Part shown: positions 1-64,000 of the stretch, piece after piece | Layout of the letters: every line of letters begins with the position of its first letter | Numbering within the stretch: position 1 is the stretch's first letter | DNA from: Candidatus Aminicenantales bacterium | GTDB lineage: Bacteria; Acidobacteriota; Aminicenantia; Aminicenantales; Saccharicenantaceae | DNA: 64,000 nucleotides | Direction of reading: 5' to 3' | NCBI GenBank assembly: GCA_050015275.1 | Contig: JBEKBS010000009.1 | Coordinates: forward strand, 719 to 64,718 | Translations under genes and position numbers: made by a program | Notes under the pieces: generated by a model | What the model saw: only the letters and a program-made list of their open reading frames with translations | What the model was told of the DNA's origin: nothing | The model's database searches: none

Positions 1-540
1 AACTATCCCGTGGGCTACGCCTCTTGGGCTTCGTTCGCCAACTTCACCAGCCCCAACTCGTTCGTCAACACCTATGGCCAGCTGCCCTACAGCCGGCCCA
101 TCCTGATCAAGCTTTACGGCACGTTCAACCTGCCTTACAAGTTGATGTTCTCGTTCAACTACATGCATGCCGACGGCACCCCCTGGGGACGGACGGTCAA
201 TGTCCAGCCCCCGGCGGACTGGGCGGCGGCCAATAACGTCTCGTCGACGCCTTACAGTATCTACGTAGAACCGCCCGGCACCCGGCGGACCGAGGCCACG
301 GACAGCCTCGACTTCAGACTCGAGAAGGACTTCAGGCTGGGCCCCGGCAAGCTCGCCGCGTTCGTCGACGCTTTCAACGTTCTCGGCGCTTACACGTTGA
401 CCGTCGCCGATAACCCCGGCGGGACATGGAGGCCGGACGACAACAACTCGACGACCGGCAGCTACACCCCCGGCTCGACAGGCCTGCGTGGATTTGTCGG
501 ATCCCGCATGTTCAAGTTCTCTCTGCTCTACAGGTTCTAA
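1..540 (+). CDS. C-terminal fragment of an outer-membrane beta-barrel protein, probably a TonB-dependent receptor; the gene enters from upstream of the window
   Basis: The ORF runs in from the window edge. The C-terminus ...FKFSLLYRF ends in Phe with alternating aromatic/hydrophobic residues, which is the OM beta-barrel signature. A GC-rich imperfect hairpin follows the stop. Confidence 0.45.
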   Translation, partial: NYPVGYASWASFANFTSPNSFVNTYGQLPYSRPILIKLYGTFNLPYKLMFSFNYMHADGTPWGRTVNVQPPADWAAANNVSSTPYSIYVEPPGTRRTEATDSLDFRLEKDFRLGPGKLAAFVDAFNVLGAYTLTVADNPGGTWRPDDNNSTTGSYTPGSTGLRGFVGSRMFKFSLLYRF

Positions 541-618
541 ACACGGCATTCTGATCGGGACAAGGGGGAGGGGCCATGCGGCCCTTTCCCCTCCGGTCCC
601 TCTAGGAGGGGGAAGGGC

Positions 619-870
619 ATGTCCAGGGAAACCCTATCGTCCCGTGAGAGCTGTCAGGCCGTTTTCAAACGGGAAAAGCCCGATAGGGTCCTCATGGACT
701 TCTGGGGGACAGACGAGGCTGTCGCCAGCCTCATGAAACAGACGGGGCACGCGAGTCAGCGGGCGGCCCTCGAGAAACTGCATGTCGACTTTGTCGTCAA
801 GCTCGAGCCGCGCTATGCTGGGTTTGCACTCGCACCGGGTCTCCACACGTTAGGCCGCGACGAGGGCTAG
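619..870 (+). pseudogene. 83-aa ORF resembling only the N-terminus of a URO-D / MtaA-family (uroporphyrinogen decarboxylase-like) protein; probable truncated remnant
   Basis: A strong SD (AGGAGGGGG) lies 7 nt upstream of ATG 619. Residues SRESCQAVFKREKPDRVLMDFWGT fit the URO-D family N-terminal pattern (R-E-x3-A-x4-E-x-PDRVP-x-D-x-GGT). Full-length members are about 340 aa, but this ORF stops at 83 aa. Confidence 0.3.
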
Positions 871-1033
871 ATCCTGGCGCCCTGCCATAATATCCAGGCC
901 CTGACCCCACCAAAGAACATCAAGGCGATGTAGGGTACGGGGTGCGAGAATAGATGGATATAAACACGGCGGCGCGCGAATGAGCTGTAACAACGGCAAT
1001 CTGCCGGCGCAGAGTGTTTGATACGGAAATGGA

Positions 1034-3676
1034 ATGAAACGAACAACTTTTCGAATCCTCCTGCCGGGGCTTGCATCGTTAGCTGCCTGGGCCGCGGTTG
1101 TGTCGGCACCCGCGTCGAACGACACCGTTCGGTCCGCTATTGCCGTCCAGGCGCCGGGTTCAATGGCCCAGAGCTCAGAGGACGCCGAGTGGGGCTATCT
1201 TAAACTCTGGTACCGGCGTCCGGCCGCGGTCTGGAATGAAGCGCTTCCGGTCGGAAATGGGCGCCTCGGGGCTATGATCTACGGCGGCGTCAACGAAGAG
1301 TGCGTTCAGCTTAACGAATCCACCGTTTGGACCGGCGGCCCCTATGACCCCTCGAACCCGGAGGCCCTGAAGGCCTTGCCGGAGGTTCGGCGGCTCGTTT
1401 TCGCCGGGAAATTCCGTGAGGCGCAGGAACTCTTCGGCCGGAAAATGATGGCCCGTCCGCCCAACCAGCAGAAATATCAGCCTCTGGCGGACCTCCAGAT
1501 TAGTTACGCCGGACTGGGGCGTCCGACCGACCAAAACAAGCAACTCACGGGCTATAGGCGGGAACTCGACTTGGACACGGCCGTCGCCGCCGTACGCTAC
1601 ACAATTGGCGGCGTGACTTACACACGTGAAGTCTTTGCGAGCCCAGCCGACGAGGTCATTGTAGTGCGTTTCGCGGCCTCCAAGCCCGGCAACTTGTCCT
1701 TCAGCGTTCGCTTGACGGGACGGACGAACGGGCTCACCATGGACGATACGTACGCTCGGATCACGGAGCTCGACGGCAGATCCGTGGAATCTCCGGGCGA
1801 CGAACATTGGGAGAGCAACGGTCTCGGTTCGGACTGCCTCCGGTTGCGGGGAAGGACGGCCACATACCTCGGGATCAAGGGCCGCGTCGAGTACGAGGCC
1901 ATGGCCAAGGTCATCCCCGAAGGCGGCCGTGTCCAACTCGACGGCGATGTAGCGACCGTTAGCTGCGCCGATGCCGCAACCATCCTGGTCACGGCGGCCA
2001 CGAACTTCCTGAGTTTTAAGGACCTTGGTGGCGACCCGGCCCCCCTGGCCGAAAGCAGTCTCGCGGCCGCCGTCACGAAGTCCTATGAAAAACTCAGGGA
2101 AGATCATGTCGCCGGACACCGGCGGCTCTTCCGCCGGGCCGCACTGGTCCTGCCGCGCACTGATGCGTCGGGCCTTCCCACCGACGAGCGCCTGCGGCGG
2201 TTCCAGGCCCGGGGCGATGACCCGGCGTTGGCCGCGCTCTATTTTCAATTCGGCCGCTATCTTCTCATTTCGAGCTCTCGCCCGGGCGGGGTTCCGGCCA
2301 ACCTCCAGGGTCTCTGGAATGATACGATGAATCCGGCCTGGGGCAGCAAATACACGACCAACATCAACCTCGAGATGAACTACTGGCCCGCCGAAGTCGC
2401 GAACCTCGATGAGTGTTTCGAGCCGTTCGTCCGGCTCGTCGAAGGCCTGGCCGAAACGGGGGCGAAAATCGCGAAAACGCATTACGGCGCCCGCGGTTGG
2501 ATGCTCCACCACAACACCGACATCTGGTTGGCCGCCGCTCCGGTCAACGGTCCGTACGTGGGGACCTGGCCGGCGGGCGGGGCTTGGCTATGCAACGAGC
2601 TCTGGGACCGCTATCTCTTCACTGGGGCGGCGGATTACCTGCGCCGGATTTACCCGCTTCTCAAGGGAGCGGCCGAGTTCTTTCTCGATACGCTCGTTGA
2701 GGAGCCACGCCACAAGTGGCTCGTGACCTGCCCCTCGAGCTCCCCCGAAAACTGGCCCCATTATCCCGGCAACGTGAGCTTCACCGACGAGGTGCGCAAA
2801 GTCAAGGTCTTCGCCACGATTGCCGCGGGTCCGGCCCTGGACATGGAGCTATTGCGGGACCTATTCAGCGCCTATGCCGACGCTTCTCGCACGCTCGGCC
2901 TGGACGCAGCGTTCCGGAGCGCCGTCCTTCGTGCCCGGGATCGCCTGGCCCCTCTTCAGATTGGCCGCTACGGCCAGCTTCAGGAGTGGCTCGACGACTG
3001 GGACGATCCCAAGGACACGAACCGGCACCTTTCCCATCTCTATGCTCTCTACCCCGGTCGTGCGATCGGACTCGACGCGACAGCCCGGCTCGCGGCCGCG
3101 GCCCGGATGTCCTTAACCATGCGCGGCGAGGGAGGCATGGGTTGGTCGATTGCCTGGAAGACGGCCCTGTGGGCCAGGCTGCGCGATGCGGAGAAGGCGT
3201 ACGCCTCGTTGCGTAGTCTCCTTCAACCGCAGGATATGTCCGAAGGCGATCCGAGAAAGGGCGGCACGCTTCCGAACCTTATGGACATCGGTCCGCCCTT
3301 CCAGATTGACGGGAACTTCGGCGGGACGGCTGGAATCGCGGAGATGCTGCTCCAATCTCAGAACGACACGATTGACTTTCTTCCCGCGCTTCCCGCGGCT
3401 TGGCCCGATGGTGTTCTTCGCGGCTTCGCCGCCCGCGGTGGCTTCGAAGTGGACATCGCTTGGAAAGCCGGCCGCTTGACGTCCGGGTCGATTCAGTCGC
3501 GGCTGGGCAAGCCATGCCGCCTCAGAGTCCGATGGCCGGTGCAAGTGACCCTCAGTGACGGCATGCCCGTAAAGACGGTTGAAAGCGGGGAGGACATGTT
3601 GACCTTTCCGACGGAACGGGGCGAGACCTATCATGTCGCTCCCGCTGGCGCCGGCGAACCGGAAGCTCTAAAATAA
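1034..3676 (+). CDS. Glycoside hydrolase family 95 alpha-L-fucosidase (secreted)
   Basis: N-terminal signal peptide. GH95 hallmark motifs are present: [19 protein letters not shown]...[20 protein letters not shown]...[15 protein letters not shown] and [16 protein letters not shown]. The product is 880 aa. Confidence 0.9.
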
Positions 3677-3688
3677 AGGAGATCGAAG

Positions 3689-4705
3689 ATGAGACAGGCC
3701 GTGATGACCTCTCCCGGCGAGATTGAGTTCAGGGACGTGCCCGTTCCCAAGCCCGGCCCCGACGAAGTCCTCATCCGCATCAAGACGATCGGGGTCTGCG
3801 GATCCGACGTTCACGTCCGGCACGGACGTCACCCGTTCACCTCTTACCCTGTCGTCCAGGGCCACGAATTCTCGGGCGTCGTCGAGTCCGTCGGAAAACG
3901 AGTCCGTAACATCCGGCCTGGGCTGAAAGTCACGGCCACTCCCCAGATCGTTTGCGGCCGCTGCGGCCCCTGCCGGCGCGGGGATTACCATATCTGCGAC
4001 GTCCTCAAGGTCCAGGGCTTTCAGGCCCCCGGCTGCGCCCAGGACTTCTTTGTCACCGAGGCGGCGAAGATCATCCCCCTCCCCGCGTCGTTCAGCTTCG
4101 AACAGGGGGCTCTCGTCGAGCCGGTGGCGGTCGGGGTCCACGCGGTCGCCCGGGCCGGAAGGATCGGCGGGACGAACGTCGTCGTCCTCGGCGCCGGCCC
4201 CATCGGCAATCTCCTCGGGCAAGTGGCCCGGGCCGCGGGCGCGAACGTTCTGATCAACGACATCAGCGATTTCCGCCTCGAGATCGCCCGGCGGTCCGGG
4301 CTCCGGTCGGTATCCAATGCGAAGGCGGAGAGTCTCGAGGAGGCCGTGGTGCGCGTCTTCGGCCGTAAGGGCTTTGACACGGCCTTTGAATGCGCCGGCG
4401 CCGAGGCCGCCATCAATCTGGCCATTGGAGCCATCCGGAAAGGCGGGACGATCGTCGCCGTCGGAGTCTACGGCGAACGACCGCGGGTCAATATGGGATT
4501 TCTCCAGGACCGGGAGCTCGTCCTGAAGGGGACTCTGATGTACCAGAGGAGGGATTTCATCAAGGCGGTCAGGCTGATCACGGACCGGCGCGTCATCACG
4601 AAGCCCCTGGAGACCGTTCATTTCCCCTTCGAAAGCTATCGGAGCGCCTATGACTTCATCGACCAGGAAGGGGACAGATCCATGAAGGTCTTTATCGACC
4701 TTTGA
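3689..4705 (+). CDS. Zn-dependent medium-chain alcohol/polyol dehydrogenase (MDR family; sorbitol or L-idonate dehydrogenase-like)
   Basis: Motifs GVCGSDVH, GHEFSGVV and CGRCGPCRRGDYHICD give catalytic and structural Zn sites. A GxGxxG Rossmann motif (VVLGAGPIGN) is present. The gene starts 13 bp after the GH95 stop. Confidence 0.85.
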   Translation: MRQAVMTSPGEIEFRDVPVPKPGPDEVLIRIKTIGVCGSDVHVRHGRHPFTSYPVVQGHEFSGVVESVGKRVRNIRPGLKVTATPQIVCGRCGPCRRGDYHICDVLKVQGFQAPGCAQDFFVTEAAKIIPLPASFSFEQGALVEPVAVGVHAVARAGRIGGTNVVVLGAGPIGNLLGQVARAAGANVLINDISDFRLEIARRSGLRSVSNAKAESLEEAVVRVFGRKGFDTAFECAGAEAAINLAIGAIRKGGTIVAVGVYGERPRVNMGFLQDRELVLKGTLMYQRRDFIKAVRLITDRRVITKPLETVHFPFESYRSAYDFIDQEGDRSMKVFIDL

Positions 4706-4745
4706 ACGGGCGCTCGGGACGTGCCGCGGAGAGAGCCAAGATTAT

Positions 4746-5930
4746 ATGCGTCCGGAGGATAGAGAACACATGAAACCATTCCACTACCACCAACCAACGG
4801 AAATTCGGTTCGGCCGGGGCCGCGTGGCCGATATCGGGCCAGCCGTGGCCCGCGTCGGAAGCCGCTGTCTCCTCGTGACGGTCCCGGAGACCCCCGAGTT
4901 CGGGGGACTTTTCGGAAGGGTCAGACGTTTGCTGACCGAGGCCAAGATCCCCTTCGCCCATTTCGACGGCGTCATCCCCAATCCCACCTGCGACGTCGTG
5001 TCGGCGGGTGCCAGAATGGCGAGGGATTTCAAGGCCGACATCGTCCTTGGCGTCGGCGGCGGCTCGAGCATGGACACGGCCAAGGCGATCGCCGTCGAAG
5101 CCACCCACCCGGGCAGGGCCTGGGATTACCTGTTCTTCCGGGAAAGCCAGCCGACCGGCAAAACCCTGCCGATTGTCGCTGTCACGACTACCTCAGGAAC
5201 CGGATCCCATGTCACTCAGGTGGCCGTCATCACGAATCCGGAGGAAAAAAACAAATCCGCGCTGTTTCATCCGCTGCTCTACCCCCGGACGAGCATTGTC
5301 GATCCCGAGCTGATGCGTTCCGTGCCAGGCCGGGTGACGGCCACGACCGGGTTCGACGTATTTGCCCACGCCTTTGAGAGTTTTATCAACCCGAACGGAT
5401 CTCCTTATACGGACCTGATGGCTCTGGAGGCCCTGGCAATCGTCGCCAGACACCTCCCCTCCGCCGTCAAGGACGGAACGGACCTTGAGGCCAGAGAACA
5501 AATGGCGTGGGCCGATACGCTGGCCGGCCTCTGCATCGCCAACTCCGGTGTGACCCTCCCTCACGGCATCGGCATGGCTATCGGCGGACTCTATCCCCAT
5601 GTCGCTCACGGCGAAGCCCTGGCCGTGGTCTACCCGGCGATCCTGCGCTACAGTTTCCGGGCCGCCCCCGCTAAATTCGCCGCCGTGGGCCGGATCCTCG
5701 ATAAAAGAATTGCCGCCGAGACAGGGCTGAAGGCCGCCGAGAAATCGTGTGCCGCGATCGAGCGCTTCATGAAGAAGATCGGGATGGATCTCAGGCTCCG
5801 CGATCTCCACGTGCCCGAAGATGAGCTGGCCGCGCTCGCGATCCAATCTCTCGTGCTCCCGGACTACCGGAACCATCCCAAGGTCGCGACCCTTGATGAG
5901 GTCGCGCGGATCCTCGGCGAAAGCCATTGA
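4746..5930 (+). CDS. Iron-containing (group III) alcohol dehydrogenase, lactaldehyde reductase / 1,2-propanediol oxidoreductase-like
   Basis: The Fe-ADH fold shows a GGGSSMDTAKAIA motif and His-rich metal-site segments (HAFESF..., HGIGMAIGG). It is co-directional with the GH95 gene, consistent with L-lactaldehyde handling in fucose or rhamnose catabolism (inference). Confidence 0.8.
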   Translation: MRPEDREHMKPFHYHQPTEIRFGRGRVADIGPAVARVGSRCLLVTVPETPEFGGLFGRVRRLLTEAKIPFAHFDGVIPNPTCDVVSAGARMARDFKADIVLGVGGGSSMDTAKAIAVEATHPGRAWDYLFFRESQPTGKTLPIVAVTTTSGTGSHVTQVAVITNPEEKNKSALFHPLLYPRTSIVDPELMRSVPGRVTATTGFDVFAHAFESFINPNGSPYTDLMALEALAIVARHLPSAVKDGTDLEAREQMAWADTLAGLCIANSGVTLPHGIGMAIGGLYPHVAHGEALAVVYPAILRYSFRAAPAKFAAVGRILDKRIAAETGLKAAEKSCAAIERFMKKIGMDLRLRDLHVPEDELAALAIQSLVLPDYRNHPKVATLDEVARILGESH

Positions 5931-5938
5931 AGAAACAG

Positions 5939-8059
5939 ATGGCGCATCATGGGGGAGGAACCGTGAGCCAACGTCTGCTTTGGTCCCTTGTTGCGCTCTT
6001 CACCATTCTCTCGGGAGCGGTCGCTGAACTCCGGTCACCGGCCGCTCGAAAGGACCCGGTGGCCTTGTGGACGTTCGACGAAGGATCGGCGACCCGGAGG
6101 GCGCTCGATGCGGCGAGCGGCGTCCAGGATGCGATCGAGGGGCATTTCAAGCTTGTCACAGGGATCTCGGGAACCGGCCTTAGGTTCGACGGCTACACCA
6201 CCCGCGTCATCCGGAAAGGAAACCGGGCTCCGCGCCTGGGCGAGGCGTTCACGATGGAGGCCTGGGTCGCCCCGGCGGCGCTGCCGTGGAATTGGTGTCC
6301 CGTCCTGAGCCAGGAGAAGGACGGGCTTGTCGGCTATTCTTTCGGGATCGGGCCCCAAGGCGAACTCGGACTGAGGGTCTCTGTCCGCGGCGAATGGAAG
6401 GAGTGCCTGTCGCGCACCAGGATTCCCACGGGAAAATGGACACATCTCGCGGCCGTTTTCGACGCCCGGAGTGGGATCACATTGTTCCTTGACGGCCGGG
6501 AGGCGGGCTCGCTGGCTTTTCAGGGGATCCCGGCCTATGCCGGCGGCGCGGACCTCCTGATCGGGATGAACCCCGAAAAGAGAAAGCCGTCGCACATCGT
6601 CGGGTCGGGCGTCGGAACGGTCGAAGGCTGGTATGCGTTCGACGGGATCATGGATGAGATCAGGATCTTCGATCGAGCGCTTTCCGCCGAAGAGCTGAAG
6701 CAAACCTATGAGTCTGTGCGGCCGGCCTCAGCCCCCGACCTCGCCGTCCCCCGGCTGCCTTCCGGCCCTCAAGGGCCGGGGCGTTTCGGGGCTTATTATA
6801 CGAAGCTCCGGTACGACGACGGCTGGGATGCCCTGTGGCCCGTCGGTCCGGCCGCGGACATCGTCGTCGAGTTCGACGATTCGCCGGTCCGCGTCGTTTT
6901 CTGGCGGGGGACGCGCTACGGCCCGGCCTGGGTCATGGAGAACGGACAGTGGCTGGCCGACCAGAGCGTCGAAACATGGGACGACACCGAGGGCTGCTAC
7001 GAGCACATGGAAGACCCTCGCTGCCTCTATTCCCAAGTCCGGATCCTGGAATCGAGCGAGGCCCGGGCCGTGGTCCATTGGCGCTATGCCCCCGTGAGCT
7101 CGCGCAACCATTTCTGGCGGGTCGACGAGAAATCCGGCTGGGGATTATGGATGGACGAATATTACTATTTTTATCCCGACCTGACGGCCGTCCGCAAAGT
7201 GGTTTGGCCCGCAGAATTCCTGGGCCGGGAATCACCGTCCGAAATCCAGGAAACCATCCCCCTGTGCCAGCCCGGTCAAAGCTCCGAGGACGTCCTGAAC
7301 CGGGACGCCCTGACGCTTCTCAACCTGAAAGGGGAGAGCCAGGTGTACTCCTGGCCCGGAGAGATCAATGATCCTGACCACCGCCGGAAGCTCCAGCCCG
7401 AGAATCCGAATATCCAGGTCGTGAACCTGAAGTCGAAGGCCAAGCCCTTCATCCTCTTCGAACCGGGCTGCCAGATGAATGTTTATGTCGGGAGGGTCAG
7501 GGCCGGCGTCTCGAATTTCCCCGCGTACAACCACTTTCCGGTCTCTCTCCTGCCTTCGGACGGCCGGTACGCGGTGGCGGCCGACCGCGTGACGAGTTTT
7601 TCCATCTCCTACACCGATCCTCCGAGGCACGCCGGGCCCGAAGAGACCACTTGGGCGAGTTGGGTCTATGGCGTCACGGAGGGCCCGTACAGAGGCCTGG
7701 CGGCGCTCGGAAGGTCCTGGGCCCTAGCGCCGGCCTTGTCCGTTCAGGGTCCCGGCCTTCGTTCCGAAGGCTATGACCTCTCGCAGCGAGCCTATGTGCT
7801 TGCCTGCCCCCACCCAGGGAGGCCGGAGGCCGTGGTCTGCGAGCTCCAGGCTGCCCCGGAAAGGCCGGCGGTGAATATCGTGCTTTATCTCCGGGGCTGG
7901 GGCGACGGAGGCGCCGCGGTGACGGTGGATGGACAGCCCGTCGAGCGCGGCCCGGCCCTCAAGCTTGGATATGTGCGAACGATCGACGGGACCGATCTTG
8001 TGGTCTGGATCAAGAAGGAGTCGGTCCGGCCGGTCCGCATCGGCTTGGGGCCCCGATGA
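5939..8059 (+). CDS. Secreted uncharacterized protein with an N-terminal concanavalin A-like/LamG (Laminin_G_3) domain and a large C-terminal domain of unknown function
   Basis: A signal peptide follows MAHHGGGTVSQRLLWSLVALFTILSGAVA. The LamG-like block (about aa 40-260) has conserved Trp/Gly pattern ...WTFDEG...GLRFDGY...EAWV...KWTHLAAVFD...LFLDG. The remaining 450 aa have no family I can name. A TTG 12 nt upstream overlaps the Fe-ADH stop. Confidence 0.65.
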   Translation: MAHHGGGTVSQRLLWSLVALFTILSGAVAELRSPAARKDPVALWTFDEGSATRRALDAASGVQDAIEGHFKLVTGISGTGLRFDGYTTRVIRKGNRAPRLGEAFTMEAWVAPAALPWNWCPVLSQEKDGLVGYSFGIGPQGELGLRVSVRGEWKECLSRTRIPTGKWTHLAAVFDARSGITLFLDGREAGSLAFQGIPAYAGGADLLIGMNPEKRKPSHIVGSGVGTVEGWYAFDGIMDEIRIFDRALSAEELKQTYESVRPASAPDLAVPRLPSGPQGPGRFGAYYTKLRYDDGWDALWPVGPAADIVVEFDDSPVRVVFWRGTRYGPAWVMENGQWLADQSVETWDDTEGCYEHMEDPRCLYSQVRILESSEARAVVHWRYAPVSSRNHFWRVDEKSGWGLWMDEYYYFYPDLTAVRKVVWPAEFLGRESPSEIQETIPLCQPGQSSEDVLNRDALTLLNLKGESQVYSWPGEINDPDHRRKLQPENPNIQVVNLKSKAKPFILFEPGCQMNVYVGRVRAGVSNFPAYNHFPVSLLPSDGRYAVAADRVTSFSISYTDPPRHAGPEETTWASWVYGVTEGPYRGLAALGRSWALAPALSVQGPGLRSEGYDLSQRAYVLACPHPGRPEAVVCELQAAPERPAVNIVLYLRGWGDGGAAVTVDGQPVERGPALKLGYVRTIDGTDLVVWIKKESVRPVRIGLGPR

Positions 8060-8165
8060 GCGGATCTGAGTCATGCTATAATGAAAAATCCTTAAGCCTT
8101 CGGCCTGTCTCCGTCGCGCGGGTCCAGCGGCACCCGCGGTGGGCGGCGGATCGGGAGGAATCGCG

Positions 8166-9182
8166 ATGAAAAAGACGGTCCTTATCCTCGCCGTCGTCGT
8201 TTTGGCGGCCGTGGTCGTCGTCGTTAAAGTGACACGTACGAACGTGGGGGTCGAGCCCGTCTGCTGGTATGGCATGATGCCCCATCCCTACGTCAGCGAA
8301 GTCCGGAGCGGCGTCGAGCGGTTTGAACGGGAGACCGGCACCCGGGCGGCCAAGGTCGTCGGCCAGCAGTGGACCCAGGACAACGAGAATGTCAACGTCG
8401 AGGCCCTGTCCACCAAGGGATACAAGGCCTTCAGCGTCTATCCCGGGGACCCCGCCGGCGCCAATGCCCTTTTCGCCCAATTGAAAAGCCGCGGCCAGCT
8501 CGTGGTGGCCTATGGGGCGGAACCGGACCTGCCCACGCCCGTTCCCTTCACCGTGGCCACGGATATCAAGGCGGCGGCCATGACGGCCGCGGAGAAGCTC
8601 ATCGGACTCATGGACGGCCGGGGCCGGATTCTCAATGTCCTCGAGATGGTCACGGACATCAACACCAAGAAGCGCGACGAGGGCATCCGAGAGGTCGTGG
8701 CCCGGCATCCCGGCGTGGAAATCGTCCAGACGATTTCGGACATGACCCAGGTCAGCGAAGCCGTCACCAAGCTCCAGAGCGCCCTCGCGGCCCGGATGGA
8801 CGAGATCGACGGCATCATCACCACGGGCTACAACCCGACCATCGCCGCCGCGTCCGTTTTGACCGAATGGCACCGCGACCCCCGGCACAAGCGGATCCGC
8901 TTCATCGGGATCGACACCGGCCCGACCGTGCTCCAGGCGATCCGCGACGGCTTCATCGACGCCACGATCGCCCAGAACCCGCCCGGACACGGTTACCTTT
9001 CGGCCCGATTGCTCGGGCTGATGCTCGACGGGTGGACGCCCAAAGCCCCCTACCAGTTCATCAACGCGGGAATCGTCATCGTCACGAAGGACAATATCGA
9101 CACGTACGCCACCGAGGTCCGGAAGATCACCGACGGGATCGCCGCAGAGCTCCGGACGAAGTATCTCCAACCGCCGAAATAG
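8166..9182 (+). CDS. Sugar ABC transporter periplasmic substrate-binding protein (PBP type I, RbsB/LacI-like fold)
   Basis: MKKTVLILAVVVLAAVVVV gives a signal/anchor. The two-lobed PBP1 pattern resembles ribose/xylose-binding proteins. It is the first gene of an SBP-ATPase-permease operon. Confidence 0.85.
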   Translation: MKKTVLILAVVVLAAVVVVVKVTRTNVGVEPVCWYGMMPHPYVSEVRSGVERFERETGTRAAKVVGQQWTQDNENVNVEALSTKGYKAFSVYPGDPAGANALFAQLKSRGQLVVAYGAEPDLPTPVPFTVATDIKAAAMTAAEKLIGLMDGRGRILNVLEMVTDINTKKRDEGIREVVARHPGVEIVQTISDMTQVSEAVTKLQSALAARMDEIDGIITTGYNPTIAAASVLTEWHRDPRHKRIRFIGIDTGPTVLQAIRDGFIDATIAQNPPGHGYLSARLLGLMLDGWTPKAPYQFINAGIVIVTKDNIDTYATEVRKITDGIAAELRTKYLQPPK

Positions 9183-9197
9183 GAGCGCCGCCGATCC

Positions 9198-10706
9198 ATG
9201 CTCGAACTCAGGGGCATCCGCAAGCGCTTCCCGGGCGTCCAGGCGCTCGACGGCGTCAGCCTGCGGTTCGAGCCCAGAGAGATCCACGCCGTCGTCGGGG
9301 AGAACGGTGCCGGGAAGAGCACCCTCATCAAGGTCGTCACCGGCATCGAGCAGCCCGACGAGGGCGAAGTTCTTTATGACGGGGAGCGCCTCTGCTTTCG
9401 CGACTACCGCGACAGCCTGGCCCGCGGCATCGACGTCGTCAGCCAGGAGATCCAGATCATCCCCGAAAGCACCGTCGCCGAGAACATCATGCTCGACAAG
9501 CTCGTGACGGTCGGCCGGACAGGGATCATCGATTGGAAGGCCGTCGAAAGCGTCGCCCGGAGATACCTCGACCTGGTCGGGCTGGCCCTCCCCCCGGACG
9601 CCGTGATCAAGAACCTGAGCGCCGCCCACAAGCAGCTCGTTCAGATCGCCAAGGCGCTGGCCGCCGACGCGCGCGTCCTTTTTCTCGACGAGCCGACGAG
9701 CTCGCTGACCGAACACGAGGCGGGCAACCTGTTCCATATCCTCAGGGACCTCCGGGGCCGGGGCGTCACGATCATCTTCGTTTCCCACAAGGTCGAGGAA
9801 GTGTTCGCCTTGTGCGATGCGGTCAGCGTGCTCCGTGACGGCCGCCACGTCGGCACGCGGAGGATCGCCGGCCTCGAACCGGGGGAACTCGTCCGGATGA
9901 TGATCGGACGGGAGATCGTGGAGGCCCATCTGGGCCCGCTCGACGTCAACCGGGACCGCGAGATGCTGCGGGCCGAGAACGTGGTTCGCGAGGGTAAGGT
10001 CGATAATGTCAACTTCACCCTTTACGAAGGAGAGATCCTCGGCTTCTACGGTCTGGTCGGGGCGGGCCGCACCGAATTGGCCCGCGTCCTGATCGGCGAG
10101 GACCGGCTTGACCGCGGCGCAGTCTATGTCCGGGGGGAGAAGGCCTGCATCCAGAGCGTTGCGGACAGCCTGGAGCGCTACCGCATCGGCTACGTCACGG
10201 AGAACCGCAAGGAGGAGGGGCTGCTTCTCCAGTCCCCCGTCACGACCAACGTCACGATCACCGTCTGGCCCCGTCTTCGCAGCCGGCTGACCCGGGCCAT
10301 CAGCCGGGCCGGGGAGTTGGCATTGACGCGACGCATGATCCGGGCCCTGGACATCCGGACGACCGGGCCCTACCAGAAGACCGAGGACCTGAGCGGCGGC
10401 AACCAGCAGAAGATCTGCATTTCGAAGTGGCTGGCCGCCGATTGCGACATCCTGATCATCGACGAGCCGACGGTCGGGGTGGACATCGGGGCCAAGGAGC
10501 AGATCCACCAGCTCATCTGGGACCTGGCGAAGAACGGGCGGAAGGCGGTCATCCTCATCTCCTCGGACATGGCGGAGGTCATCAAGGTCGCCAGCCGGAT
10601 CCTCGTCTTCAGGGACCGCCGTGTCGTCGGCGAGATCACGGGCGTGGACGAGGAGACCAAGACCTACGGGCAGGTCAGTGCGGCCATCGGCCGGTATTTG
10701 CAGTGA
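9198..10706 (+). CDS. Sugar ABC transporter ATP-binding protein with duplicated ABC domains (RbsA/MglA type)
   Basis: Two Walker A sites (GENGAGKST and a second P-loop), two LSGG signature regions, Walker B sites and a D-loop. The product is 502 aa. Confidence 0.9.
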   Translation: MLELRGIRKRFPGVQALDGVSLRFEPREIHAVVGENGAGKSTLIKVVTGIEQPDEGEVLYDGERLCFRDYRDSLARGIDVVSQEIQIIPESTVAENIMLDKLVTVGRTGIIDWKAVESVARRYLDLVGLALPPDAVIKNLSAAHKQLVQIAKALAADARVLFLDEPTSSLTEHEAGNLFHILRDLRGRGVTIIFVSHKVEEVFALCDAVSVLRDGRHVGTRRIAGLEPGELVRMMIGREIVEAHLGPLDVNRDREMLRAENVVREGKVDNVNFTLYEGEILGFYGLVGAGRTELARVLIGEDRLDRGAVYVRGEKACIQSVADSLERYRIGYVTENRKEEGLLLQSPVTTNVTITVWPRLRSRLTRAISRAGELALTRRMIRALDIRTTGPYQKTEDLSGGNQQKICISKWLAADCDILIIDEPTVGVDIGAKEQIHQLIWDLAKNGRKAVILISSDMAEVIKVASRILVFRDRRVVGEITGVDEETKTYGQVSAAIGRYLQ

Positions 10707-10720
10707 GGAAGGACACGATC

Positions 10721-11728
10721 ATGGCAACGAAGACCACAGCGGAGAAGGACGGGGCGAAAACCGGGGCGGGGTTCGACCGGCGGGAAAGGATAAGCGGCCG
10801 GACCCTCGGGCTGGTCATCTCGACCGTCGTCCTCTTCGCGATCCTGGCGCTTCGTTCCCAAAGCTTCCTCAGCAGCTACACCATGTTCGTTATTTCGCGC
10901 CAGATGGCGTTCTATGTCCTGATCGCTCTGTCGCAGGCCTTTTGCCTTGTCGTGGGCCAGATGAGCCTGGCGGTCGGAGCGATCGGCAGCATCGCCACCG
11001 TTGTCCTCGGCCTGGGACTCGATACCTGGGGCCTCCCGGCAGGCCTGGCCGTGGCCCTGGCCCTGGGCGTCGGCGTTCTGGCTGGCTGGCTCAACGGCCT
11101 GATCATCACCCGCCTCAGGATCGATTCGTTCATCGTCACGCTGTCCATGATGTTCATCTTCATGGGTTTGCGCTCTGGCATCTCGGGCGGATCGCCCTAC
11201 AAGGTCTCAGAGTCATTTAGCGTCATCGGCCAGAAAAGCCTCTGGGGGGTCCCGTTCGTTTTCATTCTCGTGGTCCTTCTGCTGGGGCTTATCGGATTCA
11301 TGTACAGGAACACGGTCTTCGGCCGCCGGATGCTGGCCACGGGCGGCAACGCGGCCGCGGCCCGGCTGTCCGGGATCCATACCGACCGTATGGTCATCTC
11401 GGCCCACGTCCTGTCCGGGGCGTTCGCGGCGCTGGCGGCCGTCCTGTGGGCGTCCAAGCTCGGCTCGGCCGCCCCCGAAACCGGCGACGATTGGCTGATC
11501 ATCTCGTTCGCCGTAGCCATCATCGGCGGGACAGGGCTCAACGGCGGGATCATCTCCGCGCTCGGGATCTTCATGGGGTCGTCCATTTTCATGCTCATCA
11601 AACACGGGCTGGTCGAGGTCAAGGCGAACCCCTATTACGCCAACTCGTTTCTCGGCCTGCTCATCCTGCTGGCGATCGTCGTCGACCGGGTCCGGGAAAT
11701 TTATAGCGGCAAACAGAAAGGGAGATGA
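10721..11728 (+). CDS. Sugar ABC transporter permease (RbsC/branched-chain family)
   Basis: The ATG at 10721 is preceded by GAGGAAGG. About 9 predicted TM helices are present; the conserved permease loop has several possible placements. The long upstream extension in the ORF track (10427 onward) is out of context. Confidence 0.85.
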   Translation: MATKTTAEKDGAKTGAGFDRRERISGRTLGLVISTVVLFAILALRSQSFLSSYTMFVISRQMAFYVLIALSQAFCLVVGQMSLAVGAIGSIATVVLGLGLDTWGLPAGLAVALALGVGVLAGWLNGLIITRLRIDSFIVTLSMMFIFMGLRSGISGGSPYKVSESFSVIGQKSLWGVPFVFILVVLLLGLIGFMYRNTVFGRRMLATGGNAAAARLSGIHTDRMVISAHVLSGAFAALAAVLWASKLGSAAPETGDDWLIISFAVAIIGGTGLNGGIISALGIFMGSSIFMLIKHGLVEVKANPYYANSFLGLLILLAIVVDRVREIYSGKQKGR

Positions 11729-14229
11729 GTCTCATGAACAAACCGTCCGTGAAAAAAGCGATCTACGGCGCTGCGGCACTCCTCATCATCTTTTCGGCCT
11801 TCAGCCCGGCGGCCGGTTCCGCGCGCCGTGCCACCGATCCTTCGGATCCCCCAGCTCAGGCCTCAACGAAACTGCCTGTCCCCGAGCGCGGATTCATCAG
11901 CTCCGAGCCCGGCCTGACCTGGGAGCAGGGCCTTCTCAGCGGTAATGGGACCATCGGGGCGAGCGTCCTGGGCCGGCCGTTGGACGAGATCGTCGTCTTC
12001 AGTCACAAGCATCTGTTCATGCCCGAGCGCGCCCCACTCCTGCCGCCGGCCACCGCCACTCGGCTGTTCGAGATCCGCCGCCTCATCGACCGCGGGCTTT
12101 ACGCGCAGGCGGGGCAACTGGCGGAAGATGTCGCCGAACAGAAGGGATTCCTCTATCCCGACCCGCTCATGCCCGCTTTTGACCTCAGGGTCAAGATGGC
12201 CGCGGAAGGCGCCGTCACGGAATATCTGCGCTCGACGAATTTTGAGACGGGCGAGACGGCCGTTCACTGGTCCGATAACCGGGGGGTGTTCGAGCGCCGG
12301 CTTTTCGTCTCGCGCGCCGATGGGATCGCCCTGATGCAGATCATCGGGCCCGGCCCGGGCCGGGTGAACTGCCGGCTGGAGCTCACGCCCCGGGAGCCCA
12401 AGAACGAGAGGTTCAGGGCGAACGTCACCAACCTGGCCATGACCACCGATGCGTCCACCCTGACGTATCGCAACGGCTTCACCCACGCGTATCCCGGAAG
12501 CATCCAGGCGTTGGAAGGTGTCGCGCGGGTCATTGCCAAGAACGGCACGACGACGACGGACGGACCGGCCTTGGTGGTCACGGGCGCGGACGAAGTGCTT
12601 GTTTTCGTCGATATCAGGGTGCTCGACGACTTCGATAAATCCATGATCGAAGCGACGAAACGGGCCCTGGCCGGCCTGCCCCCGGTTTATAGCGAGCTTC
12701 TGCGGAGACACGAGAAAATCCACGGGGAGATGTTCCGGCGCATGCGGCTCGACCTGGGTGGCGGCCCGGACCGCGGCCTGACGTCGGAGCAGTTGCTGGC
12801 CAAGTCGACCGACGCCGAGCCCTCGAGGGCGCTCCTGGAAAAGGTCTTCGATGCCGGCCGCTACAATATCATCTCCAGCACGGGCGATCTGCCGCCGACC
12901 CTCCAGGGCGTCTGGGCCGGGACCTACGACCCGCCCTGGTCCAGTGATTTCACCCACAACGGGAACGTCCCCTCGGCCCTGGCCAGCATGCTCATGGGGA
13001 ACACGCCCGAACTCCTTCTGGCCTATACATCCTATATGGAGGGACTGGTCCCGTATCTCGAGGTCAACGCGAAGATGATCTTCGGGGCTCGGGGGATCGC
13101 TCTGCCGTCACGGTCGACCACGAACGGCTACAATAACGCGTTCGAAGCGGATTTCCCCGGACAGTTCTGGGTCGCCGGCGCCCCCTGGGCGGCCCATTTT
13201 TTTTATGACTATTGGCTCTACACGGGCGACCGGAAGTTCCTGGCTGAACATGCCCTGCCTTTCATGGAAAAGGCGGCCCTCTTCTTCGAAGATTATCTTT
13301 ACGAAGGCCCGGACAGGAAATACGTGTTCAGCCCGACCCAGTCGCCCGAGAACTCGCCCAGCAACACCGGGTCCCAGACGACGTTCAACGCCACGATGGA
13401 CGTGGCGGCGGCCAAGGAACTTCTCCGGAATACGGTGGCCGCCTCCCGGGAACTGAACGTCAACAAGGACAAGATCCCCGTCTGGGAGAAGATGCTGGCC
13501 AAGATGCCGGAGTACCTGATCAACGAGGACGGCGCGGTCCGGGAATGGCTGACTCCCAAGCTCGCGGACAATTACGATCACAGACACAATTCCCAACTTT
13601 ATGCCCTGTTTGACGGGATGCCGGATGAGATCGCCAAGAACCCGGAGCTCAGGGCCGCTTTCAAGCGGGCCATCGAGCTCAAGCTCGAGCGCTACTGGGG
13701 CCATTGGCAGAAACAGGGGGGCTTCATGTCCTTCGGCCTGGTCCAGCTCGGGCAGGCCTCGGCCAGCCTGGGAGAAGCGGACCTGGCCTATCGTTGCCTG
13801 GTGCCGCTCCTCAACCGCTATTGGCTGCATAATCTGGCGTCCATGCACAATGCCAAGGAGCTCTTCAACACGGACATCAGCGGGGGTCTGCCGGCTGTCC
13901 TCATCAAGATGCTCGTGGCCTCGGATCCCGGCGTCGTCCGTCTCTTCCCAGCGCTTCCCTCGGCCTGGCCGTCGGGGACGATCGAAGGGGTCCTTTGCCG
14001 CGGCCAGATCGAGATCACGCGCCTGTCGTGGGACGGCGGAAAGATCCAAGCCGCGTTCAAGACGGCCAGGGCCCAGGACATCTCGCTCTATGCGCCGGGG
14101 AAGATCGAGAGCATTGCCGTGAAGACCGGCAAGGCGGCCATCCAGAACCTGAATGACGCAAGGGCACGCAAGCTGTCGCTGCCGGCGGGTCAGGAGGTTT
14201 TGGTCGAACTCGAGATCGGCGGGCGCTGA
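11725..14229 (+). CDS. Divergent GH95-family glycoside hydrolase (second paralog), secreted
   Basis: The start overlaps the permease stop (ATGA). Its signal-like N-terminus is followed by blocks clearly homologous to GH95: TWEQGLLSGNGTIGASVLG, and GDLPPTLQGVWAG...GNVPSAL compared with [13 protein letters not shown] of the first GH95. It is 834 aa. An alternative start lies at 11734. Confidence 0.75.
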   Translation: MSLMNKPSVKKAIYGAAALLIIFSAFSPAAGSARRATDPSDPPAQASTKLPVPERGFISSEPGLTWEQGLLSGNGTIGASVLGRPLDEIVVFSHKHLFMPERAPLLPPATATRLFEIRRLIDRGLYAQAGQLAEDVAEQKGFLYPDPLMPAFDLRVKMAAEGAVTEYLRSTNFETGETAVHWSDNRGVFERRLFVSRADGIALMQIIGPGPGRVNCRLELTPREPKNERFRANVTNLAMTTDASTLTYRNGFTHAYPGSIQALEGVARVIAKNGTTTTDGPALVVTGADEVLVFVDIRVLDDFDKSMIEATKRALAGLPPVYSELLRRHEKIHGEMFRRMRLDLGGGPDRGLTSEQLLAKSTDAEPSRALLEKVFDAGRYNIISSTGDLPPTLQGVWAGTYDPPWSSDFTHNGNVPSALASMLMGNTPELLLAYTSYMEGLVPYLEVNAKMIFGARGIALPSRSTTNGYNNAFEADFPGQFWVAGAPWAAHFFYDYWLYTGDRKFLAEHALPFMEKAALFFEDYLYEGPDRKYVFSPTQSPENSPSNTGSQTTFNATMDVAAAKELLRNTVAASRELNVNKDKIPVWEKMLAKMPEYLINEDGAVREWLTPKLADNYDHRHNSQLYALFDGMPDEIAKNPELRAAFKRAIELKLERYWGHWQKQGGFMSFGLVQLGQASASLGEADLAYRCLVPLLNRYWLHNLASMHNAKELFNTDISGGLPAVLIKMLVASDPGVVRLFPALPSAWPSGTIEGVLCRGQIEITRLSWDGGKIQAAFKTARAQDISLYAPGKIESIAVKTGKAAIQNLNDARARKLSLPAGQEVLVELEIGGR

Positions 14230-14319
14230 CCATGCCCGGGGCCGCCGACGTTCTGGCCCCGCAGAGCAGGTCGTGCTGGCATGATTTCTTGTGGTGATAA
14301 AAAACGTCGCCGAGGAGAC

Positions 14320-16095
14320 ATGATGAAACGCTTCCTGATTTCGTTTGTTCCCGGCCTGATCATTTTCGCTCTCGCCGGATGCTCGCGGGGGGTCACCGAG
14401 AGGACCGTCGCCTACACGTCCCGGCCGTGGCCGCCGCGGGTTTGGAAATCCGAAGCGCCCCCCGGCTGTCCCTTCGAACCCTCCCGGGACATCCGGGGTA
14501 TCGCCTTCACCCACAAATCAGCGACGTACACGGATGCCGATACTTGGTATCCGTCCTGGGCCTCCGACGGCAACATGTATAGCGGCTGGACGGACGGTGA
14601 GATCGGCGAGGAGTCCTGCCATTCGAGCGGCGGGGCGAAGGCTCGCACGGGCAACGCCAAGATCGCCGGCGACGATCCCTTGAATCTGACGGTTACCTCT
14701 CTCGGGTCAGAACCGGCCTCGGCCCTGCCGTACGGCGGACGCTATCCCAGCGCCAACCTCGTGCACAACGGGGTCTGGTATTACGGGACGTACTGCGTCG
14801 ACTTCGACCTGTCCAAACCTGAATACCGGGACCTCTACAGTTGGGCCATCTGCGGCCCGGTGCCGGGATTCCGGATCTCGTTGGACTACGGGAAGACCTG
14901 GATCCCGAGCCCGCTTTCGCCCGAAAAGCCACTCTTCCCGGAATCGGGGAAGGACGGGCGTCAGGTCAAGATGGGGACGCCCCATTTCGTGGACTTCGGA
15001 TGCAACCTGGAGCATTCCCCGGACGGGAAGGCCTACCTCGTCGGCCACGGCGCCCTAGACGTGGACCCCACGCCGCGCATCGCCGGGAACAGCTGGATCG
15101 CAGGCGACGCGGTCTACCTCGCGCGCGTAACTCCCAGCCCGAAAAACATCAACGATGTCAGGACTTACGAATTTTTCGCCGGCCGGGGGACTGACGGGCG
15201 TCCCGTCTGGTCCCGGAATTTCACGGACATCCGGCCGCTCCTGACCTGGGACGACCACATGGGCTGCGCGACGATAACCTATGATGCCCCGCTCCGCAAA
15301 TATCTGATGTGCGTCACCGACGGTTGGCCGGGCGTCGAGGACATGAACTCATACATCCTGGAAGCGGACGAGATCACAGGACCCTACAGGATGGTCACAT
15401 ACATGAACAAGTTCGGCCGGCAGGGCTACTTCCTGCACTTCCCGTCGAAGTTCATCAGCGCCGACGGCCGGACAGCGTGGCTATCCTACTCCGCGAACTT
15501 CCACAAAGCCTACTTCGGCAACCGGACGGCGGCCGATCCGATGGGCAGCCGCTACGCCTGGACTCTTCAGGAGGTCAAACTCCTGGGCGGGACCGGGGAA
15601 ATGTCCGGCCCGACGGAGAGCGATATGCCGCCGCTGGATCCGCTCAAGAACGAGAATAATATCGCCCTTCGCGCCAGGGTCAACGTCTCGTCGGTCCACA
15701 AGAAAAACAAGCCTTTCACTGAGCTGATGGAATATTTTGGCGAGGGGGCCGTAGACGGGATCGTCGACCTGAACACCGGGATCAACGCGCACGAATGGGT
15801 GAGCGGCGGCGAGCGGGAGACGGCCATGATCCGCCTCAGCTGGGATTCGCCGCAGACGGTGCGACGGGTCTGGCTTTTCGACCGTCCGGATCCGACCGAC
15901 CACATCACCTCGGGCATGCTGCTTTTCAGCGACGGGAGCACCATCCGCGTGGGTGAGCTTCCGAACGACGCGAGATCCTGCAAGGAGCTGAGCTTCCCGC
16001 CCAAGTCCGTCACCTGGGTCGTGTTCGTCGTCGATTCGGTTTCTAGAGAAACGGCCAACGTTGGCCTTGCCGAGATGGCGGTCTTCAGGGACTGA
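14320..16095 (+). CDS. Lipoprotein with a DUF4185-like beta-propeller domain (putative glycoside hydrolase) plus an extra C-terminal beta-sandwich domain
   Basis: SD AGGAGAC precedes ATG 14320. A lipobox LAGC is present. Conserved blocks DTWYPSWASDGNMYSGWTDGE, NLVHNGVWYYGTYC and GTPHFVDFG are shared with the paralog at 50308..51669. The DUF4185 assignment is from memory and unverified. Confidence 0.65.
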   Translation: MMKRFLISFVPGLIIFALAGCSRGVTERTVAYTSRPWPPRVWKSEAPPGCPFEPSRDIRGIAFTHKSATYTDADTWYPSWASDGNMYSGWTDGEIGEESCHSSGGAKARTGNAKIAGDDPLNLTVTSLGSEPASALPYGGRYPSANLVHNGVWYYGTYCVDFDLSKPEYRDLYSWAICGPVPGFRISLDYGKTWIPSPLSPEKPLFPESGKDGRQVKMGTPHFVDFGCNLEHSPDGKAYLVGHGALDVDPTPRIAGNSWIAGDAVYLARVTPSPKNINDVRTYEFFAGRGTDGRPVWSRNFTDIRPLLTWDDHMGCATITYDAPLRKYLMCVTDGWPGVEDMNSYILEADEITGPYRMVTYMNKFGRQGYFLHFPSKFISADGRTAWLSYSANFHKAYFGNRTAADPMGSRYAWTLQEVKLLGGTGEMSGPTESDMPPLDPLKNENNIALRARVNVSSVHKKNKPFTELMEYFGEGAVDGIVDLNTGINAHEWVSGGERETAMIRLSWDSPQTVRRVWLFDRPDPTDHITSGMLLFSDGSTIRVGELPNDARSCKELSFPPKSVTWVVFVVDSVSRETANVGLAEMAVFRD

Positions 16096-18392
16096 TGGAT
16101 AAGATCCGCTCGTTCTTCCGGGTCGAAACCCCGTCGATGAAAACTCCCTGGATCATGCTCGTCAGGATCGGCGCATTCATCGTTCTCACAACTGCCGCAT
16201 TGCCGATGAATCCCGCCCTGATTCCGTCGGCCCATCCAAGCCCGGCTCTGAGGCAGGCAGGGAAACCCTCCGCGGAGGCATCTTCGGGCCTGAAGGATTA
16301 TGGATTGAGAGATTATATCGGTCTCTCCAAGGGCCTGCCTCATTCGGAGAATAAGGGCTGGAAGCTTGTCTGCCGCATGCCATATAACTGCCATTTTCAG
16401 CCCTGGATCCAGCTGGAAGCCCCTGCGGGCCAGGTGATCCGCTTCAACTCCAGCAACCCGCTCGTCCTCTATCTGACACCCACGGAGACATATACGACCG
16501 TTTCGGGCGAGCAAAGCCACGAGGCGAAGAATTGGGTCAGCGGGGAGGGCGCGATTTATACCATTCCTGCCGGCGTGACCGTGAAGGCCGTCAAATACCG
16601 CGAAACGGGATACGACACGACCTTGGCCGGTTCGTTCGAGTGCAACGACGCCGACTTCAATATCCTCTGGAAAAAAGCGGCCAGGACCGTCTATGTCTGC
16701 ATGAGAGACCATTTCTACGACTGCCCCGACCGGGAGAGGGTCGGATTCTGGGGCGATGGGACGCCTGAACTCGGCCAGTGCTTTTATGCCTTCGATACGG
16801 CCTCCCATCGGCTGTGCAAAGAGCTGGTCCTGAGGAAACTCGAGCCCGATTTCTATCCCGGTCAACACCTGGAATTTCTCGGCGAATACGGGCTGTGGTT
16901 CTATTACCTGCACACCGGAGATCTGGATTCCATAAAAGCCGTCTATGACGCGACCAAGGCCTTTCTTTTGGAAACCTATAAGTTCGGCAATCCCAGGCAA
17001 TGGTTCGATTGGGGAAAGGATACAAAGGATATCCCCGTCATCGAGACCTGCTTTTATTATATTGACCTCAAGACCCTGAAGAAGATGGCCAAAGCGACCG
17101 GGCATGACGCGGATATCCCGGCCATCGAGGCAAGGCTCGAGGCCATCAAAAGCACGTTTGATGACAAATATTGGAAAGGGAACTGTTATAGGTCGGCGAA
17201 CGCCCTCGCGCCGGACGACCGGGCGAATGCCATGGCGGTCAATTCCGGACTGGCGGACCGCTCCAAATGGGCTGCGATCCACGACATGGTGCTGACCAAG
17301 ATGACGAATGCCAGCTGTTTTTTCGACCGGTGGGTCTTCGAGGCCCTGTGCACCATGGGAAAACAGGACACGGCCTTGCTCAGAATGTCCAGTCGATATA
17401 AGACCATGATCCCGTGCAGCTTCACGACCTTGTGGGAACATTACGACCGGTGGTGGGCGACAGGCCTCAACGCCTTCGACGAGGGCTCATCGCTCAACCA
17501 CGGCTGGAATCCCCCCGTCCTCAATCTCTCCCAAACCATTGCCGGGATTGCCCCGGAGGCGCCCGGGTGGACGACGTACCATGTGTTGCCCAAAGAGGCC
17601 TTTCTGACGACGATCAAGGTCGTCGTTCCCTCCATCAAGGGCAAGATCACGGTCCTCATGAAGAAAACCCCCAGGGAATATTCCCTGAGGCTGACGTCCC
17701 CCCCGTACACCCAGGCCATCGTCGGCATTCCCAAGAGTTCATTCTTGAAGCTGGATGCCATCAAGGTCAACGGGACGACCGTTTGGAGTGGAGCTTACCG
17801 CGGCGGGGTGGAAGGTATTTCCTGGAACGGAGAGGATGACGAATATATCAAATTCGAAGCGAACCCGGGGACATGGTCCTTGACCGGTTTGGGCACGTTG
17901 CCGATAAGCTCGCCGAAGCCGTTGCCGCCGCCGCCGGCGGATGATATCCCGCTGGAGAAGAAATCCTGGATCGCCTCCGCTTCGGTCGAAGACGGCACGT
18001 TTCTCTTCAGCGGAGATAAGATTCCTGTCGATGTTTCGGCCGCCAATGCCATCGACGGGGATCATTGGACCGGCTGGCGCGACATGACGAGAACGCAACA
18101 CAGCGGACAATGGTTCCAAGTCGATATGAGGCGGGCGGAAACGTTTTCCAAGATCGCTCTCGACAACACTTGGGCTTTGTGGGATTCTCCCAAGGCCTAT
18201 TCAGTTTCGGTCTCCAGGGACGGGATCCACTGGGGAAGCCCGATCGCCTCGGGATCGGGGCAGTTGGGACTGACGACCATCATCTTCCCCGCTCAGACCG
18301 CGCGTTATATCAGGATCACCCAGACCGGCGCGGATGCCACGTACCATTGGTCGATCTATGAACTGGATGTCTATCGGGAAAAACCGCATTAA
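16095..18392 (+). CDS. Short-form GH78-like alpha-L-rhamnosidase (six-hairpin glycosidase) with a C-terminal F5/8 type C discoidin (CBM32-like) domain
   Basis: The motif HFYDCPDRERVGFWGDG matches the GH78 catalytic-domain signature (DCPQRDERLGWTGD). The C-terminal 150 aa show a discoidin pattern (...WTGWRD...QWFQVDM...YSVSVSRDGIHW...ARYIRIT...YELDVY). The ATG overlaps the previous stop by 1 nt. Confidence 0.7.
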   Translation: MDKIRSFFRVETPSMKTPWIMLVRIGAFIVLTTAALPMNPALIPSAHPSPALRQAGKPSAEASSGLKDYGLRDYIGLSKGLPHSENKGWKLVCRMPYNCHFQPWIQLEAPAGQVIRFNSSNPLVLYLTPTETYTTVSGEQSHEAKNWVSGEGAIYTIPAGVTVKAVKYRETGYDTTLAGSFECNDADFNILWKKAARTVYVCMRDHFYDCPDRERVGFWGDGTPELGQCFYAFDTASHRLCKELVLRKLEPDFYPGQHLEFLGEYGLWFYYLHTGDLDSIKAVYDATKAFLLETYKFGNPRQWFDWGKDTKDIPVIETCFYYIDLKTLKKMAKATGHDADIPAIEARLEAIKSTFDDKYWKGNCYRSANALAPDDRANAMAVNSGLADRSKWAAIHDMVLTKMTNASCFFDRWVFEALCTMGKQDTALLRMSSRYKTMIPCSFTTLWEHYDRWWATGLNAFDEGSSLNHGWNPPVLNLSQTIAGIAPEAPGWTTYHVLPKEAFLTTIKVVVPSIKGKITVLMKKTPREYSLRLTSPPYTQAIVGIPKSSFLKLDAIKVNGTTVWSGAYRGGVEGISWNGEDDEYIKFEANPGTWSLTGLGTLPISSPKPLPPPPADDIPLEKKSWIASASVEDGTFLFSGDKIPVDVSAANAIDGDHWTGWRDMTRTQHSGQWFQVDMRRAETFSKIALDNTWALWDSPKAYSVSVSRDGIHWGSPIASGSGQLGLTTIIFPAQTARYIRITQTGADATYHWSIYELDVYREKPH

Positions 18393-18417
18393 TCAGGGGC
18401 CGGAAGGAGAACCGGGG

Positions 18418-20670
18418 ATGATACGAACGGTGAATGGCCGACGGGCGATTCTCGGTGCGATGATCCTATCAGCCTTGGGCTTGGTCCCGATGGCCGGCGA
18501 TCCCCCGCACCCCTCGAAATCCGTTCCCTCCGGTGGGGCTACGTTCTACGTTTCGAGCTCCGGCCTTGACAGTAATCCCGGCACGAAATTGGCGCCGTTC
18601 GCCACCCTGGCCCGGGCCCAGCAGGCGCTGCGGGCATGGAAAAAGACGGGCTCCGGCCCGGCCGTCGTCGAGGTGGGCCAAGGCACTTATGCTCTTGACC
18701 GCCCGCTGGTGTTCTCGCCCGAGGACTCCGGATCGGCGGCGTCCCCCGTCGTCTTTGCCGCCGCCCCGGGCGAGCGCGTGACCATCAGCGGGAGCTGCAC
18801 CCTGGATTGCCGCTGGAAGCCATACCGGGACGGGATCCTGATGTGCGACCTGCCCGCCGTCAAACAGGGGGGGGTCCGTTTTTCGCAGCTCTTCGTCAAC
18901 GGCAAACGCCAGACTCTGGCCCGATTTCCAAACCGGGACGATTCGAAACCCGGGCGAAGCGGCTATATCCACCCCGTGGGCCCGATCCCGGACGGCCTTC
19001 CTGACCCGAAGCCCGGAGAGAACGACGACATGACCTTCTCCGGCGGCGCCCCGCGGGGCATCCTCTTCGATTCCGCGTCGTTCACGGCCAAACGCTGGGC
19101 CCGGCCGGAAGAGGCGGTTATTCATATTTTCCAGGGCTGGGAGTGGGGCAACCTGCAATGGCGGCTAAAGGCGATCGATTATGACGGACGGGCGATCTGG
19201 TTCGGCGCGGGCGGGTTCCAGATGGGCGCCAAATATTTCGAGGACCCGGCCAAGATCGAAGCGGACTCGCGCTTTTTTATCGAGAATGTCTTCGAGGAGC
19301 TTGACGCTCCGGGGGAATGGTATTTGGATGTCAAAGCCGGGATCCTCTATGACTTGCCAGAGCCGGGAGTCGATATGGCGGTTGCGCGCGTCGAGGCCCC
19401 GCTCCTTGAGCAGCTCGTCCGGTTCGCCGGGACGCAGGACGCCCCGGTCCGCCACATCGCCATCGAGGGCTTCCACCTGACGCAGACGGCCTCGACGTTC
19501 CTCGAGCCCTACGACATTCCATCCCTGAGCGACTGGGCCATCCACCGCGGCGGGACCGTCTTTCTGGAGGGGACGCGGGACTGCGCGGTCAGGAACTGCT
19601 GGTTTGACGCCGTCGGCGGCAACGCCGTCTTCATCAGCAACTACAACCGGAACGCCACCGTCACCGGGTGCAAGTTCACGGAAACAGGCGACAGCGCGGT
19701 CTGCCTCGTCGGGACCCTGGGGGCCACGAACGGCACCCGCCGCGCCTTCCCCTACGAATGCACGGTGTCCAACAACCTGATCCACGACTGCGGGGTCTTC
19801 GGCAAGCAGATCGCGGGTGTCTACATCTCCAGGGCTAAGCGCATCACAGCCGCCCACAACACCATTTACAACATGCCCCGGGCGGGCATCTGCATCGGCG
19901 ACGGCACGTGGGGCGGCCACGTCATCGAGTTCAATCACATCCACGACACCGTCCGCGAAACGGGCGATCACGGACCGTTCAACGCCTGGGGCCGCGAGCG
20001 GTTCTGGAGTCTGATTCAATCCCACTCCGAATACAGCGTCCACCGGAGCCTCGAGGCCGGCGCCGTCAAGATCGACGCCATGGAGCCGGTCACCCTGCGG
20101 AACAATTTTTTCGAGGACCGCTCGGGCTGGGGCCTGGACCTCGACGACGGCGCCTCCAACTACGAGATCTACAACAATATTTCCAAGGGCATCAGCATCA
20201 AGCTGCGCGAGGGGGCCTACCGGACCATCTATAACAACATCTGGGTCGATAGTAACGTCGCGCCCTGCTTCCATGTGGGCAACGAGGACAACCATGACCG
20301 TTATTTCCGGAACATCACGGTGATGGCCCACGACGACGTCTATTCGATCATCGCCCCGCCGGCGCGGGGCCCGTGGCTCGAGGAGCTCGACCATAACTGC
20401 CTCTTCAGCCGGTCCGGTCGATTCACGGCCCGGATCAGCCAGATGCGCGGCGAAACCGGACCCGAAGGCGGATCCCGCCTGGTCGATCTCGAGGAATGGC
20501 GCAAACTCGGGTTCGACCGGAACTCGGTCTTCGCCGATCCCCTTTTTATCGACCCGGCCGGGAACGATTACCGGGTGCGGCCCGAATCGCCGGCCCTGCG
20601 GCTTGGTTTCAAAAATTTCGAGATGGGGCTTTGGGGGATCACCAAAGAATTTCCCCCTGAACTTCGCTGA
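18418..20670 (+). CDS. Secreted right-handed parallel beta-helix (pectin lyase-fold) protein, putative polysaccharide hydrolase or lyase
   Basis: SD GGAAGGAG precedes ATG 18418, followed by a signal peptide. Repeated beta-helix rungs are present (NAVFISNYNRNATVTGCKF, NNLIHDCGVFG, AHNTIYNMPRAGICIGDG, EFNHIHDTVRETGDHGPFNAWG). Confidence 0.7.
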   Translation: MIRTVNGRRAILGAMILSALGLVPMAGDPPHPSKSVPSGGATFYVSSSGLDSNPGTKLAPFATLARAQQALRAWKKTGSGPAVVEVGQGTYALDRPLVFSPEDSGSAASPVVFAAAPGERVTISGSCTLDCRWKPYRDGILMCDLPAVKQGGVRFSQLFVNGKRQTLARFPNRDDSKPGRSGYIHPVGPIPDGLPDPKPGENDDMTFSGGAPRGILFDSASFTAKRWARPEEAVIHIFQGWEWGNLQWRLKAIDYDGRAIWFGAGGFQMGAKYFEDPAKIEADSRFFIENVFEELDAPGEWYLDVKAGILYDLPEPGVDMAVARVEAPLLEQLVRFAGTQDAPVRHIAIEGFHLTQTASTFLEPYDIPSLSDWAIHRGGTVFLEGTRDCAVRNCWFDAVGGNAVFISNYNRNATVTGCKFTETGDSAVCLVGTLGATNGTRRAFPYECTVSNNLIHDCGVFGKQIAGVYISRAKRITAAHNTIYNMPRAGICIGDGTWGGHVIEFNHIHDTVRETGDHGPFNAWGRERFWSLIQSHSEYSVHRSLEAGAVKIDAMEPVTLRNNFFEDRSGWGLDLDDGASNYEIYNNISKGISIKLREGAYRTIYNNIWVDSNVAPCFHVGNEDNHDRYFRNITVMAHDDVYSIIAPPARGPWLEELDHNCLFSRSGRFTARISQMRGETGPEGGSRLVDLEEWRKLGFDRNSVFADPLFIDPAGNDYRVRPESPALRLGFKNFEMGLWGITKEFPPELR

Positions 20671-20737
20671 TGAGCGACGATCCTGAATATGCCACAGCTT
20701 GCCATGATCACCGGGGCTTGACCACAGGAGCGACACC

Positions 20738-21109
20738 ATGGCCCAACGCCTGATCAAAGTCCTCATGATCGCGGCCATCGCTCTGGCGGTGCTCTCCGGC
20801 CTGGCGCGCACTGTTTCTCAGGGTGATCAACCGGCGGTTCAGGATGCGCTGACCAGGGGCCGGCCGCCGATTCCCGAGCCCTATACCTATGTCGGCGCGG
20901 GACGCTTCAGCGGTCCGGAGGTGCCCGAATCGCCCGACCCCCTCGTCGCATACCGCTGGCCCAACCCCAAGACTTCTGATGGGCTGGAGATCTTCCTTCT
21001 TAAGCCCAAGGCCATCTCAGCCACCCCGGCCGGTTCGTTCGAGAATCTGCCGTCCCTGACCGGTCCCAAGCCCGACGTGACCGTCAGGGGGCACGGGCGC
21101 CTTCGCTAG
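20738..21109 (+). CDS. Small secreted hypothetical protein (123 aa)
   Basis: An AGGAG SD lies 8 nt upstream. A signal-anchor (MAQRLIKVLMIAAIALAVLSGLA) is followed by a Pro-rich region. No family is recognised. Confidence 0.4.
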   Translation: MAQRLIKVLMIAAIALAVLSGLARTVSQGDQPAVQDALTRGRPPIPEPYTYVGAGRFSGPEVPESPDPLVAYRWPNPKTSDGLEIFLLKPKAISATPAGSFENLPSLTGPKPDVTVRGHGRLR

Positions 21110-22429
21110 TTGTCCTTGCCATAGACTTCCAGCTCCGCCAATTGAAAACGGTATTCGAGCGGGCTGGAAGATATTTTGCCCAGCCTGGTTGCATAAACGC
21201 GGACATAACGGCAACGTCGGCTGGTGGAAACGAAAGATTGCACCCCCAGCACCTTCTGCCCGTGACCGTATCCGGTCCGGGTCACCAGGTCCGTCCAGTT
21301 GTTGAGGTCATCTGACGCTTGAATCTTGAAATCGGTCGGAAAGCCGCCACCCTCGGCCTCCTGGTCATCTCGCGGGCAGAGTTTGATGTTATCGATCCGG
21401 ACCGCCCGTCCTAGATCCACGCACACCCATTCGCTATGGTTCGGCGTATCGTGACCGGCGCTGCTCCAGCCGAGCGTGCCAGGCAGACTGTGAGTGATTT
21501 CGTTCACCAAATGATTTGTTCCCCAGCCGGCCTTTTCCAAAGAAGAACTGGCGGAAACCGGCTTCGCAGCGGCAAGGTCCAATTCCTGCTTTGCCTGCCG
21601 GCTGGCTAAAACACCAGGCATTCACTTCGTCGACGTCCCATTCCAGGTCGTAGGGCGGCTTCTCATCAAGAGTGCTCCCGCCATACTTATGGTAGGAAAC
21701 AAAATCGAGCGGCACCTCGGGATGCCCCCTGACATAATCTAACAGGGGTCCGAGCTTGGAGGTTGGAGAGAGAACGCCGGCGTCGGCAGCTCCGCCCACA
21801 TGAGCGGTGGGGTCCGTTTCTTTTATCGCTTCCGCGGTTTTGACATACAGGGCAACGTACTCCCGGCTCGAGCCCTTGAAGAACCGGACTATATCCGGCT
21901 CGTTCCAGACTTCCCAGCACCAGCCGTTGGAGCCGAGGTCCCTGTAGTGCTGAACATAGGCCTTGACGATTTGCTTCCACTCGTCCAGGTTTGTGGGAAC
22001 GCTGGCGGCGTCGCCGCCCTCGGGGAGCAGCACACCGGGGCAATACGCCAGGCACATCAGCGGAGTCATCCCCTTGTGGAGCATCGGTTTGATCACCCGG
22101 TCCAGTCGGCTGAAGTCGAACCGGAGTTTCCCGGCTTCGTCCCGGGCGGCCACCCGGTAGAATTTATCGTTCACCAAATGATCCAATCGGATCATCTTGA
22201 AGCCGATGGCGGCCAGATTATCGTAGGCTTCCGGTAGCCAGTTCAGGTTTTTCATCGGCTCATAGCCGCCCACCGATCCGTTGAGCAGCCGGGCTTTCTC
22301 CAGCGTGCCAGCCGTGGAATTATAATCTGCTCTGACGGTCAACAGATGCCAAGGAGATTCAGCCACGGACGCTATGGTGCAACCTACGGTCAAGGCGCAG
22401 ACCGCGAAGACCCGCGTGATTCGTATCAT
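21106..22429 (-). pseudogene. GH39-family glycoside hydrolase fused to a C-terminal discoidin/CBM32 domain, interrupted by a +1 frameshift at an A4/T4 homopolymer near 21607-21610
   Basis: The 331-aa ORF (21434..22429) carries lipoprotein signal LTVGC and GH39 blocks (FDFSRLD...KGMTP, HYRDLGSNGWCWEVWNEPD, YVALYVKTAEAIKETDP..VGG, LDFVSYHKYGG). The 171-aa ORF (21106..21621) in the adjacent frame is a discoidin domain. Removing one T from GTGTTTTAGCC gives a continuous reading ...NAWCLASRQAKQELDLAAAK... Confidence 0.7.
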
Positions 22430-22702
22430 GATCGTCTTACAGGGTGAGGATTGACGATTGAGGTTTCGGGCCTAAGAAATCGTTTTCGGGCGTTGTGCGG
22501 CTTCCGCTTCCGTTGGGCTTGATAGAGATGCTTCCCATTGCGAGAAAAGGATATTCCGAGCTACGGAGCGGTGTCAACGAGAACGCGATGGCTTCGAAGG
22601 CGAACTCATTCGTGACGTGCATTCAGGAAGGCCGGGCCATCTTAGAAGCGAGCTCCGATCTAAGAATCGCCCCGTGCCGTCGCACCCCAATGTCTCCGGG
22701 CT

Positions 22703-23845
22703 TCACCGAAGAACGGAGGCGATGGCGTCGTAGGCCGGCTTGGGCCGATAGTCCCTGTCGAAGATCAACGCATGATCGTATGTCCCGTTGCTGATCCCGG
22801 GGACCCATGAGTAACGGTCGGTAAAACCCCAGAAGAGGATGGCCGGACAGTTCGGCGCGGCGAGAGCGGCTTCGAAGACGCCGCGGTAGATCATCGCCTG
22901 TTGTCGGAAGTCCGCCTCGGTGGCGTTCTTGGGAAGCCAAACGTCGAGCTCGGTGATATGGACGGCCAGCCCGAGGTCGTTGAACCGCCTGATGTTCTCC
23001 GTCACCTCCGCCTGGGAGGGATGCTTGTCCAGCTGGACGTGATACTGCAATCCGATCCCGTGGATCGGCACGCCGCGGGCCAGGAGTCCCTTGACCCAGC
23101 GGTAGCACCGGTCGGCCTTTTCCGACATCCCGTCCATATCGAAGTCGTTATAGAAGAGCACGGCATGCGGGTCGGCTTCGTGGGCCCAGCGGTAGACCCT
23201 CTCGACGCATTCGGGGCCGATGGAATGATACCAGGGGCCCTCTTCCCGCAACCCCGGCCCCTTGTCGCTCAGGCCTTCGTTCAGGACATCCCACGCGAAC
23301 ACGCGCCCGCGGAAATGACGCATCACGGTGAAGATGTGCTCGCGAAGGATGTCGAGGGCTTCCTGGCGGGAAAACGTCTTGTCCATGGCCCACTCCGGCA
23401 GCGCGTCGTGCCAGACCAGCGGGACCGCGCGCACTTTCATGCCGTGCCGGCTGGCGAATGCCATCATCACTTCCGCAGGTCCGAAGTCGAATTGTCCCCG
23501 CACGCGCTGAAGGACATCCAGCTTCATCTCGTTCTCGGCCACGAGACAGTTGAACTCGCGCGCGATGACCTCGCGGTATCTCGGATCCTTCCTGAAAGCA
23601 TCGACGCTGAACGCGGTACCGAGAAGCAGACCTCTCCTTGCGGCCAGACTTCGCAGGGCATCCTGGTTCATTCGGACGTCATTCTTGGGGATGGCGGGAG
23701 AATTTGGCCCCCCACCATTCACGCGGTTGCCCGGCGCCGTACTCGAATATGATGTGAGGAGGAGAGGAACGGCGACCGCGAGACCGGCCGCCCCCGTGGC
23801 TTTCAAGAAGGCGCGCCGCGAAACTTCCTGTTCTTTGCTTTCCAT
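22703..23845 (-). CDS. GH10 endo-1,4-beta-xylanase, Tat-secreted
   Basis: A twin-arginine signal (SRRAFLKATGAAGLAVA) is present. GH10 catalytic motifs include the acid/base WDVLNE and nucleophile region ITELDV. The start at 23845 has SD AGGAGG. Confidence 0.9.
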   Translation of the reverse strand: MESKEQEVSRRAFLKATGAAGLAVAVPLLLTSYSSTAPGNRVNGGGPNSPAIPKNDVRMNQDALRSLAARRGLLLGTAFSVDAFRKDPRYREVIAREFNCLVAENEMKLDVLQRVRGQFDFGPAEVMMAFASRHGMKVRAVPLVWHDALPEWAMDKTFSRQEALDILREHIFTVMRHFRGRVFAWDVLNEGLSDKGPGLREEGPWYHSIGPECVERVYRWAHEADPHAVLFYNDFDMDGMSEKADRCYRWVKGLLARGVPIHGIGLQYHVQLDKHPSQAEVTENIRRFNDLGLAVHITELDVWLPKNATEADFRQQAMIYRGVFEAALAAPNCPAILFWGFTDRYSWVPGISNGTYDHALIFDRDYRPKPAYDAIASVLR

Positions 23846-23952
23846 TTCGCTTCCTCCTGAGCAAACCGCCATGACCTCAGCAGACACCGTCGATATCAAC
23901 GGCACAAGAACGGGAGGATAGGAGATCCCTATGCCCGCGACGGAACAGACAG

Positions 23953-26430
23953 CTATATCCTTCCGTGCCCGCGTTGCAAACCGCCCGCGTAAGTCTCCGG
24001 CTTGCTGTCGCCGACCCGAAGCGTTGCCCCGCGGGCCGATCGTATCGCAAAGCGCACAGCATCGCCCTCAAACTCGACATGGCGCAGCTCGACCGGCGCG
24101 TTGGCGGAGAAGAGCAAGCGGCTGTCGCGCCGCACCTCGAGATGCTTGGGGGAAAGTTCGACGTCGTAGAACGAACCAGCCACGTAGTACCGGCGGATCG
24201 CCCCTTCCTCGACGGGCTCGAGGTTTCCAAAACGCAAGCCATGCCAGGGGTTGGCATCAATGAACTCCTCGAGCGCCGTGAGGATCATCAGCGCGCCCCA
24301 AGTGTAATGCGGGTCGCTGGATCCTTCGCCGGTGGTGGCCAGGAAGTTCTCGTAGCACTCGGCCTTGTCGCGCCACGGCTTCAGGAACATCTTCGCGCTC
24401 GACTCGGCGAGCATCCTCGCTTCGTGGTCCCAGTCATAGATCTTGAAACCTTGGTAAACGAGCCAGTTGATCGGCGCCCAGACCTTGCCCCGCCAGTAGT
24501 GCTGTTTCGGGTACAAGGGGTCATCGCGGCTGATCGTCGGCAGGATCCATTCGCCGGCGAACTTGTTGGGATCGTAGAAATGCTTTTTCAGCGCCTCGGC
24601 GCGGTCGGCGGGCGTCACGCGGCCGAGCAGAGACAGGAAGATGTCGGGCGCCATGTGCGGCGTGTGCCATTTTCCGTTTTCCGGCGCCCAGCGGCGGTTC
24701 GCGTAGGAACCGCGCCCGGGGTCCCAAAGAAGCTGGTTGATCTTCTCCGTCATGGCGCGGTGTTCCTGTTCGAGCGCAGCGGCTTCCGCTGTCCGACCCA
24801 GCTCGCGCGCTATCCATGCGAGGATCCAGCAATCCATGGCGTAGAGGCAGTTCCGCTCGACCGTGTCGAGCTCGCACGTGTTGGTCTTCTCGTTGTATTT
24901 TGCGACGTGCCACCATTGCGGGCTGTCGTCATGCGACTCGAAATAGGCGGTCTGTTGGCGATCTTCGTAAGGGATTTCCTCGGGATAGTTGGACCCTAAC
25001 TCGAGCAGCCCGTTTCGGTTGCCGTCGCGCCAGGGCTGGCCATCGCCGCGGTCTAAAAACCACCAGCGGTGGTTCTTGAGCAGGCGCGGGTAGATTTCCG
25101 CAAGGAATGGCTTGCTGGGCCGGCGCATGTAGATCTTGGAAACGGCAAGGCCTCCGACGGGGTACTGGGTGTGGCCCCATGCGACCGGGAAGATCCAGTC
25201 GTTCGGCCGGGCCACCCATTGACCGTATTGCGCGAACATGCCCTGGTCGTTCTGCCAGGAAGTGATATCGCGCACAAGCGCGGAGGCCTTCTTTTCGTCT
25301 TCCTGGGCAACCAGCAGCGCGCTGAAAAAGCTGTCCCAAAGGAAGTCCGGTGCGCTGTTGTTTTCTCTGGCCCAAGCGCGGCTGACAGTGATGTAGGGGC
25401 GCCGTCGCTCGGGCGTGTAGACCTCGCTCCATTGGAGTTGGTCGTTGATAGCGGCCGGAACATCGGCCAGCCAGCCCACGCCCTCCGGGCGCGTGCGCAA
25501 GTACTCTTTGCGGTTGCGTTCCAGCAGATCATCGATCCGCCCGGCTTCCAGCCACGCCGCGGTGCTCGCCTGCAATTCTTCGTACGTCTGCCCTTGCCGC
25601 CCGCAAAGATACAATGTCTGGATGTTGCTGAAGAGCGCGTTCCAGTCACGCGGCATGCCCGGTCCGGCGTGCTCATCGTGGGTGACCTGCCGGCTCTCAT
25701 CGAAGGGTGCACTGAAAGCCGTGACGAAGCGCATCCCGTCGCGGGTGCCGGGTACCCAGGAACGCGCGCGCAGAAAACGGCGGCTGGGGCCGTCTGTGTA
25801 AAGAACAGAGAATTGGGGAGGGTGGCTGTCCCATGGTGTGTAGGCTTGGACCACGAGGTCGCAGGGCCGCGAATGCCTGATCCGGCAGACCACTTCGTTC
25901 ATGGCGGTTTGCGCCCATTCGTACGTCACCTCGGGTCCGCCGTCCGGCATCTGCCACACGAGGCGAGCGTATGAATTGTCGGGTGCCTTCGGGCCCACGA
26001 ACTTCCACCACTTGGGCCAGTCCGCGAACCAAGCCCGGAAGTTCTTGGCGCAGAACTCCGCGCCGCCCTCGCTATTCCGTTCCTTTGTCCAGGCCGCGGG
26101 AACGGTGAGAAACCGGAAGGCGAAAATATCAGCATGATCCGCGATGAAGACCTGCCCCGGCCAGGCGTCCGGAGATAGCGGCCCGACCAGCCATTCGTGA
26201 GTGTCCCGGAGCCGTTCCCACATCTTGAGCGGGTCCTCACCGGTCATCGTGGCCAAGCCCAAAAGTTTGTAGATTTGCGCCTTGTTGAGCGGGAGAGCGG
26301 CCGCTGCTTGCGGCACCGCCGGCACCCCGGCGCCTCCTGACGCCGCGGCGCCGGACAATGCCCGGCGGCCAAATCCCCGAAGAGCAGCCAGGCTCCAAAA
26401 CCCTTGGCGGAACAAATCCCGTCTGTTCAT
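23953..26430 (-). CDS. Tat-secreted (alpha/alpha)6-barrel glycoside hydrolase, GH63-like / MGH1-like (processing alpha-glucosidase or trehalase-type fold)
   Basis: The start MNRRDLFRQGFWSLAALRG gives a Tat motif, with SD GAGGTG. The C-terminal half carries six-hairpin blocks (HYWRGKVWAPINWLVYQGF, LWDPGRGSYANRRW, YTWGALMI). The family is assigned by pattern only. Confidence 0.55.
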   Translation of the reverse strand: MNRRDLFRQGFWSLAALRGFGRRALSGAAASGGAGVPAVPQAAAALPLNKAQIYKLLGLATMTGEDPLKMWERLRDTHEWLVGPLSPDAWPGQVFIADHADIFAFRFLTVPAAWTKERNSEGGAEFCAKNFRAWFADWPKWWKFVGPKAPDNSYARLVWQMPDGGPEVTYEWAQTAMNEVVCRIRHSRPCDLVVQAYTPWDSHPPQFSVLYTDGPSRRFLRARSWVPGTRDGMRFVTAFSAPFDESRQVTHDEHAGPGMPRDWNALFSNIQTLYLCGRQGQTYEELQASTAAWLEAGRIDDLLERNRKEYLRTRPEGVGWLADVPAAINDQLQWSEVYTPERRRPYITVSRAWARENNSAPDFLWDSFFSALLVAQEDEKKASALVRDITSWQNDQGMFAQYGQWVARPNDWIFPVAWGHTQYPVGGLAVSKIYMRRPSKPFLAEIYPRLLKNHRWWFLDRGDGQPWRDGNRNGLLELGSNYPEEIPYEDRQQTAYFESHDDSPQWWHVAKYNEKTNTCELDTVERNCLYAMDCWILAWIARELGRTAEAAALEQEHRAMTEKINQLLWDPGRGSYANRRWAPENGKWHTPHMAPDIFLSLLGRVTPADRAEALKKHFYDPNKFAGEWILPTISRDDPLYPKQHYWRGKVWAPINWLVYQGFKIYDWDHEARMLAESSAKMFLKPWRDKAECYENFLATTGEGSSDPHYTWGALMILTALEEFIDANPWHGLRFGNLEPVEEGAIRRYYVAGSFYDVELSPKHLEVRRDSRLLFSANAPVELRHVEFEGDAVRFAIRSARGATLRVGDSKPETYAGGLQRGHGRI

Positions 26431-26779
26431 TGGCACCTCACCACAGCCGATTCGGCCTCGCTGCGGGCTTCTAACCCTTGATTCTTCGCCGGATGTCGAC
26501 TTGAGATCACAGTTTGTTCCTGTCCCATACCTCAACACTTCCGTCCCGCACAGGATAATTCCGGCCGCGGATCGAGGTCAAGGACAAACACCTAAACATG
26601 TCCACACGGCGAAAGCCGGAGCCTGTCCGCTTAATTTAGTTTCGCTTTCGTCCTCCGTGGCGCCTGAGCGATGCCTCGCAACATGGCATGCACAGCCATC
26701 CCTAAACCGAACAGGCATGCTTAGCCGGCGGTCTTTGTTCGCCAAGACCAGGTGGATTATAATATTGGGGGAGGATGAG

Positions 26780-27538
26780 ATGCGCGGATTGAAAGGCAAA
26801 CGAACTGTCGTCACTGGCGGGGCCCAGGGCATCGGGGCGGCCATCGCGGCCCGCTTTCTCGATGAGGGAGCCCGGGTAGCCATCCTCGACAGGAACGAGG
26901 CGGCCCTCGACGGTGTGAAGACGCAGCTTCCCGGCCTGGAAACGGTCCTTCGAGCGGATGTCTCGGATCCGGAATCCGTGGCCGGAGCTTTCGCCCGGCT
27001 GGATGATCTGTGGGGCGGGCTCGACGTCCTCATCAACAACGCGGGCATCAGCCTCCGCCATCGCTTCCTCGACACTACGGAGGCGGAATGGCGGCGGGTC
27101 ATCGACACGAACCTCAACGGGGTGTTCTATTGCGCCCGCGAAGCGGCCGGGCGTATGGCCGCCGGCTCGGGCGGCGTCGTCCTCAACATGGGATCGACCA
27201 ACGGGATCATGGGCTATCATTACTACGCCGACTACAACGCCTCGAAGGCCGGAGTCATCGAGCTGACCCGGTCCATGGCCCTCGAACTCGCGCCCAGGGT
27301 CCGGGTCAACTGCGTCTGCCCGGGCTTCATCCTGACGCCCATGCAAGAGGCCGAATACACCCCGGAAAAGCGCCGAGTCTTCGAGGCCAAAGTGCCGCTT
27401 GGCCGGCTCGGCCGGCCGGAAGAAGTAGCGGCCCTCTTCGCTTTCTTGGCCTCCGATGATGCCGCGTTCATTACGGGCCAATCGTTCGTCATCGACGGGG
27501 GGGAGATCGCCGGCGGTCTGGCCAGTCAGAGAGAATAA
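26780..27538 (+). CDS. Short-chain dehydrogenase/reductase (classical SDR)
   Basis: A TGGAQGIG Rossmann motif and NNAG are present, with catalytic S...YxASK (YNASKAG). ATG 26780 is preceded by GGGGGAGGA. The upstream part of the ORF-track ORF (from 26282) is promoter DNA. Confidence 0.85.
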   Translation: MRGLKGKRTVVTGGAQGIGAAIAARFLDEGARVAILDRNEAALDGVKTQLPGLETVLRADVSDPESVAGAFARLDDLWGGLDVLINNAGISLRHRFLDTTEAEWRRVIDTNLNGVFYCAREAAGRMAAGSGGVVLNMGSTNGIMGYHYYADYNASKAGVIELTRSMALELAPRVRVNCVCPGFILTPMQEAEYTPEKRRVFEAKVPLGRLGRPEEVAALFAFLASDDAAFITGQSFVIDGGEIAGGLASQRE

Positions 27539-27754
27539 TAAGCAACCTAGCGGCCCAGGAGATCCACCGCGGCATATTGGAGCTAGCCGCCGGCCTTCAC
27601 CGGATCGGCAGCGCGGAGATGCCAATTTTCCGGGACCTCATCCCTTTTCCTTACACCCATATTTAAGGGGGGGGGCAGGCCAGACCCGTTACGTTGACAG
27701 TCCCCGGTCCCTGTGGTATATCGAGGGTCGCTTCGCGACATGGGCGAGGCCTTC

Positions 27755-28537
27755 ATGAATCCAAAAGCATTAAAGATCGTTTCTCTCGAGGGACGGGTGG
27801 CCGTCATTTCCGGCGCCGCTTCTGGAATCGGGCTGGGCTCAGCCCGCCGGCTGGCAGAATTCGGGGCTGGGGTCGTCCTTCTTGACATCCACCGGGAGAA
27901 AGGAACCGCGGCCGCCGAAGGAATCGCCGCCCGAGGCGGCCGGGCGCTCTTCATCTCTTGCGACGTCCGCTCGGAGGCCGATTGCCGCCGGGCCGTAGAG
28001 GAGACGATCCGCGAGTTCGGTTGCATCGATATCCTCTTCAATAATGCCGGCGTCATTGTACGTAAGAACGCCATCGAGCTCAGGGAAGAGGAGTGGGACC
28101 TTACGCTCGACGTCATGCTCAAAGGGACCTATCTCCTGTCGCATCATGTCATCCCCCATATGATCGCCGCCGGAGGGGGGAGCATCATCAACATGGGCTC
28201 CGGCTGGGCCCTCAAAGGCGGCCCTGACGCGGTCGCCTACTGTGCAGCCAAGGGCGGAATCCTCAACATCACCCGGGCCATGGCCATCGACCATGGCCGC
28301 CACGGCATCCGGGTCAACTGCGTCTGCCCGGGCGACATCGACACGCCCTTGCTCCGGAGCGAATGCGCCCAGCTCGGTCAGGAGGAGGAGGCGTTCATGG
28401 CAGCCGCGGCCCTGCGGCCTCTGGCTCGGGTGGGGACGCCCGAGGATGTGGCCAACGCCGTCCTCTTTTTCGCGAGCGATCTTTCGAAATGGGTGACCGG
28501 CGCCTTCCTCGTCGTGGATGGCGGCGGCATCGCCTAG
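27755..28537 (+). CDS. Short-chain dehydrogenase/reductase (classical SDR), second tandem copy
   Basis: Motifs ISGAASGIG and NNAG are present, with YCAAKGG. An alternative GTG start lies at 27713. Confidence 0.85.
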   Translation: MNPKALKIVSLEGRVAVISGAASGIGLGSARRLAEFGAGVVLLDIHREKGTAAAEGIAARGGRALFISCDVRSEADCRRAVEETIREFGCIDILFNNAGVIVRKNAIELREEEWDLTLDVMLKGTYLLSHHVIPHMIAAGGGSIINMGSGWALKGGPDAVAYCAAKGGILNITRAMAIDHGRHGIRVNCVCPGDIDTPLLRSECAQLGQEEEAFMAAAALRPLARVGTPEDVANAVLFFASDLSKWVTGAFLVVDGGGIA

Positions 28538-28636
28538 CGCCGGGATCAGGGCCCGTCTTTCTCGCACGAGACCGGCGGGCCGCCCGGCCGAGATGAGAAC
28601 GACTGATGGATGTGCAGTCCGACCCTTGAGGTGCCC

Positions 28637-30034
28637 ATGAGCGACGAAAAGCCCTTTGTCCATCCCTACATCCCGAATTCCGTCCCCGAAGTGAAGGGAC
28701 AGATGTTGAGGGATATCGGCGTCCGGAGCGTTGATGAGCTTTACGGCGATATCCCCGAGCGGCTGCGTTTCCGCGGCCGGATGAACCTGCCCGAGCCGTT
28801 GACATCGGAAGCGGCGCTGAAACGGCATGTCGAGGGCATCCTCGGCAGAAACCGGTCCTGCGCCGAAACGCTGAGCTTCCTCGGCGGCGGATGCTGGCCA
28901 CACTACGTGCCGGCCGTCTGCGATGAGATCAACCGCCGCTCGGAATTCTTGACAGCCTACGCTGGAGAGCCGTACGAGGACCACGGCCGGTTCCAGGCCC
29001 TCTTCGAATATGAGAGCCTGATGGCCGAACTCCTCGACATGGATGTCGTCAACGTCCCGACCTTCGACTGGTGCCAGGCGGCCAGCACGTCGGTCCGGAT
29101 GGCCGGCCGGATCACGAAAAGGAACGAGGCCCTCGTCGCGGACACGATCGGTCCCGACCGTCTGCTGGTCATGAAGAACTATTGCCGCGGCGTGATGAGC
29201 CTCGTCCCGGTCCGTCATGATCCTGAGACGGGCGGCATGGATCTCGAGGACCTGGCGGCCAAATTCACGGAAAAGACGGCCGCGGTCTATTTTGAGAATC
29301 CATCCTACCTGGGCTTCCTCGAAACCCAGGGGCAGCGGATTGCCGAGATGGCCCACGCCCGCGGCGGGCTCTGCGTCGTCGGCGTGGACCCCATATCGTT
29401 GGGCGTCATCGCCCCGCCGGGCCACTACGGTGCCGATATCGTCTGCGGTGACATCCAGCCCCTCGGCGTCCACATGAACTTCGGAGGCGGCCAGGCCGGC
29501 TTCATCTCAACCCGGGACGAAGAAAGGTTCGTCATGGAATACCCATCGCGGCTCTTCGGGATCGCCAAGACGGCGGTCGAGGGGGAATGGGGGTTTGGCG
29601 ACGTGGCCTACGACCGGACCTCGTTCGGCGTCCGGGAAAAAGGCAAGGAGTTCGTCGGGACGGCAGCGGCTCTCTGGGGGATCACGGCCGGCGTCTATCT
29701 GGCCCTCATGGGGCCGCAGGGGATGCGGGAGCTGGGACAACACATCCTCCAGAAGTCCCAATATGCCTTGAAAAAGATCGCTAAGCTTTCCGGCGTGAAA
29801 GCCCCTCGCTTCAGGTCGCCTTATTTCAAGGAATTCGTCGTCGATTTCACCGGGACCGGGAAGAGCGTGGCCGATATCAACCAAGCCCTCCTCGGGCGTG
29901 GGATTTTCGGGGGGAGAGACCTGGGCCGGGATTTCCCCGGCCTGGCGGGCTGTGTCCTTTTCTGCGTCACGGAGGTCCACACGAAAGACGACATCGATTC
30001 CCTGGCGGCGGCCCTCGAGGAGGTGCTCCGATGA
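28637..30034 (+). CDS. gcvPA: Glycine dehydrogenase (decarboxylating) subunit 1, split P-protein N-terminal half
   Basis: GcvPA blocks are present: FLGGGCWPHYVPAV, EFLTAYAGEPYE, QALFEYESLMAEL and GADIVCGDIQPLG. SD GAGGTG precedes the start. gcvT and gcvH are not adjacent. Confidence 0.85.
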   Translation: MSDEKPFVHPYIPNSVPEVKGQMLRDIGVRSVDELYGDIPERLRFRGRMNLPEPLTSEAALKRHVEGILGRNRSCAETLSFLGGGCWPHYVPAVCDEINRRSEFLTAYAGEPYEDHGRFQALFEYESLMAELLDMDVVNVPTFDWCQAASTSVRMAGRITKRNEALVADTIGPDRLLVMKNYCRGVMSLVPVRHDPETGGMDLEDLAAKFTEKTAAVYFENPSYLGFLETQGQRIAEMAHARGGLCVVGVDPISLGVIAPPGHYGADIVCGDIQPLGVHMNFGGGQAGFISTRDEERFVMEYPSRLFGIAKTAVEGEWGFGDVAYDRTSFGVREKGKEFVGTAAALWGITAGVYLALMGPQGMRELGQHILQKSQYALKKIAKLSGVKAPRFRSPYFKEFVVDFTGTGKSVADINQALLGRGIFGGRDLGRDFPGLAGCVLFCVTEVHTKDDIDSLAAALEEVLR

Positions 30035-31575
30035 AGCTGCGGGCTTTCCATCAGGCGAAATGGGACGAGGAGGTCATCTTCGAGCTCAGCACGAAGGGAG
30101 AGAGAGGGATCCTCGTCCCGCCGGTCGAGAAGGCCCTCGCGGATGAAGTCGGCGACGGGATCTCGGCCCTTCCCGAATCCCTTCGCCGCATGACCCCGCC
30201 CGCGCTTCCCGAGATCTCTCAGATGCGGGTCTTGAAACACTACCTCCGCCTCTCCCAGCAAACGCTCGGCGCCGATCTCAACGTGGACATCGGCCAAGGA
30301 ACGTGCACGGTCAAGTACAACCCGAAGATCAACGACGCCCTGGCCGCGTCGCCCAAAGTGGCGGAGCTCCACCCCTTCCAGGACGAGAGCACCGTCCAGG
30401 GCGCCCTGGAGATCATCTACAAGCTGGACCTTTTCATGCGGGAGATCTCGGGGCTCGACCGGTTCTCCTTCCAGCCGGCTTCGGGCTCAGCGGCCATCCT
30501 CGCCATGGCCTCGATTATCCAGGCCTGGCATGAATCGCGGGGGGAGGGGAAGACCCGCGACGAGGTCATCACGACCATCTTCTCCCATCCCTCCGACGCG
30601 GCTGCGGCCGCCGTCAAAGGCTACAAAGTCGTCACGATTTATCAGACGGAAGACGGCCTTCCCGACCTCGAAGCCCTGAAGCTCGCCGTCTCGGAGCGGA
30701 CGGCCGGGCTTCTCATCACGAACCCCGAGGACACGGGCATCTTCAACCCGAAAATAGACGAGATCACCCGGATCGTCCGCGCGGCCGGCGGGCTGTGTGG
30801 CTATGACCAGGCCAACGCCAACGGCATCCTGGGCGTGACCCGGGCCCGCGAGGCCGGCTTCGACATGTGTTTCTTCAACCTCCACAAGACGTTCGGGACG
30901 CCCCACGGCTGCGGCGGCCCGGCCTGCGGCGCCCTCGGCGTCGTCGGGGAGCTCATGGATTACCTGCCCGTCCCGCTCGTCGATTTCGACGGCGAGAAAT
31001 ATCTCCTCCGCTATGACCTGAAGAACACAATCGGCAAGGTCCGGAGCTTCTACGGCGTCTTTCCCGCGATCCTCAAGGCCTACGCCTGGATCATGAGCTT
31101 GGGAGACCGCGGCCTTCGCGAGGCGGCGAATGTGGCGGTGCTCAACAACAATTACATTTTGGAAAAGGTCAAGAAGATCCGCGGGGCAAGCGCCCCCTTT
31201 GCCCAGGGACGGCACCGGATCGAACAGGTGCGTTACAGTTGGGAGAAACTCACGAGGGACACGGGCGTCACGACGGAGGACGTCGCCCTCCGGATGGCGG
31301 ATTTCGGCTTTCACCTTTGGTCGAGCCATCACCCCTTCATCGTGCCCGAACCCTTCACCATCGAGCCGACCGAATCTTACTCCAAAGCCGAGATCGACGA
31401 GTATCTGGCCGCCCTGAAAAAGATCTCCGGCGAGGCCTATGAGGACCCGGCGAAGGTCAAGGGGGCTCCCTACCGGAGCGTCGTCCATCGGATCGACCAC
31501 GGCTGGTTCGAGGACCCGGCGAGATGGGCGATCACCTGGCGTTCTTACCTGAAGAAGCACGGAAAAGGCATTTGA
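30031..31575 (+). CDS. gcvPB: Glycine dehydrogenase (decarboxylating) subunit 2, PLP-binding C-terminal half
   Basis: An ATGA overlap joins it to gcvPA. The PLP-lysine region FNLHKTFGTPHGCGGP is present. It is 514 aa. Confidence 0.9.
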   Translation: MKLRAFHQAKWDEEVIFELSTKGERGILVPPVEKALADEVGDGISALPESLRRMTPPALPEISQMRVLKHYLRLSQQTLGADLNVDIGQGTCTVKYNPKINDALAASPKVAELHPFQDESTVQGALEIIYKLDLFMREISGLDRFSFQPASGSAAILAMASIIQAWHESRGEGKTRDEVITTIFSHPSDAAAAAVKGYKVVTIYQTEDGLPDLEALKLAVSERTAGLLITNPEDTGIFNPKIDEITRIVRAAGGLCGYDQANANGILGVTRAREAGFDMCFFNLHKTFGTPHGCGGPACGALGVVGELMDYLPVPLVDFDGEKYLLRYDLKNTIGKVRSFYGVFPAILKAYAWIMSLGDRGLREAANVAVLNNNYILEKVKKIRGASAPFAQGRHRIEQVRYSWEKLTRDTGVTTEDVALRMADFGFHLWSSHHPFIVPEPFTIEPTESYSKAEIDEYLAALKKISGEAYEDPAKVKGAPYRSVVHRIDHGWFEDPARWAITWRSYLKKHGKGI

Positions 31576-31615
31576 CCCTGACCTGTCCCCCTTAAGTCGG
31601 TCCGGGTATAACGGG

Positions 31616-31641
31616 AAAAACCCGGGAGCGGTTTTTCATTG
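31616..31641. terminator. Candidate bidirectional intrinsic terminator between convergent gcvPB and the GH29 gene
   Basis: GGAAAAACCCGGGAGCGGTTTTTCATT has an A-run, stem, T-run arrangement, though the stem is weak and AT-rich. Confidence 0.35.
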
Positions 31642-31656
31642 ATCTGACGATCTGCA

Positions 31657-33219
31657 TCAATTCACGATATCGGCCTTCTTAATCTTGAATGACCAGGCAT
31701 AATGACAGGGGAGCTTATCGGGCATCTTATCGATCACAAGAGCACCACCCTCCTGGTGCCAGGGCAGATTTTTAGCGTACCCGAGCATATTGATGGTCGA
31801 CCCTGGTGCTAATTTGACCCCCGGGATCACCTCTCCTGCGGCCGGCATTTTCAGTTCGATGGCATAAAGATAATCATCTTTCTCCGTGAACCTGATCGTG
31901 CCGGCTTTCCAGCTATCCACGCCGCCCTTGGAAAAAGGAGCCGGCTTGGACCCATAGAGAGCTTCCTTATTGACTTTCATCCAGGCACCTAGCTTTTTCA
32001 GCATCTCGATCTGGTACTCTGGAATTGTCCCGTCGGCTCTGGGTCCGATGCTCAACAGCGTGACCCCATTCTTGCTTGTCCTGTCCACAATGTCGTCCAC
32101 GAGGTCGCCGGCATTTTTTTCAATCTCTTCGGACGTCATTTTAATGGTGTACTCATAGGCCCAGGAACATCCCGGCAACGGCATATCGGTCTGCCATTTG
32201 CGGATATCGGGTTCCTCTTTGCCGCCGCCTTCGAAATCCAGCGGTGAACAGGCGAGAGGCAGCTCCTGGCCCTTATGCGTCACGACAACGCCCAGACCCA
32301 ACTTCTCGTTCTTATTGAAATAATAGGCCATCATCTTGGGTATATAATCCGCGATGATCTCCTTATCCATGCAGCCTTCCAGCCAGATCATTTGGGGATT
32401 GTACTTATCGATGACCTCCATCGCTTTGTTGAAAAATTTTAGACACATCCTATGACGCGCGCCCGGTGAATCGTGCGGCTCGCCGTAGAGCCCGTAAAAA
32501 TCGGGATTATTGACATCGACGCCTTCGGGGCAGCCCTTTCTTCCTCCGTTGAAGTAGTTCCAGTTATTGCATCCATTATTGTGGAAGGTGACGATGAATT
32601 TCACGCCCTGCGCTTTCAAGGCCTTGGCGATGTCACCGACGATGTCCCGATGGGGGCCCATATTGACGGAATTCCACATCGTGACTTTGGAATCCCACAT
32701 CGAGAAGTTATCGTGGTGTTCAGCGCAGGGTCCGGCAAAATCCGCTCCGATCTCCTTGAAAAGCCTGGCCCATTCAGCGGGATTCCATTTCGCCGCCGTC
32801 AGCAGAGGAATGAAATCCTTGTAGCCGAACTGAGTGAACGGATCGCCCCAGACCTCCAGATGATGCTTATAGCAATCTCCCCCTCGATAATCAGGTCCGT
32901 TATCCGGCTCATACATGCTGCTCCCATACCAGCAGCTGTATCCGTAGCCGGCCACGGAATACGGCCCCCAATGCCAGTAGATTCCGAAAACGGCGTCCTC
33001 AAACCACTTGGGCATCTCCCACTGGGCCAGGGATTCCCAGTTCGTTTCATATGTTTTTTGCCTCATTGCCGGGATCATCTTTTCCCGGTCGAGGGACACC
33101 GAATCTCCCCGGGGGCCGGCTCCCTGGCCGGAGGACATTCCCAGAAATGATAATGCCAAGATCACGGATGACAGGAGTTTCGTGATATTCGCGCAATTGC
33201 GTCTTTTCGTTTTACTCAT
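31657..33219 (-). CDS. GH29 alpha-L-fucosidase, secreted
   Basis: GH29 motifs are present: WFEDAVFGIYWHWGPYSV, HHDNFSMWDS and LLSIGPRADGTIP. A signal peptide follows MSKTKRRNC; an alternative start MMRVM lies at 33231. Local GC is about 53-57% against about 65% background. Confidence 0.85.
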   Translation of the reverse strand: MSKTKRRNCANITKLLSSVILALSFLGMSSGQGAGPRGDSVSLDREKMIPAMRQKTYETNWESLAQWEMPKWFEDAVFGIYWHWGPYSVAGYGYSCWYGSSMYEPDNGPDYRGGDCYKHHLEVWGDPFTQFGYKDFIPLLTAAKWNPAEWARLFKEIGADFAGPCAEHHDNFSMWDSKVTMWNSVNMGPHRDIVGDIAKALKAQGVKFIVTFHNNGCNNWNYFNGGRKGCPEGVDVNNPDFYGLYGEPHDSPGARHRMCLKFFNKAMEVIDKYNPQMIWLEGCMDKEIIADYIPKMMAYYFNKNEKLGLGVVVTHKGQELPLACSPLDFEGGGKEEPDIRKWQTDMPLPGCSWAYEYTIKMTSEEIEKNAGDLVDDIVDRTSKNGVTLLSIGPRADGTIPEYQIEMLKKLGAWMKVNKEALYGSKPAPFSKGGVDSWKAGTIRFTEKDDYLYAIELKMPAAGEVIPGVKLAPGSTINMLGYAKNLPWHQEGGALVIDKMPDKLPCHYAWSFKIKKADIVN

Positions 33220-33428
33220 GACGCGCATCATAAGTTCAAGTTTGGGCCGTGTCAACAGACGGAGTATATGGGAAACTGTGTGAACCTCTGCCAAGGCAAA
33301 TTATCAATTGGAGAAGATCAATGAATTGCAGGTCAAGGGAAGACCCTGAACGTTTCACGATATGGGGCCAAGATCAAATAAGAAGAGCTTCGATGCGCCC
33401 GCCATCGAGAGGTCCTTCAAAAGCCGCC

Positions 33429-34814
33429 TCAAGTTCTGGCGATGGACTCTACTTCTTCGATTGTCTTGGGCTTCGGCTTCCCCAGGAGGCGCTTCCCGTC
33501 GGTCGTGATCAGGAAATTCTCCTCGTTGCGGATCCCTCCGAAATCCTCGTAGGCCTCGATCCGGTCGTAATTCAGGAAATCGGTGAGTCTGCCCGCGGCC
33601 TTCCATTGGTTGATGAGCTCGGGGATGAAGTAAATGCCGGGCTCGATCGTCAAGACGAACCCCGGCCTGAGTTCCCTGGCCAAGCGCAGGGATTTCAGGC
33701 CGAACTGGCTGCTCCTGGACATGCCTTCGTAGCCGACGTAGATCTCGCCGATGTCTTCCATGTCGTGGACGTCGAGGCCCATCATATGGCCGACGCCGCA
33801 TGGGAAGAAAAGGGCATGGGCGCCCTGGTGGACGGCCTCGTCCACATCCCCCTTCATGAGGCCGAGATCCTTGAGCCCGGCGGCGATCGTCCGGCAGGCC
33901 AAGAGATGGACATCGAGATTTTTCACGCCGGGCTTGAGGGCGCCGGCGGCGGCCTCGTGGGCGGCAAGGGCGATCTGATAGATCTCCCTTTGCCGCGGCG
34001 TGAACTTCGGTGAGACGGGGATAGTACTGGAGAGATCGCCGGCATAATGGAGAGCGCTCTCTGCCCCGGCATCGAGCAGGAACATGTCCCCGTCCTTCAG
34101 CCGGTTGCCGTGGTCATGATTGTGGAGTGTCTCGCCGTGGACTGTGGCGATGATCGGGAAGGCAATATCCCCCCCTGCGGCCAGTGCGATTCTGTAGACC
34201 TCGGCGGCGATTTCGGCTTCGCGGACGCCGGGATGGACCATGCGCATGGCGGCCATGTGCATATCGACGGAGGTGTTGACCGCAGCCTCGATTTCCTTCA
34301 CTTCCTCGGGGCCTTTGATCGCCCGCTGGCCGACGACCGCCTTGATAAGCTCGGCGGACGCCTCGGCTCCCGCCTTGTCGGGCGCAACCCCAAGTCCATC
34401 CATGAGCATGATCGCGTTTTCGGCGCGGTAAGGGGGCAGGAAATGGACCTTCCGACCCACGGCCTTTGCGGCCTTCAAGACGTCTCTGAGCGCGGCGCGG
34501 GGCCCCGTTTTTTCGACCCCGATGGCGAGCGCCCGCTCCCGGATCGTCGGCTGGGGGCCCATCCAGACGAAATCGTCGATCGTCAGGTCGTTGCCGTAGA
34601 TCGCGACGGTTCCCTCATCGAGGTCAATAACACCGGCCAGCCCGGCGAAGTCGAGACCGAAGAAATAGAGGAACGAGCTGTCCTGACGGAAATGATAGCC
34701 GTTATCCGCGTAATTCATCGGGCTCTCTTCGTTTCCCAGGAAGAGGACGAGGCCCGACCGGACGCGTTGTTTCAGGCGGTTCCGTCTTTCGATGTAAATG
34801 CTTTGATCAAACAT
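33429..34814 (-). CDS. Xaa-Pro aminopeptidase (M24B metallopeptidase, PepP-like)
   Basis: An aminopeptidase P N-terminal domain is followed by a pita-bread metal-ligand pattern (D...D...H...E...E: FLLDAGAE, HGVGHMMGLDVHD, TIEPGIY, NEEN). Confidence 0.8.
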   Translation of the reverse strand: MFDQSIYIERRNRLKQRVRSGLVLFLGNEESPMNYADNGYHFRQDSSFLYFFGLDFAGLAGVIDLDEGTVAIYGNDLTIDDFVWMGPQPTIRERALAIGVEKTGPRAALRDVLKAAKAVGRKVHFLPPYRAENAIMLMDGLGVAPDKAGAEASAELIKAVVGQRAIKGPEEVKEIEAAVNTSVDMHMAAMRMVHPGVREAEIAAEVYRIALAAGGDIAFPIIATVHGETLHNHDHGNRLKDGDMFLLDAGAESALHYAGDLSSTIPVSPKFTPRQREIYQIALAAHEAAAGALKPGVKNLDVHLLACRTIAAGLKDLGLMKGDVDEAVHQGAHALFFPCGVGHMMGLDVHDMEDIGEIYVGYEGMSRSSQFGLKSLRLARELRPGFVLTIEPGIYFIPELINQWKAAGRLTDFLNYDRIEAYEDFGGIRNEENFLITTDGKRLLGKPKPKTIEEVESIART

Positions 34815-34969
34815 GGCGATTCCTATATGACCCAGGGCCTCATTTTATCATCCTTTCGGATGATTGTCAGCCGCGGAATTCCCCGTTCAATGCCCTGAGG
34901 CCGCACCCGCTTGCTAATCCCCTTCATAATCAACGATCAGTGGGGGAGTAGGGGGCTAGGCGGGAGAGG

Positions 34970-34989
34970 ATTGTGACCAAATTGTGACC
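34970..34989. promoter_or_regulatory. Tandem direct repeat ATTGTGACC-N2-ATTGTGACC with 11-bp periodicity in a divergent promoter region
   Basis: Exact 9-mer repeats have centres 11 bp apart, the architecture typical of winged-helix response-regulator (OmpR/PhoB-like) sites. They lie between divergent M24 aminopeptidase and DUF1579 genes. Confidence 0.3.
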
Positions 34990-35173
34990 GTGGAGAGTCT
35001 GCCCGTTAGATTGAGCAGTGGACTCCGGATCTTTCCGCTTCGGTTGACTTCGTATTTTTTCGGTGCTATAAGTTAACCAGCAAGAGATTCAGGGGAAGTC
35101 GTCGGTCAGCTTTTACGTAAAAACCATCTTTGCCGTCCCCGCGTCTCTGAATCAGTTTAAAAGGAGGGCTTTC

Positions 35174-35728
35174 ATGAAACGCATGGCTCTTGCGGTCGGC
35201 GTGGTCGTCTTGGTTTTCGCGGTCTCGCTCTGGGCACAAACGACGGCTCCGAAGCCCGATCCCGAGATCACGAAGTTTGAGGTCTTTTTGGGCCATTGGA
35301 CATACGCAGCAGAATACAAGGCCAGCCCATTAGGGCCCGCCAGCAAGGTCACAGGAGAATTATCCGGCAGGAAGATTCTCGGGGGCTTCTTTATCGAGAA
35401 CCAGTCTACAGAAAAAGGGGCTATGGGAGAGACACGAGCTATTGAAATTGTCGGGTACGACCCGGCGAACAAGGCCTTTTTCAGTAATGAATACCATGAT
35501 GATGGAAATATGTTTACCGGGGCGTACGTCTTCAATGGAAACACAGTAACCTATTCGGGAAAGTTCATCGTCGGGGGCAAGCCGTATATGGCCAAGTTCA
35601 CCATGATAATTGCGGCGGACTCGATGAGCTTTGTAGGTAAGGGTGAGATCTCAACCGACGGCAATTCCTGGGCACCGTGGCTCGGGGCTAAATATGCGAA
35701 GGTCCTCAAGCCCGCACCGAAGAAGTAG
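35174..35728 (+). CDS. Secreted DUF1579-like hypothetical protein
   Basis: A GGAGGG SD and a signal peptide are present. The beta-rich 184-aa product has an LGHWTY-type block. The region has lower GC (about 50%). The family assignment is tentative. Confidence 0.45.
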   Translation: MKRMALAVGVVVLVFAVSLWAQTTAPKPDPEITKFEVFLGHWTYAAEYKASPLGPASKVTGELSGRKILGGFFIENQSTEKGAMGETRAIEIVGYDPANKAFFSNEYHDDGNMFTGAYVFNGNTVTYSGKFIVGGKPYMAKFTMIIAADSMSFVGKGEISTDGNSWAPWLGAKYAKVLKPAPKK

Positions 35729-35810
35729 CTGACAGCCGATTTAAGGGGGGGCAGGTCACTCCCCGTCCAGCATCAAAACGGGGACCGGGTGTTGCGCCCC
35801 CATGACCTTA

Positions 35811-36086
35811 GAACTCGAGCCGAAAGGTGAGGCCGCCCGGCCAAACGCTCAACGTCCAATGGCCCTCCGGCCGGATCAGCCTGGTGTCCCCGTTCTTCCC
35901 CAGGTATTTCGCCTCGTATTCCTTCAGGTCGCGGGTCGCCCGCATCGGCTGGGTGAAGATGTTGAGGGAGGAGATGGCTTCGATGCCCGCGAATGAGACG
36001 AACGCGCTGCCCTAGGACTGGCGGAACATAGCCTTGGCCACGAGCGCGCCAGCGGCGTCGGCGCCGATGTTCAGCAGGTGGGTCGT
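35811..36086 (-). pseudogene. Remnant of an outer-membrane beta-barrel protein C-terminus with an in-frame TAG
   Basis: The minus-strand frame reads ...THLLNIGADAAGALVAKAMFRQS-TAG-GSAFVSFAGIEAISSLNIFTQPMRATRDLKEYEAKYLGKNGDTRLIRPEGHWTLSVWPGGLTFRLEF-stop. The C-terminal LEF suggests an OMP. The internal amber lies inside a CCTAGG palindrome. No proper start is present. Confidence 0.3.
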
Positions 36087-36143
36087 TTAGCTCCGTCCCG
36101 ATGTCTCCTGTCGGGCACAGCGGCGCAGAAGCTCCTCGGCTTT

Positions 36144-36587
36144 TCAAAGCTTCGCCCGCCGTTCCTCCGGCGTCGCTTCCTGGAGGGGATGCAGCTTGTT
36201 CGGGGCGTAGGCCGGCACGAACGGGTCGAGGAGAAGGGCCCCGACTCCCAGGGCGAGGGTCGCCCCGGCCACGAGCATGCCCTCGGCGAACTCCTGGTCA
36301 GGGACAGTTTCGCCATTCTCGATCTTCTTTTTGGTCCAACGGGAGGCCGCCAGGGTGCCTCCGGCGACGGATCCGGCGAAAGATACGGCCAGCCAGCCGT
36401 AGCACCACATCTCAACCCGGGGCTGGGCTGAACGCAGGGCGTTCTCGATATAGCCCAGGCGTTCTTTCACCTGATCGTCCGAAAGCGCCGCCGTTTGCTG
36501 CGCCCGGGCGATGCCTGAGGGAACGAGCTGCAGGATCAGCGCGATGACCATCCCCGAATAAAAAGGCCGGAGAGAAAAACGGTTCAT
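36144..36587 (-). CDS. Hypothetical exported/membrane protein (147 aa)
   Basis: A signal peptide is followed by a Gly/Ala-rich TM-like C-terminal region. No family is recognised. Confidence 0.45.
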   Translation of the reverse strand: MNRFSLRPFYSGMVIALILQLVPSGIARAQQTAALSDDQVKERLGYIENALRSAQPRVEMWCYGWLAVSFAGSVAGGTLAASRWTKKKIENGETVPDQEFAEGMLVAGATLALGVGALLLDPFVPAYAPNKLHPLQEATPEERRAKL

Positions 36588-36815
36588 GAGGACGCCTTTC
36601 GGGAACGTTAGGAATGTCCTTTGTTGCGATAGAAAGTAGGGCAGCCCGGGGCCGATGTCAAATAGAGAAAAAACGCCTGCCTTTGCTGGGCGGCACCACC
36701 TGAATCGGGAATGTAAGGGGGAGGTTTACTTCGGCATGGCCATCCTCGGGGACGATTTCTGGGGGACCTTCACGACCGGCCCGGCCACTTTGCTCCTTTC
36801 CGGAAATCTGCTATC

Positions 36816-37751
36816 ATGGCCTTTCTCAAGGCCATGGACGCATTCATCACGGCGCGGGATCTCACCAAGAAATACGGGGAGTTGACCGCCGTCGACCGGA
36901 TCTCCTTCGAGATCCGGGAGGGCGAATGCTTCGGCTTCCTGGGGCCGAACGGCGCCGGCAAGACCTCGACGGTCAAGATCATCCATTGCGTCTCGCCGTT
37001 GACCTCCGGCACTCTGAGCGTCGACGGCATGCCCGCCCATACCGGCAACCGCGCCATCAAGCAGATGACCGGCGTCATCCCCCAGGAGATCACCCTCGAC
37101 CCCGACCTCACGGTGACCGAGAACATGACCATCTTCGCCCGGTTCTTCGACATCCCCCGGCGCGAGGCCCGGCCCCGGATCGACGAACTCCTGAAGTTCG
37201 TCGAGCTCGAGGGCAAGCGGACGAGCAAGATCGACGAGCTGTCGACCGGCATGAAACGGCGGCTGCTCGTCGCCCGGGCCCTCCTCAACCGCCCGAAGCT
37301 CATCGTCGCCGACGAGCCGACGACGGGGCTCGACCCCCAGGCCCGGCACATGATCTGGCAGCGGCTCCGGCAGCTCAAGACCCAGGGAGCAACGCTCATC
37401 CTGACGACTCAGTACATGGAGGAAGCCCAGCAGCTCTGCGACAGGATCGTCGTCATGCACCAGGGGAAGATCCTTCGTGAAGGTCTCCCCCTGAGGCTCA
37501 TCGAGGAGGAGATCGGCCGGGAGGTCGTCGAGATCCGGATCGGCCGGGAGGAGGACGACCGGCTCATCCGCGAGCTCGGGTCCTTCGCCTGCGGCCATGA
37601 GCGCGTCGGCGACACGCTCTTCTTCTACTGCCGCGACGGCCACGACATCATGCGCAAGCTCGTCGAGCTCGACCTCCCCAACACCTGGACCCGGCCGGCG
37701 ACGCTCGAGGACGTCTTCCTGAAGCTCACGGGCAGGGGGCTCATCGAATGA
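36816..37751 (+). CDS. ABC-2 type exporter ATP-binding protein (NodI/DrrA-like)
   Basis: Walker A GPNGAGKTS, signature LSTGMKRRL and Walker B LIVADEPTTGLD are present. The 311-aa product has the C-terminal extension typical of the NodI family. Confidence 0.85.
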   Translation: MAFLKAMDAFITARDLTKKYGELTAVDRISFEIREGECFGFLGPNGAGKTSTVKIIHCVSPLTSGTLSVDGMPAHTGNRAIKQMTGVIPQEITLDPDLTVTENMTIFARFFDIPRREARPRIDELLKFVELEGKRTSKIDELSTGMKRRLLVARALLNRPKLIVADEPTTGLDPQARHMIWQRLRQLKTQGATLILTTQYMEEAQQLCDRIVVMHQGKILREGLPLRLIEEEIGREVVEIRIGREEDDRLIRELGSFACGHERVGDTLFFYCRDGHDIMRKLVELDLPNTWTRPATLEDVFLKLTGRGLIE

Positions 37752-38515
37752 ACCTGTCCTACAGGATCTACCACGTCTTCGTCCGCAATCTCTACTCGTA
37801 CAAGCGGTTCGTCGTCTCGACGTTCCTCGTCAGCCTCATCGAGCCGCTGTTCTACCTCATCACTTTCGGCATCGGCATGGGCGCCTACATGGGCCTGTTC
37901 GGCGGCAAGCCCTATCTTTATTTTCTCGTGCCCGGAGTCCTCGTCTCGTCGGTCATGATGTCGTCGACGTTCGAGTGCCTGTACGGGACGTTCGTCAAGA
38001 TGGTCCACGAGAAGCTCTACGAATCCCTGATCGCGACGCCGGTCTCCGCGGAGGACGCCGTGGCCGGCGACATCGCCTGGGGGGCTGCCCGCGGCCTCAT
38101 CAGCGGTGTCCTGATGATGCTCGTCTCCATGGCCATGGGCATTCTCCCCGTCTCGATCCCGAGCGTCCTCATCATCCTCGTCCTGATGGTCTTCGTCGGC
38201 GTCCTCTTCGCCTCGCTGGCCATGATCGTGACCTCCGTCTCGCCGAGCTTCGACTTCTTCAATTACTACACGGAGCTCGTCATCACGCCCATGCTCTTCT
38301 TCTCGGGAGTTTTCTTCCCCCTGGACAAGTTCCCGGCCTGGATGCAGAAGCTCTCCGAGTTCATGCCGCTGACCCACGCCGTCAAGATCTCGCGGGCCGT
38401 CTTCTCGGGCGAATACCACGCCAGGTACATCTGGAATTTTCTGGTCATCTTCGTCCTGGAAACCGTCGCCTTCGTCGTCGGCATCCGGATGATGAAAAAG
38501 AGGCTCATCAAGTGA
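37748..38515 (+). CDS. ABC-2 type transporter permease (NodJ-like)
   Basis: An ATGA overlap joins it to the ATPase. Six TM helices carry the ABC-2 family pattern. Confidence 0.85.
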   Translation: MNLSYRIYHVFVRNLYSYKRFVVSTFLVSLIEPLFYLITFGIGMGAYMGLFGGKPYLYFLVPGVLVSSVMMSSTFECLYGTFVKMVHEKLYESLIATPVSAEDAVAGDIAWGAARGLISGVLMMLVSMAMGILPVSIPSVLIILVLMVFVGVLFASLAMIVTSVSPSFDFFNYYTELVITPMLFFSGVFFPLDKFPAWMQKLSEFMPLTHAVKISRAVFSGEYHARYIWNFLVIFVLETVAFVVGIRMMKKRLIK

Positions 38516-38794
38516 TGAACTGAGAGCCCGGCATCCTCCGGGCTTCCATCCCCGCCATTCTCCAAGCTGACCATCGGAGCCCGACTTTGCCCGGCGTCGG
38601 CGGCCGGGAGGGGGGTGATATCCCCTTGTCCCGGGGGGACCGCTTGGGTTCCCCTTTCCCCGTTTGGGGGGAGGGAAATATCCCCAGCGGATTCACTCTT
38701 AAAGGGGATTCCGGGGATTCCGGGGCGCCGACATAATGACTATGAGAGATGGAGGCGTGCAGAACTGCCGCCATCCGTCGGAACGGAGGTTAAT

Positions 38795-39424
38795 ATGAGA
38801 AAACTGACTGCGGCCCTGGTGGTCGGCGCCTTTGCCTGCCTGCTCGCGCTGCCCGGTCCCGCGGCTGCCAACGTGCAGTTCGGTATCAAGGGCGGGGGCA
38901 ACATGGCGACGATCACGGGCGCGGACGCCCAGGACATCAACGGGACCCTGAAGGACAAGGTCGGGTTCGTGGCCGGCGTTTTTCTGGCCTTCAACATGGG
39001 GAGCGTCTTCACCCTCCAGCTCGAGGGCCTCTACACGATGAAAGGGGTCGACACGACCTACACCGACGTGGACACGACCTACTCTGACAAGCTTTACGCG
39101 AATTACATCGAAGTCCCGCTGCTCTTTAAGTTCCGGATCCCGACCCCGCTCGTTTCGCCGTTCGTGTTCTTCGGACCGGCCGTCGGATTCAAGCTGAACG
39201 AAAAAGTCGTGGAGAACGGCCAGACCGTTCCCCTGACCCAGGCGCTTTTCAAGAACAACGACTACGGCGCCATCTTCGGCGGCGGCCTGAATATCGGCAG
39301 CCATTTCCAGATCGACGTCCGATACAGCATGGGCCTGGAGAAGGTCATTGCCACCGTCCAGGGACAGACCCCTCTCGATATCAAGAATGGGGTCTGGTCG
39401 GGGACCATCGGCATCGCATTCTAG
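38795..39424 (+). CDS. Small outer-membrane beta-barrel protein (OmpW/OmpA-like porin family)
   Basis: SD GGAGG precedes ATG 38795. A signal peptide ends in AAA-N. Alternating amphipathic beta-strands end in the C-terminal ...GTIGIAF (terminal Phe). Confidence 0.7.
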   Translation: MRKLTAALVVGAFACLLALPGPAAANVQFGIKGGGNMATITGADAQDINGTLKDKVGFVAGVFLAFNMGSVFTLQLEGLYTMKGVDTTYTDVDTTYSDKLYANYIEVPLLFKFRIPTPLVSPFVFFGPAVGFKLNEKVVENGQTVPLTQALFKNNDYGAIFGGGLNIGSHFQIDVRYSMGLEKVIATVQGQTPLDIKNGVWSGTIGIAF

Positions 39425-39444
39425 CTCGTCGCGGCCTATTTCTA

Positions 39445-39487
39445 AAAAACGGGGCGCCTCGCGCAGCGGGGCGCCTTATTTTTTCTC
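39445..39487 (+). terminator. Rho-independent terminator after the OMP gene
   Basis: AAAAAACGGGGCGCCTCGCGCAGCGGGGCGCC forms a GC hairpin and is followed by TTATTTTTTCT. Confidence 0.45.
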
Positions 39488-39543
39488 CTTAGGTTTCCGG
39501 GGGATTTGACAATCCCTTATCTTTCCCCGACACTGATATCGTC

Positions 39544-40242
39544 ATGCGATTCCCCCCGGCCTGGAGAAATGCCTTCGCGATCGCCGCTCTTGCCCCGGCT
39601 CTCACTATCGCTTCGGGCCTTGAAGCTTCCCACGGCCTCGGCGCGGTCCCCGTTCAGGCCGGGACGGCCGACCCGCAGATGGGCCTCACTCCGCAGGAGA
39701 GGGCGGACATCCTCAAAGGGGGCATCATTGTCAGGGACCTGCCGAACCCCGCGAGGCCGGGCAAGACCTTTGAGGCGCTGGGGTCGTTCCCGGGCGGGCT
39801 CGATGAGGCCTACGCAGTCATCACGGATTACCGGCGCTACCCGGAGTTCATGCCCCGCGTCGAGCGCGTCGCCGTCCGTGACGTGAACGCGACGACCTCC
39901 ATCGTGGAGATCCGGCTGGCGTTCCCTCTAGGCCAATCCAGGCAGTATCGCTTGGAATACCGGGCCGCGAGGAGCGGCGAAGGATTTGAGATCAGCTGGG
40001 AAAAATTGCCCTGGCCCGGTCTCCCGCCGGGTCAGACGGTGAAAGACACGTCCGGTCGCTGGCTGGTCAGAAGAGCAGGAGCGAGCGGGGTCCTGGCGGC
40101 CTACCTCGTCTACTCGGACCCGGGCCCTGTTCCCCTGGGCCTGACGGGCACGGCCCAAGCTCTGAGCAAAAGGGGCCTGGCCGACGTGATCGAAAGGACG
40201 AGGCGAAGGATCCGGGAGCTCTTCCCGCCGGACAAGAGATAG
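39544..40242 (+). CDS. Secreted SRPBCC-superfamily protein (polyketide cyclase/dehydrase-like lipid-binding fold)
   Basis: A signal peptide is present. The core AYAVITDYRRYPEFMP...VEIRLAFPLG resembles the cyclase/dehydrase START-like fold. The assignment is moderate. Confidence 0.5.
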   Translation: MRFPPAWRNAFAIAALAPALTIASGLEASHGLGAVPVQAGTADPQMGLTPQERADILKGGIIVRDLPNPARPGKTFEALGSFPGGLDEAYAVITDYRRYPEFMPRVERVAVRDVNATTSIVEIRLAFPLGQSRQYRLEYRAARSGEGFEISWEKLPWPGLPPGQTVKDTSGRWLVRRAGASGVLAAYLVYSDPGPVPLGLTGTAQALSKRGLADVIERTRRRIRELFPPDKR

Positions 40243-40251
40243 GAGCCCGGC

Positions 40252-41277
40252 CTAGAATTCCTTCCCGTACCGGCCGGCCGAGCCCAGGACGTCCCGGTTC
40301 TTCCTCTTGTACATCTCGATGAGCGCGGTCCGGGCCGGGCCCAGGTACTTGCGCGGGTCGAATTCCGACGGCTGTTCCACGAAGATTTTCCTGATCGTGG
40401 CGGTCATGACCATCCGGCCGTCCGTGTCGATGTTGATCTTGCAGACCGCCGATTTCGCGGCCTGCCGGAGCTGGTCCTCAGGGACCCCGATGGCGTCCTT
40501 CATCGCGCCGCCGTACTTGTTGATCGTGGCCACGGCGTCCTGGATGACGGACGAGGCCCCATGCAGGACGATGGGAAAGCCCGGGAGCCGCTTTTCGACC
40601 TCCTCCAGGATGTCGAACCGGAGGGGCGGCGGGATGAGAACCCCGCGCTCGTCCCGGGTGCACTGTTCGGGCTTGAACTTGTAAGCGCCGTGCGATGTCC
40701 CGATCGAGATGGCCAGTGAGCCGACGCCGGTCCGGCCGACGAAGTCGACGACCTCGTCGGGCCGGGTGTAGGTGGATTTCTCCGCCTTGACCTTGTCCTC
40801 GATGCCGGCCAGGACGCCGAGCTCGCCCTCGACGGAGACGTCGCGCTCCCGGGCATAAGCGACGACCTGTTTCGTGAGAGCGATGTTCTCCTCGTACGGG
40901 AGGTGGGAGCCATCGATCATCACCGACGAGAAGCCGCTGTCGATGCAGGATCTCGCCAGATCGAACGTGTCGCCGTGATCGAGGTGGAGGGTGATGGGGC
41001 TTTCCCCGTCGGCCCCGTGCGCCTTCTCCATCTCCCGGGCCATCTTCACGGCGCCTTCCGCCATGTAGCGGAGGAGGGTCTGGTTGGCGTATTTCCGGGC
41101 CCCGCTCGAGACCTGGAGGATGACGGGAGAACGGGTCTCGACACAGGCGGTGATGATGGCCTGGAGCTGTTCCATGTTGTTGAAATTGTAGGCCGGGACC
41201 GCGTATCGTCCCTCGAAAGCCCTATGGAACATCTCGCGGGTGTTCGACAATCCGAGGTCTTTATAAGAAATGGGCAT
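40252..41277 (-). CDS. fba: Class II fructose-bisphosphate aldolase
   Basis: It is collinear with FbaA: MPISYKDLG...AVPAYNFNNMEQLQAI..SPVILQ, LHLDHG and GTSHGAYKF. The start at 41277 has SD GGGAGG. Confidence 0.9.
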   Translation of the reverse strand: MPISYKDLGLSNTREMFHRAFEGRYAVPAYNFNNMEQLQAIITACVETRSPVILQVSSGARKYANQTLLRYMAEGAVKMAREMEKAHGADGESPITLHLDHGDTFDLARSCIDSGFSSVMIDGSHLPYEENIALTKQVVAYARERDVSVEGELGVLAGIEDKVKAEKSTYTRPDEVVDFVGRTGVGSLAISIGTSHGAYKFKPEQCTRDERGVLIPPPLRFDILEEVEKRLPGFPIVLHGASSVIQDAVATINKYGGAMKDAIGVPEDQLRQAAKSAVCKINIDTDGRMVMTATIRKIFVEQPSEFDPRKYLGPARTALIEMYKRKNRDVLGSAGRYGKEF

Positions 41278-41518
41278 GATGAAACCTCCCGGCCAAATCA
41301 TACCCGAATCGCTGTCCTTTTACAAAGGAACGTTGAGGAGGATAGCCTCCATTCTCATGGAGGTTGAGCTCGGGGGATTCCCTATTGAAGTTATCTTGTC
41401 TTTTGATGGGCCGTCTGGTATAACCGCTGACAGTGGGATATCGAGCCGATTCCGGACCCGCCCTGCGCCCCGTATCTTCCGGAATATCGTCCTGGTCCCG
41501 GAGTCCAAGGAGTCCGTC

Positions 41519-43471
41519 ATGACAAAAAAACTGATCTCCGCGGCGCTTCTCGTTGGCATGATCGCGGTCTTCGCCTCCGCGCAGGTCCGGGTCGAGTTCA
41601 GGAAGACCGGGGAAACATACACGCTCTACGGCAGCGGGCAGCCGGTCGGGGCCCTGGTGCCTTTCAAGGAGGCGGGTTTCGCCGCCACGGACGGCGTCCT
41701 GGAGGTCCAGCCCGGGCTCTTCGAGTGGACGCGGACCTTCACTTACAACGGCGAGGGTTATGTCCGGCCGGCCCGGCTGACGATGGAGCTCGAAACGTTC
41801 TATGCGTCGAGATACAGTCTCATCCCCGCCGTGTCGTACAACGGAAACCCGTGGGGCAAGGGCTTGGAGCCCAAGGGTTTCAGAAAGGACGGACAGCCCT
41901 GGACCTTCGCCTATCACAGGGTCTCCGTCCCGGGCGCGACCTATTCCGAGTCCGAGGCCTGGTCGGTGGCTCTCTTCAGCCGGCCGGGGCAGCTCGTCTG
42001 CGGCTTCTCCTGCTCCCTCGACCCGGGCCAGGACAGGACCGTCCACCGTCTCGTCTGGCCGGAGGAAGAGACGCCCGTTGTCTACGCGGCCCGCGACCTT
42101 TATGCGGACGCGTATCATGAGGACTTCCGCATGTCCCGCGGCCAAACGGTCACTCTCAAGGCGTGGATCGTCGCCGGCCCCGTGACGGTGCCGAAGCACG
42201 GCTGGCACGCTCTCTTGGACGCCGCCTGGCAGCTCAGCTCCCACCCCGTCTCGCCGCGGTTCGAGCCCGAAGACCTCTGGGAGCTCGGCCTCGAGTTCGC
42301 CAAAGACAGCCTCTGGGCCGAGGAACAGTCCTTCAAGGGCTTCTCCATCGGCCTCAGCTGGGACGGCGCGAAATGGGCCCAGCGCCCGTCCTGGAAATAC
42401 GAGATCGGCTGGGCGGGCCAGAACGCCTCGCTCTCGAACTCTCTCCTTCAGGACTACCTGAAGACTGGTGACCGGACGTCCCTCGATCTCGGGATGAAAT
42501 GCCTCGACGCCTGGGCCCGCAACGCGCGGCTCAAGAACGGCCTCTTCCGCTGCCATTTTGATTATCTGATCGGCCTCGGCGACCCGAAGACGGAGGTCCA
42601 GGACGCCTGCAACCTGGGCCAGGCGGCCCAGGGCTTCTTCGAGGCCTGGGACCTGGCCGCGAAATGCAAGCTCCCGAGGCCGGAGTACCGCGAGATCGCC
42701 GTCGCCATCTGTGATTTCGCGCTCAAGGCCATGCAGCAGGACGGCCGGATCGGCAAGGCCTGGACGAATGACGGCCGGCCCGTCGACCCCGAGGGGACGA
42801 CCGGCGCCTACCTCATCCCGCCCCTCCTCACGGCCTACCGTCTCACCCACAAGCCGCCGTATCTCGAAGGCGCGGAGAGGGCCTTCGCCTTCTACATCGG
42901 GGATTTCATCAAGAACGGCTTCACCACGGCCGGCGCCCTGGACACGGATTGCATCGACAAGGAGTCCGCGACGCCCCTGCTCAAGGCCGCCTTGGACCTC
43001 TACGAGCTCACGGGAAAGGAAACGTACCTACGGTGGGCCGAGGATGTCTCCTATTACGTCGCCTCCTGGCAGTGGCACTACACTGTGCCTTATCCGGCGG
43101 GGACCGTCCTCAACGGGCTCGGCTATGACACCTTGGGCGGGAGCGCCGTCTCGACACAGCATCACCACCAGGACCCCTTCGCCGTGATCATCGTCAACGA
43201 TTGGATCAAGCTGGCCGCCCTGACCGGGAAAACCGTCTGGCGGGATCGGGCCCTGGCCGCCTGGGCCAACGGCACGATCGGGATCTCGAACGGTGACCTC
43301 GTCGTCCTCGGCAAGAAACGGCCGGCCGGAAGCCAGGACGAGGGGTTCCTGCACACCCGTTGGCTCTACCCCTCGAGCGTGAGCCAGTGGCTCGTCGCCT
43401 GGCCGACGGCGTTCCGGCTGGAGACGCTGCGCCTGGCCCCGAACTGGCGGGTTTTCGAAAAGAAGCAATAG
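41519..43471 (+). CDS. Secreted hypothetical protein with an N-terminal beta-sandwich and a C-terminal Trp-rich alpha-helical domain (possible (alpha/alpha)6 glycosidase or lyase)
   Basis: SD AAGGAG precedes ATG 41519, followed by a signal peptide. No named family is recognised. The upstream part of the ORF-track ORF is non-coding. Confidence 0.55.
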   Translation: MTKKLISAALLVGMIAVFASAQVRVEFRKTGETYTLYGSGQPVGALVPFKEAGFAATDGVLEVQPGLFEWTRTFTYNGEGYVRPARLTMELETFYASRYSLIPAVSYNGNPWGKGLEPKGFRKDGQPWTFAYHRVSVPGATYSESEAWSVALFSRPGQLVCGFSCSLDPGQDRTVHRLVWPEEETPVVYAARDLYADAYHEDFRMSRGQTVTLKAWIVAGPVTVPKHGWHALLDAAWQLSSHPVSPRFEPEDLWELGLEFAKDSLWAEEQSFKGFSIGLSWDGAKWAQRPSWKYEIGWAGQNASLSNSLLQDYLKTGDRTSLDLGMKCLDAWARNARLKNGLFRCHFDYLIGLGDPKTEVQDACNLGQAAQGFFEAWDLAAKCKLPRPEYREIAVAICDFALKAMQQDGRIGKAWTNDGRPVDPEGTTGAYLIPPLLTAYRLTHKPPYLEGAERAFAFYIGDFIKNGFTTAGALDTDCIDKESATPLLKAALDLYELTGKETYLRWAEDVSYYVASWQWHYTVPYPAGTVLNGLGYDTLGGSAVSTQHHHQDPFAVIIVNDWIKLAALTGKTVWRDRALAAWANGTIGISNGDLVVLGKKRPAGSQDEGFLHTRWLYPSSVSQWLVAWPTAFRLETLRLAPNWRVFEKKQ

Positions 43472-43573
43472 CCCGGGCGTTGCGATGGCCGATGACCGGA
43501 CGGCGGGTCCCCTGCGCGGCGAGACCGACTTCGCTGCGGACCCCGCGGCATTCCTGAAGCGAGGGAGGGTCCG

Positions 43574-46500
43574 ATGGCGCGCATGATGACAAGGATCCCG
43601 ATCCTGATAACCCTGTTCGTTCTTACTTCCGGGCTTGTCCGGCCGGCCGCCGCCGACGCGCAAGCTCAAGCCCGTCCCGTCGCCGGGATGCGCACGCCGC
43701 CCGCGCCGCTTTTTCGCGATCCCGTCTACGACGGCGCGGCCGACCCCTCCTTCATTTGGAACGACGCCGAGCGGGCTTGGTGGGTCTTTTACACGAACCG
43801 CCGGGCCAACGCGCCCGACGCCCAGGACGGCGTCCGCTGGTGCCATGGGACCGACATCGGCATCGCCTCCTCTCCGGACGGCCGGACCTGGGCTTATCGG
43901 GGCACGGCCAAGGGGCTCGAATTCGAGGCGGGCCGCAACACCTTCTGGGCGCCCTGCCTCGTCGAGCATTCCCGGACCTACCACATGTTCGTTGCCTACG
44001 TGCGCGGCGTGCCCGCCGACTGGAGCGGCGAGCGGCACATCGTCCATTACACGAGCCGCGACCTCGTCCACTGGACGTTCAGTTCCATTCTCGCGCTGAG
44101 CTCGGCCCAGGTCATCGACCCCTTCGTTTACGCCAAGCCGTCCGGCGGCTGGCGGATGTGGTACAAGGACGAGGCCCACGGCTCTCACATTTATGCCGCC
44201 GACAGCGAGGACCTCGACCGTTGGGCCGTCAAGGGAGCGGTCGTCACCGCCGGAGCCCAGGAAGGGCCGGCCGTCTTCTGGTGGCGGGGCGCCTATTGGA
44301 TGCTCGTCGACCGCTGGCAGGGGATGGCGGTGCTGCGTTCGGACGAACTCGAGCGCTGGACCGAGCAGCCGGGGACGATCCTCGGCGTGCCGGGCACCCG
44401 GCCCGACGACGCCGACATCGGCCGCCACGGCGAAGTCGTCGTCCAGGGGCGCGACGCCTACCTCTTCTATTTCACCCATCCGTTCGGACCGAAGGACCAT
44501 GTCCGGCCCGGCCAGCACCGCTCCTCGTTGCAAGTGGCGAAGTTGGAGCTCGCCGGCGGCCGGATCGTCTGCGACCGGAATGAGCCGTTCGACCTCGAGC
44601 TCGGGCCGCCGAGCGGATTCCGGCCGGCGAAAAGGTTCGAGAGCCGTCTCGATCTCCTCACGTCCGACGCGAAGCTGGCCGCGGCCTTCGTCTGGGCCAA
44701 GGGGCAGGCGCTCGACTACGTCTTTCCGGCCGCCGTCTACGGCGATCCGGCGGGCGACTGGTACGAGGCGGCCCTGCCCGGCCGGTTCGCCTTCTGCATG
44801 CGCGACGTCTCCCACCAGGCCACCGGGGCCCATGTCCTTGGTCTGGCGGATTTCAATCTGAACATGCTGAGGAGATTCGCGGCGGGCCTCGCCTCCTCCC
44901 GGCGCCACGCCTCGTTCTGGGAGATCGACAAGTGGGGCAGGCCGGCGCCCGTCGATTATAAGAACGACCGGGATTTCTGGTACAACCTGCCCGCCAACTT
45001 TGATGTCGTGGACGCCTGCCGGCGCCAGTATCTATGGACGGGGAACCGGGCCTACCTCGACGACCCCGCGTTCGCCTCGTTCTGCCGGCAGAGCGTAACC
45101 TCCTATGTCGACGCGTGGGACAACGACGGAGACGGGGTTCCCGACCATCGGACGGTCGACGGGAACCGCGGGCTGGGGAGCTACGACGAGGGTCCGCTGT
45201 CGGACCGGACGGCCATCGGCGCCGACCTCATCGCCGCCGAGGCCCGGGCGTTCCTGTCCTATGCCGAGATGCTGAGGATGAGGGGAGATGTCGAGACGGC
45301 GGGAAGCCTCGAAGCCAGGGCCGCCGGCCTGCAGCGGGCGTTTTACAAAAAGTGGTGGAGTCCGGAGCTCGGGCGTTTCGCCGGGCTCATGCTCCAGGGC
45401 GGGGCTCTCAATTTCGAGGACTTGTTCTGGTCCGGCGTTTTCCCGCTCTATTTCGGCTTCCTCCGTCCAGGTCCCGAGCGCGACATGACCCTGAATCGGA
45501 TCGCCGGGGGGGAGGCGGAGGGCATCGAGATAGAGTCTTACCTGCCCGAGGTCTTTTATCGTTTCGGTCGGGACGAGGCGGCCTACACCGAGGTTCTGAA
45601 GCTCTCGGACCCGGCGAAGAAACGGCGGGAATACCCGGAGGTTGCCTTCGCCCTGGTCGGCGCCATCGCGACGGGTACGATGGGCGTCGAGCCGGAGTCC
45701 GGGGGGCGCGCGGTCGCGACGCGATCGCGGCTGACGGCGGAGGCGGCGTGGGCCGAACTCGTCCACGTGCCCGTCTTCGGGAACGTGATCGATATCCGTC
45801 ACGAGGGCCGCGACCGTTCGGCCCTGACGAATCGATCGGGCCCTGCCCTCGCCTGGCGCGCGGCGTTCGATGGACGGTGGAAGGAGCTGACAGTGGATGG
45901 ACGTCCGACGGAGGCTTTTCAGGGACCGGACGAGGCTGGACACGCCACGAGCTGGGTGACCATGGAAGTTCCGCCAAGCCGGACCGTCACCGTCGCGGTC
46001 GGGGAAGGGCGCGTCTCGGCCGGCCGCCCCCGATGGGACGAAGCCCGGGCTCGGGCCTGGGCCGAATGCAGGCCTTGGGTCCTCGGCTGCAACTATGTTC
46101 CCAGGACGGCCATCAACACCCTCGAGATGTGGCAGTCCGAGACGTACGACCCGAAGACGATCGACCAGGAGCTCGGCTGGGCCGAGTCCCTCGGCTTCAA
46201 CGCCGCCCGGGTCTTCCTCCATTACGCCCTATGGGAGCAGGATCCGGAGGGCTTCACCCGGCGGCTTGAGGACTTCCTCCGGATCGCCGACCGGCATCAC
46301 ATCGGGACAATGTTCGTCCTCTTCGACGACTGCTGGAATGACTCGTTCAAGCTCGGCCCGCAGCCCGTGCCTCGACCCGGCGTCCATAACTCCGGCTGGG
46401 TCCGCTGCCCGGGGACGAAAATGATCGCCGATCCGTCCCGCTGGGGGATCCTCGAGAGCTACACGAAGGGCGTCATCGGCGCGTTCGGGAAGGACCGTCG

Positions 46501-48397
46501 CGTCCTGGCCTGGGACCTCTATAACGAGCCGGGCGGGCCGAAGACCCTGCCTCTCCTGAAAACGGTCTTCGAGTGGGCCAGGTCGGCGGCGCCCATCCAG
46601 CCCCTGACCTCCGGCATCTGGGACGACGCGAAGGACCTCGAGGAGCTCAACCGCTTCCAGGTCGAAAACTCCGACATCGTCTCGTTCCACGCCTATTTTG
46701 ATGAAGCGGGCACGAAGAAAAGGCTGGAGGCGCTGAGAGCTCTCAAGCGGCCTCTCATCTGCACGGAATACATGGCCCGGACGGCCGGAAGCCGGTTCGA
46801 CAACATCCTTCCCCTCTTCAAGGCCGGGGACGTCGGGGCGATGAGCTGGGGCCTCGTGAGCGGCAAGACCCAGACGATCTTTCCCTGGGGGTCGAAAGAA
46901 GGGAGCCCGGAGCCGGCGGTCTGGCACCACGACATCTTCCGGCCGGACGGGCGGCCGTTTTCGCAGGCCGAGGTCCAGGTCATCCGGCAAGCCGCGGGCT
47001 TCGATCTCCCGGGAAAGGAAAAAGCGGCGGGGGGGCACGTCCTGTCCTCTCCTCATCAGGCCTGGACCCTGATCCCGCCCATGGGCTGGAACAGCTGGGA
47101 TTCGTTCGGCCAAGCCATGACGGAAGTCGAGGCCAAGGCCAACGCCGATTTCATGGCGGCGAAGCTCGCCCGTTACGGATGGCGGTATATCGTTGTCGAT
47201 ATCCAGTGGTATGAGCCGCAGATGATGGGGCCGGATTATCCGCTCGAATCGCGGGCCGACGTGGATGGGTTCGGCCGCTTCCGTCCGGCCGAGAACAAGT
47301 TCCCGTCGGCGGCGGGGCGCAAGGGCCTCAAACCGCTCGCGGATTACGTCCATGGGAAGGGACTCAAGTTCGGTCTCCATATTGTCCGCGGCATTCCCCG
47401 GAAAGCCGTCGAGCAAAACACTCCGATCGAAGGCACATCCTATCGCGCGGCCGACATCGCCCTCAAGACTGACTATTGCCCGTGGAACGTGGACCAGTGG
47501 GGCGTCGCTGTGACCAAGCCCGGCGCCCAGGAATGGTATGACTCGTTCTTCCGCCTCCTCGCGTCCTGGGGCGTCGATTTCGTCAAGGTCGACGACATCT
47601 CGCAACCTTATCGGGCCCGGGAGATCGAGATCCTCCGCGCGGCCATCGATAAGTCCGGACGGCCCATCGTCCTGAGTCTCTCGCCCGGGCCGACGCCGAT
47701 CGAGAAGGCCGGCCACGTTGCCCAAAACGCCAACATGTGGCGCCTTCTGAGCGACCTCTGGGACTACTGGGACCAGGTCCTGCCGGCCTTCCGGAAGCTC
47801 CACGATTGGGCGCCTTACGCCGGGCCCGGCCATTGGCCCGACCCCGACATGCTTCCCCTTGGCCATCTCCGCTATCTGCCGCCCGGCTGGTCACAGAACA
47901 AGACGACGAGCCGGGAATATTTCGCCATGACCGCGCACGGGGGCCGCGAGGACGTCCCGAATTTCCTGACCCGCGACGAACAGCGGACGGTGATGACGCT
48001 CTGGACGATCGCCCGGTGCCCGCTGATGTTCGGCGGCCATCTGCCGGCGAGCGACGACTGGACGCTCTCGCTCATCACGAACGAAGAGGTCATCGCCGTC
48101 AATCAGCGGAGCCGGGGCAACCGTCAGCTCTTCAACGCGAACGGCCTCGTCGCCTGGGTCGCCGGGAGCGAGGACGAAGGGGCGCGATATCTCGCCGTTT
48201 TCAATGCCGCCGACAGGGGAGAAAAAGACGCCGCGGCCGGACTCGGGATCAGCGTCCGTCTCTCGGACCTCGGGTTCCCGGGACCGTGCGAAATCCGCGA
48301 CCTCTGGGCGAAAAAGGACCTCGGCAGTCTTGCCGGTGAGTTCGCGCCGGTTATCCCGTGGCACGGGGCCGGACTGTACCGGATCAAGGGAAAATGA
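43574..48397 (+). CDS. Giant (1607 aa) multi-module secreted CAZyme with four modules from N to C
   Basis: One uninterrupted frame is protein-like throughout. Module 1 (aa 35-340) is a GH43/GH32-type five-bladed beta-propeller (DPSFIWNDAERAWWVFYT, WAPCLVEH..YHMF). Module 2 (aa 340-810) is an alpha-helical, six-hairpin-like domain. Module 3 (aa 810-1140) is a clan GH-A TIM barrel (WDLYNEPG acid/base, ICTEYMA nucleophile region). Module 4 (aa 1160-1607) is a GH27 alpha-galactosidase (MGWNSWDSFG, VKVDDI). Confidence 0.75.
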   Translation: MARMMTRIPILITLFVLTSGLVRPAAADAQAQARPVAGMRTPPAPLFRDPVYDGAADPSFIWNDAERAWWVFYTNRRANAPDAQDGVRWCHGTDIGIASSPDGRTWAYRGTAKGLEFEAGRNTFWAPCLVEHSRTYHMFVAYVRGVPADWSGERHIVHYTSRDLVHWTFSSILALSSAQVIDPFVYAKPSGGWRMWYKDEAHGSHIYAADSEDLDRWAVKGAVVTAGAQEGPAVFWWRGAYWMLVDRWQGMAVLRSDELERWTEQPGTILGVPGTRPDDADIGRHGEVVVQGRDAYLFYFTHPFGPKDHVRPGQHRSSLQVAKLELAGGRIVCDRNEPFDLELGPPSGFRPAKRFESRLDLLTSDAKLAAAFVWAKGQALDYVFPAAVYGDPAGDWYEAALPGRFAFCMRDVSHQATGAHVLGLADFNLNMLRRFAAGLASSRRHASFWEIDKWGRPAPVDYKNDRDFWYNLPANFDVVDACRRQYLWTGNRAYLDDPAFASFCRQSVTSYVDAWDNDGDGVPDHRTVDGNRGLGSYDEGPLSDRTAIGADLIAAEARAFLSYAEMLRMRGDVETAGSLEARAAGLQRAFYKKWWSPELGRFAGLMLQGGALNFEDLFWSGVFPLYFGFLRPGPERDMTLNRIAGGEAEGIEIESYLPEVFYRFGRDEAAYTEVLKLSDPAKKRREYPEVAFALVGAIATGTMGVEPESGGRAVATRSRLTAEAAWAELVHVPVFGNVIDIRHEGRDRSALTNRSGPALAWRAAFDGRWKELTVDGRPTEAFQGPDEAGHATSWVTMEVPPSRTVTVAVGEGRVSAGRPRWDEARARAWAECRPWVLGCNYVPRTAINTLEMWQSETYDPKTIDQELGWAESLGFNAARVFLHYALWEQDPEGFTRRLEDFLRIADRHHIGTMFVLFDDCWNDSFKLGPQPVPRPGVHNSGWVRCPGTKMIADPSRWGILESYTKGVIGAFGKDRRVLAWDLYNEPGGPKTLPLLKTVFEWARSAAPIQPLTSGIWDDAKDLEELNRFQVENSDIVSFHAYFDEAGTKKRLEALRALKRPLICTEYMARTAGSRFDNILPLFKAGDVGAMSWGLVSGKTQTIFPWGSKEGSPEPAVWHHDIFRPDGRPFSQAEVQVIRQAAGFDLPGKEKAAGGHVLSSPHQAWTLIPPMGWNSWDSFGQAMTEVEAKANADFMAAKLARYGWRYIVVDIQWYEPQMMGPDYPLESRADVDGFGRFRPAENKFPSAAGRKGLKPLADYVHGKGLKFGLHIVRGIPRKAVEQNTPIEGTSYRAADIALKTDYCPWNVDQWGVAVTKPGAQEWYDSFFRLLASWGVDFVKVDDISQPYRAREIEILRAAIDKSGRPIVLSLSPGPTPIEKAGHVAQNANMWRLLSDLWDYWDQVLPAFRKLHDWAPYAGPGHWPDPDMLPLGHLRYLPPGWSQNKTTSREYFAMTAHGGREDVPNFLTRDEQRTVMTLWTIARCPLMFGGHLPASDDWTLSLITNEEVIAVNQRSRGNRQLFNANGLVAWVAGSEDEGARYLAVFNAADRGEKDAAAGLGISVRLSDLGFPGPCEIRDLWAKKDLGSLAGEFAPVIPWHGAGLYRIKGK

Positions 48398-48408
48398 CCG
48401 GGAACCCC

Positions 48409-50256
48409 TCAGATGAGGTCTCTGAGGGTCACCGTCACTTCCCGGGTTTTGCCGCCCGATCCGACCCGCAGCCGGATTTTGGTGCCGGGCGGATTGGACG
48501 TGAGCATTCTTCGCGCCGCGGGCAGTGAAAGCTCGGCCGGCGTCTTCCCGCCGATCGCCACGATGAGATCGCCCTCTCTCAGCCCGGCTTCGGCCGCCGG
48601 TCCCTTGGGAAGAACGGACACCACCTTGAAGGCTCCGTTCGCCAGGTTCAGCCAAAGGCCGGCGCGATCATAGTCATCCGGCCGGGAGTAGTTGGCGTTC
48701 CGTTCGAAGATCAGCCGCTGCCTGTCATAATCGAAAATGACGTTGAACCGCTTCAGGACGCCGCCGCCGACGTTCCCCGCCACGTACGGATCCGTGAAGG
48801 CCCCCTTCGTCTGCGCGGAAATTTCCGTCAGAGGGTTCTCGACGGTGACGTTCCCCAGTTTGAGGACTTGCGCCCGCGTCACGAGCCCCCGGGCCGGGCC
48901 GCCGACGCCCCAGCCGGTGATCGTCTCGACTTTCGGCTTATAGCGCGCTTTCAGGCTGTGCTTCTCGGCGAACGGAGCCAGGACGGTCAGCGAGGACCGG
49001 CTCCCGGTGTCGATGTCGAACTTCCCGGCCACGCCGTCGATCTCGCCCTCGACCTGAGGGATCTGACCGTTGAACTTGAACGGGACAGCCGTCCCCGGGC
49101 CGGCATAAGAAAACGCCGACGGCACTGTCAGTGTCAGCCGGCCGTGTTCGTAGTCGATGCTCACCACGAATCGCTTGAAGACTTCATAGCCGACAAGTCC
49201 CTGGATGGGCATGCCTTCGACATCTCCCAGCGCTGAGAGGGAGAAAACGGCGAAGATCTGGTTCGAGAGCGTGGCCTCCCCGATCTGGAGAGCCTGGACT
49301 TTCGTCATGCCGACATCCTCGGATTTTTCTCCGACGCCGCGGCCTTGGAGGGCCCCTTCGGATTTCAATCCGAGCTCCCTGGCCAGGTCGACGCTGACGA
49401 TGTTTTGGCCTCCCGTGTCGCAGAGGAGCCGGAACGGCCCTTTCCCGTTGAGAACGGCCTGGACGTAAATATGATTGTTCAGGAGCTCGAAAGGCACGGT
49501 CGTCGAGCTCCGGCCTCCGGAGATCGCAAAATCCGGAGGCGGCGGGCCCGGCATCCGGAACATCTCGTCGTTCAACGGGGCATTCAATTCCACGCTTTCG
49601 ACCGTGATGAGCTGGTCGTAACGGACTTCGCCGTTGGTCGAGCGCGATAAATAGGGAATTTTAATTCCGGAGATTTCGCGGTAATCGGAGAAGTACGTCG
49701 TCCGGGTTTCCATGGCCGTTTTTTCGACGATGCGGTCCAGGAGATAGGTTCTGGCATCGATCCACAGGTCGAACGCCCGGCCGCCCCGGGGGGTGATCCT
49801 GATAACGTGGAATTGACGGTCGTTTTGCTGTTTCAGGCCCGGATACTCGACGGCACCTTCCCAACGTTCCGGGAACCAGTAGGCCAGCGAGCGCCGGAAG
49901 GCGTCGTTGACGGCTTCCTCCTTCGCATCGCCTCCTTCCTCGGCGTGGGAGTGCTTCGAGGGGTCCTGGGACCAGACCGTCCGGCCGTCGAACCCCTCGG
50001 CTCCGGTGAATATCCCCAGCTGAAAGCTCGTGAAGGACCGTCCCTTCAGAATGTCCTCCCAGGACTCGCCCGTCCCCTTCATGCCGCCGACCGCGAGGGC
50101 GACCTTGGAGTGCATGGAAAAAACCGAATCCCAGGCCGCTCCTCCGGAGGCGTCCTTGGCTCTTGCCAGGATATCCTTCGGGTTCTCCAGCGCCTGGCAG
50201 ACGACGGCGACAAGCCATAAGAGGGACAGAAAAAGCAGGAATTTTTTAGTTTTCAT
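48409..50256 (-). CDS. Secreted tandem retropepsin-like aspartic protease (two D-T-G motifs) with a C-terminal PDZ domain
   Basis: A signal peptide follows MKTKKFLLFLSLLWLVAVVCQA. There are two clan AA aspartyl protease cores (LLCDTGGQNIV and FDIDTGSRSSL). The C-terminal PDZ has GLREGDLIVAIGGKTP. Confidence 0.7.
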   Translation of the reverse strand: MKTKKFLLFLSLLWLVAVVCQALENPKDILARAKDASGGAAWDSVFSMHSKVALAVGGMKGTGESWEDILKGRSFTSFQLGIFTGAEGFDGRTVWSQDPSKHSHAEEGGDAKEEAVNDAFRRSLAYWFPERWEGAVEYPGLKQQNDRQFHVIRITPRGGRAFDLWIDARTYLLDRIVEKTAMETRTTYFSDYREISGIKIPYLSRSTNGEVRYDQLITVESVELNAPLNDEMFRMPGPPPPDFAISGGRSSTTVPFELLNNHIYVQAVLNGKGPFRLLCDTGGQNIVSVDLARELGLKSEGALQGRGVGEKSEDVGMTKVQALQIGEATLSNQIFAVFSLSALGDVEGMPIQGLVGYEVFKRFVVSIDYEHGRLTLTVPSAFSYAGPGTAVPFKFNGQIPQVEGEIDGVAGKFDIDTGSRSSLTVLAPFAEKHSLKARYKPKVETITGWGVGGPARGLVTRAQVLKLGNVTVENPLTEISAQTKGAFTDPYVAGNVGGGVLKRFNVIFDYDRQRLIFERNANYSRPDDYDRAGLWLNLANGAFKVVSVLPKGPAAEAGLREGDLIVAIGGKTPAELSLPAARRMLTSNPPGTKIRLRVGSGGKTREVTVTLRDLI

Positions 50257-50307
50257 GGCCCGACTCTCCAAGACGATTTTTTCACATTCCCAATAAGAAA
50301 TACGATT

Positions 50308-51669
50308 TTAGCGAAGAGAGGTTCCCCTTCTGATTTCTTCCTTGGCGATCCTCTCATATTCCGCCTTGTCCAGGAGGCGGACCTCGTGGAGGCACCACTG
50401 ATAGCCGCTGCCGGGCGGATTCCCGACGTAGGCCGGATCGTTCTGGCCGTACGTGAAATTCGCCGAATAACTGAGCCAGGCCGTCCTGCCATCGGCACCG
50501 ATGAACTTCGACGGGAAGTGCACGAAATAAGCCTGGGGACCGAAGTCCTTCCAGTAGGCCGCGATCTTCCACGGGCCCGTGATCTCGGAGGATTCCAGGA
50601 TGTAGGTGTCCATGGATTTGATCGTCGGCCAGCCGTCGGTGATGCACATGAGATACTTCTTCAAGGGGGCGTCGTAGGTCATCGTGACGCAGCCGCAGTG
50701 GTTGTTCCAGCTGAAGAGGGGCCGGATTTTCGAAAAATCGGAGCTCCAGAGGGGTTTTCCGTCACGGCCGTTCCCCGCATAGAACTCGTAACTTTTCATG
50801 TCATTGATCGTTTCGGGAGAGGGCTTGACCCGGGCCAGATAGATTTCGTCGCCCGAGATCCAGCTCAGGTTTCCGGCGCGGGGGTTCGGGTCGGGGGCCG
50901 TCGCGCCGTGGCCGACGAGGTAGGCCTTGCCGTCTGGAGAATGCGTCATGTTCTTCCCGAAGTCCACGAAGTGAGGCGAGCCCATCTTGACCGGCTCGGC
51001 GCCCCAAACCGAGGTCTTCTCGCCGAAGAGGGGATTGGCCGGCGTCGGCAGGGGCGGCTCCCAGGTCTTGCCGAAGTCGCGCGAAATCCGGAAGCCGACG
51101 AACGGCCCCAGGATCGGCCAGTTCATGCTCCAGGCGGGATGGTCGAACAGGCAATAGGTTCCGTAGTACCAGACGCCGTTATGGACGAGCGAACCGCAGG
51201 GATACCGTCCTTCGTACGGGCTGGGGTCGCCGGGGAACGTCCCGAGGTTCGTGATCTTGAGGCTGAGGGGATCCTGGCCTTCGATCATCGCCTGGCCGGT
51301 GCGCGCGTCCTTCCCGCCCGATGAACAACTGGCTTTGCCGACCTCGCCGTCGGTCCAGGGCGAGTACATGTTCCCGTCCGAGGCCCACGACGGATACCAC
51401 GTGTCCGCGTGCTCGTAGGTCGCATAGCGCCCCGTGAAGCCGATGTCGGCGATTTCTTCGGAACGCGGGACCGGGAGCTTGATCGCCCAGGAGTCCATCT
51501 TGACGTACTGCGGCCAGAGCCTGATGGCGCCGGGTGCCGGCGCCGTCCCTGCTTGGCGCGCCTTCGACCGGCCGAAACTCGGCGTGCCGGCCAGGATCAA
51601 AGATAAGGCCAGCCCAAGGGCCGCCCAACGGCGAGATATGTTTCGATGGTTCCTGGCTATCGGGCCCAA
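50308..51669 (-). CDS. DUF4185-like beta-propeller protein (paralog of 14320..16095), secreted
   Basis: A TTG start at 51669 is preceded by AGGAGGA at optimal spacing. It shares DTWYPSWASDGNMYSPWTDGE, LVHNGVWYYGTYC and GSPHFVDFG blocks with the other copy, but lacks that copy's C-terminal extra domain. Confidence 0.65.
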   Translation of the reverse strand: MGPIARNHRNISRRWAALGLALSLILAGTPSFGRSKARQAGTAPAPGAIRLWPQYVKMDSWAIKLPVPRSEEIADIGFTGRYATYEHADTWYPSWASDGNMYSPWTDGEVGKASCSSGGKDARTGQAMIEGQDPLSLKITNLGTFPGDPSPYEGRYPCGSLVHNGVWYYGTYCLFDHPAWSMNWPILGPFVGFRISRDFGKTWEPPLPTPANPLFGEKTSVWGAEPVKMGSPHFVDFGKNMTHSPDGKAYLVGHGATAPDPNPRAGNLSWISGDEIYLARVKPSPETINDMKSYEFYAGNGRDGKPLWSSDFSKIRPLFSWNNHCGCVTMTYDAPLKKYLMCITDGWPTIKSMDTYILESSEITGPWKIAAYWKDFGPQAYFVHFPSKFIGADGRTAWLSYSANFTYGQNDPAYVGNPPGSGYQWCLHEVRLLDKAEYERIAKEEIRRGTSLR

Positions 51670-51713
51670 GGTTTCCTCCTGCGCCGCGGGAGCATTCCCT
51701 GACTGGGCCTGAT

Positions 51714-51740
51714 ATATTATAGGGGCCCCCTATTTGTCAA
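51714..51740 (-). promoter_or_regulatory. Near-consensus sigma70-type promoter with a palindromic operator-like element in the spacer
   Basis: Read on the minus strand: TTGACA-AATAGGGGGCCCCTA-TAATAT. The -35 is a perfect TTGACA. The palindrome ATAGGGG(G/C)CCCCTAT overlaps the spacer and -10, about 45 nt upstream of the TTG start of the DUF4185 paralog. Confidence 0.4.
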
Positions 51741-51811
51741 TGGACGTTGAGGCGCTCCGCGAGTGAGGGGGAGCCCGGTCGAGGTCCCTCCCCGTGAAGC
51801 GAGGCCAGAGG

Positions 51812-52582
51812 TCAGTCCTGGCCCTGGGGCGGCCTTGCCCCGAAGATGAGGAATGCGGCGCAGAGGGCCATGAGGCCCAGCGACAGCTTGTAGAGTGAGC
51901 GCCATTCGGGATTGGCCTCCCGCAGGATCTCGAACTCGTTGACGAAGGCCGTCTCACAAGCGCCGTTCCCCCGGTCGCTCCGGGTCGTGCTCGACACCCG
52001 GCGGTAGGGCGAATCCTTGATCCCGTACGACACGAGCCAGCCCTTGAAATGGATCTGATCGCCTTTCCTCGCGCTCATGATCGTTCGGGCTACCAGTGGA
52101 TCCGCGGGGAGAAGGTGGTTGTTGGACAGGCAGTCCTCCTTGAAGATCCGGCCCGTCTCCTCGTCCGGATACGTGTAGAAGCACGTGAAATCGCGGTTCC
52201 TGAACTTCATCCTCGTGTAAACGGCCGATTCGAGGTCCTTCCCCCAGAGGACGCAAACGTCCTTGATATTGATGTGGTCGTTCCAGGCCTCGTGAGAGAT
52301 ATCCACGAAGGAATTTGCGTGATGATAGGAGACGATCATCCCCCAGAGCTCATAAGTGAAGAGGGGCGTCACCGAGTATGTGACGCCCTTGCGGACGGCG
52401 TCGAACGGCTCAGGAAGCTCGGAGTTCGTCTGGACCGGTTCCTGAAGGAGGTCCGGGAGGATCGCGGTCTTGCCGGGCAGGCGGTCCCTCATGAAGAATG
52501 ACAGGACGAACGCCGCGGCCGCGGCCGCCAGGACGAATTTGGCCGGTTTCCGGAGCGGGATCATTCCCGATTTCTCAGCCAA
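51812..52582 (-). CDS. Hypothetical membrane protein (N- and C-terminal TM helices flanking a soluble domain)
   Basis: It overlaps the 3' end of the upstream M24 peptidase gene by 8 nt; an alternative start MIPLRK lies at 52564. No family is recognised. GC is moderately lower. Confidence 0.45.
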   Translation of the reverse strand: MAEKSGMIPLRKPAKFVLAAAAAAFVLSFFMRDRLPGKTAILPDLLQEPVQTNSELPEPFDAVRKGVTYSVTPLFTYELWGMIVSYHHANSFVDISHEAWNDHINIKDVCVLWGKDLESAVYTRMKFRNRDFTCFYTYPDEETGRIFKEDCLSNNHLLPADPLVARTIMSARKGDQIHFKGWLVSYGIKDSPYRRVSSTTRSDRGNGACETAFVNEFEILREANPEWRSLYKLSLGLMALCAAFLIFGARPPQGQD

Positions 52583-53756
52583 TGAGGATGAGCTCGGTTT
52601 GCGGGCGGCCGAGCCACTCGGCGCCCTTGTTCGTCACGACCACCATCTCCTCGACCGTGACGACCCCCTTGCCGGGAACGGTCAGCCGGGGCTCGATGGT
52701 GAAAACCATGCCTTCCTCGAGCTTCTGGAGCGGCTTCTGGGCATACTTCTCCCACTTCGGCCCGAGGAGCGCCGTGCCGTCATGGGCGAAGCGGCCCGCC
52801 TGGTGGCCGAGGGCGTGGGGGAACTCGGCATAGCCCGCATCGAGGACGATCGACCGGGCGACGGCGTCGATCACGAGGCCCTGGACCCCCGGCTTCATGG
52901 CCCGGCGCGATTCATCGATGGCCCGGACGATGGTCCGGAAACCCTTCAGGACGTCCTCCGGCGCGCCCCTTTCGCCTTCCTTCAGGATGTAGAAGGTTCG
53001 CTGCATGTCGGAGCAGTAGGAGCTGACCTTGACCCCGAAGTCCATGTTGAGCACGTGGCCGCGCTCGACCACGCGATCGGTCGGGGAGTAATGGGCCTGG
53101 GCCGTCTCGGGTCCCGTGAAGACCGCCGGACAGGTCGATTGGCCCCACGCGAGCTGGAGCTTCCGGCGCTCGACCTCGGCCAAAATAAGGGCCGCGATCT
53201 CTTTCTCCGTCTTTCCGGGCCCGATGAACCCGGCCGCGACGGCGTAGATCTCCTCGGTGTGACGGACGGCCTCCTTCATCCAGGCGATCTCGGTCGCCGA
53301 TTTCCTCTCCCTCAGGGCGGAGACGATCTTCTCGGCGGACATCAGCCGGTCCGCGAACCCGATCTCTCCAAGGAATTCCAGGAGGGTCAGGTACATGCCG
53401 TGGGTCAGGCCGTCGCAGATCTCGCTGCCTTTCGAGTAATTGAGGGCGATCGTCCTCGGATCGAGCTCTTTGAGATATTCGAGGAGGGGCTCCTTGATCC
53501 CCGTGACGAAGCCGACGACGTTGTCGTAGGCGCCCGTCTCCTCGATCCCTTTCTGATCGTAGAGGCCGACGATGGCCCGCGTCCGGCCGTCGGCGCCGAC
53601 GATGAAGGCGGAGTGCCAGGTCACGTGTCCGGGGGCCAAGTACACGAGGGTCGGGTCGCCGTTGATCTCGCTCTCACGGGTGAAAGTGATCCAGCAGTCG
53701 ACGCCGAATTCCCTGAGCAGGCCGACGGACTGTCTGACTTTTTCCTGGATGAGCAT
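52575..53756 (-). CDS. M24-family metallopeptidase (Xaa-Pro dipeptidase/prolidase or creatinase-like)
   Basis: The pita-bread fold shows metal ligands in VLNMDFGVKV, HALGHQAG, VFTIEPRL and TVEEMVVVT, with a creatinase-like N-terminal domain. Confidence 0.8.
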   Translation of the reverse strand: MLIQEKVRQSVGLLREFGVDCWITFTRESEINGDPTLVYLAPGHVTWHSAFIVGADGRTRAIVGLYDQKGIEETGAYDNVVGFVTGIKEPLLEYLKELDPRTIALNYSKGSEICDGLTHGMYLTLLEFLGEIGFADRLMSAEKIVSALRERKSATEIAWMKEAVRHTEEIYAVAAGFIGPGKTEKEIAALILAEVERRKLQLAWGQSTCPAVFTGPETAQAHYSPTDRVVERGHVLNMDFGVKVSSYCSDMQRTFYILKEGERGAPEDVLKGFRTIVRAIDESRRAMKPGVQGLVIDAVARSIVLDAGYAEFPHALGHQAGRFAHDGTALLGPKWEKYAQKPLQKLEEGMVFTIEPRLTVPGKGVVTVEEMVVVTNKGAEWLGRPQTELILIG

Positions 53757-53774
53757 GGTCCTTCTCCTTCCGGT

Positions 53775-55085
53775 CTAGGACGAAAAACGTTTGAGCTTTT
53801 TCATGAAGGCCAAAACGAGCACCGCGGCGATGGCCAGGAGCCCGGTCAGGATGAGGAAGAATTGGTGGTGGGCGAAGCGGCTATAGGATTTCCCGAGCAG
53901 GCCGCTGCCGTAGCTCCCGGCGGCGGTGGCCGCGAACCAGCCACCCATCATCAGTCCCTGGATCTTCGGCGGCGCGACCTTGGAGACAAACGATTGGCCC
54001 ATGGGAGAGATCAGGATCTCGGCCAGGGTGACGATGAAGTAGGTCCCGATGAGCCAGGCCGGCGACAGGATGGTTTGGTCCCTGTTCCCGCCGGCGAGGG
54101 ACCCGAAGACCATGATGATCATGGCCAGGCTCATGATGAGCATGCCGAGGAAGATCTTGACCGGGGTCGAGGGTTCCTTGCCCCGCCGGTTCAGGGCGGC
54201 CAGGGCCGCGAGGAGGGCCGGGGTCAGCGCGAGGATGAAAAACGGCTCGAAGAACTGGTAGGTCTCGGGCCGGAGCCATTTGAGGCTGATCGTCGAGCGC
54301 TCGGCGAAAAGGGTCAGGCCGAAGGAATTCTGATAAAAGGCCACCCAGAAGAAGATGACGATGAGGAAGAGGATCACGAGGGTCGCGATGCGCTGGGCCT
54401 GTTCTTTTTTGTCCATGGCGGACGGTGCCCCCATGACGCTCGGAGTCTCCGATGGACGCGAGGTGTCCTTGGACGGTCCCATTTCCCGCTTCTTGACGTC
54501 GGCGACGCGGATATGCGGCCGGCCCATATCGAAGATGATCACGGCAAAGAGCATCCCCACCGCGGCCACCCAGAACGAGAGATTATAGCTGTGGAAGACG
54601 GCGCTGTTGACCGTGGCCACGATGGGGGCGATCATGGCGCCCAGATTGACGCCCATATAATAGATGTTGAAGCCGGCGTCCTTGAGAGGGACTTTGTCGG
54701 CGTAGAGGTTGCCGACGAGGACGGCCATGTTGACCTTGAAGATGCCCGTTCCGACGGCGATCAGGAGGAGGCCGATGTAGAACGTGGTGATATGGTCCGC
54801 CGATGATACGGCTAGCCCGACATAGCCGAGGGCCATTAGGAAAGCCCCGGCGCGGACCGTCCTGATCTGCCCGAAGACGCGATCGCCGAGCCAGCCGCCG
54901 ACGAGAGGCATGAAATAGCAGAGGGCCAGGAAGACCCCGTAGAAATCGCCCTTGCGGGAGTCGTTCCAGCCGAGGACCTTGTCCATGTAGAGGACGAGGA
55001 GGGCCATCAGCGTGTAAAAGCCGACGCGCTCCCACATCTCGGTGAAAAAGATGAACGGCAGTCCCTGGGGATGTTTTTTCAGCAT
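53775..55085 (-). CDS. POT/PTR2-family proton-dependent di/tripeptide transporter (MFS)
   Basis: The MLKKHPQGLPFIFFTEMWERVGFYTLMALLVLYM motif matches POT signature 1 (ExxERFxYYG-like). About 12 TM helices are predicted. The exact start is uncertain to within 1-2 nt; the ORF track extends to a TTG at 55154. Confidence 0.8.
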   Translation of the reverse strand: MLKKHPQGLPFIFFTEMWERVGFYTLMALLVLYMDKVLGWNDSRKGDFYGVFLALCYFMPLVGGWLGDRVFGQIRTVRAGAFLMALGYVGLAVSSADHITTFYIGLLLIAVGTGIFKVNMAVLVGNLYADKVPLKDAGFNIYYMGVNLGAMIAPIVATVNSAVFHSYNLSFWVAAVGMLFAVIIFDMGRPHIRVADVKKREMGPSKDTSRPSETPSVMGAPSAMDKKEQAQRIATLVILFLIVIFFWVAFYQNSFGLTLFAERSTISLKWLRPETYQFFEPFFILALTPALLAALAALNRRGKEPSTPVKIFLGMLIMSLAMIIMVFGSLAGGNRDQTILSPAWLIGTYFIVTLAEILISPMGQSFVSKVAPPKIQGLMMGGWFAATAAGSYGSGLLGKSYSRFAHHQFFLILTGLLAIAAVLVLAFMKKLKRFSS

Positions 55086-55216
55086 GTTGACGCCTTCCCG
55101 GAACCGGACATCGGTCCGGGGAGTATCGTAATGAAAATGAGCCGGGAAAAGCAAGGCGCGCGCATTGACTTCGCGGGGCCTGCGTTATATAGTTCCCGGA
55201 AAATCGAGGAGACAGG

Positions 55217-56335
55217 ATGGCCCCCAATCCTTTTCTCGGAGTTTTTCTTCACGCCCTGGGCGGGTTCGCGGCCGGGAGCTTTTACATCCCCTACAAGAAA
55301 GTCCGCGGCTGGGCCTGGGAGACCTACTGGCTGACGGGCGGGTTCTTCAGCTGGATCATCACGCCCTGGATCGTGGGGCTCCTGACCTGCCCCGATCTCA
55401 TCAGGGTCATCAGGTCCGCTTCGCCCGGGACGCTCCTCTGGACGTACCTCTTCGGCGTGATGTGGGGGGTCGGCGGGCTGACCTTCGGCCTGAGCATGCG
55501 CTATCTCGGGCTGTCGCTCGGAATGGCCCTGTCGCTCGGCTTCTGCGCCGTCTTCGGCACCCTCGTCCCGCCGCTTTTCCACAGCCAGCTCGCGGGCATG
55601 GTCTCAACCCCCTCCGGCCGGATCGTCATCCTCGGGATCCTCGTCTGCCTGACCGGGATCGCCATGTGCGGCAGCGCCGGGATGAGGAAGGAACGGGAGC
55701 TCTCCGACGCCGAGAAACGGGCCTCGATCGCCGAGTTCAGCTTCGTCAAGGGCGCCTGGGTGGCCACGTTCGCCGGCGTCATGAGCTCCTGCATGGCTTT
55801 TTCCTTCGCTGCCGGGAAGCCCATCGCCGCGGCCGCGGTGGCGAACGGGACGCCCCCTCTTTTCCAGAATTTTCCGGTCCTGATCGTTGCCCTCTTCGGG
55901 GGGTTCACGACGAATTTTCTCTGGTGCGTCACGCTCAGCGTCCGGAACAGGACGGCAAGGGATTATCTGCGGGTCCAGGAGCCCATAACGCCGGCGGCGG
56001 AAACGGCTGCGGCCGCATCCACCCCGTTTCCCTCGCGCTCCCCGCGACCGTCGCTATTCTCCAACTATCTTTTCTCGGCCCTCGCCGGCATGACGTGGTA
56101 CTTCCAGTTCTTCTTCTACGGGATGGGCACGACGAAGATGGGGAAGTATGACTTCTCGAGCTGGACCATCCACATGGCCTTCATCATCACCTTCAGCAGC
56201 CTGTGGGGGATCTACTTCCACGAATGGAAGGGAACGGGCCGGCCGACGCGCCGGCTGGTCGTGGCCGGGATCGTCATCCTCATCCTTTCGACGGTCGTCG
56301 TCGGGGTCGGCAACTACGTCGCCACGCTCAAGTAG
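55217..56335 (+). CDS. rhaT: L-rhamnose-proton symporter (RhaT family, DMT superfamily)
   Basis: It is collinear with E. coli RhaT as I recall it: FYIPYKKVRGWAWETYWLTGG against [21 protein letters not shown], and MTWYFQFFFYGMG against MWYLQFFFYAWG. An upstream promoter-like TTGACT-N15-TATATA is present. Confidence 0.85.
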   Translation: MAPNPFLGVFLHALGGFAAGSFYIPYKKVRGWAWETYWLTGGFFSWIITPWIVGLLTCPDLIRVIRSASPGTLLWTYLFGVMWGVGGLTFGLSMRYLGLSLGMALSLGFCAVFGTLVPPLFHSQLAGMVSTPSGRIVILGILVCLTGIAMCGSAGMRKERELSDAEKRASIAEFSFVKGAWVATFAGVMSSCMAFSFAAGKPIAAAAVANGTPPLFQNFPVLIVALFGGFTTNFLWCVTLSVRNRTARDYLRVQEPITPAAETAAAASTPFPSRSPRPSLFSNYLFSALAGMTWYFQFFFYGMGTTKMGKYDFSSWTIHMAFIITFSSLWGIYFHEWKGTGRPTRRLVVAGIVILILSTVVVGVGNYVATLK

Positions 56336-56360
56336 GCGGTCAAGGGCAACCTCGCTGCCC

Positions 56361-56390
56361 GAAAAGGGGGCGGCCCGAGCTTCCCTTTTG
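56361..56390. terminator. Candidate bidirectional terminator between convergent rhaT and potD
   Basis: GAAAAGGGGGCGGCCCGAGCTTCCCTTTTG has an A-run, GC stem, T-run arrangement. Confidence 0.35.
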
Positions 56391-56391
56391 G

Positions 56392-57495
56392 TCAGTCCGC
56401 GGACTTGACCCGGTCCCAGACCTTGATGTAGAGGGCGTTGGCTTCCTTCAGGTTGGCGATGATCTCGCTCTTCGCCAGGATTTCCTGTTTCACGAAGATG
56501 CCGGGATTGTTCCGGATTTCGGGATCGAGAAGCGGATAGGCGTCCTTGTTCGGGCAGAGATAATAGATGAAGTCCGTGTTCTCGGCGGCGACCTTCGGGT
56601 CGTGGAGGAAATTGATGAAGGCGTGGGCCAGGGCGACCTGGTCGGAGCTCTTCGGGATGACGAGGTCGTCGCAGGAGATGATCGTTCCCTCCTCGGGGAT
56701 GAAGAAGCGGACGTCCGGGTTTTCCTTCCGGACCTGGAAAACGTCGCCGTTCCAGGCGTGGACCAGGAGGAACTCGCCGGAGGCCAGGCCAAGCTTGTAC
56801 TGCTCGTTGTCGAACTTGGCCAGGTTCTTCTTCCAGCGCAGGAGGACCGCCTCGGCCTCGAGGAGCTCTTTTTCGTTGACGGTGTTGATGCTGTATCCCA
56901 GGGACTTGAGGGCGGCCCCGATCGATTCCCGCATGTCGTTGAACATGGTCATCCGGCCCTTGAGGTCCTTCCGGTCGAACATTTCCCAAGTCGGCCTGAT
57001 ATCCTTCACCCGGCCTTCGAGGTAGGCGATCCCGCTCCAGACGAGCATGTAGGGCACGGAATGGTCCATCGTCTTGTCGACCGTGATCTTGAGGAATTCC
57101 GGGTCCACGTGGCTGATATTCGGCAGCCGGGCATGGTCGAGCCGGAGGAGCATGTCCTGGTCGAACATCAGGCTGACCATATAGCTCGTCGGGGTGAGGA
57201 CGTCGTATCCGGTCGCGCCCGCCTTGAGCTTGGCGTACATGGCCTCGTTCGATTCGAAGGTGTCGATGACGACGCGGCAACCGTTCTCTCGCTCGAACCT
57301 CCGGACGAGCTCGGGCTTGATGTAATCGGCCCAAGTATAGACGCTCAGGACCGGCCTCGATTTTCCGCAGCCGCCGGGGAATAGGAGCGACAAAGCCAGA
57401 AGGACAAGGATCGTGCGGGGCGGGGCCGGCCGGGTTCCGGCCGGGACGGCCGGCAAGCCTGGGGAACGCCTGTTTCCGGTTTCGGGATCCCTCAT
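56392..57495 (-). CDS. potD: Spermidine/putrescine ABC transporter periplasmic substrate-binding (lipo)protein
   Basis: The PotD/PotF-family pattern is present (VYTWADYIKPEL..FE...G..V..D.FESNE, DVLTPTSYMV). A signal with LLFPGGCG is present. The upstream part of the ORF-track ORF (to 58350) is an artefact. Confidence 0.8.
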   Translation of the reverse strand: MRDPETGNRRSPGLPAVPAGTRPAPPRTILVLLALSLLFPGGCGKSRPVLSVYTWADYIKPELVRRFERENGCRVVIDTFESNEAMYAKLKAGATGYDVLTPTSYMVSLMFDQDMLLRLDHARLPNISHVDPEFLKITVDKTMDHSVPYMLVWSGIAYLEGRVKDIRPTWEMFDRKDLKGRMTMFNDMRESIGAALKSLGYSINTVNEKELLEAEAVLLRWKKNLAKFDNEQYKLGLASGEFLLVHAWNGDVFQVRKENPDVRFFIPEEGTIISCDDLVIPKSSDQVALAHAFINFLHDPKVAAENTDFIYYLCPNKDAYPLLDPEIRNNPGIFVKQEILAKSEIIANLKEANALYIKVWDRVKSAD

Positions 57496-57524
57496 CGCGG
57501 AATCCCTATTTAACCCCAGAACGG

Positions 57525-58302
57525 CTATCTTTTCAACCGGGCGAGCTTCTGGCTGGCGATGACGGCCGTGAGGGTCACGGCCAGGAGGAGGGTCGAAAGG
57601 GCGTTGATCATCGGCGGGTTTCCATACTTGATCATGCTGTAGATCCGGAGGGGGAGGGTCGTCGAGCCCGGGCCGGCGACGAAAAAAGTGATGACGAAAT
57701 CGTCCACCGACAGGGTGAAGGCCAGGAGACCGCCCGCCGCCAACCCAGGGAGAAGGAGCGGGAGGAGGACCTTGAGGGTGCTCTGCCACCAGTTGGCGCC
57801 GAGGTCCTGGGCGGCCTCGATGAGCGAGAAATCGAAATCCTGGAGCCGGGCCAGGACGACCATCGCGACATAGCTCACCGAGAACGTCACGTGGGCGAGG
57901 AAAATGGTGAAAAGGCCGAGGCCGGTCCCGGCCGCCACGAAGGCCATCAGAAGGCTGATGCCCATCAGGATCTCGGGGACGACGAGAGGGGTATAGATCA
58001 AGGTGTAATGGACCCGCTGGAGGCGGCTCCCGGCGTAACGGTGCAGGGCGAAGGCGGCCGCCGTGCCCAGGACGAGCGAAACGGCCGTCGAGCTCACCGC
58101 GATGATGAGCGTGTTGCGGACAGACAGCCAGATCTCGGGGGAGTGGAAGAGCCTTGCGTACCAATCGAGGGTGAATCCCTGCCAGCTGCTCGAGAACCGG
58201 GCTGCGTTGAAGGAATTGACGACGAGGATGAGGATCGGCAGGTAGAAAAAGACGAGGATGAGAACGGTCATGGCCAACGGAAAACGGCTCCTCTTCACGG
58301 CG
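57525..58302 (-). CDS. potC: Spermidine/putrescine ABC transporter permease
   Basis: The product is PotC-like (LPILILVVNSFN; EAA loop IEAAQDLGANWWQ). The probable GTG start at 58302 has GGGGAGG 4 nt upstream, matching the E. coli PotC N-terminal length. An ATG alternative lies at 58271. Confidence 0.8.
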
Positions 58303-59380
58303 CCTCCCCGATGATGATCTCCGCCTTGTCTTTCTTCCGTTGGCGGACAAGCACGGCGATGAGGGGCGCCAGGACGGCCAGGATCAGGACGGCCGAGAGG
58401 GCGGCCGCGTGCGGAAGGTTGCGGTCGACGAAGACCCTCTGGGCGATCTTGTTCCCGACCATCTCGCTGGCCGGCCCGCCGACCAGGTCGGGGATGATGT
58501 AGGAGCCCAGGGCGGGGATGAAGACGACCAGGACCGCCGTCACGAGGCCGCGCCGGATCCCCGGGAGGAAGATCTTCCGGAAGGCCTGGAAGGGCTTGGC
58601 GCCGAGGTCCCGGGCCGCCTCGACCAGCCGGAAATCGAACTTCTCCGCGGCCGCGTAGATCGGAAGGATGGTGAACGGCAGGAAGGTGTACACCATGACC
58701 AGGACAACCGCCGCCGGATGATAGAGGAGCGTTGTTTGGGGGCCGGCGAGGCCGGTCGCCTCGAGGACTTTCTTGATCAGCCCCTCGGGGTGAAGGAGCG
58801 ATCTCCAGGCGAAGACCCGGACGAGGAAGCTCGTCCAGAACGGCACGATGATGAGCATCAGGAGCCGGTTCTGCCATTTTTCGGGGGCCCGGGCGATGAA
58901 GTAACCTGTCGGGAGCGAGAAAAGGATGCAAAGCATGGTGGTCACGAGGCTTATCCAGACCGTCCGCCAGGCGATGACCAGGTATCCGGCATTCCCCAGC
59001 GCGCGGATCGTTTCCAGGGTCCAGCCCGCCCCGATGCCGCCGTAAGGGTTAGCCGGGCGGAAGGCGATGGCGAAGACGAGCAGGGTCGGAATGACGATGA
59101 AGAGGGTGAGCCAGAACAGGGTCGGGAGCGAGATCAGCCACTCCTGGAACCTGCGCCGGCGGGGAGCTGTCTCGCCTCTTACTGGATCCGTCCGGACGCG
59201 GGCAGTCCCGGCTCCTGCCCGATTTGTCCAGATACGGGCAGCACCGTCTCTTGGCGGGGCAGCCCCGCTTCTTAGCGGGGCAGATTTCGAGGAGCGAACA
59301 TCAGAAGCGCGGCGGAGCGGCTCGGAGTCGCGCTTCTGGGAAATATCGGGATCAAAGGACTCTCTGCGACGGAGACTCAT
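58295..59380 (-). CDS. potB: Spermidine/putrescine ABC transporter permease
   Basis: The core is PotB-like (LIIVPFWTSFLVRVF; EAA loop VEAARDLGAKPFQ). The only in-frame ATG is at 59380, giving an 84-aa Arg/Ser/Ala/Pro-rich N-terminal extension. The true start may be a non-ATG codon nearer the first TM helix. Confidence 0.7.
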   Translation of the reverse strand: MSLRRRESFDPDISQKRDSEPLRRASDVRSSKSAPLRSGAAPPRDGAARIWTNRAGAGTARVRTDPVRGETAPRRRRFQEWLISLPTLFWLTLFIVIPTLLVFAIAFRPANPYGGIGAGWTLETIRALGNAGYLVIAWRTVWISLVTTMLCILFSLPTGYFIARAPEKWQNRLLMLIIVPFWTSFLVRVFAWRSLLHPEGLIKKVLEATGLAGPQTTLLYHPAAVVLVMVYTFLPFTILPIYAAAEKFDFRLVEAARDLGAKPFQAFRKIFLPGIRRGLVTAVLVVFIPALGSYIIPDLVGGPASEMVGNKIAQRVFVDRNLPHAAALSAVLILAVLAPLIAVLVRQRKKDKAEIIIGEAP

Positions 59381-59381
59381 C

Positions 59382-60545
59382 CTATTCCCCGTTGAAGGGC
59401 TCGCCGACCTTCTGCGGCGGGACGGCAAGCAGGCCCTCGTCGGCCTTCCGGAAATGGTCGAGCATGAAACCGTCGTCGGCGTGCCACCAGATCCAGGCCT
59501 CGTCCTTCCAGCGCAGGGGTTTCTCGTCGAGGAAATAGCGGGCGTGCTGGCGGAGGACCTGGATCCTGTAGCCCGCGACCCGGACCCAGTATTTCGTGTT
59601 CGAGCCGAGGTAGATGACGTCCTCGACGACGGCCGGGAGGTAATTCCGTTGCGGCTCTTCCTCGGGCCGCTCATGGGAGATATGGATCTTCTCGGGCCGG
59701 ATGCTGAGATAGATCGGCTGGACGGGCTGGAGGTGCTTGTCGTTGAAACAGAGGATCCCGGGCAGGCCCGCGATGTCCAGGCGGCAGTATTCGCGGTCCG
59801 GGCAATCGAGGACCCGGCCCTTGAGGAAATTCGTGTCGCCGATGAAGGCGGCGACGAAGCTCGTCCGGGGAGATTCATAGATCTCGGCCGGCGCCCCCAC
59901 CTGCTCGATCCGGCCGCTGTCCATGACCGCGATCCGGTCGCTCAGGCTCATGGCCTCGGCCTGGTCGTGGGTGACGTAGAGAAAGGTGATCCCGACCTCG
60001 TCGTGGATGAGGTCGAGCTCGATGAGCATCTTCTGGCGGAGCTTGAGGTCCAGGGCCGCGAGCGGCTCGTCGAGAAGCAGGACGTCGGGCCTGTTGATCA
60101 GGGCCCGGGCGACGGCGACCCGCTGTTTCTGGCCGCCGGAGAGGAGGTCGGGCCTCTTGTCGGCCTGGTCCGTCATCTGGATGAGGTGGAGCATTTTGTC
60201 GACCTCGGCGCCGATCTCCGTTTTCGGCCGCTTGGCGATGGCCAGGCCGAAGGCGATATTGTCCCGGACCGTCATGTGGGGGAAGAGGGCATAGCTCTGG
60301 AAGATCGTGTTGACCTTGCGCTCGTTCGGGGGGAGGTCGGTGATGTCCCGGCCGTCGAGGAACACGCGGCCGGCGTCGGGCTCTTCGAACCCGGCCGCGA
60401 GACGGAGCATGGTCGTCTTGCCGCAGCCGCTCGGCCCGAGGAGAGAAAAGAATTCCCCCTTCTTGATCTCCAGGGAAACGTCGCCGACCGCCTGGATGGT
60501 TCCGAAACGCTTGGAGACGCCGCGGAACTCCAGGAACTCAGCCAA
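59382..60545 (-). CDS. potA: Spermidine/putrescine import ATP-binding protein
   Basis: Walker A GPSGCGKTT, Q-loop, signature LSGGQKQR and Walker B LLLDEPLAALD are present, with a C-terminal regulatory/TOBE-like domain. Confidence 0.9.
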   Translation of the reverse strand: MAEFLEFRGVSKRFGTIQAVGDVSLEIKKGEFFSLLGPSGCGKTTMLRLAAGFEEPDAGRVFLDGRDITDLPPNERKVNTIFQSYALFPHMTVRDNIAFGLAIAKRPKTEIGAEVDKMLHLIQMTDQADKRPDLLSGGQKQRVAVARALINRPDVLLLDEPLAALDLKLRQKMLIELDLIHDEVGITFLYVTHDQAEAMSLSDRIAVMDSGRIEQVGAPAEIYESPRTSFVAAFIGDTNFLKGRVLDCPDREYCRLDIAGLPGILCFNDKHLQPVQPIYLSIRPEKIHISHERPEEEPQRNYLPAVVEDVIYLGSNTKYWVRVAGYRIQVLRQHARYFLDEKPLRWKDEAWIWWHADDGFMLDHFRKADEGLLAVPPQKVGEPFNGE

Positions 60546-60660
60546 CGAAGGGAACTCCTTGGTCGGAAGGGCTCGGGGCGGTGGAACACGGGAAAACGGG
60601 CATCGCTCGTCTCAAGGCCGTATTATGAAAAAAATATCCCGGCATTTCAATAATTATTAA

Positions 60661-60755
60661 TTCGGTGACACATAACTCATTACCGAAATTAAGACATAAA
60701 GAATCGGGTGATCATTAGGTGATCATTAAGTGTATTGAGTTGTGCGTCACCGAAT
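60661..60755. repeat. Copy 1 of a roughly 95-bp AT-rich repeat element with terminal imperfect inverted repeats (TTCGGTGACAC...GTGCGTCACCGAA)
   Basis: The core TTCGGTGACACATAACTCATTACCGAAAT plus the distal GTTGTGCGTCACCGAATG recur at 63037..63130. Copy 1 lies in the divergent region between potA and the beta-lactamase-family gene. Confidence 0.5.
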
Positions 60756-60911
60756 GAGAGGCCGGTTTGAACTCCCTCGTCACGACTTGCGTATATAGAG
60801 CCTGAGGCCCATTTGCGGGCCGCTGAACCCGTATGGTAAAGTATGGCGAGTTTTGATGTCCGATATCCGCAGATCCTGTCTTTTTATTAAGGTCCGGACA
60901 AGGAGGCTTAG

Positions 60912-63029
60912 ATGAACCGCTCTGTCAGGAATTCCGTTTTTATCGCCCTCGTCCTGTTTTTGTCCGCAGGCGTCCCGTCACTCGCGGCCGCACCGCCCGA
61001 CCTCGCCGGTCACTGGGACGGGGCGATCGTCCTGCCGGCCATGAAGGTTGAGTTCAACCTCAACTTCATGAAGCAGGCGGACGGTTCCTGGAAAGGGGAC
61101 ATCTCGATCCCGATCCAGAACATCAAGAATATGCCTTTGTCCGATATCAAAGCCGACGGGGCGAAAATCTCCTTCGCCATGCCCGGGATCCCGGGGAACC
61201 CGGCCTTCGCCGGCACGCTGAACGCGGACGGGAACAAGCTCGCCGGGGATTTCACCCAGGGAGGGCAGAAATTCACGTTCGAGATCGCCCGGGGCGCTGA
61301 CCCCGCGGCCAAGGCCAAAAAGGCCCTGGAAGGCTTCGACGATGTGGTGACCCAGGGCCTGGCCAAGATCAACGTCCCCGGCGCGGCCGTCGCCGTCGTC
61401 AAGGACAACGAGGTCATTTTCGCCAAGGGGTTCGGCTACAAAGACCTCGAAAAGAAACTCCCCATGACCCCCGACACCCTCATGGCCATCGGATCATCCT
61501 CCAAAGCCTTCACGACCTTCGCCCTGGGCACCCTCGTCGACCAGGGTAAAGTCGAATGGGATAAGCCGCTCCACAATTACATCCCCTGGTTCCGGCTCTA
61601 TGACCCCCAGGCCGGCGAGCGCCTGACGCCCCGCGACCTGGTCACTCATCGCTCCGGGCTGCCCCGCCACGACCTCGTCTGGTACAACAATTTTACATCG
61701 ACCCGCGAGCAGCTCGTCCGCAGCCTGGCGTTCCTCCCTCCGAGCGCAGATCTCCGCGAGCGCTGGCAATACAACAACCTCATGTTCCTCACGGCCGGCT
61801 ACCTGGTCGAGGTCCTGACGGGGAAGCCCTGGGAGGATTCGATCCGGACGCTGGTCTTCAATCCCCTGGGGATGACCCGGAGCAACTTCTCCGTCGTTGA
61901 TTCGCAAAAGGACAGCGATTTCGCCCTGCCTTACACCGAGCGCGACGGCAAGCTCGTCAAGATCCCCTTCCGCAACATCACCAACATCGGCCCGGCCGGG
62001 GCCATCAATTCAAGTGTCAACGAGATGGCCCATTGGGTCATGGTCCATATCAACAATGGGAAATATAGGGACGCGCAGGTCATTAATCCCGTCACCCTCA
62101 ACGACATGCACTCGGCCTACATGCCCACGGGGGCGACCTCGACCCGCCCGGACATCTCCCCGGCGGATTACGGTCTCGGCTGGTTCATCGACACCTACCG
62201 CGGGCACCAGCGGGTCGAGCACGGCGGGAATATCGACGGCTTCTCGGCCTTGGTCTGCCTTTTCCCGAAGGACGGGCTCGGCTTTGTCGTCCTGACCAAC
62301 AAGAACGGCACGCCCTTCCCCGGCCTCGTCGTCCAGACCGCCGCTGACCGCATCTTCGGTCTCGAGGCCGTTGACTGGATCGGTGAAGCGGCCAAGAACC
62401 AGACCGAGGGCAATGAGGCCCAGAAAACGGCCGAGCAGAAGAAAGCGGCCCGCCGCCGCCCCGGGACGACGCCCTCCCACAAACTCGAAGAATATGCCGG
62501 CGACTACTGGCATCCCGGGTACGGCGCCCTCGAGGTCGAGCTCAAGGAAGGCCGTCTCCGCTTCACTTATAACGCGATCACCACGCCCCTCGAGCATTGG
62601 CATTTCGACACCTTCAACGGCCTGAAGACCGACGATCCCACCTTCCAGGATATGAAGCTGACCTTCCGGACCGACGTCAACGGAAACGTGGCGGCCTTGG
62701 CGGTGCCCTTCGAGCCGACCCTGGACGAGATCGTTTTCACGAAGAAGCCGGAAGCGAAGCTCTCCGACTCCGCTTACCTCAAGAACGTCGTCGGGACTTA
62801 CCAGCTCATGCGCCAGACCATCACGGTTGGCTTGAGAGGCGCCAGCCTAACGCTCGTCCTTCCCGGCCAGCCCGTCTATGACCTCGTGCCCGAGCTCGGC
62901 GGCGAGTACTCTCTGAAGCAAGCCAAGGTCGTGAGCTTGAGGTTCATCGAGGACGCCAAGGGACTTGTGACGGGCTTGGAGATCAACCAGCCCGGCGGCG
63001 TCTTCGAGGCGAAACGGGTCAATAAGTGA
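60912..63029 (+). CDS. Beta-lactamase-family serine hydrolase (class C/PBP-like fold) with an N-terminal beta-rich domain and a C-terminal DUF3471-like domain
   Basis: A signal peptide is present. The catalytic SxxK is in GSSSKAFT, YxN is YNN and the KTG-like motif is HGGN. The product is 705 aa. Confidence 0.85.
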   Translation: MNRSVRNSVFIALVLFLSAGVPSLAAAPPDLAGHWDGAIVLPAMKVEFNLNFMKQADGSWKGDISIPIQNIKNMPLSDIKADGAKISFAMPGIPGNPAFAGTLNADGNKLAGDFTQGGQKFTFEIARGADPAAKAKKALEGFDDVVTQGLAKINVPGAAVAVVKDNEVIFAKGFGYKDLEKKLPMTPDTLMAIGSSSKAFTTFALGTLVDQGKVEWDKPLHNYIPWFRLYDPQAGERLTPRDLVTHRSGLPRHDLVWYNNFTSTREQLVRSLAFLPPSADLRERWQYNNLMFLTAGYLVEVLTGKPWEDSIRTLVFNPLGMTRSNFSVVDSQKDSDFALPYTERDGKLVKIPFRNITNIGPAGAINSSVNEMAHWVMVHINNGKYRDAQVINPVTLNDMHSAYMPTGATSTRPDISPADYGLGWFIDTYRGHQRVEHGGNIDGFSALVCLFPKDGLGFVVLTNKNGTPFPGLVVQTAADRIFGLEAVDWIGEAAKNQTEGNEAQKTAEQKKAARRRPGTTPSHKLEEYAGDYWHPGYGALEVELKEGRLRFTYNAITTPLEHWHFDTFNGLKTDDPTFQDMKLTFRTDVNGNVAALAVPFEPTLDEIVFTKKPEAKLSDSAYLKNVVGTYQLMRQTITVGLRGASLTLVLPGQPVYDLVPELGGEYSLKQAKVVSLRFIEDAKGLVTGLEINQPGGVFEAKRVNK

Positions 63030-63036
63030 TTTCCTC

Positions 63037-63130
63037 ATTTCCCCATTCGGTGACACACAACTCATTACCGAAATAGAGTTCGGCAGAGCCCTCCGAATAA
63101 TTTAGCGCATTGCGTTGTGCGTCAGCGACG
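63037..63130. repeat. Copy 2 of the roughly 95-bp repeat element (TTCGGTGACACACAACTCATTACCGAAAT...GTTGTGCGTCAGCGACG)
   Basis: It lies between convergent gene ends (beta-lactamase-family gene and HXXEE gene), so it is not a promoter element. Its distal arm has diverged. Confidence 0.5.
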
Positions 63131-63138
63131 TTCTCAGT

Positions 63139-63531
63139 TTAAGAAACGGCCGGGCCTCTGCGCCCAGGCATTTCTTTTCTGAGGTGGCGAATGAGCGGCC
63201 AGGCGACAACGAGCATGACAAGCCCGCTGAATCCGCCGGCATAGCCATCGAAATAACGGCCGGTCACGATCGTGGCGACGTTGTGACCGAGTCCCTGGAG
63301 TCCCATGAATCCGGCGTAGAGGAAGCCGAGCCAATACGCCCAGCGTTTTCGCTTGAGGATAAAGTACAAAAAAGCCACCGGGATCAGAAAGAGGATCCCG
63401 TTGATCGCGAGGAACCCGGTCAGCCCGATTCTCTGGAGAATCCAGAATCTTCCCCAGATCTCCTCGAAGACGTGGGCGATATGGGCCAGGAGCATCAGAA
63501 GATAAAAGAGAACGGCCCGGCTTTTCATCAC
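63139..63531 (-). CDS. HXXEE-domain membrane protein
   Basis: An HIAHVFEE motif sits in an N-terminal TM helix, with four predicted TM segments. The HXXEE-domain family is recalled from memory. Confidence 0.55.
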   Translation of the reverse strand: MMKSRAVLFYLLMLLAHIAHVFEEIWGRFWILQRIGLTGFLAINGILFLIPVAFLYFILKRKRWAYWLGFLYAGFMGLQGLGHNVATIVTGRYFDGYAGGFSGLVMLVVAWPLIRHLRKEMPGRRGPAVS

Positions 63532-63664
63532 CGAATATCCTGGACTCGGGTGAATCGAATGTCAAGGCCGGGCGCGTGAGGCTTGGCTGCGCGTTGACTT
63601 TGCCCCTTGTGCTGTCATATAAAGCAAGACAATGCCCGGATCAGCCGACTCAAAAGGTGATAGC

Positions 63665-64000
63665 ATGGACGACAAAGAACCGGTCAACGGCCTCCAGCGC
63701 AAGCTCGGTCTCTTCCCGCTGACCAACATCGTCATCGCCAACATGGTCGGCGCCGGCATCTTCACGACCTCCGGCCTCCTGATGAAGGACCTCCACAGCG
63801 CCTTGGTCATGCTCGCCCTGTGGGCCGTCGGCGGCCTCATCGCCCTCTGCGGCGCCCTGAGCTACGGCGAGCTCGGCGCGGCCATCCCGCGCGCGGGCGG
63901 CGAGTACGCCTTCCTCTCGCGGCTCTTCCATCCGGTCTTGGGTTTTCTCGCCGGCTGGGTGTCGTTTTTCGTCGGCTTCTCCGCGCCCATCGCCGCCTCG
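63665..64000 (+). CDS. Amino acid/polyamine (APC superfamily) permease, 5' partial that runs off the window end
   Basis: It is not in the ORF track because no stop is reached. ATG 63665 gives MDDKEPVNGLQRKLGLFPLTNIVIANMVGAGIFTTSGLLMKD..., a classic APC N-terminal GxG(I/V)F motif. Confidence 0.7.
   Translation, partial: MDDKEPVNGLQRKLGLFPLTNIVIANMVGAGIFTTSGLLMKDLHSALVMLALWAVGGLIALCGALSYGELGAAIPRAGGEYAFLSRLFHPVLGFLAGWVSFFVGFSAPIAAS

Follow-up and report, generated by a model that had tools for sequence, protein, structure and literature searches.

[quoted passage not shown]

Gene Organization of the Locus

The DNA analysed here is a stretch of 64,000 nucleotides from a Candidatus Aminicenantales bacterium, referred to below as the window. 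The target gene (5939–8059) encodes a LamG protein and is preceded on the same, forward, strand by genes for a GH95 enzyme, a Zn-dependent dehydrogenase (Zn-ADH) and an Fe-dependent dehydrogenase (Fe-ADH). The initial annotation described these as four tightly packed co-directional genes. This arrangement was confirmed, but the gaps are 12, 40 and 8 nt rather than 13, 41 and about 9 nt. The target was also taken to be the last gene of the cluster; it is indeed the fourth, after GH95, Zn-ADH and Fe-ADH, but the cluster extends on both sides. All features of the locus given below with coordinates are on the forward strand unless stated otherwise.

The window opens with the C-terminal end of a TonB-dependent-like outer-membrane β-barrel protein (1–540), cut by the window edge. 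A tblastn search with the outer-membrane protein of locus L082 (Pfam CarboxypepD_reg and OMP_b-brl_4) matched this segment at 87% identity (1e-109). The GH95 gene (1034–3676; α-L-fucosidase/α-L-galactosidase family) matches Pfam Glyco_hydro_95_cat at 3e-166 and has the N- and C-terminal GH95 domains; the hydrophobic N terminus of its product is a signal peptide. The Zn-ADH (3689–4705; Pfam ADH_N and ADH_zinc_N) is a cytoplasmic medium-chain dehydrogenase of the polyol/sorbitol-dehydrogenase type, with sorbitol dehydrogenase 1pl6 (1e-55) and ketose reductase (5e-51) as its best PDB matches and with scores under every NCBIfam cutoff. The Fe-ADH (4746–5930; Pfam Fe-ADH and ADH_Fe_C) is a cytoplasmic alcohol dehydrogenase of the lactaldehyde/1,3-propanediol reductase class. 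It matches 1,3-propanediol oxidoreductase (3e-64) and FucO (1e-50) in the PDB, and NCBIfam lactaldehyde reductase at 1e-70 with 238 bits, under the cutoff of 523.

Downstream of the target lie the genes of an ABC transporter. They encode a periplasmic sugar-binding protein of the monosaccharide type (8166–9182; Pfam Peripla_BP_4, 4e-39), whose ATG at 8166 is preceded by GGGAGGA, an ATPase with two ATP-binding domains (9198–10706; Pfam ABC_tran in two stretches, 2e-51) and a sugar permease (10721–11728, start approximate; Pfam BPD_transp_2, 2e-32). The permease matches the NCBIfam AraH-like model at 2e-44, under its cutoff, and its L082 orthologue has 335 amino acids. A second GH95 gene follows (11725–14229; Glyco_hydro_95_cat, 4e-72), with a signal peptide at the N terminus of its product, and then genes for a DUF7402 lipoprotein and for GH78-like and GH141-like proteins. 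An 810-aa ORF on the reverse strand (8076–10508) was not accepted as a gene: no family matches it, and it is antisense to the ABC transporter genes. A promoter and terminator scan of positions 500–12000 gave a site count not above that of shuffled sequence.

The first three genes had been proposed to form a route from fucoside to lactaldehyde. A canonical L-fucose utilization cluster comprises a fucosidase, FucI, FucK, FucA and FucO, and only the GH95 enzyme and the FucO-class Fe-ADH are found here. Pfam searches of the cluster and of the scanned window ORFs turned up no fucose isomerase, fuculokinase or fuculose-phosphate aldolase. The proposed route is therefore incomplete; moreover, the Zn-ADH is nearest to sorbitol/polyol dehydrogenases, and the kinase found in relatives (below) is fructokinase-like.

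The Target Gene and Its Export Signal

Counted from the ATG at 5939 the target protein has 706 amino acids, and this numbering is used throughout. Two alternative starts in the ORF, which stops at 8059, are a TTG at 5927, giving 710 aa, and a GTG at 5963, giving 698 aa. The length of 710 aa given earlier thus belongs to a real ORF, but one that starts at 5927 and not at 5939. The true start is most likely the GTG, because a GGAGG motif lies upstream of it at 5954–5958 and because the homologue P0001, 89% identical to the target, is 698 aa long.

A Sec-type signal peptide (5939–6025, aa 1–29) with the hydrophobic core LLWSLVALFTILSGAVA was read from the sequence, and the predicted structure has a helix at aa 11–29 within it. 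Signal-peptide-like N termini were found in nearly all members among 42 homologues, several of them with lipobox cysteines. On these N-terminal sequences, the target and its family are predicted to be exported.

The LamG Domain

The initial annotation recognized a concanavalin/LamG domain in the N-terminal part of the protein, and this was borne out. The domain (6056–6718) spans aa ~40–260, and aa 101–253 match Pfam Laminin_G_3 (PF13385) with 87.8 bits against a cutoff of 27.6 (E = 1e-24). The same model matched 42 of the 42 aligned homologues. The region has the β-jelly-roll fold of known LamG and CBM-like modules and is probably an accessory carbohydrate-binding module. Over aa ~40–260 only, the target resembles domain 4 of the GH43 arabinanase AbnA (PDB 5hon) and other Laminin_G_3 modules. 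It differs from AbnA in that its partner domain is neither GH43 nor any other described catalytic domain.

Structure of the C-terminal Region

Residues 262–706 (~445 aa) have no match in Pfam or NCBIfam and none among PDB sequences, whether the query was the single sequence or a profile built from 42 sequences. A Pfam scan of the 42 members at E values up to 1 returned LamG-type models only. The searches uphold the earlier statement that the C-terminal ~450 aa fit no nameable family, and an unrelated family such as a peptidase was not found in any sequence library searched. At the sequence level, aa 262–706 are covered by no known family.

Because LamG matches swamped the fold search with the full-length protein, a separate model of the C-terminal region was made and used for a search of its own. 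The model contains a β-supersandwich of the aldose 1-epimerase (galactose mutarotase) type at aa 283–597 (6785–7729), which is the conserved core of the region and its putative catalytic module. It is followed by a small C-terminal β-sandwich at aa 598–706 (7730–8056), which is defined by the secondary structure of the model, has pLDDT above 90 and shows weak sequence conservation. Similarity of the supersandwich to catalytic supersandwich families is at the fold level only, with 5–10% identity and TM-scores of 0.25–0.34. Model confidence is low at aa ~518–548: pLDDT falls below 50 at aa 534–542 in the full-length model and at aa 518–531 and 533–547 in the C-terminal model. Three invariant residues, His-532, Asp-541 and Asp-549, lie in or beside this stretch.

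The galactose mutarotase superfamily fold, shared with the target at TM-scores of only 0.25–0.34, also occurs as a non-catalytic accessory domain in GH2, GH38 and PL8/12/15/17. Unlike those domains, the target supersandwich is not joined to a TIM-barrel or (α/α)-toroid catalytic domain. Among known systems the GH174 endo-1,3-fucanases (Fun174A, PDB 8jd7; Fun174Sb, PDB 9k1g) are near but have no sequence-level similarity to the target; their structures were matched neither by the single sequence (E up to 1) nor by the family profile (E up to 10). The catalytic residues of GH174 are D119, E120 and E218; D406, E407 and E508 are conserved in the target family. GH187, represented by the endo-1,3-fucanase Fun187A of Wenyingzhuangia aestuarii, was founded on a newly discovered catalytic domain, which is described as β-sheet-dominated (PMC12534559). 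Fun187A is given a size of 101 kDa (PMC11943901), which is close to that of the ~870–900-aa members of the target family with two LamG domains; the target family might conceivably belong to GH187.

Conservation and Modular Architecture of the Family

The family comprises 1,227 clusters at 50% identity. Columns conserved to at least 95% make up 19.7% of the supersandwich, 8.1% of the LamG domain and 1.8% of the last domain, and in these alignments no other part of the protein is as constrained as the supersandwich. An alignment of 90 sequences, the most divergent at 33% identity, leaves 14 charged or histidine residues of the supersandwich invariant: D307, R323, E345, E355, D359, R368, E371, R376, R382, D406, D414, H532, D541 and D549. 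In total, 32 polar residues of the supersandwich are very strongly conserved, and nine of the invariant ones are Asp or Glu.

In relatives the C-terminal module (C-module) is combined with one to three LamG domains, CBM32-like, PKD and Calx-beta domains, and dockerins. No other catalytic domain was detected in multi-domain or stand-alone relatives. Two proteins (P0164 and P0219) consist of a signal peptide and the C-module alone; P0132, which at first looked like such a case, is a contig-end fragment. These architectures indicate that the C-module is an autonomous unit and behaves as a catalytic module would. Several paralogues occur per genome, some of them in tandem. A 705-aa ORF in the window (60912–63029), considered as a paralogue, encodes a β-lactamase-family protein with no similarity to the target. 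The C-module is confined to glycan-degrading lineages, and tblastn of a plasmid collection with it gave no match and so no link to any plasmid there, known fucoidan megaplasmids included if the collection contains them. Family members are currently annotated only as "LamG domain-containing" or "hypothetical", and a literature search on LamG proteins in fucoidan or sulfatase contexts found nothing relevant.

The protein could be a non-catalytic, lectin-like glycan-binding protein of the surface or periplasm, part of an uptake system that feeds the TonB-dependent-like outer-membrane protein. The very strong conservation of the 32 polar supersandwich residues, with their nine invariant Asp/Glu, speaks against such a role, as does the outer-membrane protein gene, which does not consistently adjoin the target homologue. 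Multi-domain relatives, which already have several binding modules (CBM32-like, one to three LamG domains) as well as a dockerin, would moreover be left without any catalytic domain. We therefore regard a purely binding function as unlikely. The protein might instead be a periplasmic mutarotase- or epimerase-type enzyme that converts released monosaccharides, or residues in the polymer, before uptake. Known mutarotases are small cytoplasmic proteins, however, and aldose 1-epimerase models matched none of the 42 members in Pfam (E up to 1) and gave no NCBIfam match. The fusions with binding modules and dockerins, and the family's expansion next to sulfatases, are more in keeping with enzymes acting on polymers, and a sugar-converting activity seems very improbable.

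Gene Neighborhood in Relatives

Gene context was counted over 55 related loci of at least 12 kb, and immediate neighbors over 73 loci. GH95 genes are present in 23 of the 55 loci and sulfatase genes in 29, with one or the other in 45. Homologues occur near GH95 across several phyla. The association with GH95 proposed earlier is recurrent, but GH95 is not the tightest partner and sulfatases are as frequent. Genes that directly adjoin the target homologue include Fe-ADH, immediately upstream in 16 of 73 loci, and Zn-ADH, immediately downstream in 13, and the two flank it in many Aminicenantes. In the closest relatives the gene sits between two cytoplasmic dehydrogenase genes, an odd place for a secreted glycanase. 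Other neighbors encode GH29, GH78, GH106, GH127, GH2, GH31 and ROK regulators. TonB-dependent-like outer-membrane proteins are found upstream in relatives' loci, and relatives also have an SSF symporter.

The neighborhood bears on whether the supersandwich might be a polysaccharide lyase that β-eliminates a uronic-acid-containing glycan, the neighboring reductases handling the unsaturated product. The PL26 exo-rhamnogalacturonan lyase PcRGLX (PDB 5xq3) resembles the target in fold, but at 10% identity and with no sequence match, and PcRGLX is, unlike the target, a fungal protein of 881 residues that has further domains. The target has no recognizable uronate-catabolism genes in its genomic context, and GH88, GH105 and KduI/KduD-type families were absent from the best 25 neighbor families per scan. 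In relatives the cassette comes with a kinase that is fructokinase-like (2qhp, 4e-59) and not KDG-kinase-like, which weakens the idea of a path from lyase to KDG. We consider a lyase of this kind fairly unlikely.

Proposed Function

The target is best described as an exported protein made up of a LamG module, a mutarotase-like supersandwich and a small β-sandwich. Its supersandwich, the functional core of a large and hitherto undescribed protein family, most likely serves as the catalytic module in what would be a new family of carbohydrate-active enzymes, a reading to which we give about an even chance of being right. Fold, conservation pattern, export signal and domain architectures are all consistent with the candidate new CAZyme family suggested initially, and the target is a credible candidate member of a hitherto unrecognized family of enzymes that cleave glycans. 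More tentatively, and with a chance clearly short of even, the C-module may found a new glycoside hydrolase (or lyase) family on the mutarotase-like supersandwich, cutting a linkage beyond the reach of known enzymes in fucose/rhamnose-rich, often sulfated glycans. Conceivable substrates would be fucoidan-like polymers, sulfated algal or microbial exopolysaccharides, and complex pectic or glycoprotein glycans.

In the mechanism we propose, the protein would be secreted by the Sec pathway to the periplasm or cell surface, where the LamG domain would hold a complex fucose- or rhamnose-rich glycan, sulfated in many lineages. A putative cluster of carboxylates, arginines and one histidine in the supersandwich would then cleave a glycosidic linkage. 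Acid/base hydrolysis is favored because invariant Asp and Glu residues are abundant; β-elimination may be an alternative. Neighboring exo-enzymes (GH95 here; GH29, GH78, GH106 and sulfatases elsewhere) would trim the products, and the released monosaccharides would be imported by the adjacent ABC transporter, or by the SSF symporter in relatives.

Few polysaccharides are degraded as slowly as fucose- and sulfate-rich glycans, and knowledge of the enzymes that break them open is incomplete. The family is abundant, with its 1,227 clusters, and its loci also carry fucosidase, rhamnosidase and sulfatase genes, but its present annotation is generic. If its activity were proven, it would give a new CAZy family, better annotation of many metagenome-assembled genomes and a new enzymatic tool for analysing the structure of complex glycans. 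Should the new-family reading be true, Aminicenantes, Planctomycetota, Bacteroidales and Verrucomicrobiota of anoxic sediments and peat would use the C-module as a core step in the turnover of recalcitrant glycan carbon.

Once inside the cell, the sugars would be processed by the cytoplasmic Zn-ADH and Fe-ADH, together with the fructokinase-like kinase in relatives. The tight Fe-ADH/target/Zn-ADH/fructokinase-like cassette of the Aminicenantes suggests a pathway, not described so far, for the sugar that is released.

Target Gene and Domain Composition

The target gene is the last of four co-directional forward-strand genes, following those for GH95 (1034-3676), a Zn-dependent dehydrogenase (Zn-ADH; 3689-4705), and an Fe-dependent alcohol dehydrogenase (Fe-ADH; 4746-5930), with gaps of 12, 40, and 8 nt. 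The ORF ends at 8059 and has three possible starts (5927-5965), namely TTG 5927 (710 aa), ATG 5939 (706 aa), and GTG 5963 (698 aa). GGAGG at 5954-5958 lies four bases 5' of GTG 5963, and the closest homologue, P0001 (89% identity), is 698 aa long, so GTG 5963 and a 698-aa product are favored. The initial annotation described domains and cluster correctly; its position 5939 and length of 710 aa correspond to different starts. Residues are numbered here from ATG 5939.

The sole Pfam match was to Laminin_G_3 (aa 101-253, 1e-24), of which the LamG part is an ordinary member, and the sole NCBIfam match was weak and LamG-type. Residues 262-706 (the C-module) matched nothing in Pfam, NCBIfam, or PDB sequences, whether searched singly or through a profile of 42 sequences. 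With LamG alone recognized, the earlier description of a C-terminal region in no nameable family was borne out, save for length and start.

Predicted Structure

The AlphaFold model of the whole protein (pLDDT 85, pTM 0.82) agrees with a second model, built for aa 262-706 alone (pLDDT 84, pTM 0.89). The predicted parts are, in order, the LamG jelly-roll (aa ~40-260), a linker rich in proline, a large all-β domain (aa 283-597), and a small β-sandwich (aa 598-706). Fold comparison matched the PL26 exo-rhamnogalacturonan lyase 5xq3 (score 15.0), GH38 (14.3), the GH174 endo-1,3-fucanases 9k1g and 8jd7 (13.8 and 13.5), galactose mutarotases (about 12), and β domains of PL8/12/15/17, GH2, OpgG/OpgD, and YidC (10-12), all at 4-11% sequence identity. 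Foldseek was in accord: its matches, at TM-scores of 0.25-0.34, were to mutarotase and to LacZ domain 5. From these matches aa 283-597 is predicted to be a galactose-mutarotase-like β-supersandwich without a close solved relative.

The supersandwich fold is catalytic in mutarotases, PL4, GH174, and GH186 and serves many other CAZymes as an accessory domain. The C-module has the fold of the aldose epimerases and resembles GH174 and PL26 at fold level, but by sequence it qualifies as a member of none of the three. A lyase is an unlikely reading of the target, and a mutarotase/epimerase-type enzyme is highly improbable.

Conservation and Modularity

Conservation was mapped on 90 sequences from the fetched loci, paralogues included, down to 33% identity. 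Columns at least 95% conserved made up 19.7% of the supersandwich (aa 283-597; 32 conserved polar residues), 8.1% of LamG (aa 40-260; 4), and 1.8% of the C-terminal sandwich (aa 598-706; 1). Supersandwich residues invariant in all 90 are D307, R323, E345, E355, D359, R368, E371, R376, R382, D406, D414, H532, D541, and D549, together with several tryptophans.

The C-module is autonomous, since the homologues P0164 and P0219 consist of a signal peptide and the module, and nothing else. In other relatives it is joined to F5/8 type C (CBM32-like), Calx-beta, PKD, dockerin, or one to three LamG domains, and no second catalytic domain was detected in these multi-domain proteins. Such architectures are to be expected if a catalytic module is decorated with binding modules, and they support that reading indirectly. 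A non-catalytic glycan-binding protein is distinctly unlikely.

Family Size, Hosts, and Export

At least 1,790 relatives came up in a word-indexed search; the top 120 are nearly all ~700 aa, mostly from Aminicenantes MAGs, and annotated as "LamG domain-containing" or "hypothetical." With the C-terminal 445 aa alone as query, exhaustive HMMER searching recovered 1,227 representative clusters (E up to 1e-3), of which 295 reach E up to 1e-30. Among species-representative genomes, scanning identified 265 loci, which come from Aminicenantes/Acidobacteriota, Bacteroidales, Planctomycetota (Phycisphaerae, Sedimentisphaerales, and Pirellulales), Verrucomicrobiota, and Lentisphaerae; each of the 80 inspected came from a MAG or metagenome assembly. 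Copy number is two or three in several MAGs, and in one complete genome three copies stand in tandem. Signal-peptide-like N termini were found in 42 members and lipobox cysteines in some.

Gene Neighborhood

Proteins of the window and of locus L001 served as queries against the ORFs of 79 related loci, and neighbors were counted in the 55 that are 12 kb or longer. GH95 or a sulfatase occurred in 45/55, S1 sulfatase in 29, Zn-ADH in 25, GH95 in 23, Fe-ADH and SSF symporter in 17 each, PfkB kinase in 16, and a second family copy in 15. The gene directly 5' of the family member was Fe-ADH in 16/73 loci; directly 3' lay Zn-ADH in 13/73 and a sulfatase in 11/73. Two orders recurred, SSF-PfkB-FeADH-target-ZnADH-(S9 hydrolase)-GH95 and ZnADH-(PfkB)-FeADH-target-ABC transporter-GH95, both with a ROK regulator and a TonB-dependent-like outer-membrane protein upstream. 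The proposed link to GH95 therefore holds and extends across several phyla, yet is partial; in Aminicenantes the two dehydrogenases are the closest partners.

Further neighbors include GH29, GH106, GH78, GH127, GH2, GH31, GH10, and carbohydrate esterases. Beside family members in other loci, S9 DPP-IV-like and M24 peptidases, both proline-specific, recur, and genes resembling hydroxyproline/serine catabolism also occur; an ornithine-cyclodeaminase-family reductase and a serine-dehydratase-like gene lie near the family at locus L081. The peptidases, reductase, and dehydratase-like gene near GH29 or family members hint at Ser/Thr/Pro-rich glycoprotein substrates.

At L001/L006 (CP070750.1), the SSF-PfkB-FeADH cassette is headed by a GFO/IDH/MocA oxidoreductase gene (4840-6189; 525 bits against NCBIfam "BT_2158 family glycoside 3-dehydrogenase," cutoff 750) and includes three family members in tandem along with sulfatases and a radical-SAM/SPASM protein, possibly an anaerobic sulfatase maturase. 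Unlike this dehydrogenase cassette, L084/L085 encode an 898-aa member with two LamG domains (10001-12697) amid carbohydrate-esterase-like proteins (BD-FAE, GDSL), GH20, and an esterase-GH29 fusion, under an AraC regulator and a two-component system.

Possible Cytoplasmic Sugar Route

Signal peptides are present on the glycan-active proteins of the window and absent from both dehydrogenases. Sorbitol/polyol dehydrogenases are the closest matches to Zn-ADH (1pl6, 1e-55), which scores under every NCBIfam equivalog cutoff. Fe-ADH is of the 1,3-propanediol/lactaldehyde reductase class, under the FucO cutoff. The cassette kinase is fructokinase-like (2qhp, 4e-59; top NCBIfam match "fructokinase"). 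Given these classes, and since the cluster and the scanned window ORFs showed no fucose isomerase, fuculokinase, or fuculose-phosphate aldolase, the fucoside-to-lactaldehyde route previously assigned to the cluster is not established. Lactaldehyde is a product of fucose and rhamnose catabolism, so its reduction by Fe-ADH is plausible. The pairing of a polyol dehydrogenase with a ketose kinase hints that the sugar may follow some other, undefined route.

Proposed Function

We infer that the C-module is a new catalytic carbohydrate-active module, a reading with about an even chance of being right. It would act as a hydrolase rather than a lyase, with LamG as a binding tether, on glycans rich in fucose or rhamnose and often sulfated. 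Two conserved neighbors, D406 and E407, with E508 ~100 residues further on, recall the triad D119/E120/E218 reported for Fun174A (PMC11943901); the correspondence may be taken only as a lead. GH187 was defined by a newly found β-rich catalytic domain in a 101-kDa fucanase (PMC11943901, PMC12534559), and this family is the main caveat on the novelty of the C-module. Domain composition, fold, export signals, conservation, modularity, and gene neighborhood are shown by the analysis; catalysis, substrate, and mechanism are inferred. The initial observation is confirmed and its interpretation upheld in part, the target being a good candidate to found a new CAZyme family within a known fold.

Remainder of the Window

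Positions 1-540 encode the C terminus of a TonB-dependent-like outer-membrane protein (CarboxypepD_reg and OMP_b-brl_4 type; 87% identity to its counterpart at L082). In L082 this gene comes after one for a ROK-family regulator, which gives the locus the look of a polysaccharide-utilization-type unit. The target is followed by genes for a periplasmic sugar-binding protein (8166-9182), ABC ATPase (9198-10706), permease (about 10721-11728), and second GH95 (11725-14229). An 810-aa reverse-strand ORF (8076-10508) has no family match and is antisense to the sugar-binding protein and ATPase genes, and is therefore rejected as a gene; spurious ORFs of such length are typical of GC-rich DNA.

Beyond the second GH95, 14281-20670 encodes a DUF7402 lipoprotein, a GH78-like rhamnosidase that carries an F5/8 type C domain, and a GH141-like β-helix protein; DUF7402 proteins occur near family members in 6/79 loci. 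Reverse-strand genes for GH39, a TAT-signal GH10 xylanase-family protein, and a GH63/MGH1-like hydrolase (21434-26538) extend the glycan-degradation region. A reverse-strand GH29 α-L-fucosidase gene (31660-33294) adjoins one for an M24 Xaa-Pro aminopeptidase (pair, 31660-34814). A 1607-aa protein (43574-48394) has N-terminal GH43-like and C-terminal GH27-like (Melibiase_2) regions around a long unassigned middle part. ORFs 41270-43468 (733 aa) and 50311-51669 (reverse strand, 453 aa) have no Pfam match and show coding-like GC3 bias. Within 52578-56332, reverse-strand genes for an M24 peptidase and a POT-family peptide transporter adjoin a forward-strand RhaT-type L-rhamnose symporter gene.

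Follow-up and report, generated by a model that had tools for sequence, protein, structure and literature searches.

An internal 692-bp deletion very probably accounts for the split GH39–CBM32 gene of a peat Candidatus Aminicenantales lineage

The closest known counterparts of the gene studied here are bacterial GH39 beta-xylosidases of known structure, XynB1 of G. stearothermophilus (GsXynB1; PDB 2BS9, 1W91 and 2BFG) and XynB of Thermoanaerobacterium saccharolyticum (1PX8 and 1UHV). The acid/base and nucleophile glutamates of G. stearothermophilus XynB1 were reportedly identified by Bravman and co-workers and by Czjzek and co-workers in 2005, and we take them to be E160 and E278, respectively. 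Members of GH39 are retaining (beta/alpha)8 enzymes of clan GH-A, in which one glutamate serves as the nucleophile and another as the acid/base (PMC6887791). The family also covers PslG and alpha-L-iduronidase, so that a substrate is not assignable from GH39 membership. Unlike the crystallised xylosidases, an Aminicenantales/Anaerolineae-type family of 627–761 aa has a C-terminal F5/8 type C module. In bacteria, which show a deletional bias, deletion pseudogenes can arise when replication slips, or when illegitimate recombination takes place, at short homologies independently of RecA. The locus described here resembles the known pseudogenes of this kind: it has internal losses of 0.7 and 2.2 kb and keeps one repeat copy at each junction. 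The repeats at its ancestral breakpoints are 3 nt and about 10–13 nt long, the latter imperfect, and nothing about them is distinctive.

The window that we analysed is a stretch of 64,000 nucleotides from a contig of a Candidatus Aminicenantales bacterium. On its minus strand, two open reading frames, ORF1 (21434..22429, 331 aa) and ORF2 (21106..21621, 171 aa), overlap by 188 nt in adjacent frames. ORF1 matched the Pfam family Glyco_hydro_39 (PF01229) with 89.9 bits, above the gathering score, but only over profile positions 44–227 of 472; this truncated coverage, read from the alignment, is an early visible warning sign. ORF2 belongs to F5_F8_type_C (PF00754; 61.9 bits against a cut-off of 28.2) and also matched PF22633, the NedA-like galactose-binding domain (49 bits, cut-off 27.8). 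These coordinates and matches agree with an earlier note on this DNA, which had described a GH39 ORF and a discoidin ORF overlapping in adjacent frames and had explained the split by a +1 frameshift in a T4/A4 homopolymer. The run exists, one base away from where it had been placed (AAAA on the plus strand, T4 on the minus strand, at 21608–21611 rather than at about 21607–21610). Removing one base from it gave a 440-aa ORF reading ...NAWCLASRQAKQELDLAAAKPVSASSS..., and the continuous protein that the earlier note had proposed was thus reproduced exactly as written.

Using the frame-corrected 440-aa protein as a query, we found 59 relatives. The full-length relatives with both Pfam domains have 627–761 aa and are encoded by single ORFs; the window holds a disrupted GH39 plus discoidin (CBM32-like) gene. 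The two halves are not conserved as separate genes; more distant relatives also carry both domains in a single ORF. The two closest relatives are P0001 (671 aa, 88% identity) and P0002 (670 aa, 73% identity), and a 331-aa cluster, P0003, equals ORF1 save for one substitution. P0001 reads ...EWNVDEVNVQLASRGLPPRDIFVTEWN..., continues for approximately 230 residues and then reads ...EPAGRVVMPGVLASRQAEQELDLAAAKPVSASSS..., whereas the window protein passes from ...EWDVDEVN directly into MPGVLASRQAKQELD without these intervening residues. The supposedly restored protein is thus 440 aa long against about 670 aa in its full-length relatives. One further relative, P0006 (594 aa, 71% identity; L031 8001–9785, ENA ERZ25039454 contig_27165), ends in a frameshifted CBM32 (...GWSSPPMIHPTMTSGR...). 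Its gene context differs from that of the window, with trypsin-like proteases nearby, and it comes from a 'contig_' style assembly; this frameshift could represent an inactivation event of its own or an indel error of long reads.

P0001 is encoded on L001, an ENA contig that shows synteny with the window. In both, two SDR genes, a GH63-like gene and a GH10 gene lie upstream, and genes for a beta-helix protein, a GH78+CBM32 protein, a DUF7402 protein and a GH95 protein lie downstream. The 671-aa ORF follows the GH10 gene in four contigs (L001, L020, L033 and L034), of which L020 belongs to the metagenome-assembled genome (MAG) Candidatus Aminicenantales bacterium SPRUCE_645 (JBEKXF010000027.1). 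The SPRUCE_645 protein (MGA2363105.1, P0060) and P0001 differ at one residue. The SPRUCE_645 orthologue is the same gene in the same syntenic position, with approximately 92% nucleotide identity to the window across the neighbourhood, and it shares 88% amino acid identity with the N-terminal part and 95% with the CBM32 part of the window remnants. Unlike the window, this sister lineage has the 692-bp middle segment of the gene and a full 865-aa GH78-like neighbour. No GH39 paralogue was found elsewhere in the window by tblastn.

We compared the reverse-complemented window with L001 by blastn and obtained collinear high-scoring segment pairs (HSPs) that skip two stretches of L001. The first skipped stretch comprises 692 bp (L001 10812–11503), and the HSPs flanking it overlap by 3 nt (Table 1). 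At the junction, the window reads GACGAAGTGAATG followed by CCTGGTGTTTTAGCCAGCCGG; the ancestral sequence reads GACGAAGTGAATG followed by TCCAGCTCGCATCC on the left side and GGGTCGTTATG followed by CCCGGTGTTTTAGCCAGCCGG on the right side. Intact, full-length, syntenic orthologues thus exist, and the gap can be defined to the nucleotide. It joins codon 270/271 of the 671-aa orthologue to codon 501, and the deleted part corresponds to residues 271–501 (231 residues). Because 692 = 3 × 230 + 2, the downstream CBM32 segment is out of frame, and because this length is not a multiple of 3, the locus has the look of two overlapping ORFs. The 5′ remnant contains a signal-like N-terminus and the initial portion of the (beta/alpha)8 barrel; the 3′ remnant runs from a linker through the F5/8 type C (CBM32-like) domain to the ancestral stop codon, and it counts as an ORF only because ancestral codon 501 happens to be ATG. 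The tail of ORF1 beyond the junction has no protein homology, and in-frame similarity to P0001 in tblastn stops within a few residues of the junction. The frame thus breaks at the deletion junction, and not in the homopolymer. Intact L001 carries an identical GGTGTTTTAGCCAGCCGG, in frame, in which T4 is read as Val-Leu, and its right breakpoint reads ATGCCCGGTGTTTTAGCCAGCCGG with T4 unchanged.

Table 1 Features of the disrupted locus in window coordinates.
Feature	Position	Strand	Description and evidence
5′ remnant of GH39–CBM32 gene	21619..22429	-	Codons 1–270 of orthologue; tblastn P0001 1–276, 87.7% identity
692-bp deletion junction	21619..21621	-	ATG at both ancestral breakpoints; blastn HSP ends and three-way comparison
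3′ remnant	21106..21621	-	Codons 501–671; tblastn P0001 501–671, 94.7% identity; PF00754
Out-of-frame ORF1 tail	21434..21618	-	Approximately 61 codons after the junction; CBM32 start in the wrong frame, chance stop
T4 run	21608..21611	-	Intact orthologue has a run of equal length and context, encoding V-L in frame; not the lesion
2227-bp deletion junction	21092..21104	.	Imperfect 13-nt direct repeat; overlapping blastn HSP ends; same in 18 contigs
123-aa GH78-like stub	20738..21109	+	tblastn against L001 865-aa protein, residues 1–123, 80.5% identity

To see which catalytic parts were lost, we aligned P0001 with PDB chains using phmmer. Residues 74–375 matched G. stearothermophilus GH39 beta-xylosidase XynB1 (2bs9/1w91) with an E value of 1.9e-20, and intact P0001 shares the motifs EVWNEP and (I/V)TE(Y/W)N with the bacterial GH39 beta-xylosidases. 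EVWNEP of P0001 aligned with EVWNEP of XynB1, whose glutamate is chain residue 160 (counted along the alignment), and FVTEWN of P0001 aligned with HITEYN, whose glutamate is chain residue 278. Compared with these xylosidases, the window remnant keeps the acid/base motif, with Glu177 in WNEPD retained in ORF1. By contrast, the nucleophile strand is gone: Glu287 in VTEWN lies within the deletion and has no equivalent in either window ORF. The rest of the barrel is missing as well (ORF1 covers PF01229 44–227, against 44–432 in P0001), as is the accessory domain, which follows the barrel alignment at approximately residues 376 to 500 of P0001 and lies wholly within the deletion. The CBM32 coding segment is kept, but its in-frame link to the signal peptide or to the catalytic domain is gone. 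With the nucleophile, the later barrel strands and the whole accessory domain deleted, no frame correction could restore activity, and the frame-corrected 440-aa product, to judge from its sequence, could not be an active retaining glycosidase. We infer that the remnants are non-functional. On these alignments, the locus no longer qualifies as a functional GH39 gene, and its ancestry in GH39 is unambiguous.

The same lesion recurs in independent assemblies. We compared window positions 20600–22600 with 18 loci (L002–L019) taken from JGI, ENA (MEGAHIT k141 and SPAdes NODE) and Logan assemblies of different samples. All 18 were 99.9–100% identical to the window without gaps, and both deletion junctions and T4 were present in each of them. 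The sole junction-proximal variant among these contigs was CCTGG versus CCCGG, the latter being ancestral, as in L001. The junction occurred in JGI data sets 3300017929, 17941, 17998, 18015, 18021, 18025 and 18057, in ENA analyses ERZ4200889 and the ERZ2725xxxx series, and in Logan assemblies of SRR7027834, 7028227, 7028244, 12951266 and 12951270. Their consecutive identifiers suggest that the JGI samples come from the same peatland project as the SPRUCE MAG. At least 37 contigs carry ORF1, either exactly or with one residue changed, and the exact ORF1 is listed in 38 blocks of the sequence collection index. None of the members of the P0001 cluster was an intact allele on a window-type backbone; they comprised the intact protein of the sister lineage (P0060 and P0062) and ORF2 (P0061 and P0063). 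When metagenomes were scanned with the deleted 231-aa peptide, it likewise turned up in two lineages only, at 100% in the sister lineage (L033) and at 83% in a third one (L034), and never on a window-type backbone; the scan used six exact 8-mer patterns, for which we estimate the chance of missing a window-type intact allele at approximately 0.07, based on 88% amino acid identity. Taken from these contigs, the deletion appears to be fixed in the window population; a sister population with about 92% nucleotide identity to the window still has the gene intact.

These results bear directly on two rival explanations. One is a one-base insertion or slippage in T4 of an otherwise intact gene, arising as a sequencing error or as a phase-variable or programmed frameshift, such that correcting the base restores the enzyme. 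The continuous 440-aa ORF obtained by deleting one T speaks for it, as does the ATG junction lying only 8 nt upstream of the run. However, the intact orthologue reads a run of equal length in frame, the run is invariant in the 18 independent contigs, and the 440-aa product is not collinear with its homologues, lacking 231 residues of the full-length relatives, the nucleophile glutamate included. We consider that this explanation has virtually no chance of being correct. The earlier note had left room for a sequencing error, a slippage-prone site or a recent inactivation. The identical junction and T4, free of indels in 18/18 contigs, exclude the first, and the lack of any length polymorphism in T4 among the same contigs excludes the second. 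The third came closest: inactivation was borne out, but the homopolymer as its lesion was not. The other explanation is that mis-assembly produced the deletion and that the organism itself has an undamaged gene. The window is indeed apparently metagenome-assembled, and the exact ORF1 is a protein of a Candidatus Aminicenantales MAG (MGD1009584.1). Against this, at least four assembly pipelines produced the identical junction from many samples, and the sole repeat at the junction, 3 nt, is far too short to collapse an assembly. An artefact is thus extremely improbable.

The second stretch of L001 skipped by the window comprises 2227 bp (L001 12031–14257). At this junction the window reads GAAGGCGCCCGTG, and the ancestral copies of the repeat read GAAGGCGGCCGTG and GATGGCGCCCGCG. 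The loss truncated a convergent gene that is intact in L001 (12013–14610) and L020, where it encodes an 865-aa protein with the Pfam domains Bac_rhamnosid6H and Bac_rhamnosid_C. The stub that remains in the window consists of the N-terminal 118 residues of this protein, followed by 5 out-of-frame codons and a stop, and has no Pfam match over its 123 aa. In the third lineage (L034, Ga0209777_10013528), the GH39–CBM32 gene is intact (671 aa, 2188–4203), and the GH78-like gene has been eroded by several different deletions to approximately 560 nt of patchy fragments (4204–4797), corresponding approximately to amino acids 1–63, 253–329, a piece of 448–541 and 611–631. These breakpoints differ from those of the window, and this loss of the GH78-like gene is therefore independent. 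Unlike the window, the sister lineage has a TGG-to-TGA nonsense codon at codon 285 of the GH63-like/MGH1-like gene (L001 6957–6959, equivalent to window 25473–25471 on the minus strand), so that the gene is called as proteins of 284 and 440 aa; the window has TGG at this position and an intact 790-aa ORF (23953–26325). The nonsense codon may mark reciprocal gene decay, or it may stem from one wrong base in the contig. The surrounding region (window 14281–31572, both strands) is rich in CAZymes, with genes for DUF7402, GH78+CBM32, Pel9A/GH141-like beta-helix, GH10 and GH63-like proteins, followed by the two SDR genes and the glycine-cleavage genes gcvP1/gcvP2, and it is collinear with the sister lineage at 87–96% amino acid identity. 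Judging by the contigs compared, this CAZyme cluster is losing different glycosidases in different lineages.

We next asked how the remnants have evolved, using Nei–Gojobori dN/dS between the window and L001. The ratio was 0.38 for the GH39 remnant (270 codons), 0.33 for the CBM32 remnant (171 codons) and 0.30 for the GH78-like stub, compared with 0.11–0.21 for ten neighbouring genes. These raised pairwise values fit some relaxation of selection. When substitutions were polarised with the third lineage as the outgroup, the window branch carried 15 synonymous and 17 nonsynonymous changes and the intact branch 12 and 21 (Fisher p = 0.46), and thus there was no nonsynonymous excess on the window branch in these small counts. 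Nor did the remnants contain any secondary stop codon or frameshift. Either the deletion is young compared with the 8% divergence, or there are too few changes to count; with no demonstrable extra decay after the deletion, we therefore claim neither post-deletion decay nor an age.

The 530-bp segment that survives between the two deletions (21092–21621) is 96.2% identical to L001 at the nucleotide level, compared with about 87–93% in the flanks (91.5% and 87.1%). Its dS is 0.078, on 9 synonymous differences only, against 0.13–0.29 in the other segments and genes compared. This conservation could reflect chance, local constraint or a recombination patch. It would also be accounted for if the deletion had caused a domain fission that preserved function, freeing ORF2 as a stand-alone carbohydrate-binding protein or leaving the N-terminal fragment with a non-catalytic role; such a fission would explain why the most conserved piece of the locus survived between two deletions. 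ORF2 does open with an ATG, the ancestral Met501 codon, and runs for 171 codons uninterrupted, no part of the locus is better conserved by identity than its CBM32 segment, which combines this with the dN/dS given above, and 3/9 polarised window-branch changes in it are nonsynonymous. However, with counts this small the conservation is not significant. ORF2, which begins with MPGVLASRQAKQELD, lacks the N-terminal hydrophobic signal segment of the ancestral protein, so that, read from its sequence, the product would be cytoplasmic and away from the polysaccharide. Moreover, no evident ribosome-binding site precedes its start, which falls within ORF1, and the calls of different gene callers vary between 171 aa, 104 aa and nothing at all. 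The N-terminal fragment is unlikely to fold, being half of a (beta/alpha)8 barrel to which a nonsense tail of 61 residues is attached. We therefore regard a functional fission as very unlikely, and there is likewise only a slim chance that ORF2 is translated alone from Met501, yielding a small carbohydrate-binding protein that selection maintains.

The reading that we favour, and hold to be very probably correct, is that the locus is a fixed deletion pseudogene, in which a 671-aa GH39–CBM32 gene lost 692 bp and with them its nucleophile, and the GH78-like neighbour was also destroyed. The ancestor would have been one secreted 671-aa enzyme, in which an accessory domain lay between a catalytic GH39 (beta/alpha)8 domain and the F5/8 type C (CBM32-like) module at the C-terminus. 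In the lineage of the window, a Candidatus Aminicenantales from SPRUCE peat, a single 692-bp deletion occurred at the 3-nt ATG microhomology. The anatomy of the junction points to RecA-independent, short-homology replication slippage or illegitimate recombination, and 3 nt of microhomology is too short to prove the mechanism. The gene was presumably no longer needed when it was deleted, and the allele would then have become fixed in the population. A second event, the 2227-bp deletion at a short imperfect direct repeat, destroyed the convergent GH78-like gene. Both deletions with their exact junctions, and the absence of the nucleophile, are shown by the alignments and recur across assemblies.

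Sister populations in the same peat would thus show reciprocal losses within one glycoside-hydrolase cluster: the GH39 and GH78-like genes in the window lineage, the GH63-like gene, through its nonsense codon, in the sister lineage, and the independently eroded GH78-like gene in the third lineage. This pattern is ordinary niche-level gene decay and opens no new question. The main value of the finding is practical, as a warning against one-base 'repair' and as a correction of public annotations. Overlapping ORFs in adjacent frames beside a homopolymer invite such a fix, which here would yield a 440-aa chimera without any natural precursor and incapable of activity. In NCBI, ORF1 is entered as 'hypothetical protein ABR951_05465', and JGI names a 1-residue variant of ORF2 'allantoicase'; neither fragment is flagged as a pseudogene. 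CAZyme inventories of the window Aminicenantales population would accordingly over-count one GH39 and one CBM32.

Follow-up and report, generated by a model that had tools for sequence, protein, structure and literature searches.

Genetic setting and composition of the G-run cluster

The whole G-run cluster is contained in a 279-nt spacer between two genes on the plus strand of the window, the stretch of 64,000 nucleotides that was analyzed. On its 5' side, this spacer is bounded by the gene for an ABC-2 type transporter permease (37748-38515; PF01061, E 4.1e-24), which is not part of the element itself. On its 3' side, it is followed by a gene (38795-39424) for a protein of 209 amino acids with a signal peptide and an OMP_b-brl_2 domain (PF13568, E 8.7e-22), which bears out the assignment of an outer-membrane β-barrel protein (OMP) made in an earlier, sequence-only reading of this DNA. 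Directly 3' of the permease stop codon, the plus-strand sequence reads as a hairpin (AGCCCGG-CATCCT-CCGGGCT, 38525-38544), a putative terminator-like element that is kept in the relative L004 but has no T-run. The OMP gene, in turn, is directly followed by a predicted intrinsic terminator, consisting of a 12-bp GC-rich stem and a T-run (39451-39487, plus strand). Given this strong 12-bp terminator, the OMP gene is probably monocistronic and forms its own transcription unit. Its ribosome-binding site is a Shine-Dalgarno sequence, GGAGG (38785-38789, plus strand), that is near-invariant in the alignment of related loci. Two reading frames extending into the spacer were considered and rejected. 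An N-terminal extension of the OMP from GTG 38615 (60 in-frame codons) was put down to chance; in relatives, the in-frame open stretch 5' of the OMP ATG varies from 3 to at least 66 codons, and tblastn matches to the extension came from the nearest relatives only and fell in several frames. Likewise, a minus-strand frame of 88 codons (38508-38774) had tblastn matches in the nearest relatives only, again in several frames. No conserved open reading frame across the region was found among the relatives' upstream frames or by tblastn.

The three G6 runs reported by the sequence-only reading are indeed present on the plus strand, at 38610-38615 (tract 1), 38633-38638 (tract 2) and 38666-38671 (tract 3). 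In the window as a whole, GGGGGG is depleted, with 42 matches compared to 134 ± 17 in dinucleotide shuffles, and only 31 G/C runs of at least 6 nt occur in the entire 64 kb. The presence of three such runs within 62 bp therefore represents a genuine cluster, for which our Poisson estimate from these counts, allowing for all window positions, gives a chance probability of about 0.005. The longest homopolymer of the window is a G9 run elsewhere (27667-27675), located 19 nt 5' of a canonical promoter-like site, TTGACA (27695-27700)-17-TATATC (context 27650-27725), and followed by a gene for a short-chain dehydrogenase (27713-28537; PF13561). Judged by its length, it is a better candidate for slippage than the G6 tracts upstream of the OMP gene.

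Tract 1 belongs to a distal block, GGGAGGGGGGTGATATCCCC (38606-38625, plus strand), which also carries a GGTGA sequence that is the counterpart of a G(A/G)TGA block in other lineages. This block is the first copy of a 20-nt direct repeat (D1), whose second copy, GGGGGGAGGGAAATATCCCC (38666-38685), is 80% identical and lies 60 nt away. The repeated G-run block described earlier can thus be recognized as two GGGG..ATATCCCC blocks spaced by 60 nt, whereas the proposed consensus (T/A)GA(T/A)ATATCCCC is only approximate. Tract 2 and its pyrimidine partner GGTTCCCCT make up a hairpin-capable segment with a predicted 9-bp stem (38633-38655). Further downstream, tract 3 is included in the C-run/G-run unit CCCCGTTTGGGGGG (38659-38671), whose columns rank among the best conserved ones of the 69 aligned sequences, followed by a second C-run block, ATATCCCC (38678-38685), with conserved columns that read (A/T)(T/C)CCCC in relatives. 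The next block, GATTCA (38690-38695), is the counterpart of GAATCC(T/C)C, the form found in most relatives. There, it constitutes the 5' arm of an inverted repeat; in the window, this arm is degenerate.

The promoter-proximal end of the cluster is formed by the anchor sequence GGGGAT, which overlaps the putative -35 hexamer TTCCGG (38709-38714; combined span 38704-38714, plus strand). The tandem of two GGGGATTCC copies noticed in the sequence-only reading is exact and followed by GGGG (38704-38725). However, instead of lying upstream of the promoter, as had been assumed, it overlaps both the putative -35 hexamer and the -35/-10 spacer. With the -35 hexamer at 38709-38714, the first copy represents the conserved GGGGAT together with the -35 element. 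The second copy (38713-38721, plus strand) falls into the unconserved columns of the 17-nt spacer (38715-38731) and has counterparts in no lineages but the three closest ones (L006, L019 and L022), where it carries substitutions; every lineage having the tandem has two copies of the 9-nt unit. Searches with the words ATATCCCC and GGGGATTCC and with an nhmmer profile of the module did not reveal a second comparable site in the 64-kb window. One additional exact match to GGGGATTCC (41373-41381), about 20 nt 5' of a promoter-like TTGTCT-17-TATAAC site ahead of a gene start at 41519, was judged coincidental.

A conserved module linked to the OMP gene

An exact-protein look-up identified the same OMP on contigs of three metagenome assemblies, whose 6.6-kb neighborhoods differ from the window by 0-1 SNP and whose intergenic regions are base-for-base identical to it. 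Look-ups with both the OMP and the permease returned only these near-identical contigs. The three assemblies essentially represent one widespread strain and therefore hold little evolutionary information, although they still show the same consensus tract lengths after independent assembly. Orthologs of the OMP were obtained from a scan of species-representative genomes, with 15 loci at 54-94% amino-acid identity, most of them labeled Candidatus Aminicenantes, and from a metagenome scan, with 80 further loci. These loci comprised 71 distinct upstream regions. All but two of them contain an anchor of the form G[GA][GC]GAT, mostly GGGGAT and in a few cases GGCGAT or GAGGAT, and the resulting set of 69 sequences, which align nearly gap-free over the core, was used for promoter statistics and the consensus alignment.

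Except for a few low-GC or paralogous loci, these regions have a common layout. Its 5' half consists of a distal block, a C-run/G-run, (A/T)(T/C)CCCC, GAATCC(T/C)C and GGGGAT, in this order. Its 3' half starts with a TTGCCG-type hexamer abutting GGGGAT, followed by 17 unconserved nucleotides and an nAnAnT hexamer; a stem-loop comes about 8 nt further on, and then GGAGG and the ATG start codon. The distal block reads G(A/G)TGA-N16-TCACC in large clades and GGGGGTGA ... GGGGGA(C/G) in the clade of the window, where it carries tracts 1 and 2; this distal half of the module is conserved only within the window's clade, with other clades having the GrTGA-N16-TCACC form. Pairwise identity averages 0.64 over the upstream core (C-run to GGGGATTGC), compared to 0.39 over the -35/-10 spacer and 0.66 at the third codon positions of the OMP gene. 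Lineages with a divergently oriented upstream gene (L011, L012, L032, L035, L036, L057, L061, L074, L084 and L087) have an extra conserved block, ATGATGACAGAA..CCGG.CCGAATCAAG, on the 5' side of the module, which precedes the GrTGA block by some 30-60 nt and contains a promoter-like ATGACA-17-CAAG(A/G)T pattern. The N-terminus of the divergent gene product is, by eye only, MaoC-dehydratase-like.

The gene upstream of the module varies, with four contexts represented among the relatives, namely the ABC-2 permease gene, a PpiC/SurA-like gene, a divergent gene and an OMP paralog, which has a terminator of its own. The nhmmer profile of the module has a single match in the 64-kb window (38636-38714, E 3e-13), and its other matches, in a search of about 100 loci, all adjoin OMP genes. 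A dispersed intergenic repeat of the REP or MITE type would be expected in multiple copies, and none beyond this one match was found in the window. Judged from the window and these loci, the module is therefore not a repeat, nor is it a feature of promoters in general. Since it moves with the OMP gene and its profile is this specific, it can be regarded as the gene's own control region. In L015, the module precedes the second of two tandem paralogs, which is 61% identical to the OMP of the window. Within this tandem array (2526-4075), the full module (3293-3371) is present only in front of the second copy (3449-4075), and the first copy has a shortened version, GATGAGAAATCC..GGCGATTTGCC-18-CATAAT. 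Tandem OMP paralogs were also noted in L009, L010 and L013, upstream of about position 2700.

The two hexamers at the 3' end of the layout have the signature of a putative σ70-type promoter. They are separated by exactly 17 nt in 59 of the 69 sequences, and their key positions are strongly conserved, including A2 (68/69), A4 (66/69) and T6 (68/69) of the -10 hexamer as well as T1 (69/69), T2 (57/69), G3 (55/69) and C4 (63/69) of the -35 hexamer. The first position of the -10 hexamer is C in 40 sequences, and the distance from its end to the ATG is 42-69 nt (median 54). In the window, the pattern corresponds to TTCCGG (38709-38714), a 17-nt spacer and a predicted -10 hexamer CATAAT (38732-38737, plus strand), recognized by its spacing and the nAnAnT conservation. 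Its -35 hexamer is poor, matching TTGACA at only two of six positions, and a scan for consensus sites made no promoter call at this place. Within this genome, σ70-like sites are enriched overall, with 11 sites compared to 3.8 ± 2.2 expected. Transcription would most likely start near 38744, as judged from the position of the hexamers. A second promoter 5' of the GrTGA block was considered and is plausible only in the clade with the divergent gene, the other clades lacking the -10 A2. Hairpins in the -35/-10 spacer were attributed to chance, with a best arm of 3.94 nt compared to 3.78 nt in shuffles. A search of the literature for OMP promoters of Aminicenantes yielded nothing relevant.

Between the predicted start site and the Shine-Dalgarno sequence, the leader can fold into a stem-loop (38748-38779, plus strand) with a ΔG of -20.1 kcal/mol and a z-score of -3.27; the family mean z-score for folding of the 5' untranslated region is -1.5. 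A hairpin is found at the corresponding place in relatives, too, with stems of at least four other sequences, as exemplified by GGACGCG/CGCGTCC, GTCGA/TCGAC and CACCGTGC/GCACGGTG. From its predicted folding, this element resembles the leader structure of ompA and seems to be conserved.

Candidate operator and competing explanations

The arrangement of the conserved blocks suggests that the G/C-run cluster comprises the promoter and upstream regulatory DNA of the monocistronic OMP gene, that it is probably bound by protein and that this arrangement is conserved across Candidatus Aminicenantes, an interpretation to which we assign a probability of roughly 60%. Binding by a protein had been mentioned as an alternative in the sequence-only reading and is now the favored explanation. 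The blocks keep their positions in 69 lineages, at an identity well above that of the adjacent promoter spacer, and follow the OMP gene through all four upstream contexts. In addition, most lineages have an inverted repeat around -43 that abuts the -35 hexamer. The best perfect inverted repeat in the interval from -64 to -33 is centered between -42 and -44.5 in 53 of 68 distinct sequences, with a mean arm length of 5.3 nt, compared to 4.0 nt in shuffles. Its arms read AATCC(CC)/(GG)GGATT, TCCCC/GGGGA or ATCCC/GGGAT, with GGGGAT(T) as the promoter-proximal arm. In the low-GC relative L018, both arms have changed symmetrically to give AATCACC-N5-GGTGATT, abutting TTGTCA-17-TATGAA. A fixed-position inverted repeat, as expected for a dimeric operator, is thus found across the orthologs. 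It is weak in the window itself as well as in L006 and L019, whose 5' arm is degenerate. The sub-clade of the window, with its degenerate 5' arm, is also the sole one whose promoter spacer carries GGGGATT(C/G)C as an additional copy.

In the model we favor, transcription would initiate from the σ70-type promoter near 38744 and produce an mRNA with a leader of about 50 nt that contains the stem-loop and the GGAGG ribosome-binding site. The upstream G- and C-runs would then act on initiation as conserved blocks of duplex DNA, comprising GGGGAT, which touches the -35 hexamer, GATTCA, ATATCCCC, CCCC-N4-GGGGGG and the two distal G6 blocks. Most likely, these blocks are bound by a regulator, contacted by RNA polymerase or both, and regulation could be positive or negative. 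In most lineages, GGGGAT(T) would form the proximal arm of the inverted repeat at about -43, and a center close to this position is typical of class-II activator sites. To our knowledge, the AATCCCC/GGGGATT half-sites do not resemble any known operator. No conserved neighboring regulator gene was seen in the flanks of the locus, which differ between lineages.

The promoter may also function without a dedicated regulator, with GGGGAT and the G/C blocks providing an extended -35 or UP-like recognition surface that is read by the housekeeping polymerase or an alternative σ70-family factor driving an abundant OMP gene. This possibility, which we consider rather unlikely but the strongest of the alternatives, is consistent with the near-invariance of GGGGAT and its direct contact with the -35 hexamer, the systematic departure from TATAAT at the first -10 position, which is mostly C rather than T (40/69), and the restriction of the motif to a single gene in the sequence examined. 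However, conservation extends to about -110, and known polymerase contacts stop short of this position. Moreover, the inverted-repeat symmetry at -43 suggests a dimeric binder rather than a σ or α contact, and other promoters in the window look canonical, such as TTGACA-17-TATGAT.

Alternatively, the blocks could act at the RNA level, with the alternating C- and G-runs forming alternative hairpins that control expression of the OMP gene from within a long leader or an intercistronic element. A role of this kind, which would depend on transcription from further upstream or on read-through from the preceding gene, is possible but unlikely, slightly more so than the recognition surface. In many lineages, the preceding gene is indeed co-oriented and ends only 25-35 nt upstream. 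The 140-nt stretch from 38596 to 38735 has a predicted folding energy of -83.3 kcal/mol (z -3.97), the stem of the tract 2 hairpin is preserved in near relatives that differ in its inner sequence, and the pairs proposed by RNAalifold are kept in 92.3% of the cells, with 35 two-sided changes compared to 6.2 in shuffles (0/500). In these nested pairs, the C-run is matched with the GGGG of GGGGAT and the G-run with the TCCTC block, so that all eight pairs connect G-runs with C/T-runs. However, G-runs can pair with any pyrimidine run, and 82% of the cells remain paired when the partners are slid by -1. The two-sided changes trace back to one or two clade-level events, and the consensus structure over the 69 sequences reaches only -3.0 kcal/mol with its 8 pairs. 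Over the family as a whole, the region 5' of the -35 hexamer does not fold better than dinucleotide shuffles (mean z -0.85 and -0.61 for the sense strand, -0.36 and -0.34 for the antisense strand). In the window, the antisense strand of the 140-nt stretch folds well, too (z -3.11), and the long closing stem behind the low z-score (38596-38609/38719-38732) is not kept in L006 or L019. No Rfam 15 family was matched at E ≤ 1 by the window site or the 12 related loci searched; sub-threshold matches in the window (sul1 at 17 bits, a miRNA and CRISPR repeats) were discarded as noise. The clade with a divergent upstream gene, furthermore, leaves little room for an upstream promoter, and the nAnAnT hexamer with its 17-nt spacing is best read as a promoter 3' of the blocks.

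Since there is a pairing signal, albeit a weak one, and the window's copy is strongly self-complementary, we leave a small probability, just below that of the RNA role, to the idea that the C-run/G-run module is a lineage-specific switch operating through strand-specific structure, either as alternative hairpins in a transcript crossing the region or as a cruciform or other non-B DNA next to the -35 hexamer. If true, such a switch would make expression of the major OMP of Aminicenantes depend on a physical or metabolic signal.

The main idea of the sequence-only reading was that the G-tracts mediate phase variation. In this scenario, slipped-strand changes in tract length would alter the spacing or phasing between an upstream site and the promoter and thereby switch or tune OMP synthesis, in a phase-variable or rheostat-like manner. 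The presence of three homopolymers in front of a surface-protein gene fits this notion, as do single-nucleotide steps in tract 1, which is G4, G5 and G6 in L026, L007 and L023, respectively, and G6 in the window but G7 in L004. Nevertheless, our analysis lends it no support, and we consider it improbable. All three tracts are only 6 nt long, and contingency tracts of G or C usually need about 8 nt or more for frequent slippage. They are located about 73-134 nt upstream of the predicted start site, and none of them falls into the -35/-10 spacer or the OMP reading frame. Comparing strains, as had been proposed, had a mixed outcome, with the three assemblies being identical over the intergenic region but amounting to one strain and tract 1 ranging from G4 to G8 among relatives, where its 3' end is fixed in 13 of 16 near relatives. 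Tract 2 varies from G4 to G7, and its inner stem sequence varies as well. Exact length is therefore not critical in tracts 1 and 2, and their variation would appear to be ordinary homopolymer behavior; some of the length differences, moreover, come from assemblies of uncertain homopolymer accuracy. Tract 3 is the best conserved of the three (G6 in 12 of 16 near relatives). Both this tract and the run adjoining the -35 hexamer, which is G4 in 38 sequences, G5 in 9, G6 in 7 and G7 in 10 with an unchanged 17-nt geometry, vary by substitution at fixed spacing, and the 9-nt tandem is constant at two copies. Aminicenantes, finally, are free-living organisms of sediment and peat, and we know of no obvious host-driven selection acting on them. 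The G-runs are probably sequence-constrained motifs rather than hypermutable tracts, and their presence before a gene for a surface protein does not necessarily imply phase variation.

The formation of a G-quadruplex by the G-runs, or of an i-motif by the C-runs, that modulates transcription from the promoter-upstream DNA is the least probable of all explanations, with G4Hunter scores of 1.6 in two 25-nt windows (38593-38618 and 38701-38728) opposed by equally high scores at some 30 further sites of the window, the absence of a G3+N1-7 motif between 38400 and 38900 even when loops of up to 12 nt are allowed, the interleaving of complementary C-runs that favors duplexes or hairpins, and the lack of conservation of a four-run arrangement in relatives.

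Significance and comparison with known systems

The Aminicenantes are abundant, uncultured bacteria of sediments and peat whose transcription control is almost unstudied. The promoter architecture described here, drawn from about 70 lineages, provides a first picture, based on data, of the -35 and -10 elements they use. In addition, the conserved module represents a defined candidate operator that may help to find a regulator, and the OMP promoter itself, which serves an abundant envelope protein, is likely to be both strong and portable.

Homopolymers of G or C are also found 5' of surface-protein genes in established phase-variable systems, such as the poly-G tract of Neisseria porA, the poly-C tract of opc, the poly-C tract of Bordetella fim and the poly-G tracts of the Treponema pallidum tpr genes. 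In those promoters, the tract usually has at least 8 nt, varies within a strain and is located either inside the -35/-10 spacer or in the stretch that separates an activator site from the -10 hexamer. Here, by contrast, the tracts are G6, lie upstream of the -35 hexamer, do not differ among the three assemblies and, within the core, keep their position while their length changes by substitution. Downstream of the cluster, the predicted leader of about 50 nt, with a stable hairpin between the putative start site and the ribosome-binding site whose structure is kept while its sequence changes between clades, is reminiscent of the stabilizing stem-loop of ompA. This likeness concerns only the part downstream of the G-run cluster and is predicted from the sequence.

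Turning to the upstream region, the E. coli ompF and ompC promoters, which are controlled by OmpR, likewise serve OMP genes and combine a weak -35 hexamer with several conserved boxes between about -40 and -110. However, the boxes recognized by OmpR are rich in A/T and form direct repeats in tandem, with a 10-bp register, whereas the blocks described here consist of irregularly spaced G/C runs that combine direct with inverted symmetry, and no two-component system is linked to the locus. Class II activator promoters, with CRP or FNR sites at -41.5, provide another parallel, given the inverted repeat at -42 to -44.5 that touches the -35 hexamer and the imperfect match of this hexamer to the consensus. 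Differences lie in the half-sites, which are AATCCCC/GGGGATT rather than TGTGA/TCACA or TTGAT/ATCAA, in the conserved blocks that reach to about -110 to -135, and in the degenerate 5' arm of the window's copy, with all positions counted from a predicted start site. In other respects, the G/C-run promoter module is an ordinary element of a familiar kind.

Follow-up and report, generated by a model that had tools for sequence, protein, structure and literature searches.

Secreted polypeptides with several catalytic domains are known from Caldicellulosiruptor, from Bacteroidota and from the metagenomic MAGHs (PMC6626019), and the presumed gain in such multi-activity glycoside hydrolases (GHs) is proximity or debranching synergy. 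They are rare yet recur across datasets (PMC6626019), and most of those described combine two catalytic domains with carbohydrate-binding modules (CBMs). Two single-module systems are also relevant here. Ch_Gaf159A of family GH159 comes from a thermophile; it is intracellular, consists of a single domain and lacks a signal peptide. Its residues D19, D142, E190 and H244 were shown to be essential or important, and mutation of D19, D142 or E190 abolishes activity (PMC9278983). The family was founded on activity against pNP-beta-D-Galf (PMC6442616), and its characterised members favour this substrate over pNP-alpha-L-Araf. In GH27, the beta-L-arabinopyranosidases Geobacillus Abp (GsAbp; 4NX0) and CpArap27 are single-module proteins. 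GH27 Arap-ases act on arabinogalactan, and an Ile (or Glu) at the position of Abp Ile67, in place of the Asp of alpha-galactosidases, is a specificity determinant (PMC4598101).

The window, that is, the whole 64,000 nt stretch of DNA analysed from a Candidatus Aminicenantales contig, encodes a 1607-aa protein that likewise carries several glycosidase-type modules (M1 to M4) on one predicted-secreted polypeptide (Table 1), with a similar presumed gain. It differs from most described multi-activity GHs in having four folds and no CBM, and in that its ancestral split state is still visible in sister genomes. An earlier reading of the letters alone (the sequence-only reading) had called the architecture uncommon, and this agrees with the rarity of multi-catalytic glycosidases. 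Such enzymes are already known; the combination of GH159, six-hairpin, GH5-like and GH27 modules has not been described previously.

Table 1. Features of the four-module glycosidase gene and its surroundings, in positions of the window; residue numbers refer to the 1607-aa protein.
Feature	Position	Strand	Evidence
Gene U, 650-aa predicted-secreted protein	41519..43471	+	Co-oriented, 103 nt upstream of fusion ORF
Shine-Dalgarno-like sequence AGGGAGGG	43562..43569	+	4 nt 5' of ATG, read from sequence
Four-module, predicted-secreted glycosidase ORF, 1607 aa plus stop	43574..48397	+	Complete, ATG start; ORF listing and translation
Putative Sec signal peptide MARMMTRIPILITLFVLTSGLVRPAAA, about residues 1-27	43574..43654	+	Inspection by eye
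M1, GH159 five-bladed beta-propeller, residues 40-347	43691..44614	+	phmmer to 7zei Ch_Gaf159A, E 4e-97
M2, (alpha/alpha)6 six-hairpin barrel plus C-terminal beta-sandwich, residues 356-809	44639..46000	+	
Fusion junction/linker VGEGRVSAGR, residues 810-819	46001..46030	+	Comparison with 13 split loci and fused orthologs
M3, clan GH-A (beta/alpha)8 barrel, GH5-like, residues 820-1150	46031..47023	+	
M4, GH27 barrel plus Melibiase_C beta-sandwich, residues 1158-1604	47045..48385	+	Pfam; alignment with 4nx0 Abp

Reading frame and fusion of two genes

The gene is a single ORF, so the uninterrupted 4.8-kb coding frame noted earlier stands. GC contents at codon positions 1, 2 and 3 are 0.655, 0.495 and 0.846, a pattern typical of high-GC coding sequence, and GC3 is even over all four modules (0.82-0.89). 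In three long antisense ORFs (43028-44908, 45032-46222 and 46229-47866), GC content is highest at codon position 1 (0.83-0.86), mirroring the sense frame; they are therefore shadow ORFs, the artefacts they had been taken for. The N-terminus of the protein (MARMMTRIPILITLFVLTSGLVRPAAADA) was judged by eye to be Sec-signal-like, and orthologs have equivalent hydrophobic N-termini. All of the motifs quoted beforehand (DPSFIW, WAPCL, WDLYNEPG, ICTEY and MGWNSWDSFG) are present. The four modules occupy the chain with linkers of just 5-20 aa between them, and a Pfam scan found no CBM, in keeping with the absence of binding spacers already remarked on; an NCBIfam scan of the whole protein returned no family. 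The chain genuinely combines four glycosidase-type modules, each with a different fold.

In at least 13 other Aminicenantes MAG loci the same modules are divided between two genes, A (M1-M2, 806-815 aa) and then B (M3-M4), separated by 0-130 nt and each with a signal peptide of its own. At the position of the A/B boundary, the window protein and its orthologs have a linker of 12-20 aa instead, and this junction stands where the split loci have a stop codon, an intergenic spacer and a second signal peptide. By this comparison, the window protein arose by in-frame fusion of two adjacent genes, with loss of the second signal peptide. The step that joined the co-oriented genes A (GH159 and six-hairpin) and B (GH5-like barrel and GH27) removed the stop codon of gene A, the spacer and the signal peptide of gene B. 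The fusion is lineage-restricted, and the two genes are still separate in most Aminicenantes; M1-M2 proteins of about 806 aa form more than 100 clusters. Elsewhere, M1 is fused directly to M3 in one protein (P0417), and GH27 adjoins X-M1 fusions in Verrucomicrobia and KSB1 (L043 and L045).

Among sister genomes, versions with split genes, with three modules and with four modules exist side by side.

An assembly chimera, or an error that erased the stop between two genes, could also produce a long ORF at a locus where most related genomes have two genes, and a close relative at 90% identity, L032, seems to be in fragments. The breaks in L032 are, however, spread over seven frames, as expected of indel errors in that assembly, and the uniform GC3 also argues against an artefact. 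Independent assemblies from ENA, JGI and Logan contain the identical 1607-aa protein, which was found on at least 23 contigs (31 index blocks), and full-length orthologs (P0002-P0007, 76-82% identity) keep the four-module layout. At least six orthologs in this identity range, as well as two MAGs (L005 and L006), encode the same architecture in a single frame, in which the linkers have diverged and there is no second signal peptide. Taken together, the independent contigs, the orthologs and the two MAGs rule out chimerism and missed frameshifts; an artefactual origin, given practically no weight, was rejected, and the fusion proposed in the sequence-only reading is retained.

The four modules

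The propeller module M1 had been described as GH43-like, but its Pfam GH43 score is below threshold. Residues 41-343 align instead to residues 3-307 of Ch_Gaf159A (7zei_A) over 303 residues, with an E value of 4e-97. The catalytic residues D57, D182 and E230, and the metal-site residue H285, correspond to D19, D142, E190 and H244 of that enzyme, all four being conserved. Full-length similarity and these catalytic and metal residues place M1 in GH159. The two proteins have in common the five-bladed propeller of clan GH-F and the four key residues, but M1, unlike Ch_Gaf159A, is the N-terminal module of a predicted-secreted four-module protein, and comes from a different phylum.

The C-terminal module M4 belongs to GH27, as had been proposed, with Pfam scores of 84.9 bits for Melibiase_2 (cut-off 23) and 39.4 bits for Melibiase_C (cut-off 22.9). 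It matches Geobacillus Abp with an E value of 1e-133 and about 60% identity across the catalytic barrel and beta-sandwich. The nucleophile D1340 (in FVKVDDI) corresponds to Abp D197, a position marked by the D197A mutant entry 4nxk, and the acid/base D1394 (in MWRLLSD) to Abp D255, which we take to be the acid/base position of GH27. The narrower label of alpha-galactosidase was rejected on the strength of the Abp match and of I1210 (in VVDIQW), which aligns with Abp Ile67, where alpha-galactosidases have Asp. By its sequence, M4 falls within the beta-L-arabinopyranosidase clade of GH27. Like GsAbp and CpArap27, it carries nucleophile, acid/base and Ile determinant; it differs in a 17-residue insertion (about residues 1433-1449) not found in Abp and in being fused 3' of three other modules. 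This clade membership makes galactomannan, which had been among the suggested substrates, or raffinose-type targets unlikely.

The description of M3 as a clan GH-A TIM barrel was borne out, both for the fold and for the catalytic pair, E985 (acid/base, in NEP) and E1065 (nucleophile, in CTEY). The NEP/TEY pair and further residues are invariant in 50 homologs from several phyla. The nearest systems are in GH5, notably its mannan-clade subfamilies and the GH5_13 furanosidases, with 15-19% identity to any solved GH5 structure. The Pfam GH5 model (PF00150) gives 15.1 bits, below its gathering score of 23.5; homologs of M3 carry precomputed PF00150 matches of unstated strength. M3 is termed GH5-like, and possibly belongs to GH5_13. 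The family is very abundant (more than 8000 close homologs), and no CAZyme context was seen around three randomly chosen stand-alone M3 genes.

The alpha-helical module M2 had been thought six-hairpin-like, and this agrees with its fold, nearest to that of the GH78 alpha-L-rhamnosidases; its polar core is strongly conserved. As in GH78, a six-hairpin domain is followed by a beta-sandwich; the N-terminal beta-domains of GH78 are absent, and identity to GH78 structures (3cih from Bacteroides thetaiotaomicron, 6gsz, 3w5n and 2okx) is 11-16%. The GH78 model PF17389 (Bac_rhamnosid6H) gave no Pfam match even at E < 10, and the GH78 matches of a PDB profile search reached just E 0.015-0.027. The GH63/MGH1-like model PF22422 scored 19.3 bits (cut-off 27) over only 85 residues, and single-sequence PDB searches with M2 and M3 returned noise only. 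A putative GH78 domain (in P0014) considered as an hhalign bridge to M2 was dropped, its region being unlike canonical GH78. Many Asp, Glu, Arg, His and Trp residues of M2 are invariant in a comparison with 24 homologs (48-71% identical), and so is the motif MRDVSHQ (409-415); its conserved acidic residues include D411, D551, E652, E659 and E689, which are candidates for a catalytic role. Stand-alone secreted proteins of the M2 type also exist (450-500 aa).

Catalytic residues are intact in M1, M3 and M4, the three modules in which they could be mapped, as the sequence-only reading expected. If only M1 and M4 were enzymes, then M2 and/or M3 would be dead scaffolds or binding modules derived from glycosidase folds, and the position of M3 under the Pfam GH5 cut-off, and the lack of a family-level match or assignable catalytic residues in M2, would be in line with this. 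The invariance of the M3 acid/base, nucleophile and other residues across 50 homologs speaks against it, as do the invariant polar residues of M2 and its stand-alone secreted forms, which are typical of enzymes, so that inactivity of these modules is considered quite improbable.

Substrates and gene neighbourhood

We read the window protein, with a probability of about 0.6, as a secreted multi-activity exo-glycosidase that arose by gene fusion and strips arabinose-type caps sequentially from plant arabinogalactan or pectin. Processive attack on a glycan, as suggested earlier, finds no support: the identifiable modules all resemble exo-acting, cap-removing enzymes, and by this analogy sequential debranching is the better description. 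Held on short linkers, the four modules would each remove a different non-reducing-end cap. M1, presumably inverting, would remove alpha-L-arabinofuranose or beta-D-galactofuranose, and M4, a retaining enzyme by family, beta-L-arabinopyranose. M3 would be a retaining clan GH-A enzyme, either a GH5_13-type furanosidase or another beta-glycosidase, and M2 a six-hairpin enzyme with a fold nearest to alpha-L-rhamnosidases. The enzyme probably acts on arabinose-rich side chains, either of type II arabinogalactan from plants or of pectin. Larch arabinogalactan has beta-L-Arap-(1,3)-L-Araf side chains (PMC10688797). On beta-L-Arap-(1,3)-alpha-L-Araf-, for example, M4 would uncap the arabinofuranose and M1 would then remove it, the fusion keeping such sequential activities together outside the cell.

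The same architecture could alternatively be directed at galactofuranose-containing microbial, fungal or lichen glycans, with M1, and also M3 if it is a GH5_13 member, acting as beta-D-galactofuranosidases. The founding activity of GH159 fits this, as do the Caldicellulosiruptor GH159 enzymes, whose activity is 2.6- to 3.6-fold higher with pNP-Galf than with pNP-Araf, the Galf-ases found in GH5_13 (B. ovatus; M. tuberculosis GlfH1), and the frequent location of stand-alone M3 genes outside plant-glycan loci. The Ile of M4, however, disfavours galactopyranosides, and its close relative Abp is an arabinogalactan-active Arap-ase. M1 and M3 also occur together in arabinose-centred Bacteroidota loci with GH127, GH51 and GH43 arabinofuranosidase genes, a mutarotase and a galactokinase-like gene, a co-localisation biased by the selection of these loci for matches to both modules. 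Furthermore, the window encodes GH95 (two copies), GH78, a GH141-like protein, GH29 and the rhamnose permease RhaT, a set that looks plant-pectin-like. Galactofuranose-containing targets are accordingly considered unlikely, and plant arabinose caps are preferred.

By tblastn, about 27 Aminicenantes loci have gene U immediately upstream, and U and the fusion ORF are probably in the same operon. Pfam gave only a sub-threshold GH76 match to U, a PDB profile search only spurious matches to ribosomal proteins, and hhalign of U against M2 no match. A more speculative proposal, which we hold only tentatively, is that M2 and U each found a new GH family, and that U, A and B form a self-contained, undescribed system by which arabinose- or rhamnose-capped glycans of plants are dismantled in anoxic peat and sediment. 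If so, the split and fused forms that occur naturally could serve as a ready test of whether tethering four exo-glycosidases helps in debranching.

Significance of the fusion

The fusion links the poorly understood M2 and M3 families to GH159 (Araf/Galf) and GH27 (beta-L-Arap), and guilt by association offers concrete substrates to test for these hard-to-assign families. The coexisting versions of the locus amount to a natural experiment on multi-catalytic fusion, with relevance to the engineering of biomass-debranching enzymes. Aminicenantes are common, uncultured inhabitants of peat, sediments and digesters, and the locus suggests that they harvest arabinose-type caps from plant glycans.

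A single chain of four glycosidase-type modules

The four-module ORF begins at an ATG preceded by AGGGAGGG, and the hydrophobic N-terminus of its product is a putative signal peptide by inspection. GC at codon positions 1, 2 and 3 is 0.655, 0.495 and 0.846, and GC3 stays at 0.82–0.89 in every quarter. In each of the three long antisense ORFs across it, GC peaks at position 1, so these are mirror-image shadows, as the sequence-only reading had supposed in calling them artefacts. That reading also took the product to be one uninterrupted chain. At least 23 contigs (31 index blocks) of ENA, JGI and Logan assemblies carry exactly this 1607 aa sequence, and P0002–P0007 are full-length orthologs (76–82% identity), which together exclude chimerism or a missed frameshift. 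In the closest genome match (MAG MFD03726.bin.3.73, L032, 7893–12839; up to 90% identical), the gene is split among seven overlapping reading frames, most likely an indel error of that assembly rather than a pseudogene.

Features of the window and modules of the four-module protein (M1–M4 in residues, all others in nt)
Feature	Position	Strand	Description
Exo-glycosidase genes	1034–3676, 11725–14229, 16095–18392, 18334–20670		2 GH95, GH78 + F5/8 type C, GH141-like beta-helix, MGH1/GH63-like and GH29 fucosidase (this and next row together)
Exo-glycosidase genes	23953–26538, 31657–33294	-	
U	41519–43471	+	650 aa putative secreted protein, signal MTKKLISAALLVGMIAVFASAQ; co-oriented, 103 nt upstream of the four-module gene
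Four-module ORF	43574–48397	+	single ORF, 1607 codons, ATG start
M1	40–347		GH159 propeller, clan GH-F-like (match to 7zei)
M2	356–809		(alpha/alpha)6 barrel, then beta-sandwich (predicted structure)
M3	820–1150		clan GH-A, GH5-like (profile alignment)
M4	1158–1604		GH27 (Pfam Melibiase_2 + Melibiase_C), arabinopyranosidase type
Convergent downstream gene	48409–50271	-	retropepsin-like aspartyl protease, C-terminal PDZ, weak LolA-like region
RhaT	55217–56335	+	L-rhamnose-proton symporter
ABC sugar uptake	56392–59878	-	solute-binding protein, permeases

The proposal of four glycosidase-type modules without carbohydrate-binding spacers held: M1–M4 fill the whole protein, the linkers are only 5–20 aa, and no CBM was detected in it. 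The propeller, M1, had been called GH43-like and is GH159 instead, matching the crystal-structure sequence of the characterised Caldicellulosiruptor enzyme Ch_Gaf159A (7zei) at E 4e-97, while the Pfam GH43 model scores below its cut-off (28.7 vs 32.2 bits). Residues D57, D182, E230 and H285 of M1 align with D19, D142 and E190, which are essential in Ch_Gaf159A, and H244 at its metal site (PMC9278983).

The predicted structure of M2 (pLDDT 91) agrees with the six-hairpin-like module proposed earlier, as does a Foldseek search with the model (3cih, E 1e-13); sequence methods gave no more than sub-threshold MGH1-like, trehalase or GH78 hints. Polar residues are invariant in 24 homologs (e.g., MRDVSHQ at 409–415, D551, E652, E659 and E689) and M2 also occurs alone in proteins of 450–500 aa, so it is read as a putative enzyme outside assigned families.

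Neither Pfam (nothing above threshold; GH5 15 bits) nor a single-sequence PDB search matched M3. In a 50-sequence profile, its NEP motif aligns with the acid/base motif, and its CTEY motif with the nucleophile motif, of both GH2 beta-glucuronidases and GH5 cellulases, making it a retaining, GH5-like clan GH-A enzyme with E985 and E1065 intact, in keeping with the TIM barrel first suggested. GH5_13 is a candidate subfamily for M3: the structural neighbours of M3 fall in the same region of the GH5 tree as GH5_13, which is placed among mannan-clade subfamilies (PMC3526467) and includes pNP-beta-D-Galf and pNP-alpha-L-Araf hydrolases (PMC6442616). The M3 family is very large (at least 8000 matches); the best 120 of these are mostly stand-alone proteins of ~350 aa from several phyla, with ~55% identity.

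M4 matches Abp, a Geobacillus GH27 beta-L-arabinopyranosidase (4nx0), at E 1e-133. The Abp nucleophile, located as the residue that is Asp in 4nx0 and Ala in 4nxk, corresponds to D1340 of M4, and the acid/base position is kept as D1394. Ile1210, in VVDIQW, aligns with Abp Ile67. Alpha-galactosidases have Asp here and beta-L-arabinopyranosidases have Ile or Glu, and the Ile conflicts sterically with the galactose C6 hydroxymethyl (PMC4598101). Because of the Abp match, the conserved catalytic positions and Ile1210, M4 is by sequence of arabinopyranosidase type; the earlier GH27 assignment stands, and its alpha-galactosidase label does not. A 17-residue insertion, LPPGWSQNKTTSREYFA (residues about 1433–1449, window 47870–47920), follows the conserved PLGH motif of M4 and is absent from Abp and 3cc1. 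As to whether the modules might be binding domains lacking catalytic residues, catalytic positions are intact in M1, M3 and M4, and M2 has invariant polar residues.

Split, partial and fused forms

By its genome matches, the locus belongs to Candidatus Aminicenantes. Among 72 loci in which ORFs were reconstructed, a single four-module ORF was found in two MAGs (L005, L006). At least 13 Aminicenantes MAGs instead carry gene A (M1–M2, 806–815 aa) followed within 0–130 nt by gene B (M3–M4, ~790 aa). Gene B in split loci opens with its own putative signal peptide (e.g., MDRRRALIITLIFVSLSAGA). This leader is absent from the window protein and all fused orthologs, where a diverged linker of 12–20 aa bridges the last M2 strand and the conserved RW..A.AW with which M3 begins. 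The two-module M1–M2 protein is very common (>100 clusters at 90% identity). One Aminicenantes MAG (L014, 16485–18890) has a second M3–M4 gene copy ~3.5 kb downstream of the first.

The fused clade also includes variants that stop after M3 (L007, P0009, P0010) and M2–M3–M4 variants (L008, P0008). Within residues 1–60 of P0008, the first ~17 propeller residues (PPAPLFRDPVFGGAADP) remain directly before M2, a remnant indicating that the ancestor had all four modules and lost M1 through an internal deletion. When residues 405–1604 were searched against 1.84 billion 50%-identity representatives, none of the best 150 combined M2, M3 and M4, confining the four-module form to a narrow clade. The multi-module representatives seen were one direct M1–M3 fusion (P0417, 685 aa) and 10 M3–M3 tandems (660–880 aa; P0281–P0284, P0287, P0299, P0300, P0302, P0319, P0391).

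Genomic context and associations in other phyla

Nearly every Aminicenantes locus (~27) has U immediately upstream of its glycosidase genes, including the two without gene A. U gave no Pfam, PDB-profile or hhalign match, and is a candidate novel glycan-active protein. Exo-glycosidases for plant-type sugars are abundant in the window, a repertoire resembling that for pectin or RG-II-type degradation, and sugar uptake genes lie 7–11 kb downstream of the four-module gene. The product of the convergent downstream gene is an uncommon secreted-protease architecture.

In Bacteroidota, M1 and M3 are separate genes within arabinose-centred loci (GH127, M3, galactokinase-like, GH159, GH51, mutarotase, GH43), a sample biased by recovery through matching two modules. 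X–M1 fusions in Verrucomicrobia and KSB1 have a GH27 gene directly beside them, and one Verrucomicrobia locus has M3 fused to a different six-hairpin module. These recurring associations support a common substrate for the modules. As a caveat, three arbitrarily chosen stand-alone M3 genes were all in unrelated neighbourhoods. Verrucomicrobial locus L052 (5940–16413) encodes three consecutive multi-catalytic fusions: X–GH159-like (1034 aa), MGH1-like six-hairpin + GH65C + M3-like barrel (1139 aa) and GH95 + GH29 + F5/8 type C (1255 aa).

Proposed substrate and significance

The evidence fits best with a secreted set of tethered exo-glycosidases that would trim different caps off one branched glycan. 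Characterised relatives of M4 are active on arabinogalactan (PMC4598101), GH159 hydrolyses alpha-L-Araf and beta-D-Galf (PMC9278983), and larch arabinogalactan is reported to have beta-L-Arap-(1,3)-alpha-L-Araf side chains (PMC10688797). It is therefore plausible, by analogy, that M4 would uncap such chains and M1 would then remove the exposed residue; M3 and M2 might remove further residues, possibly furanosyl and rhamnosyl, respectively. From this we infer an arabinogalactan-type substrate. Characterised GH159 enzymes showed weak activity on arabinogalactan and none on arabinan or gum arabic (PMC9278983), and the Galf activity of the family makes galactofuranose a possible target.

Multi-catalytic glycosidases are documented, among them proteins from metagenomes that have as many as six catalytic domains (PMC6626019), so the fusion is no strong surprise to a CAZyme specialist; compared with these, the window protein is an undescribed combination of four folds without CBMs. 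What is new is that split, three-module and four-module states stand side by side in sister genomes, and that the fusion ties two uncharacterised modules, plus U, to two of known specificity, making the four-module protein useful for function assignment and for studies of enzyme fusion.
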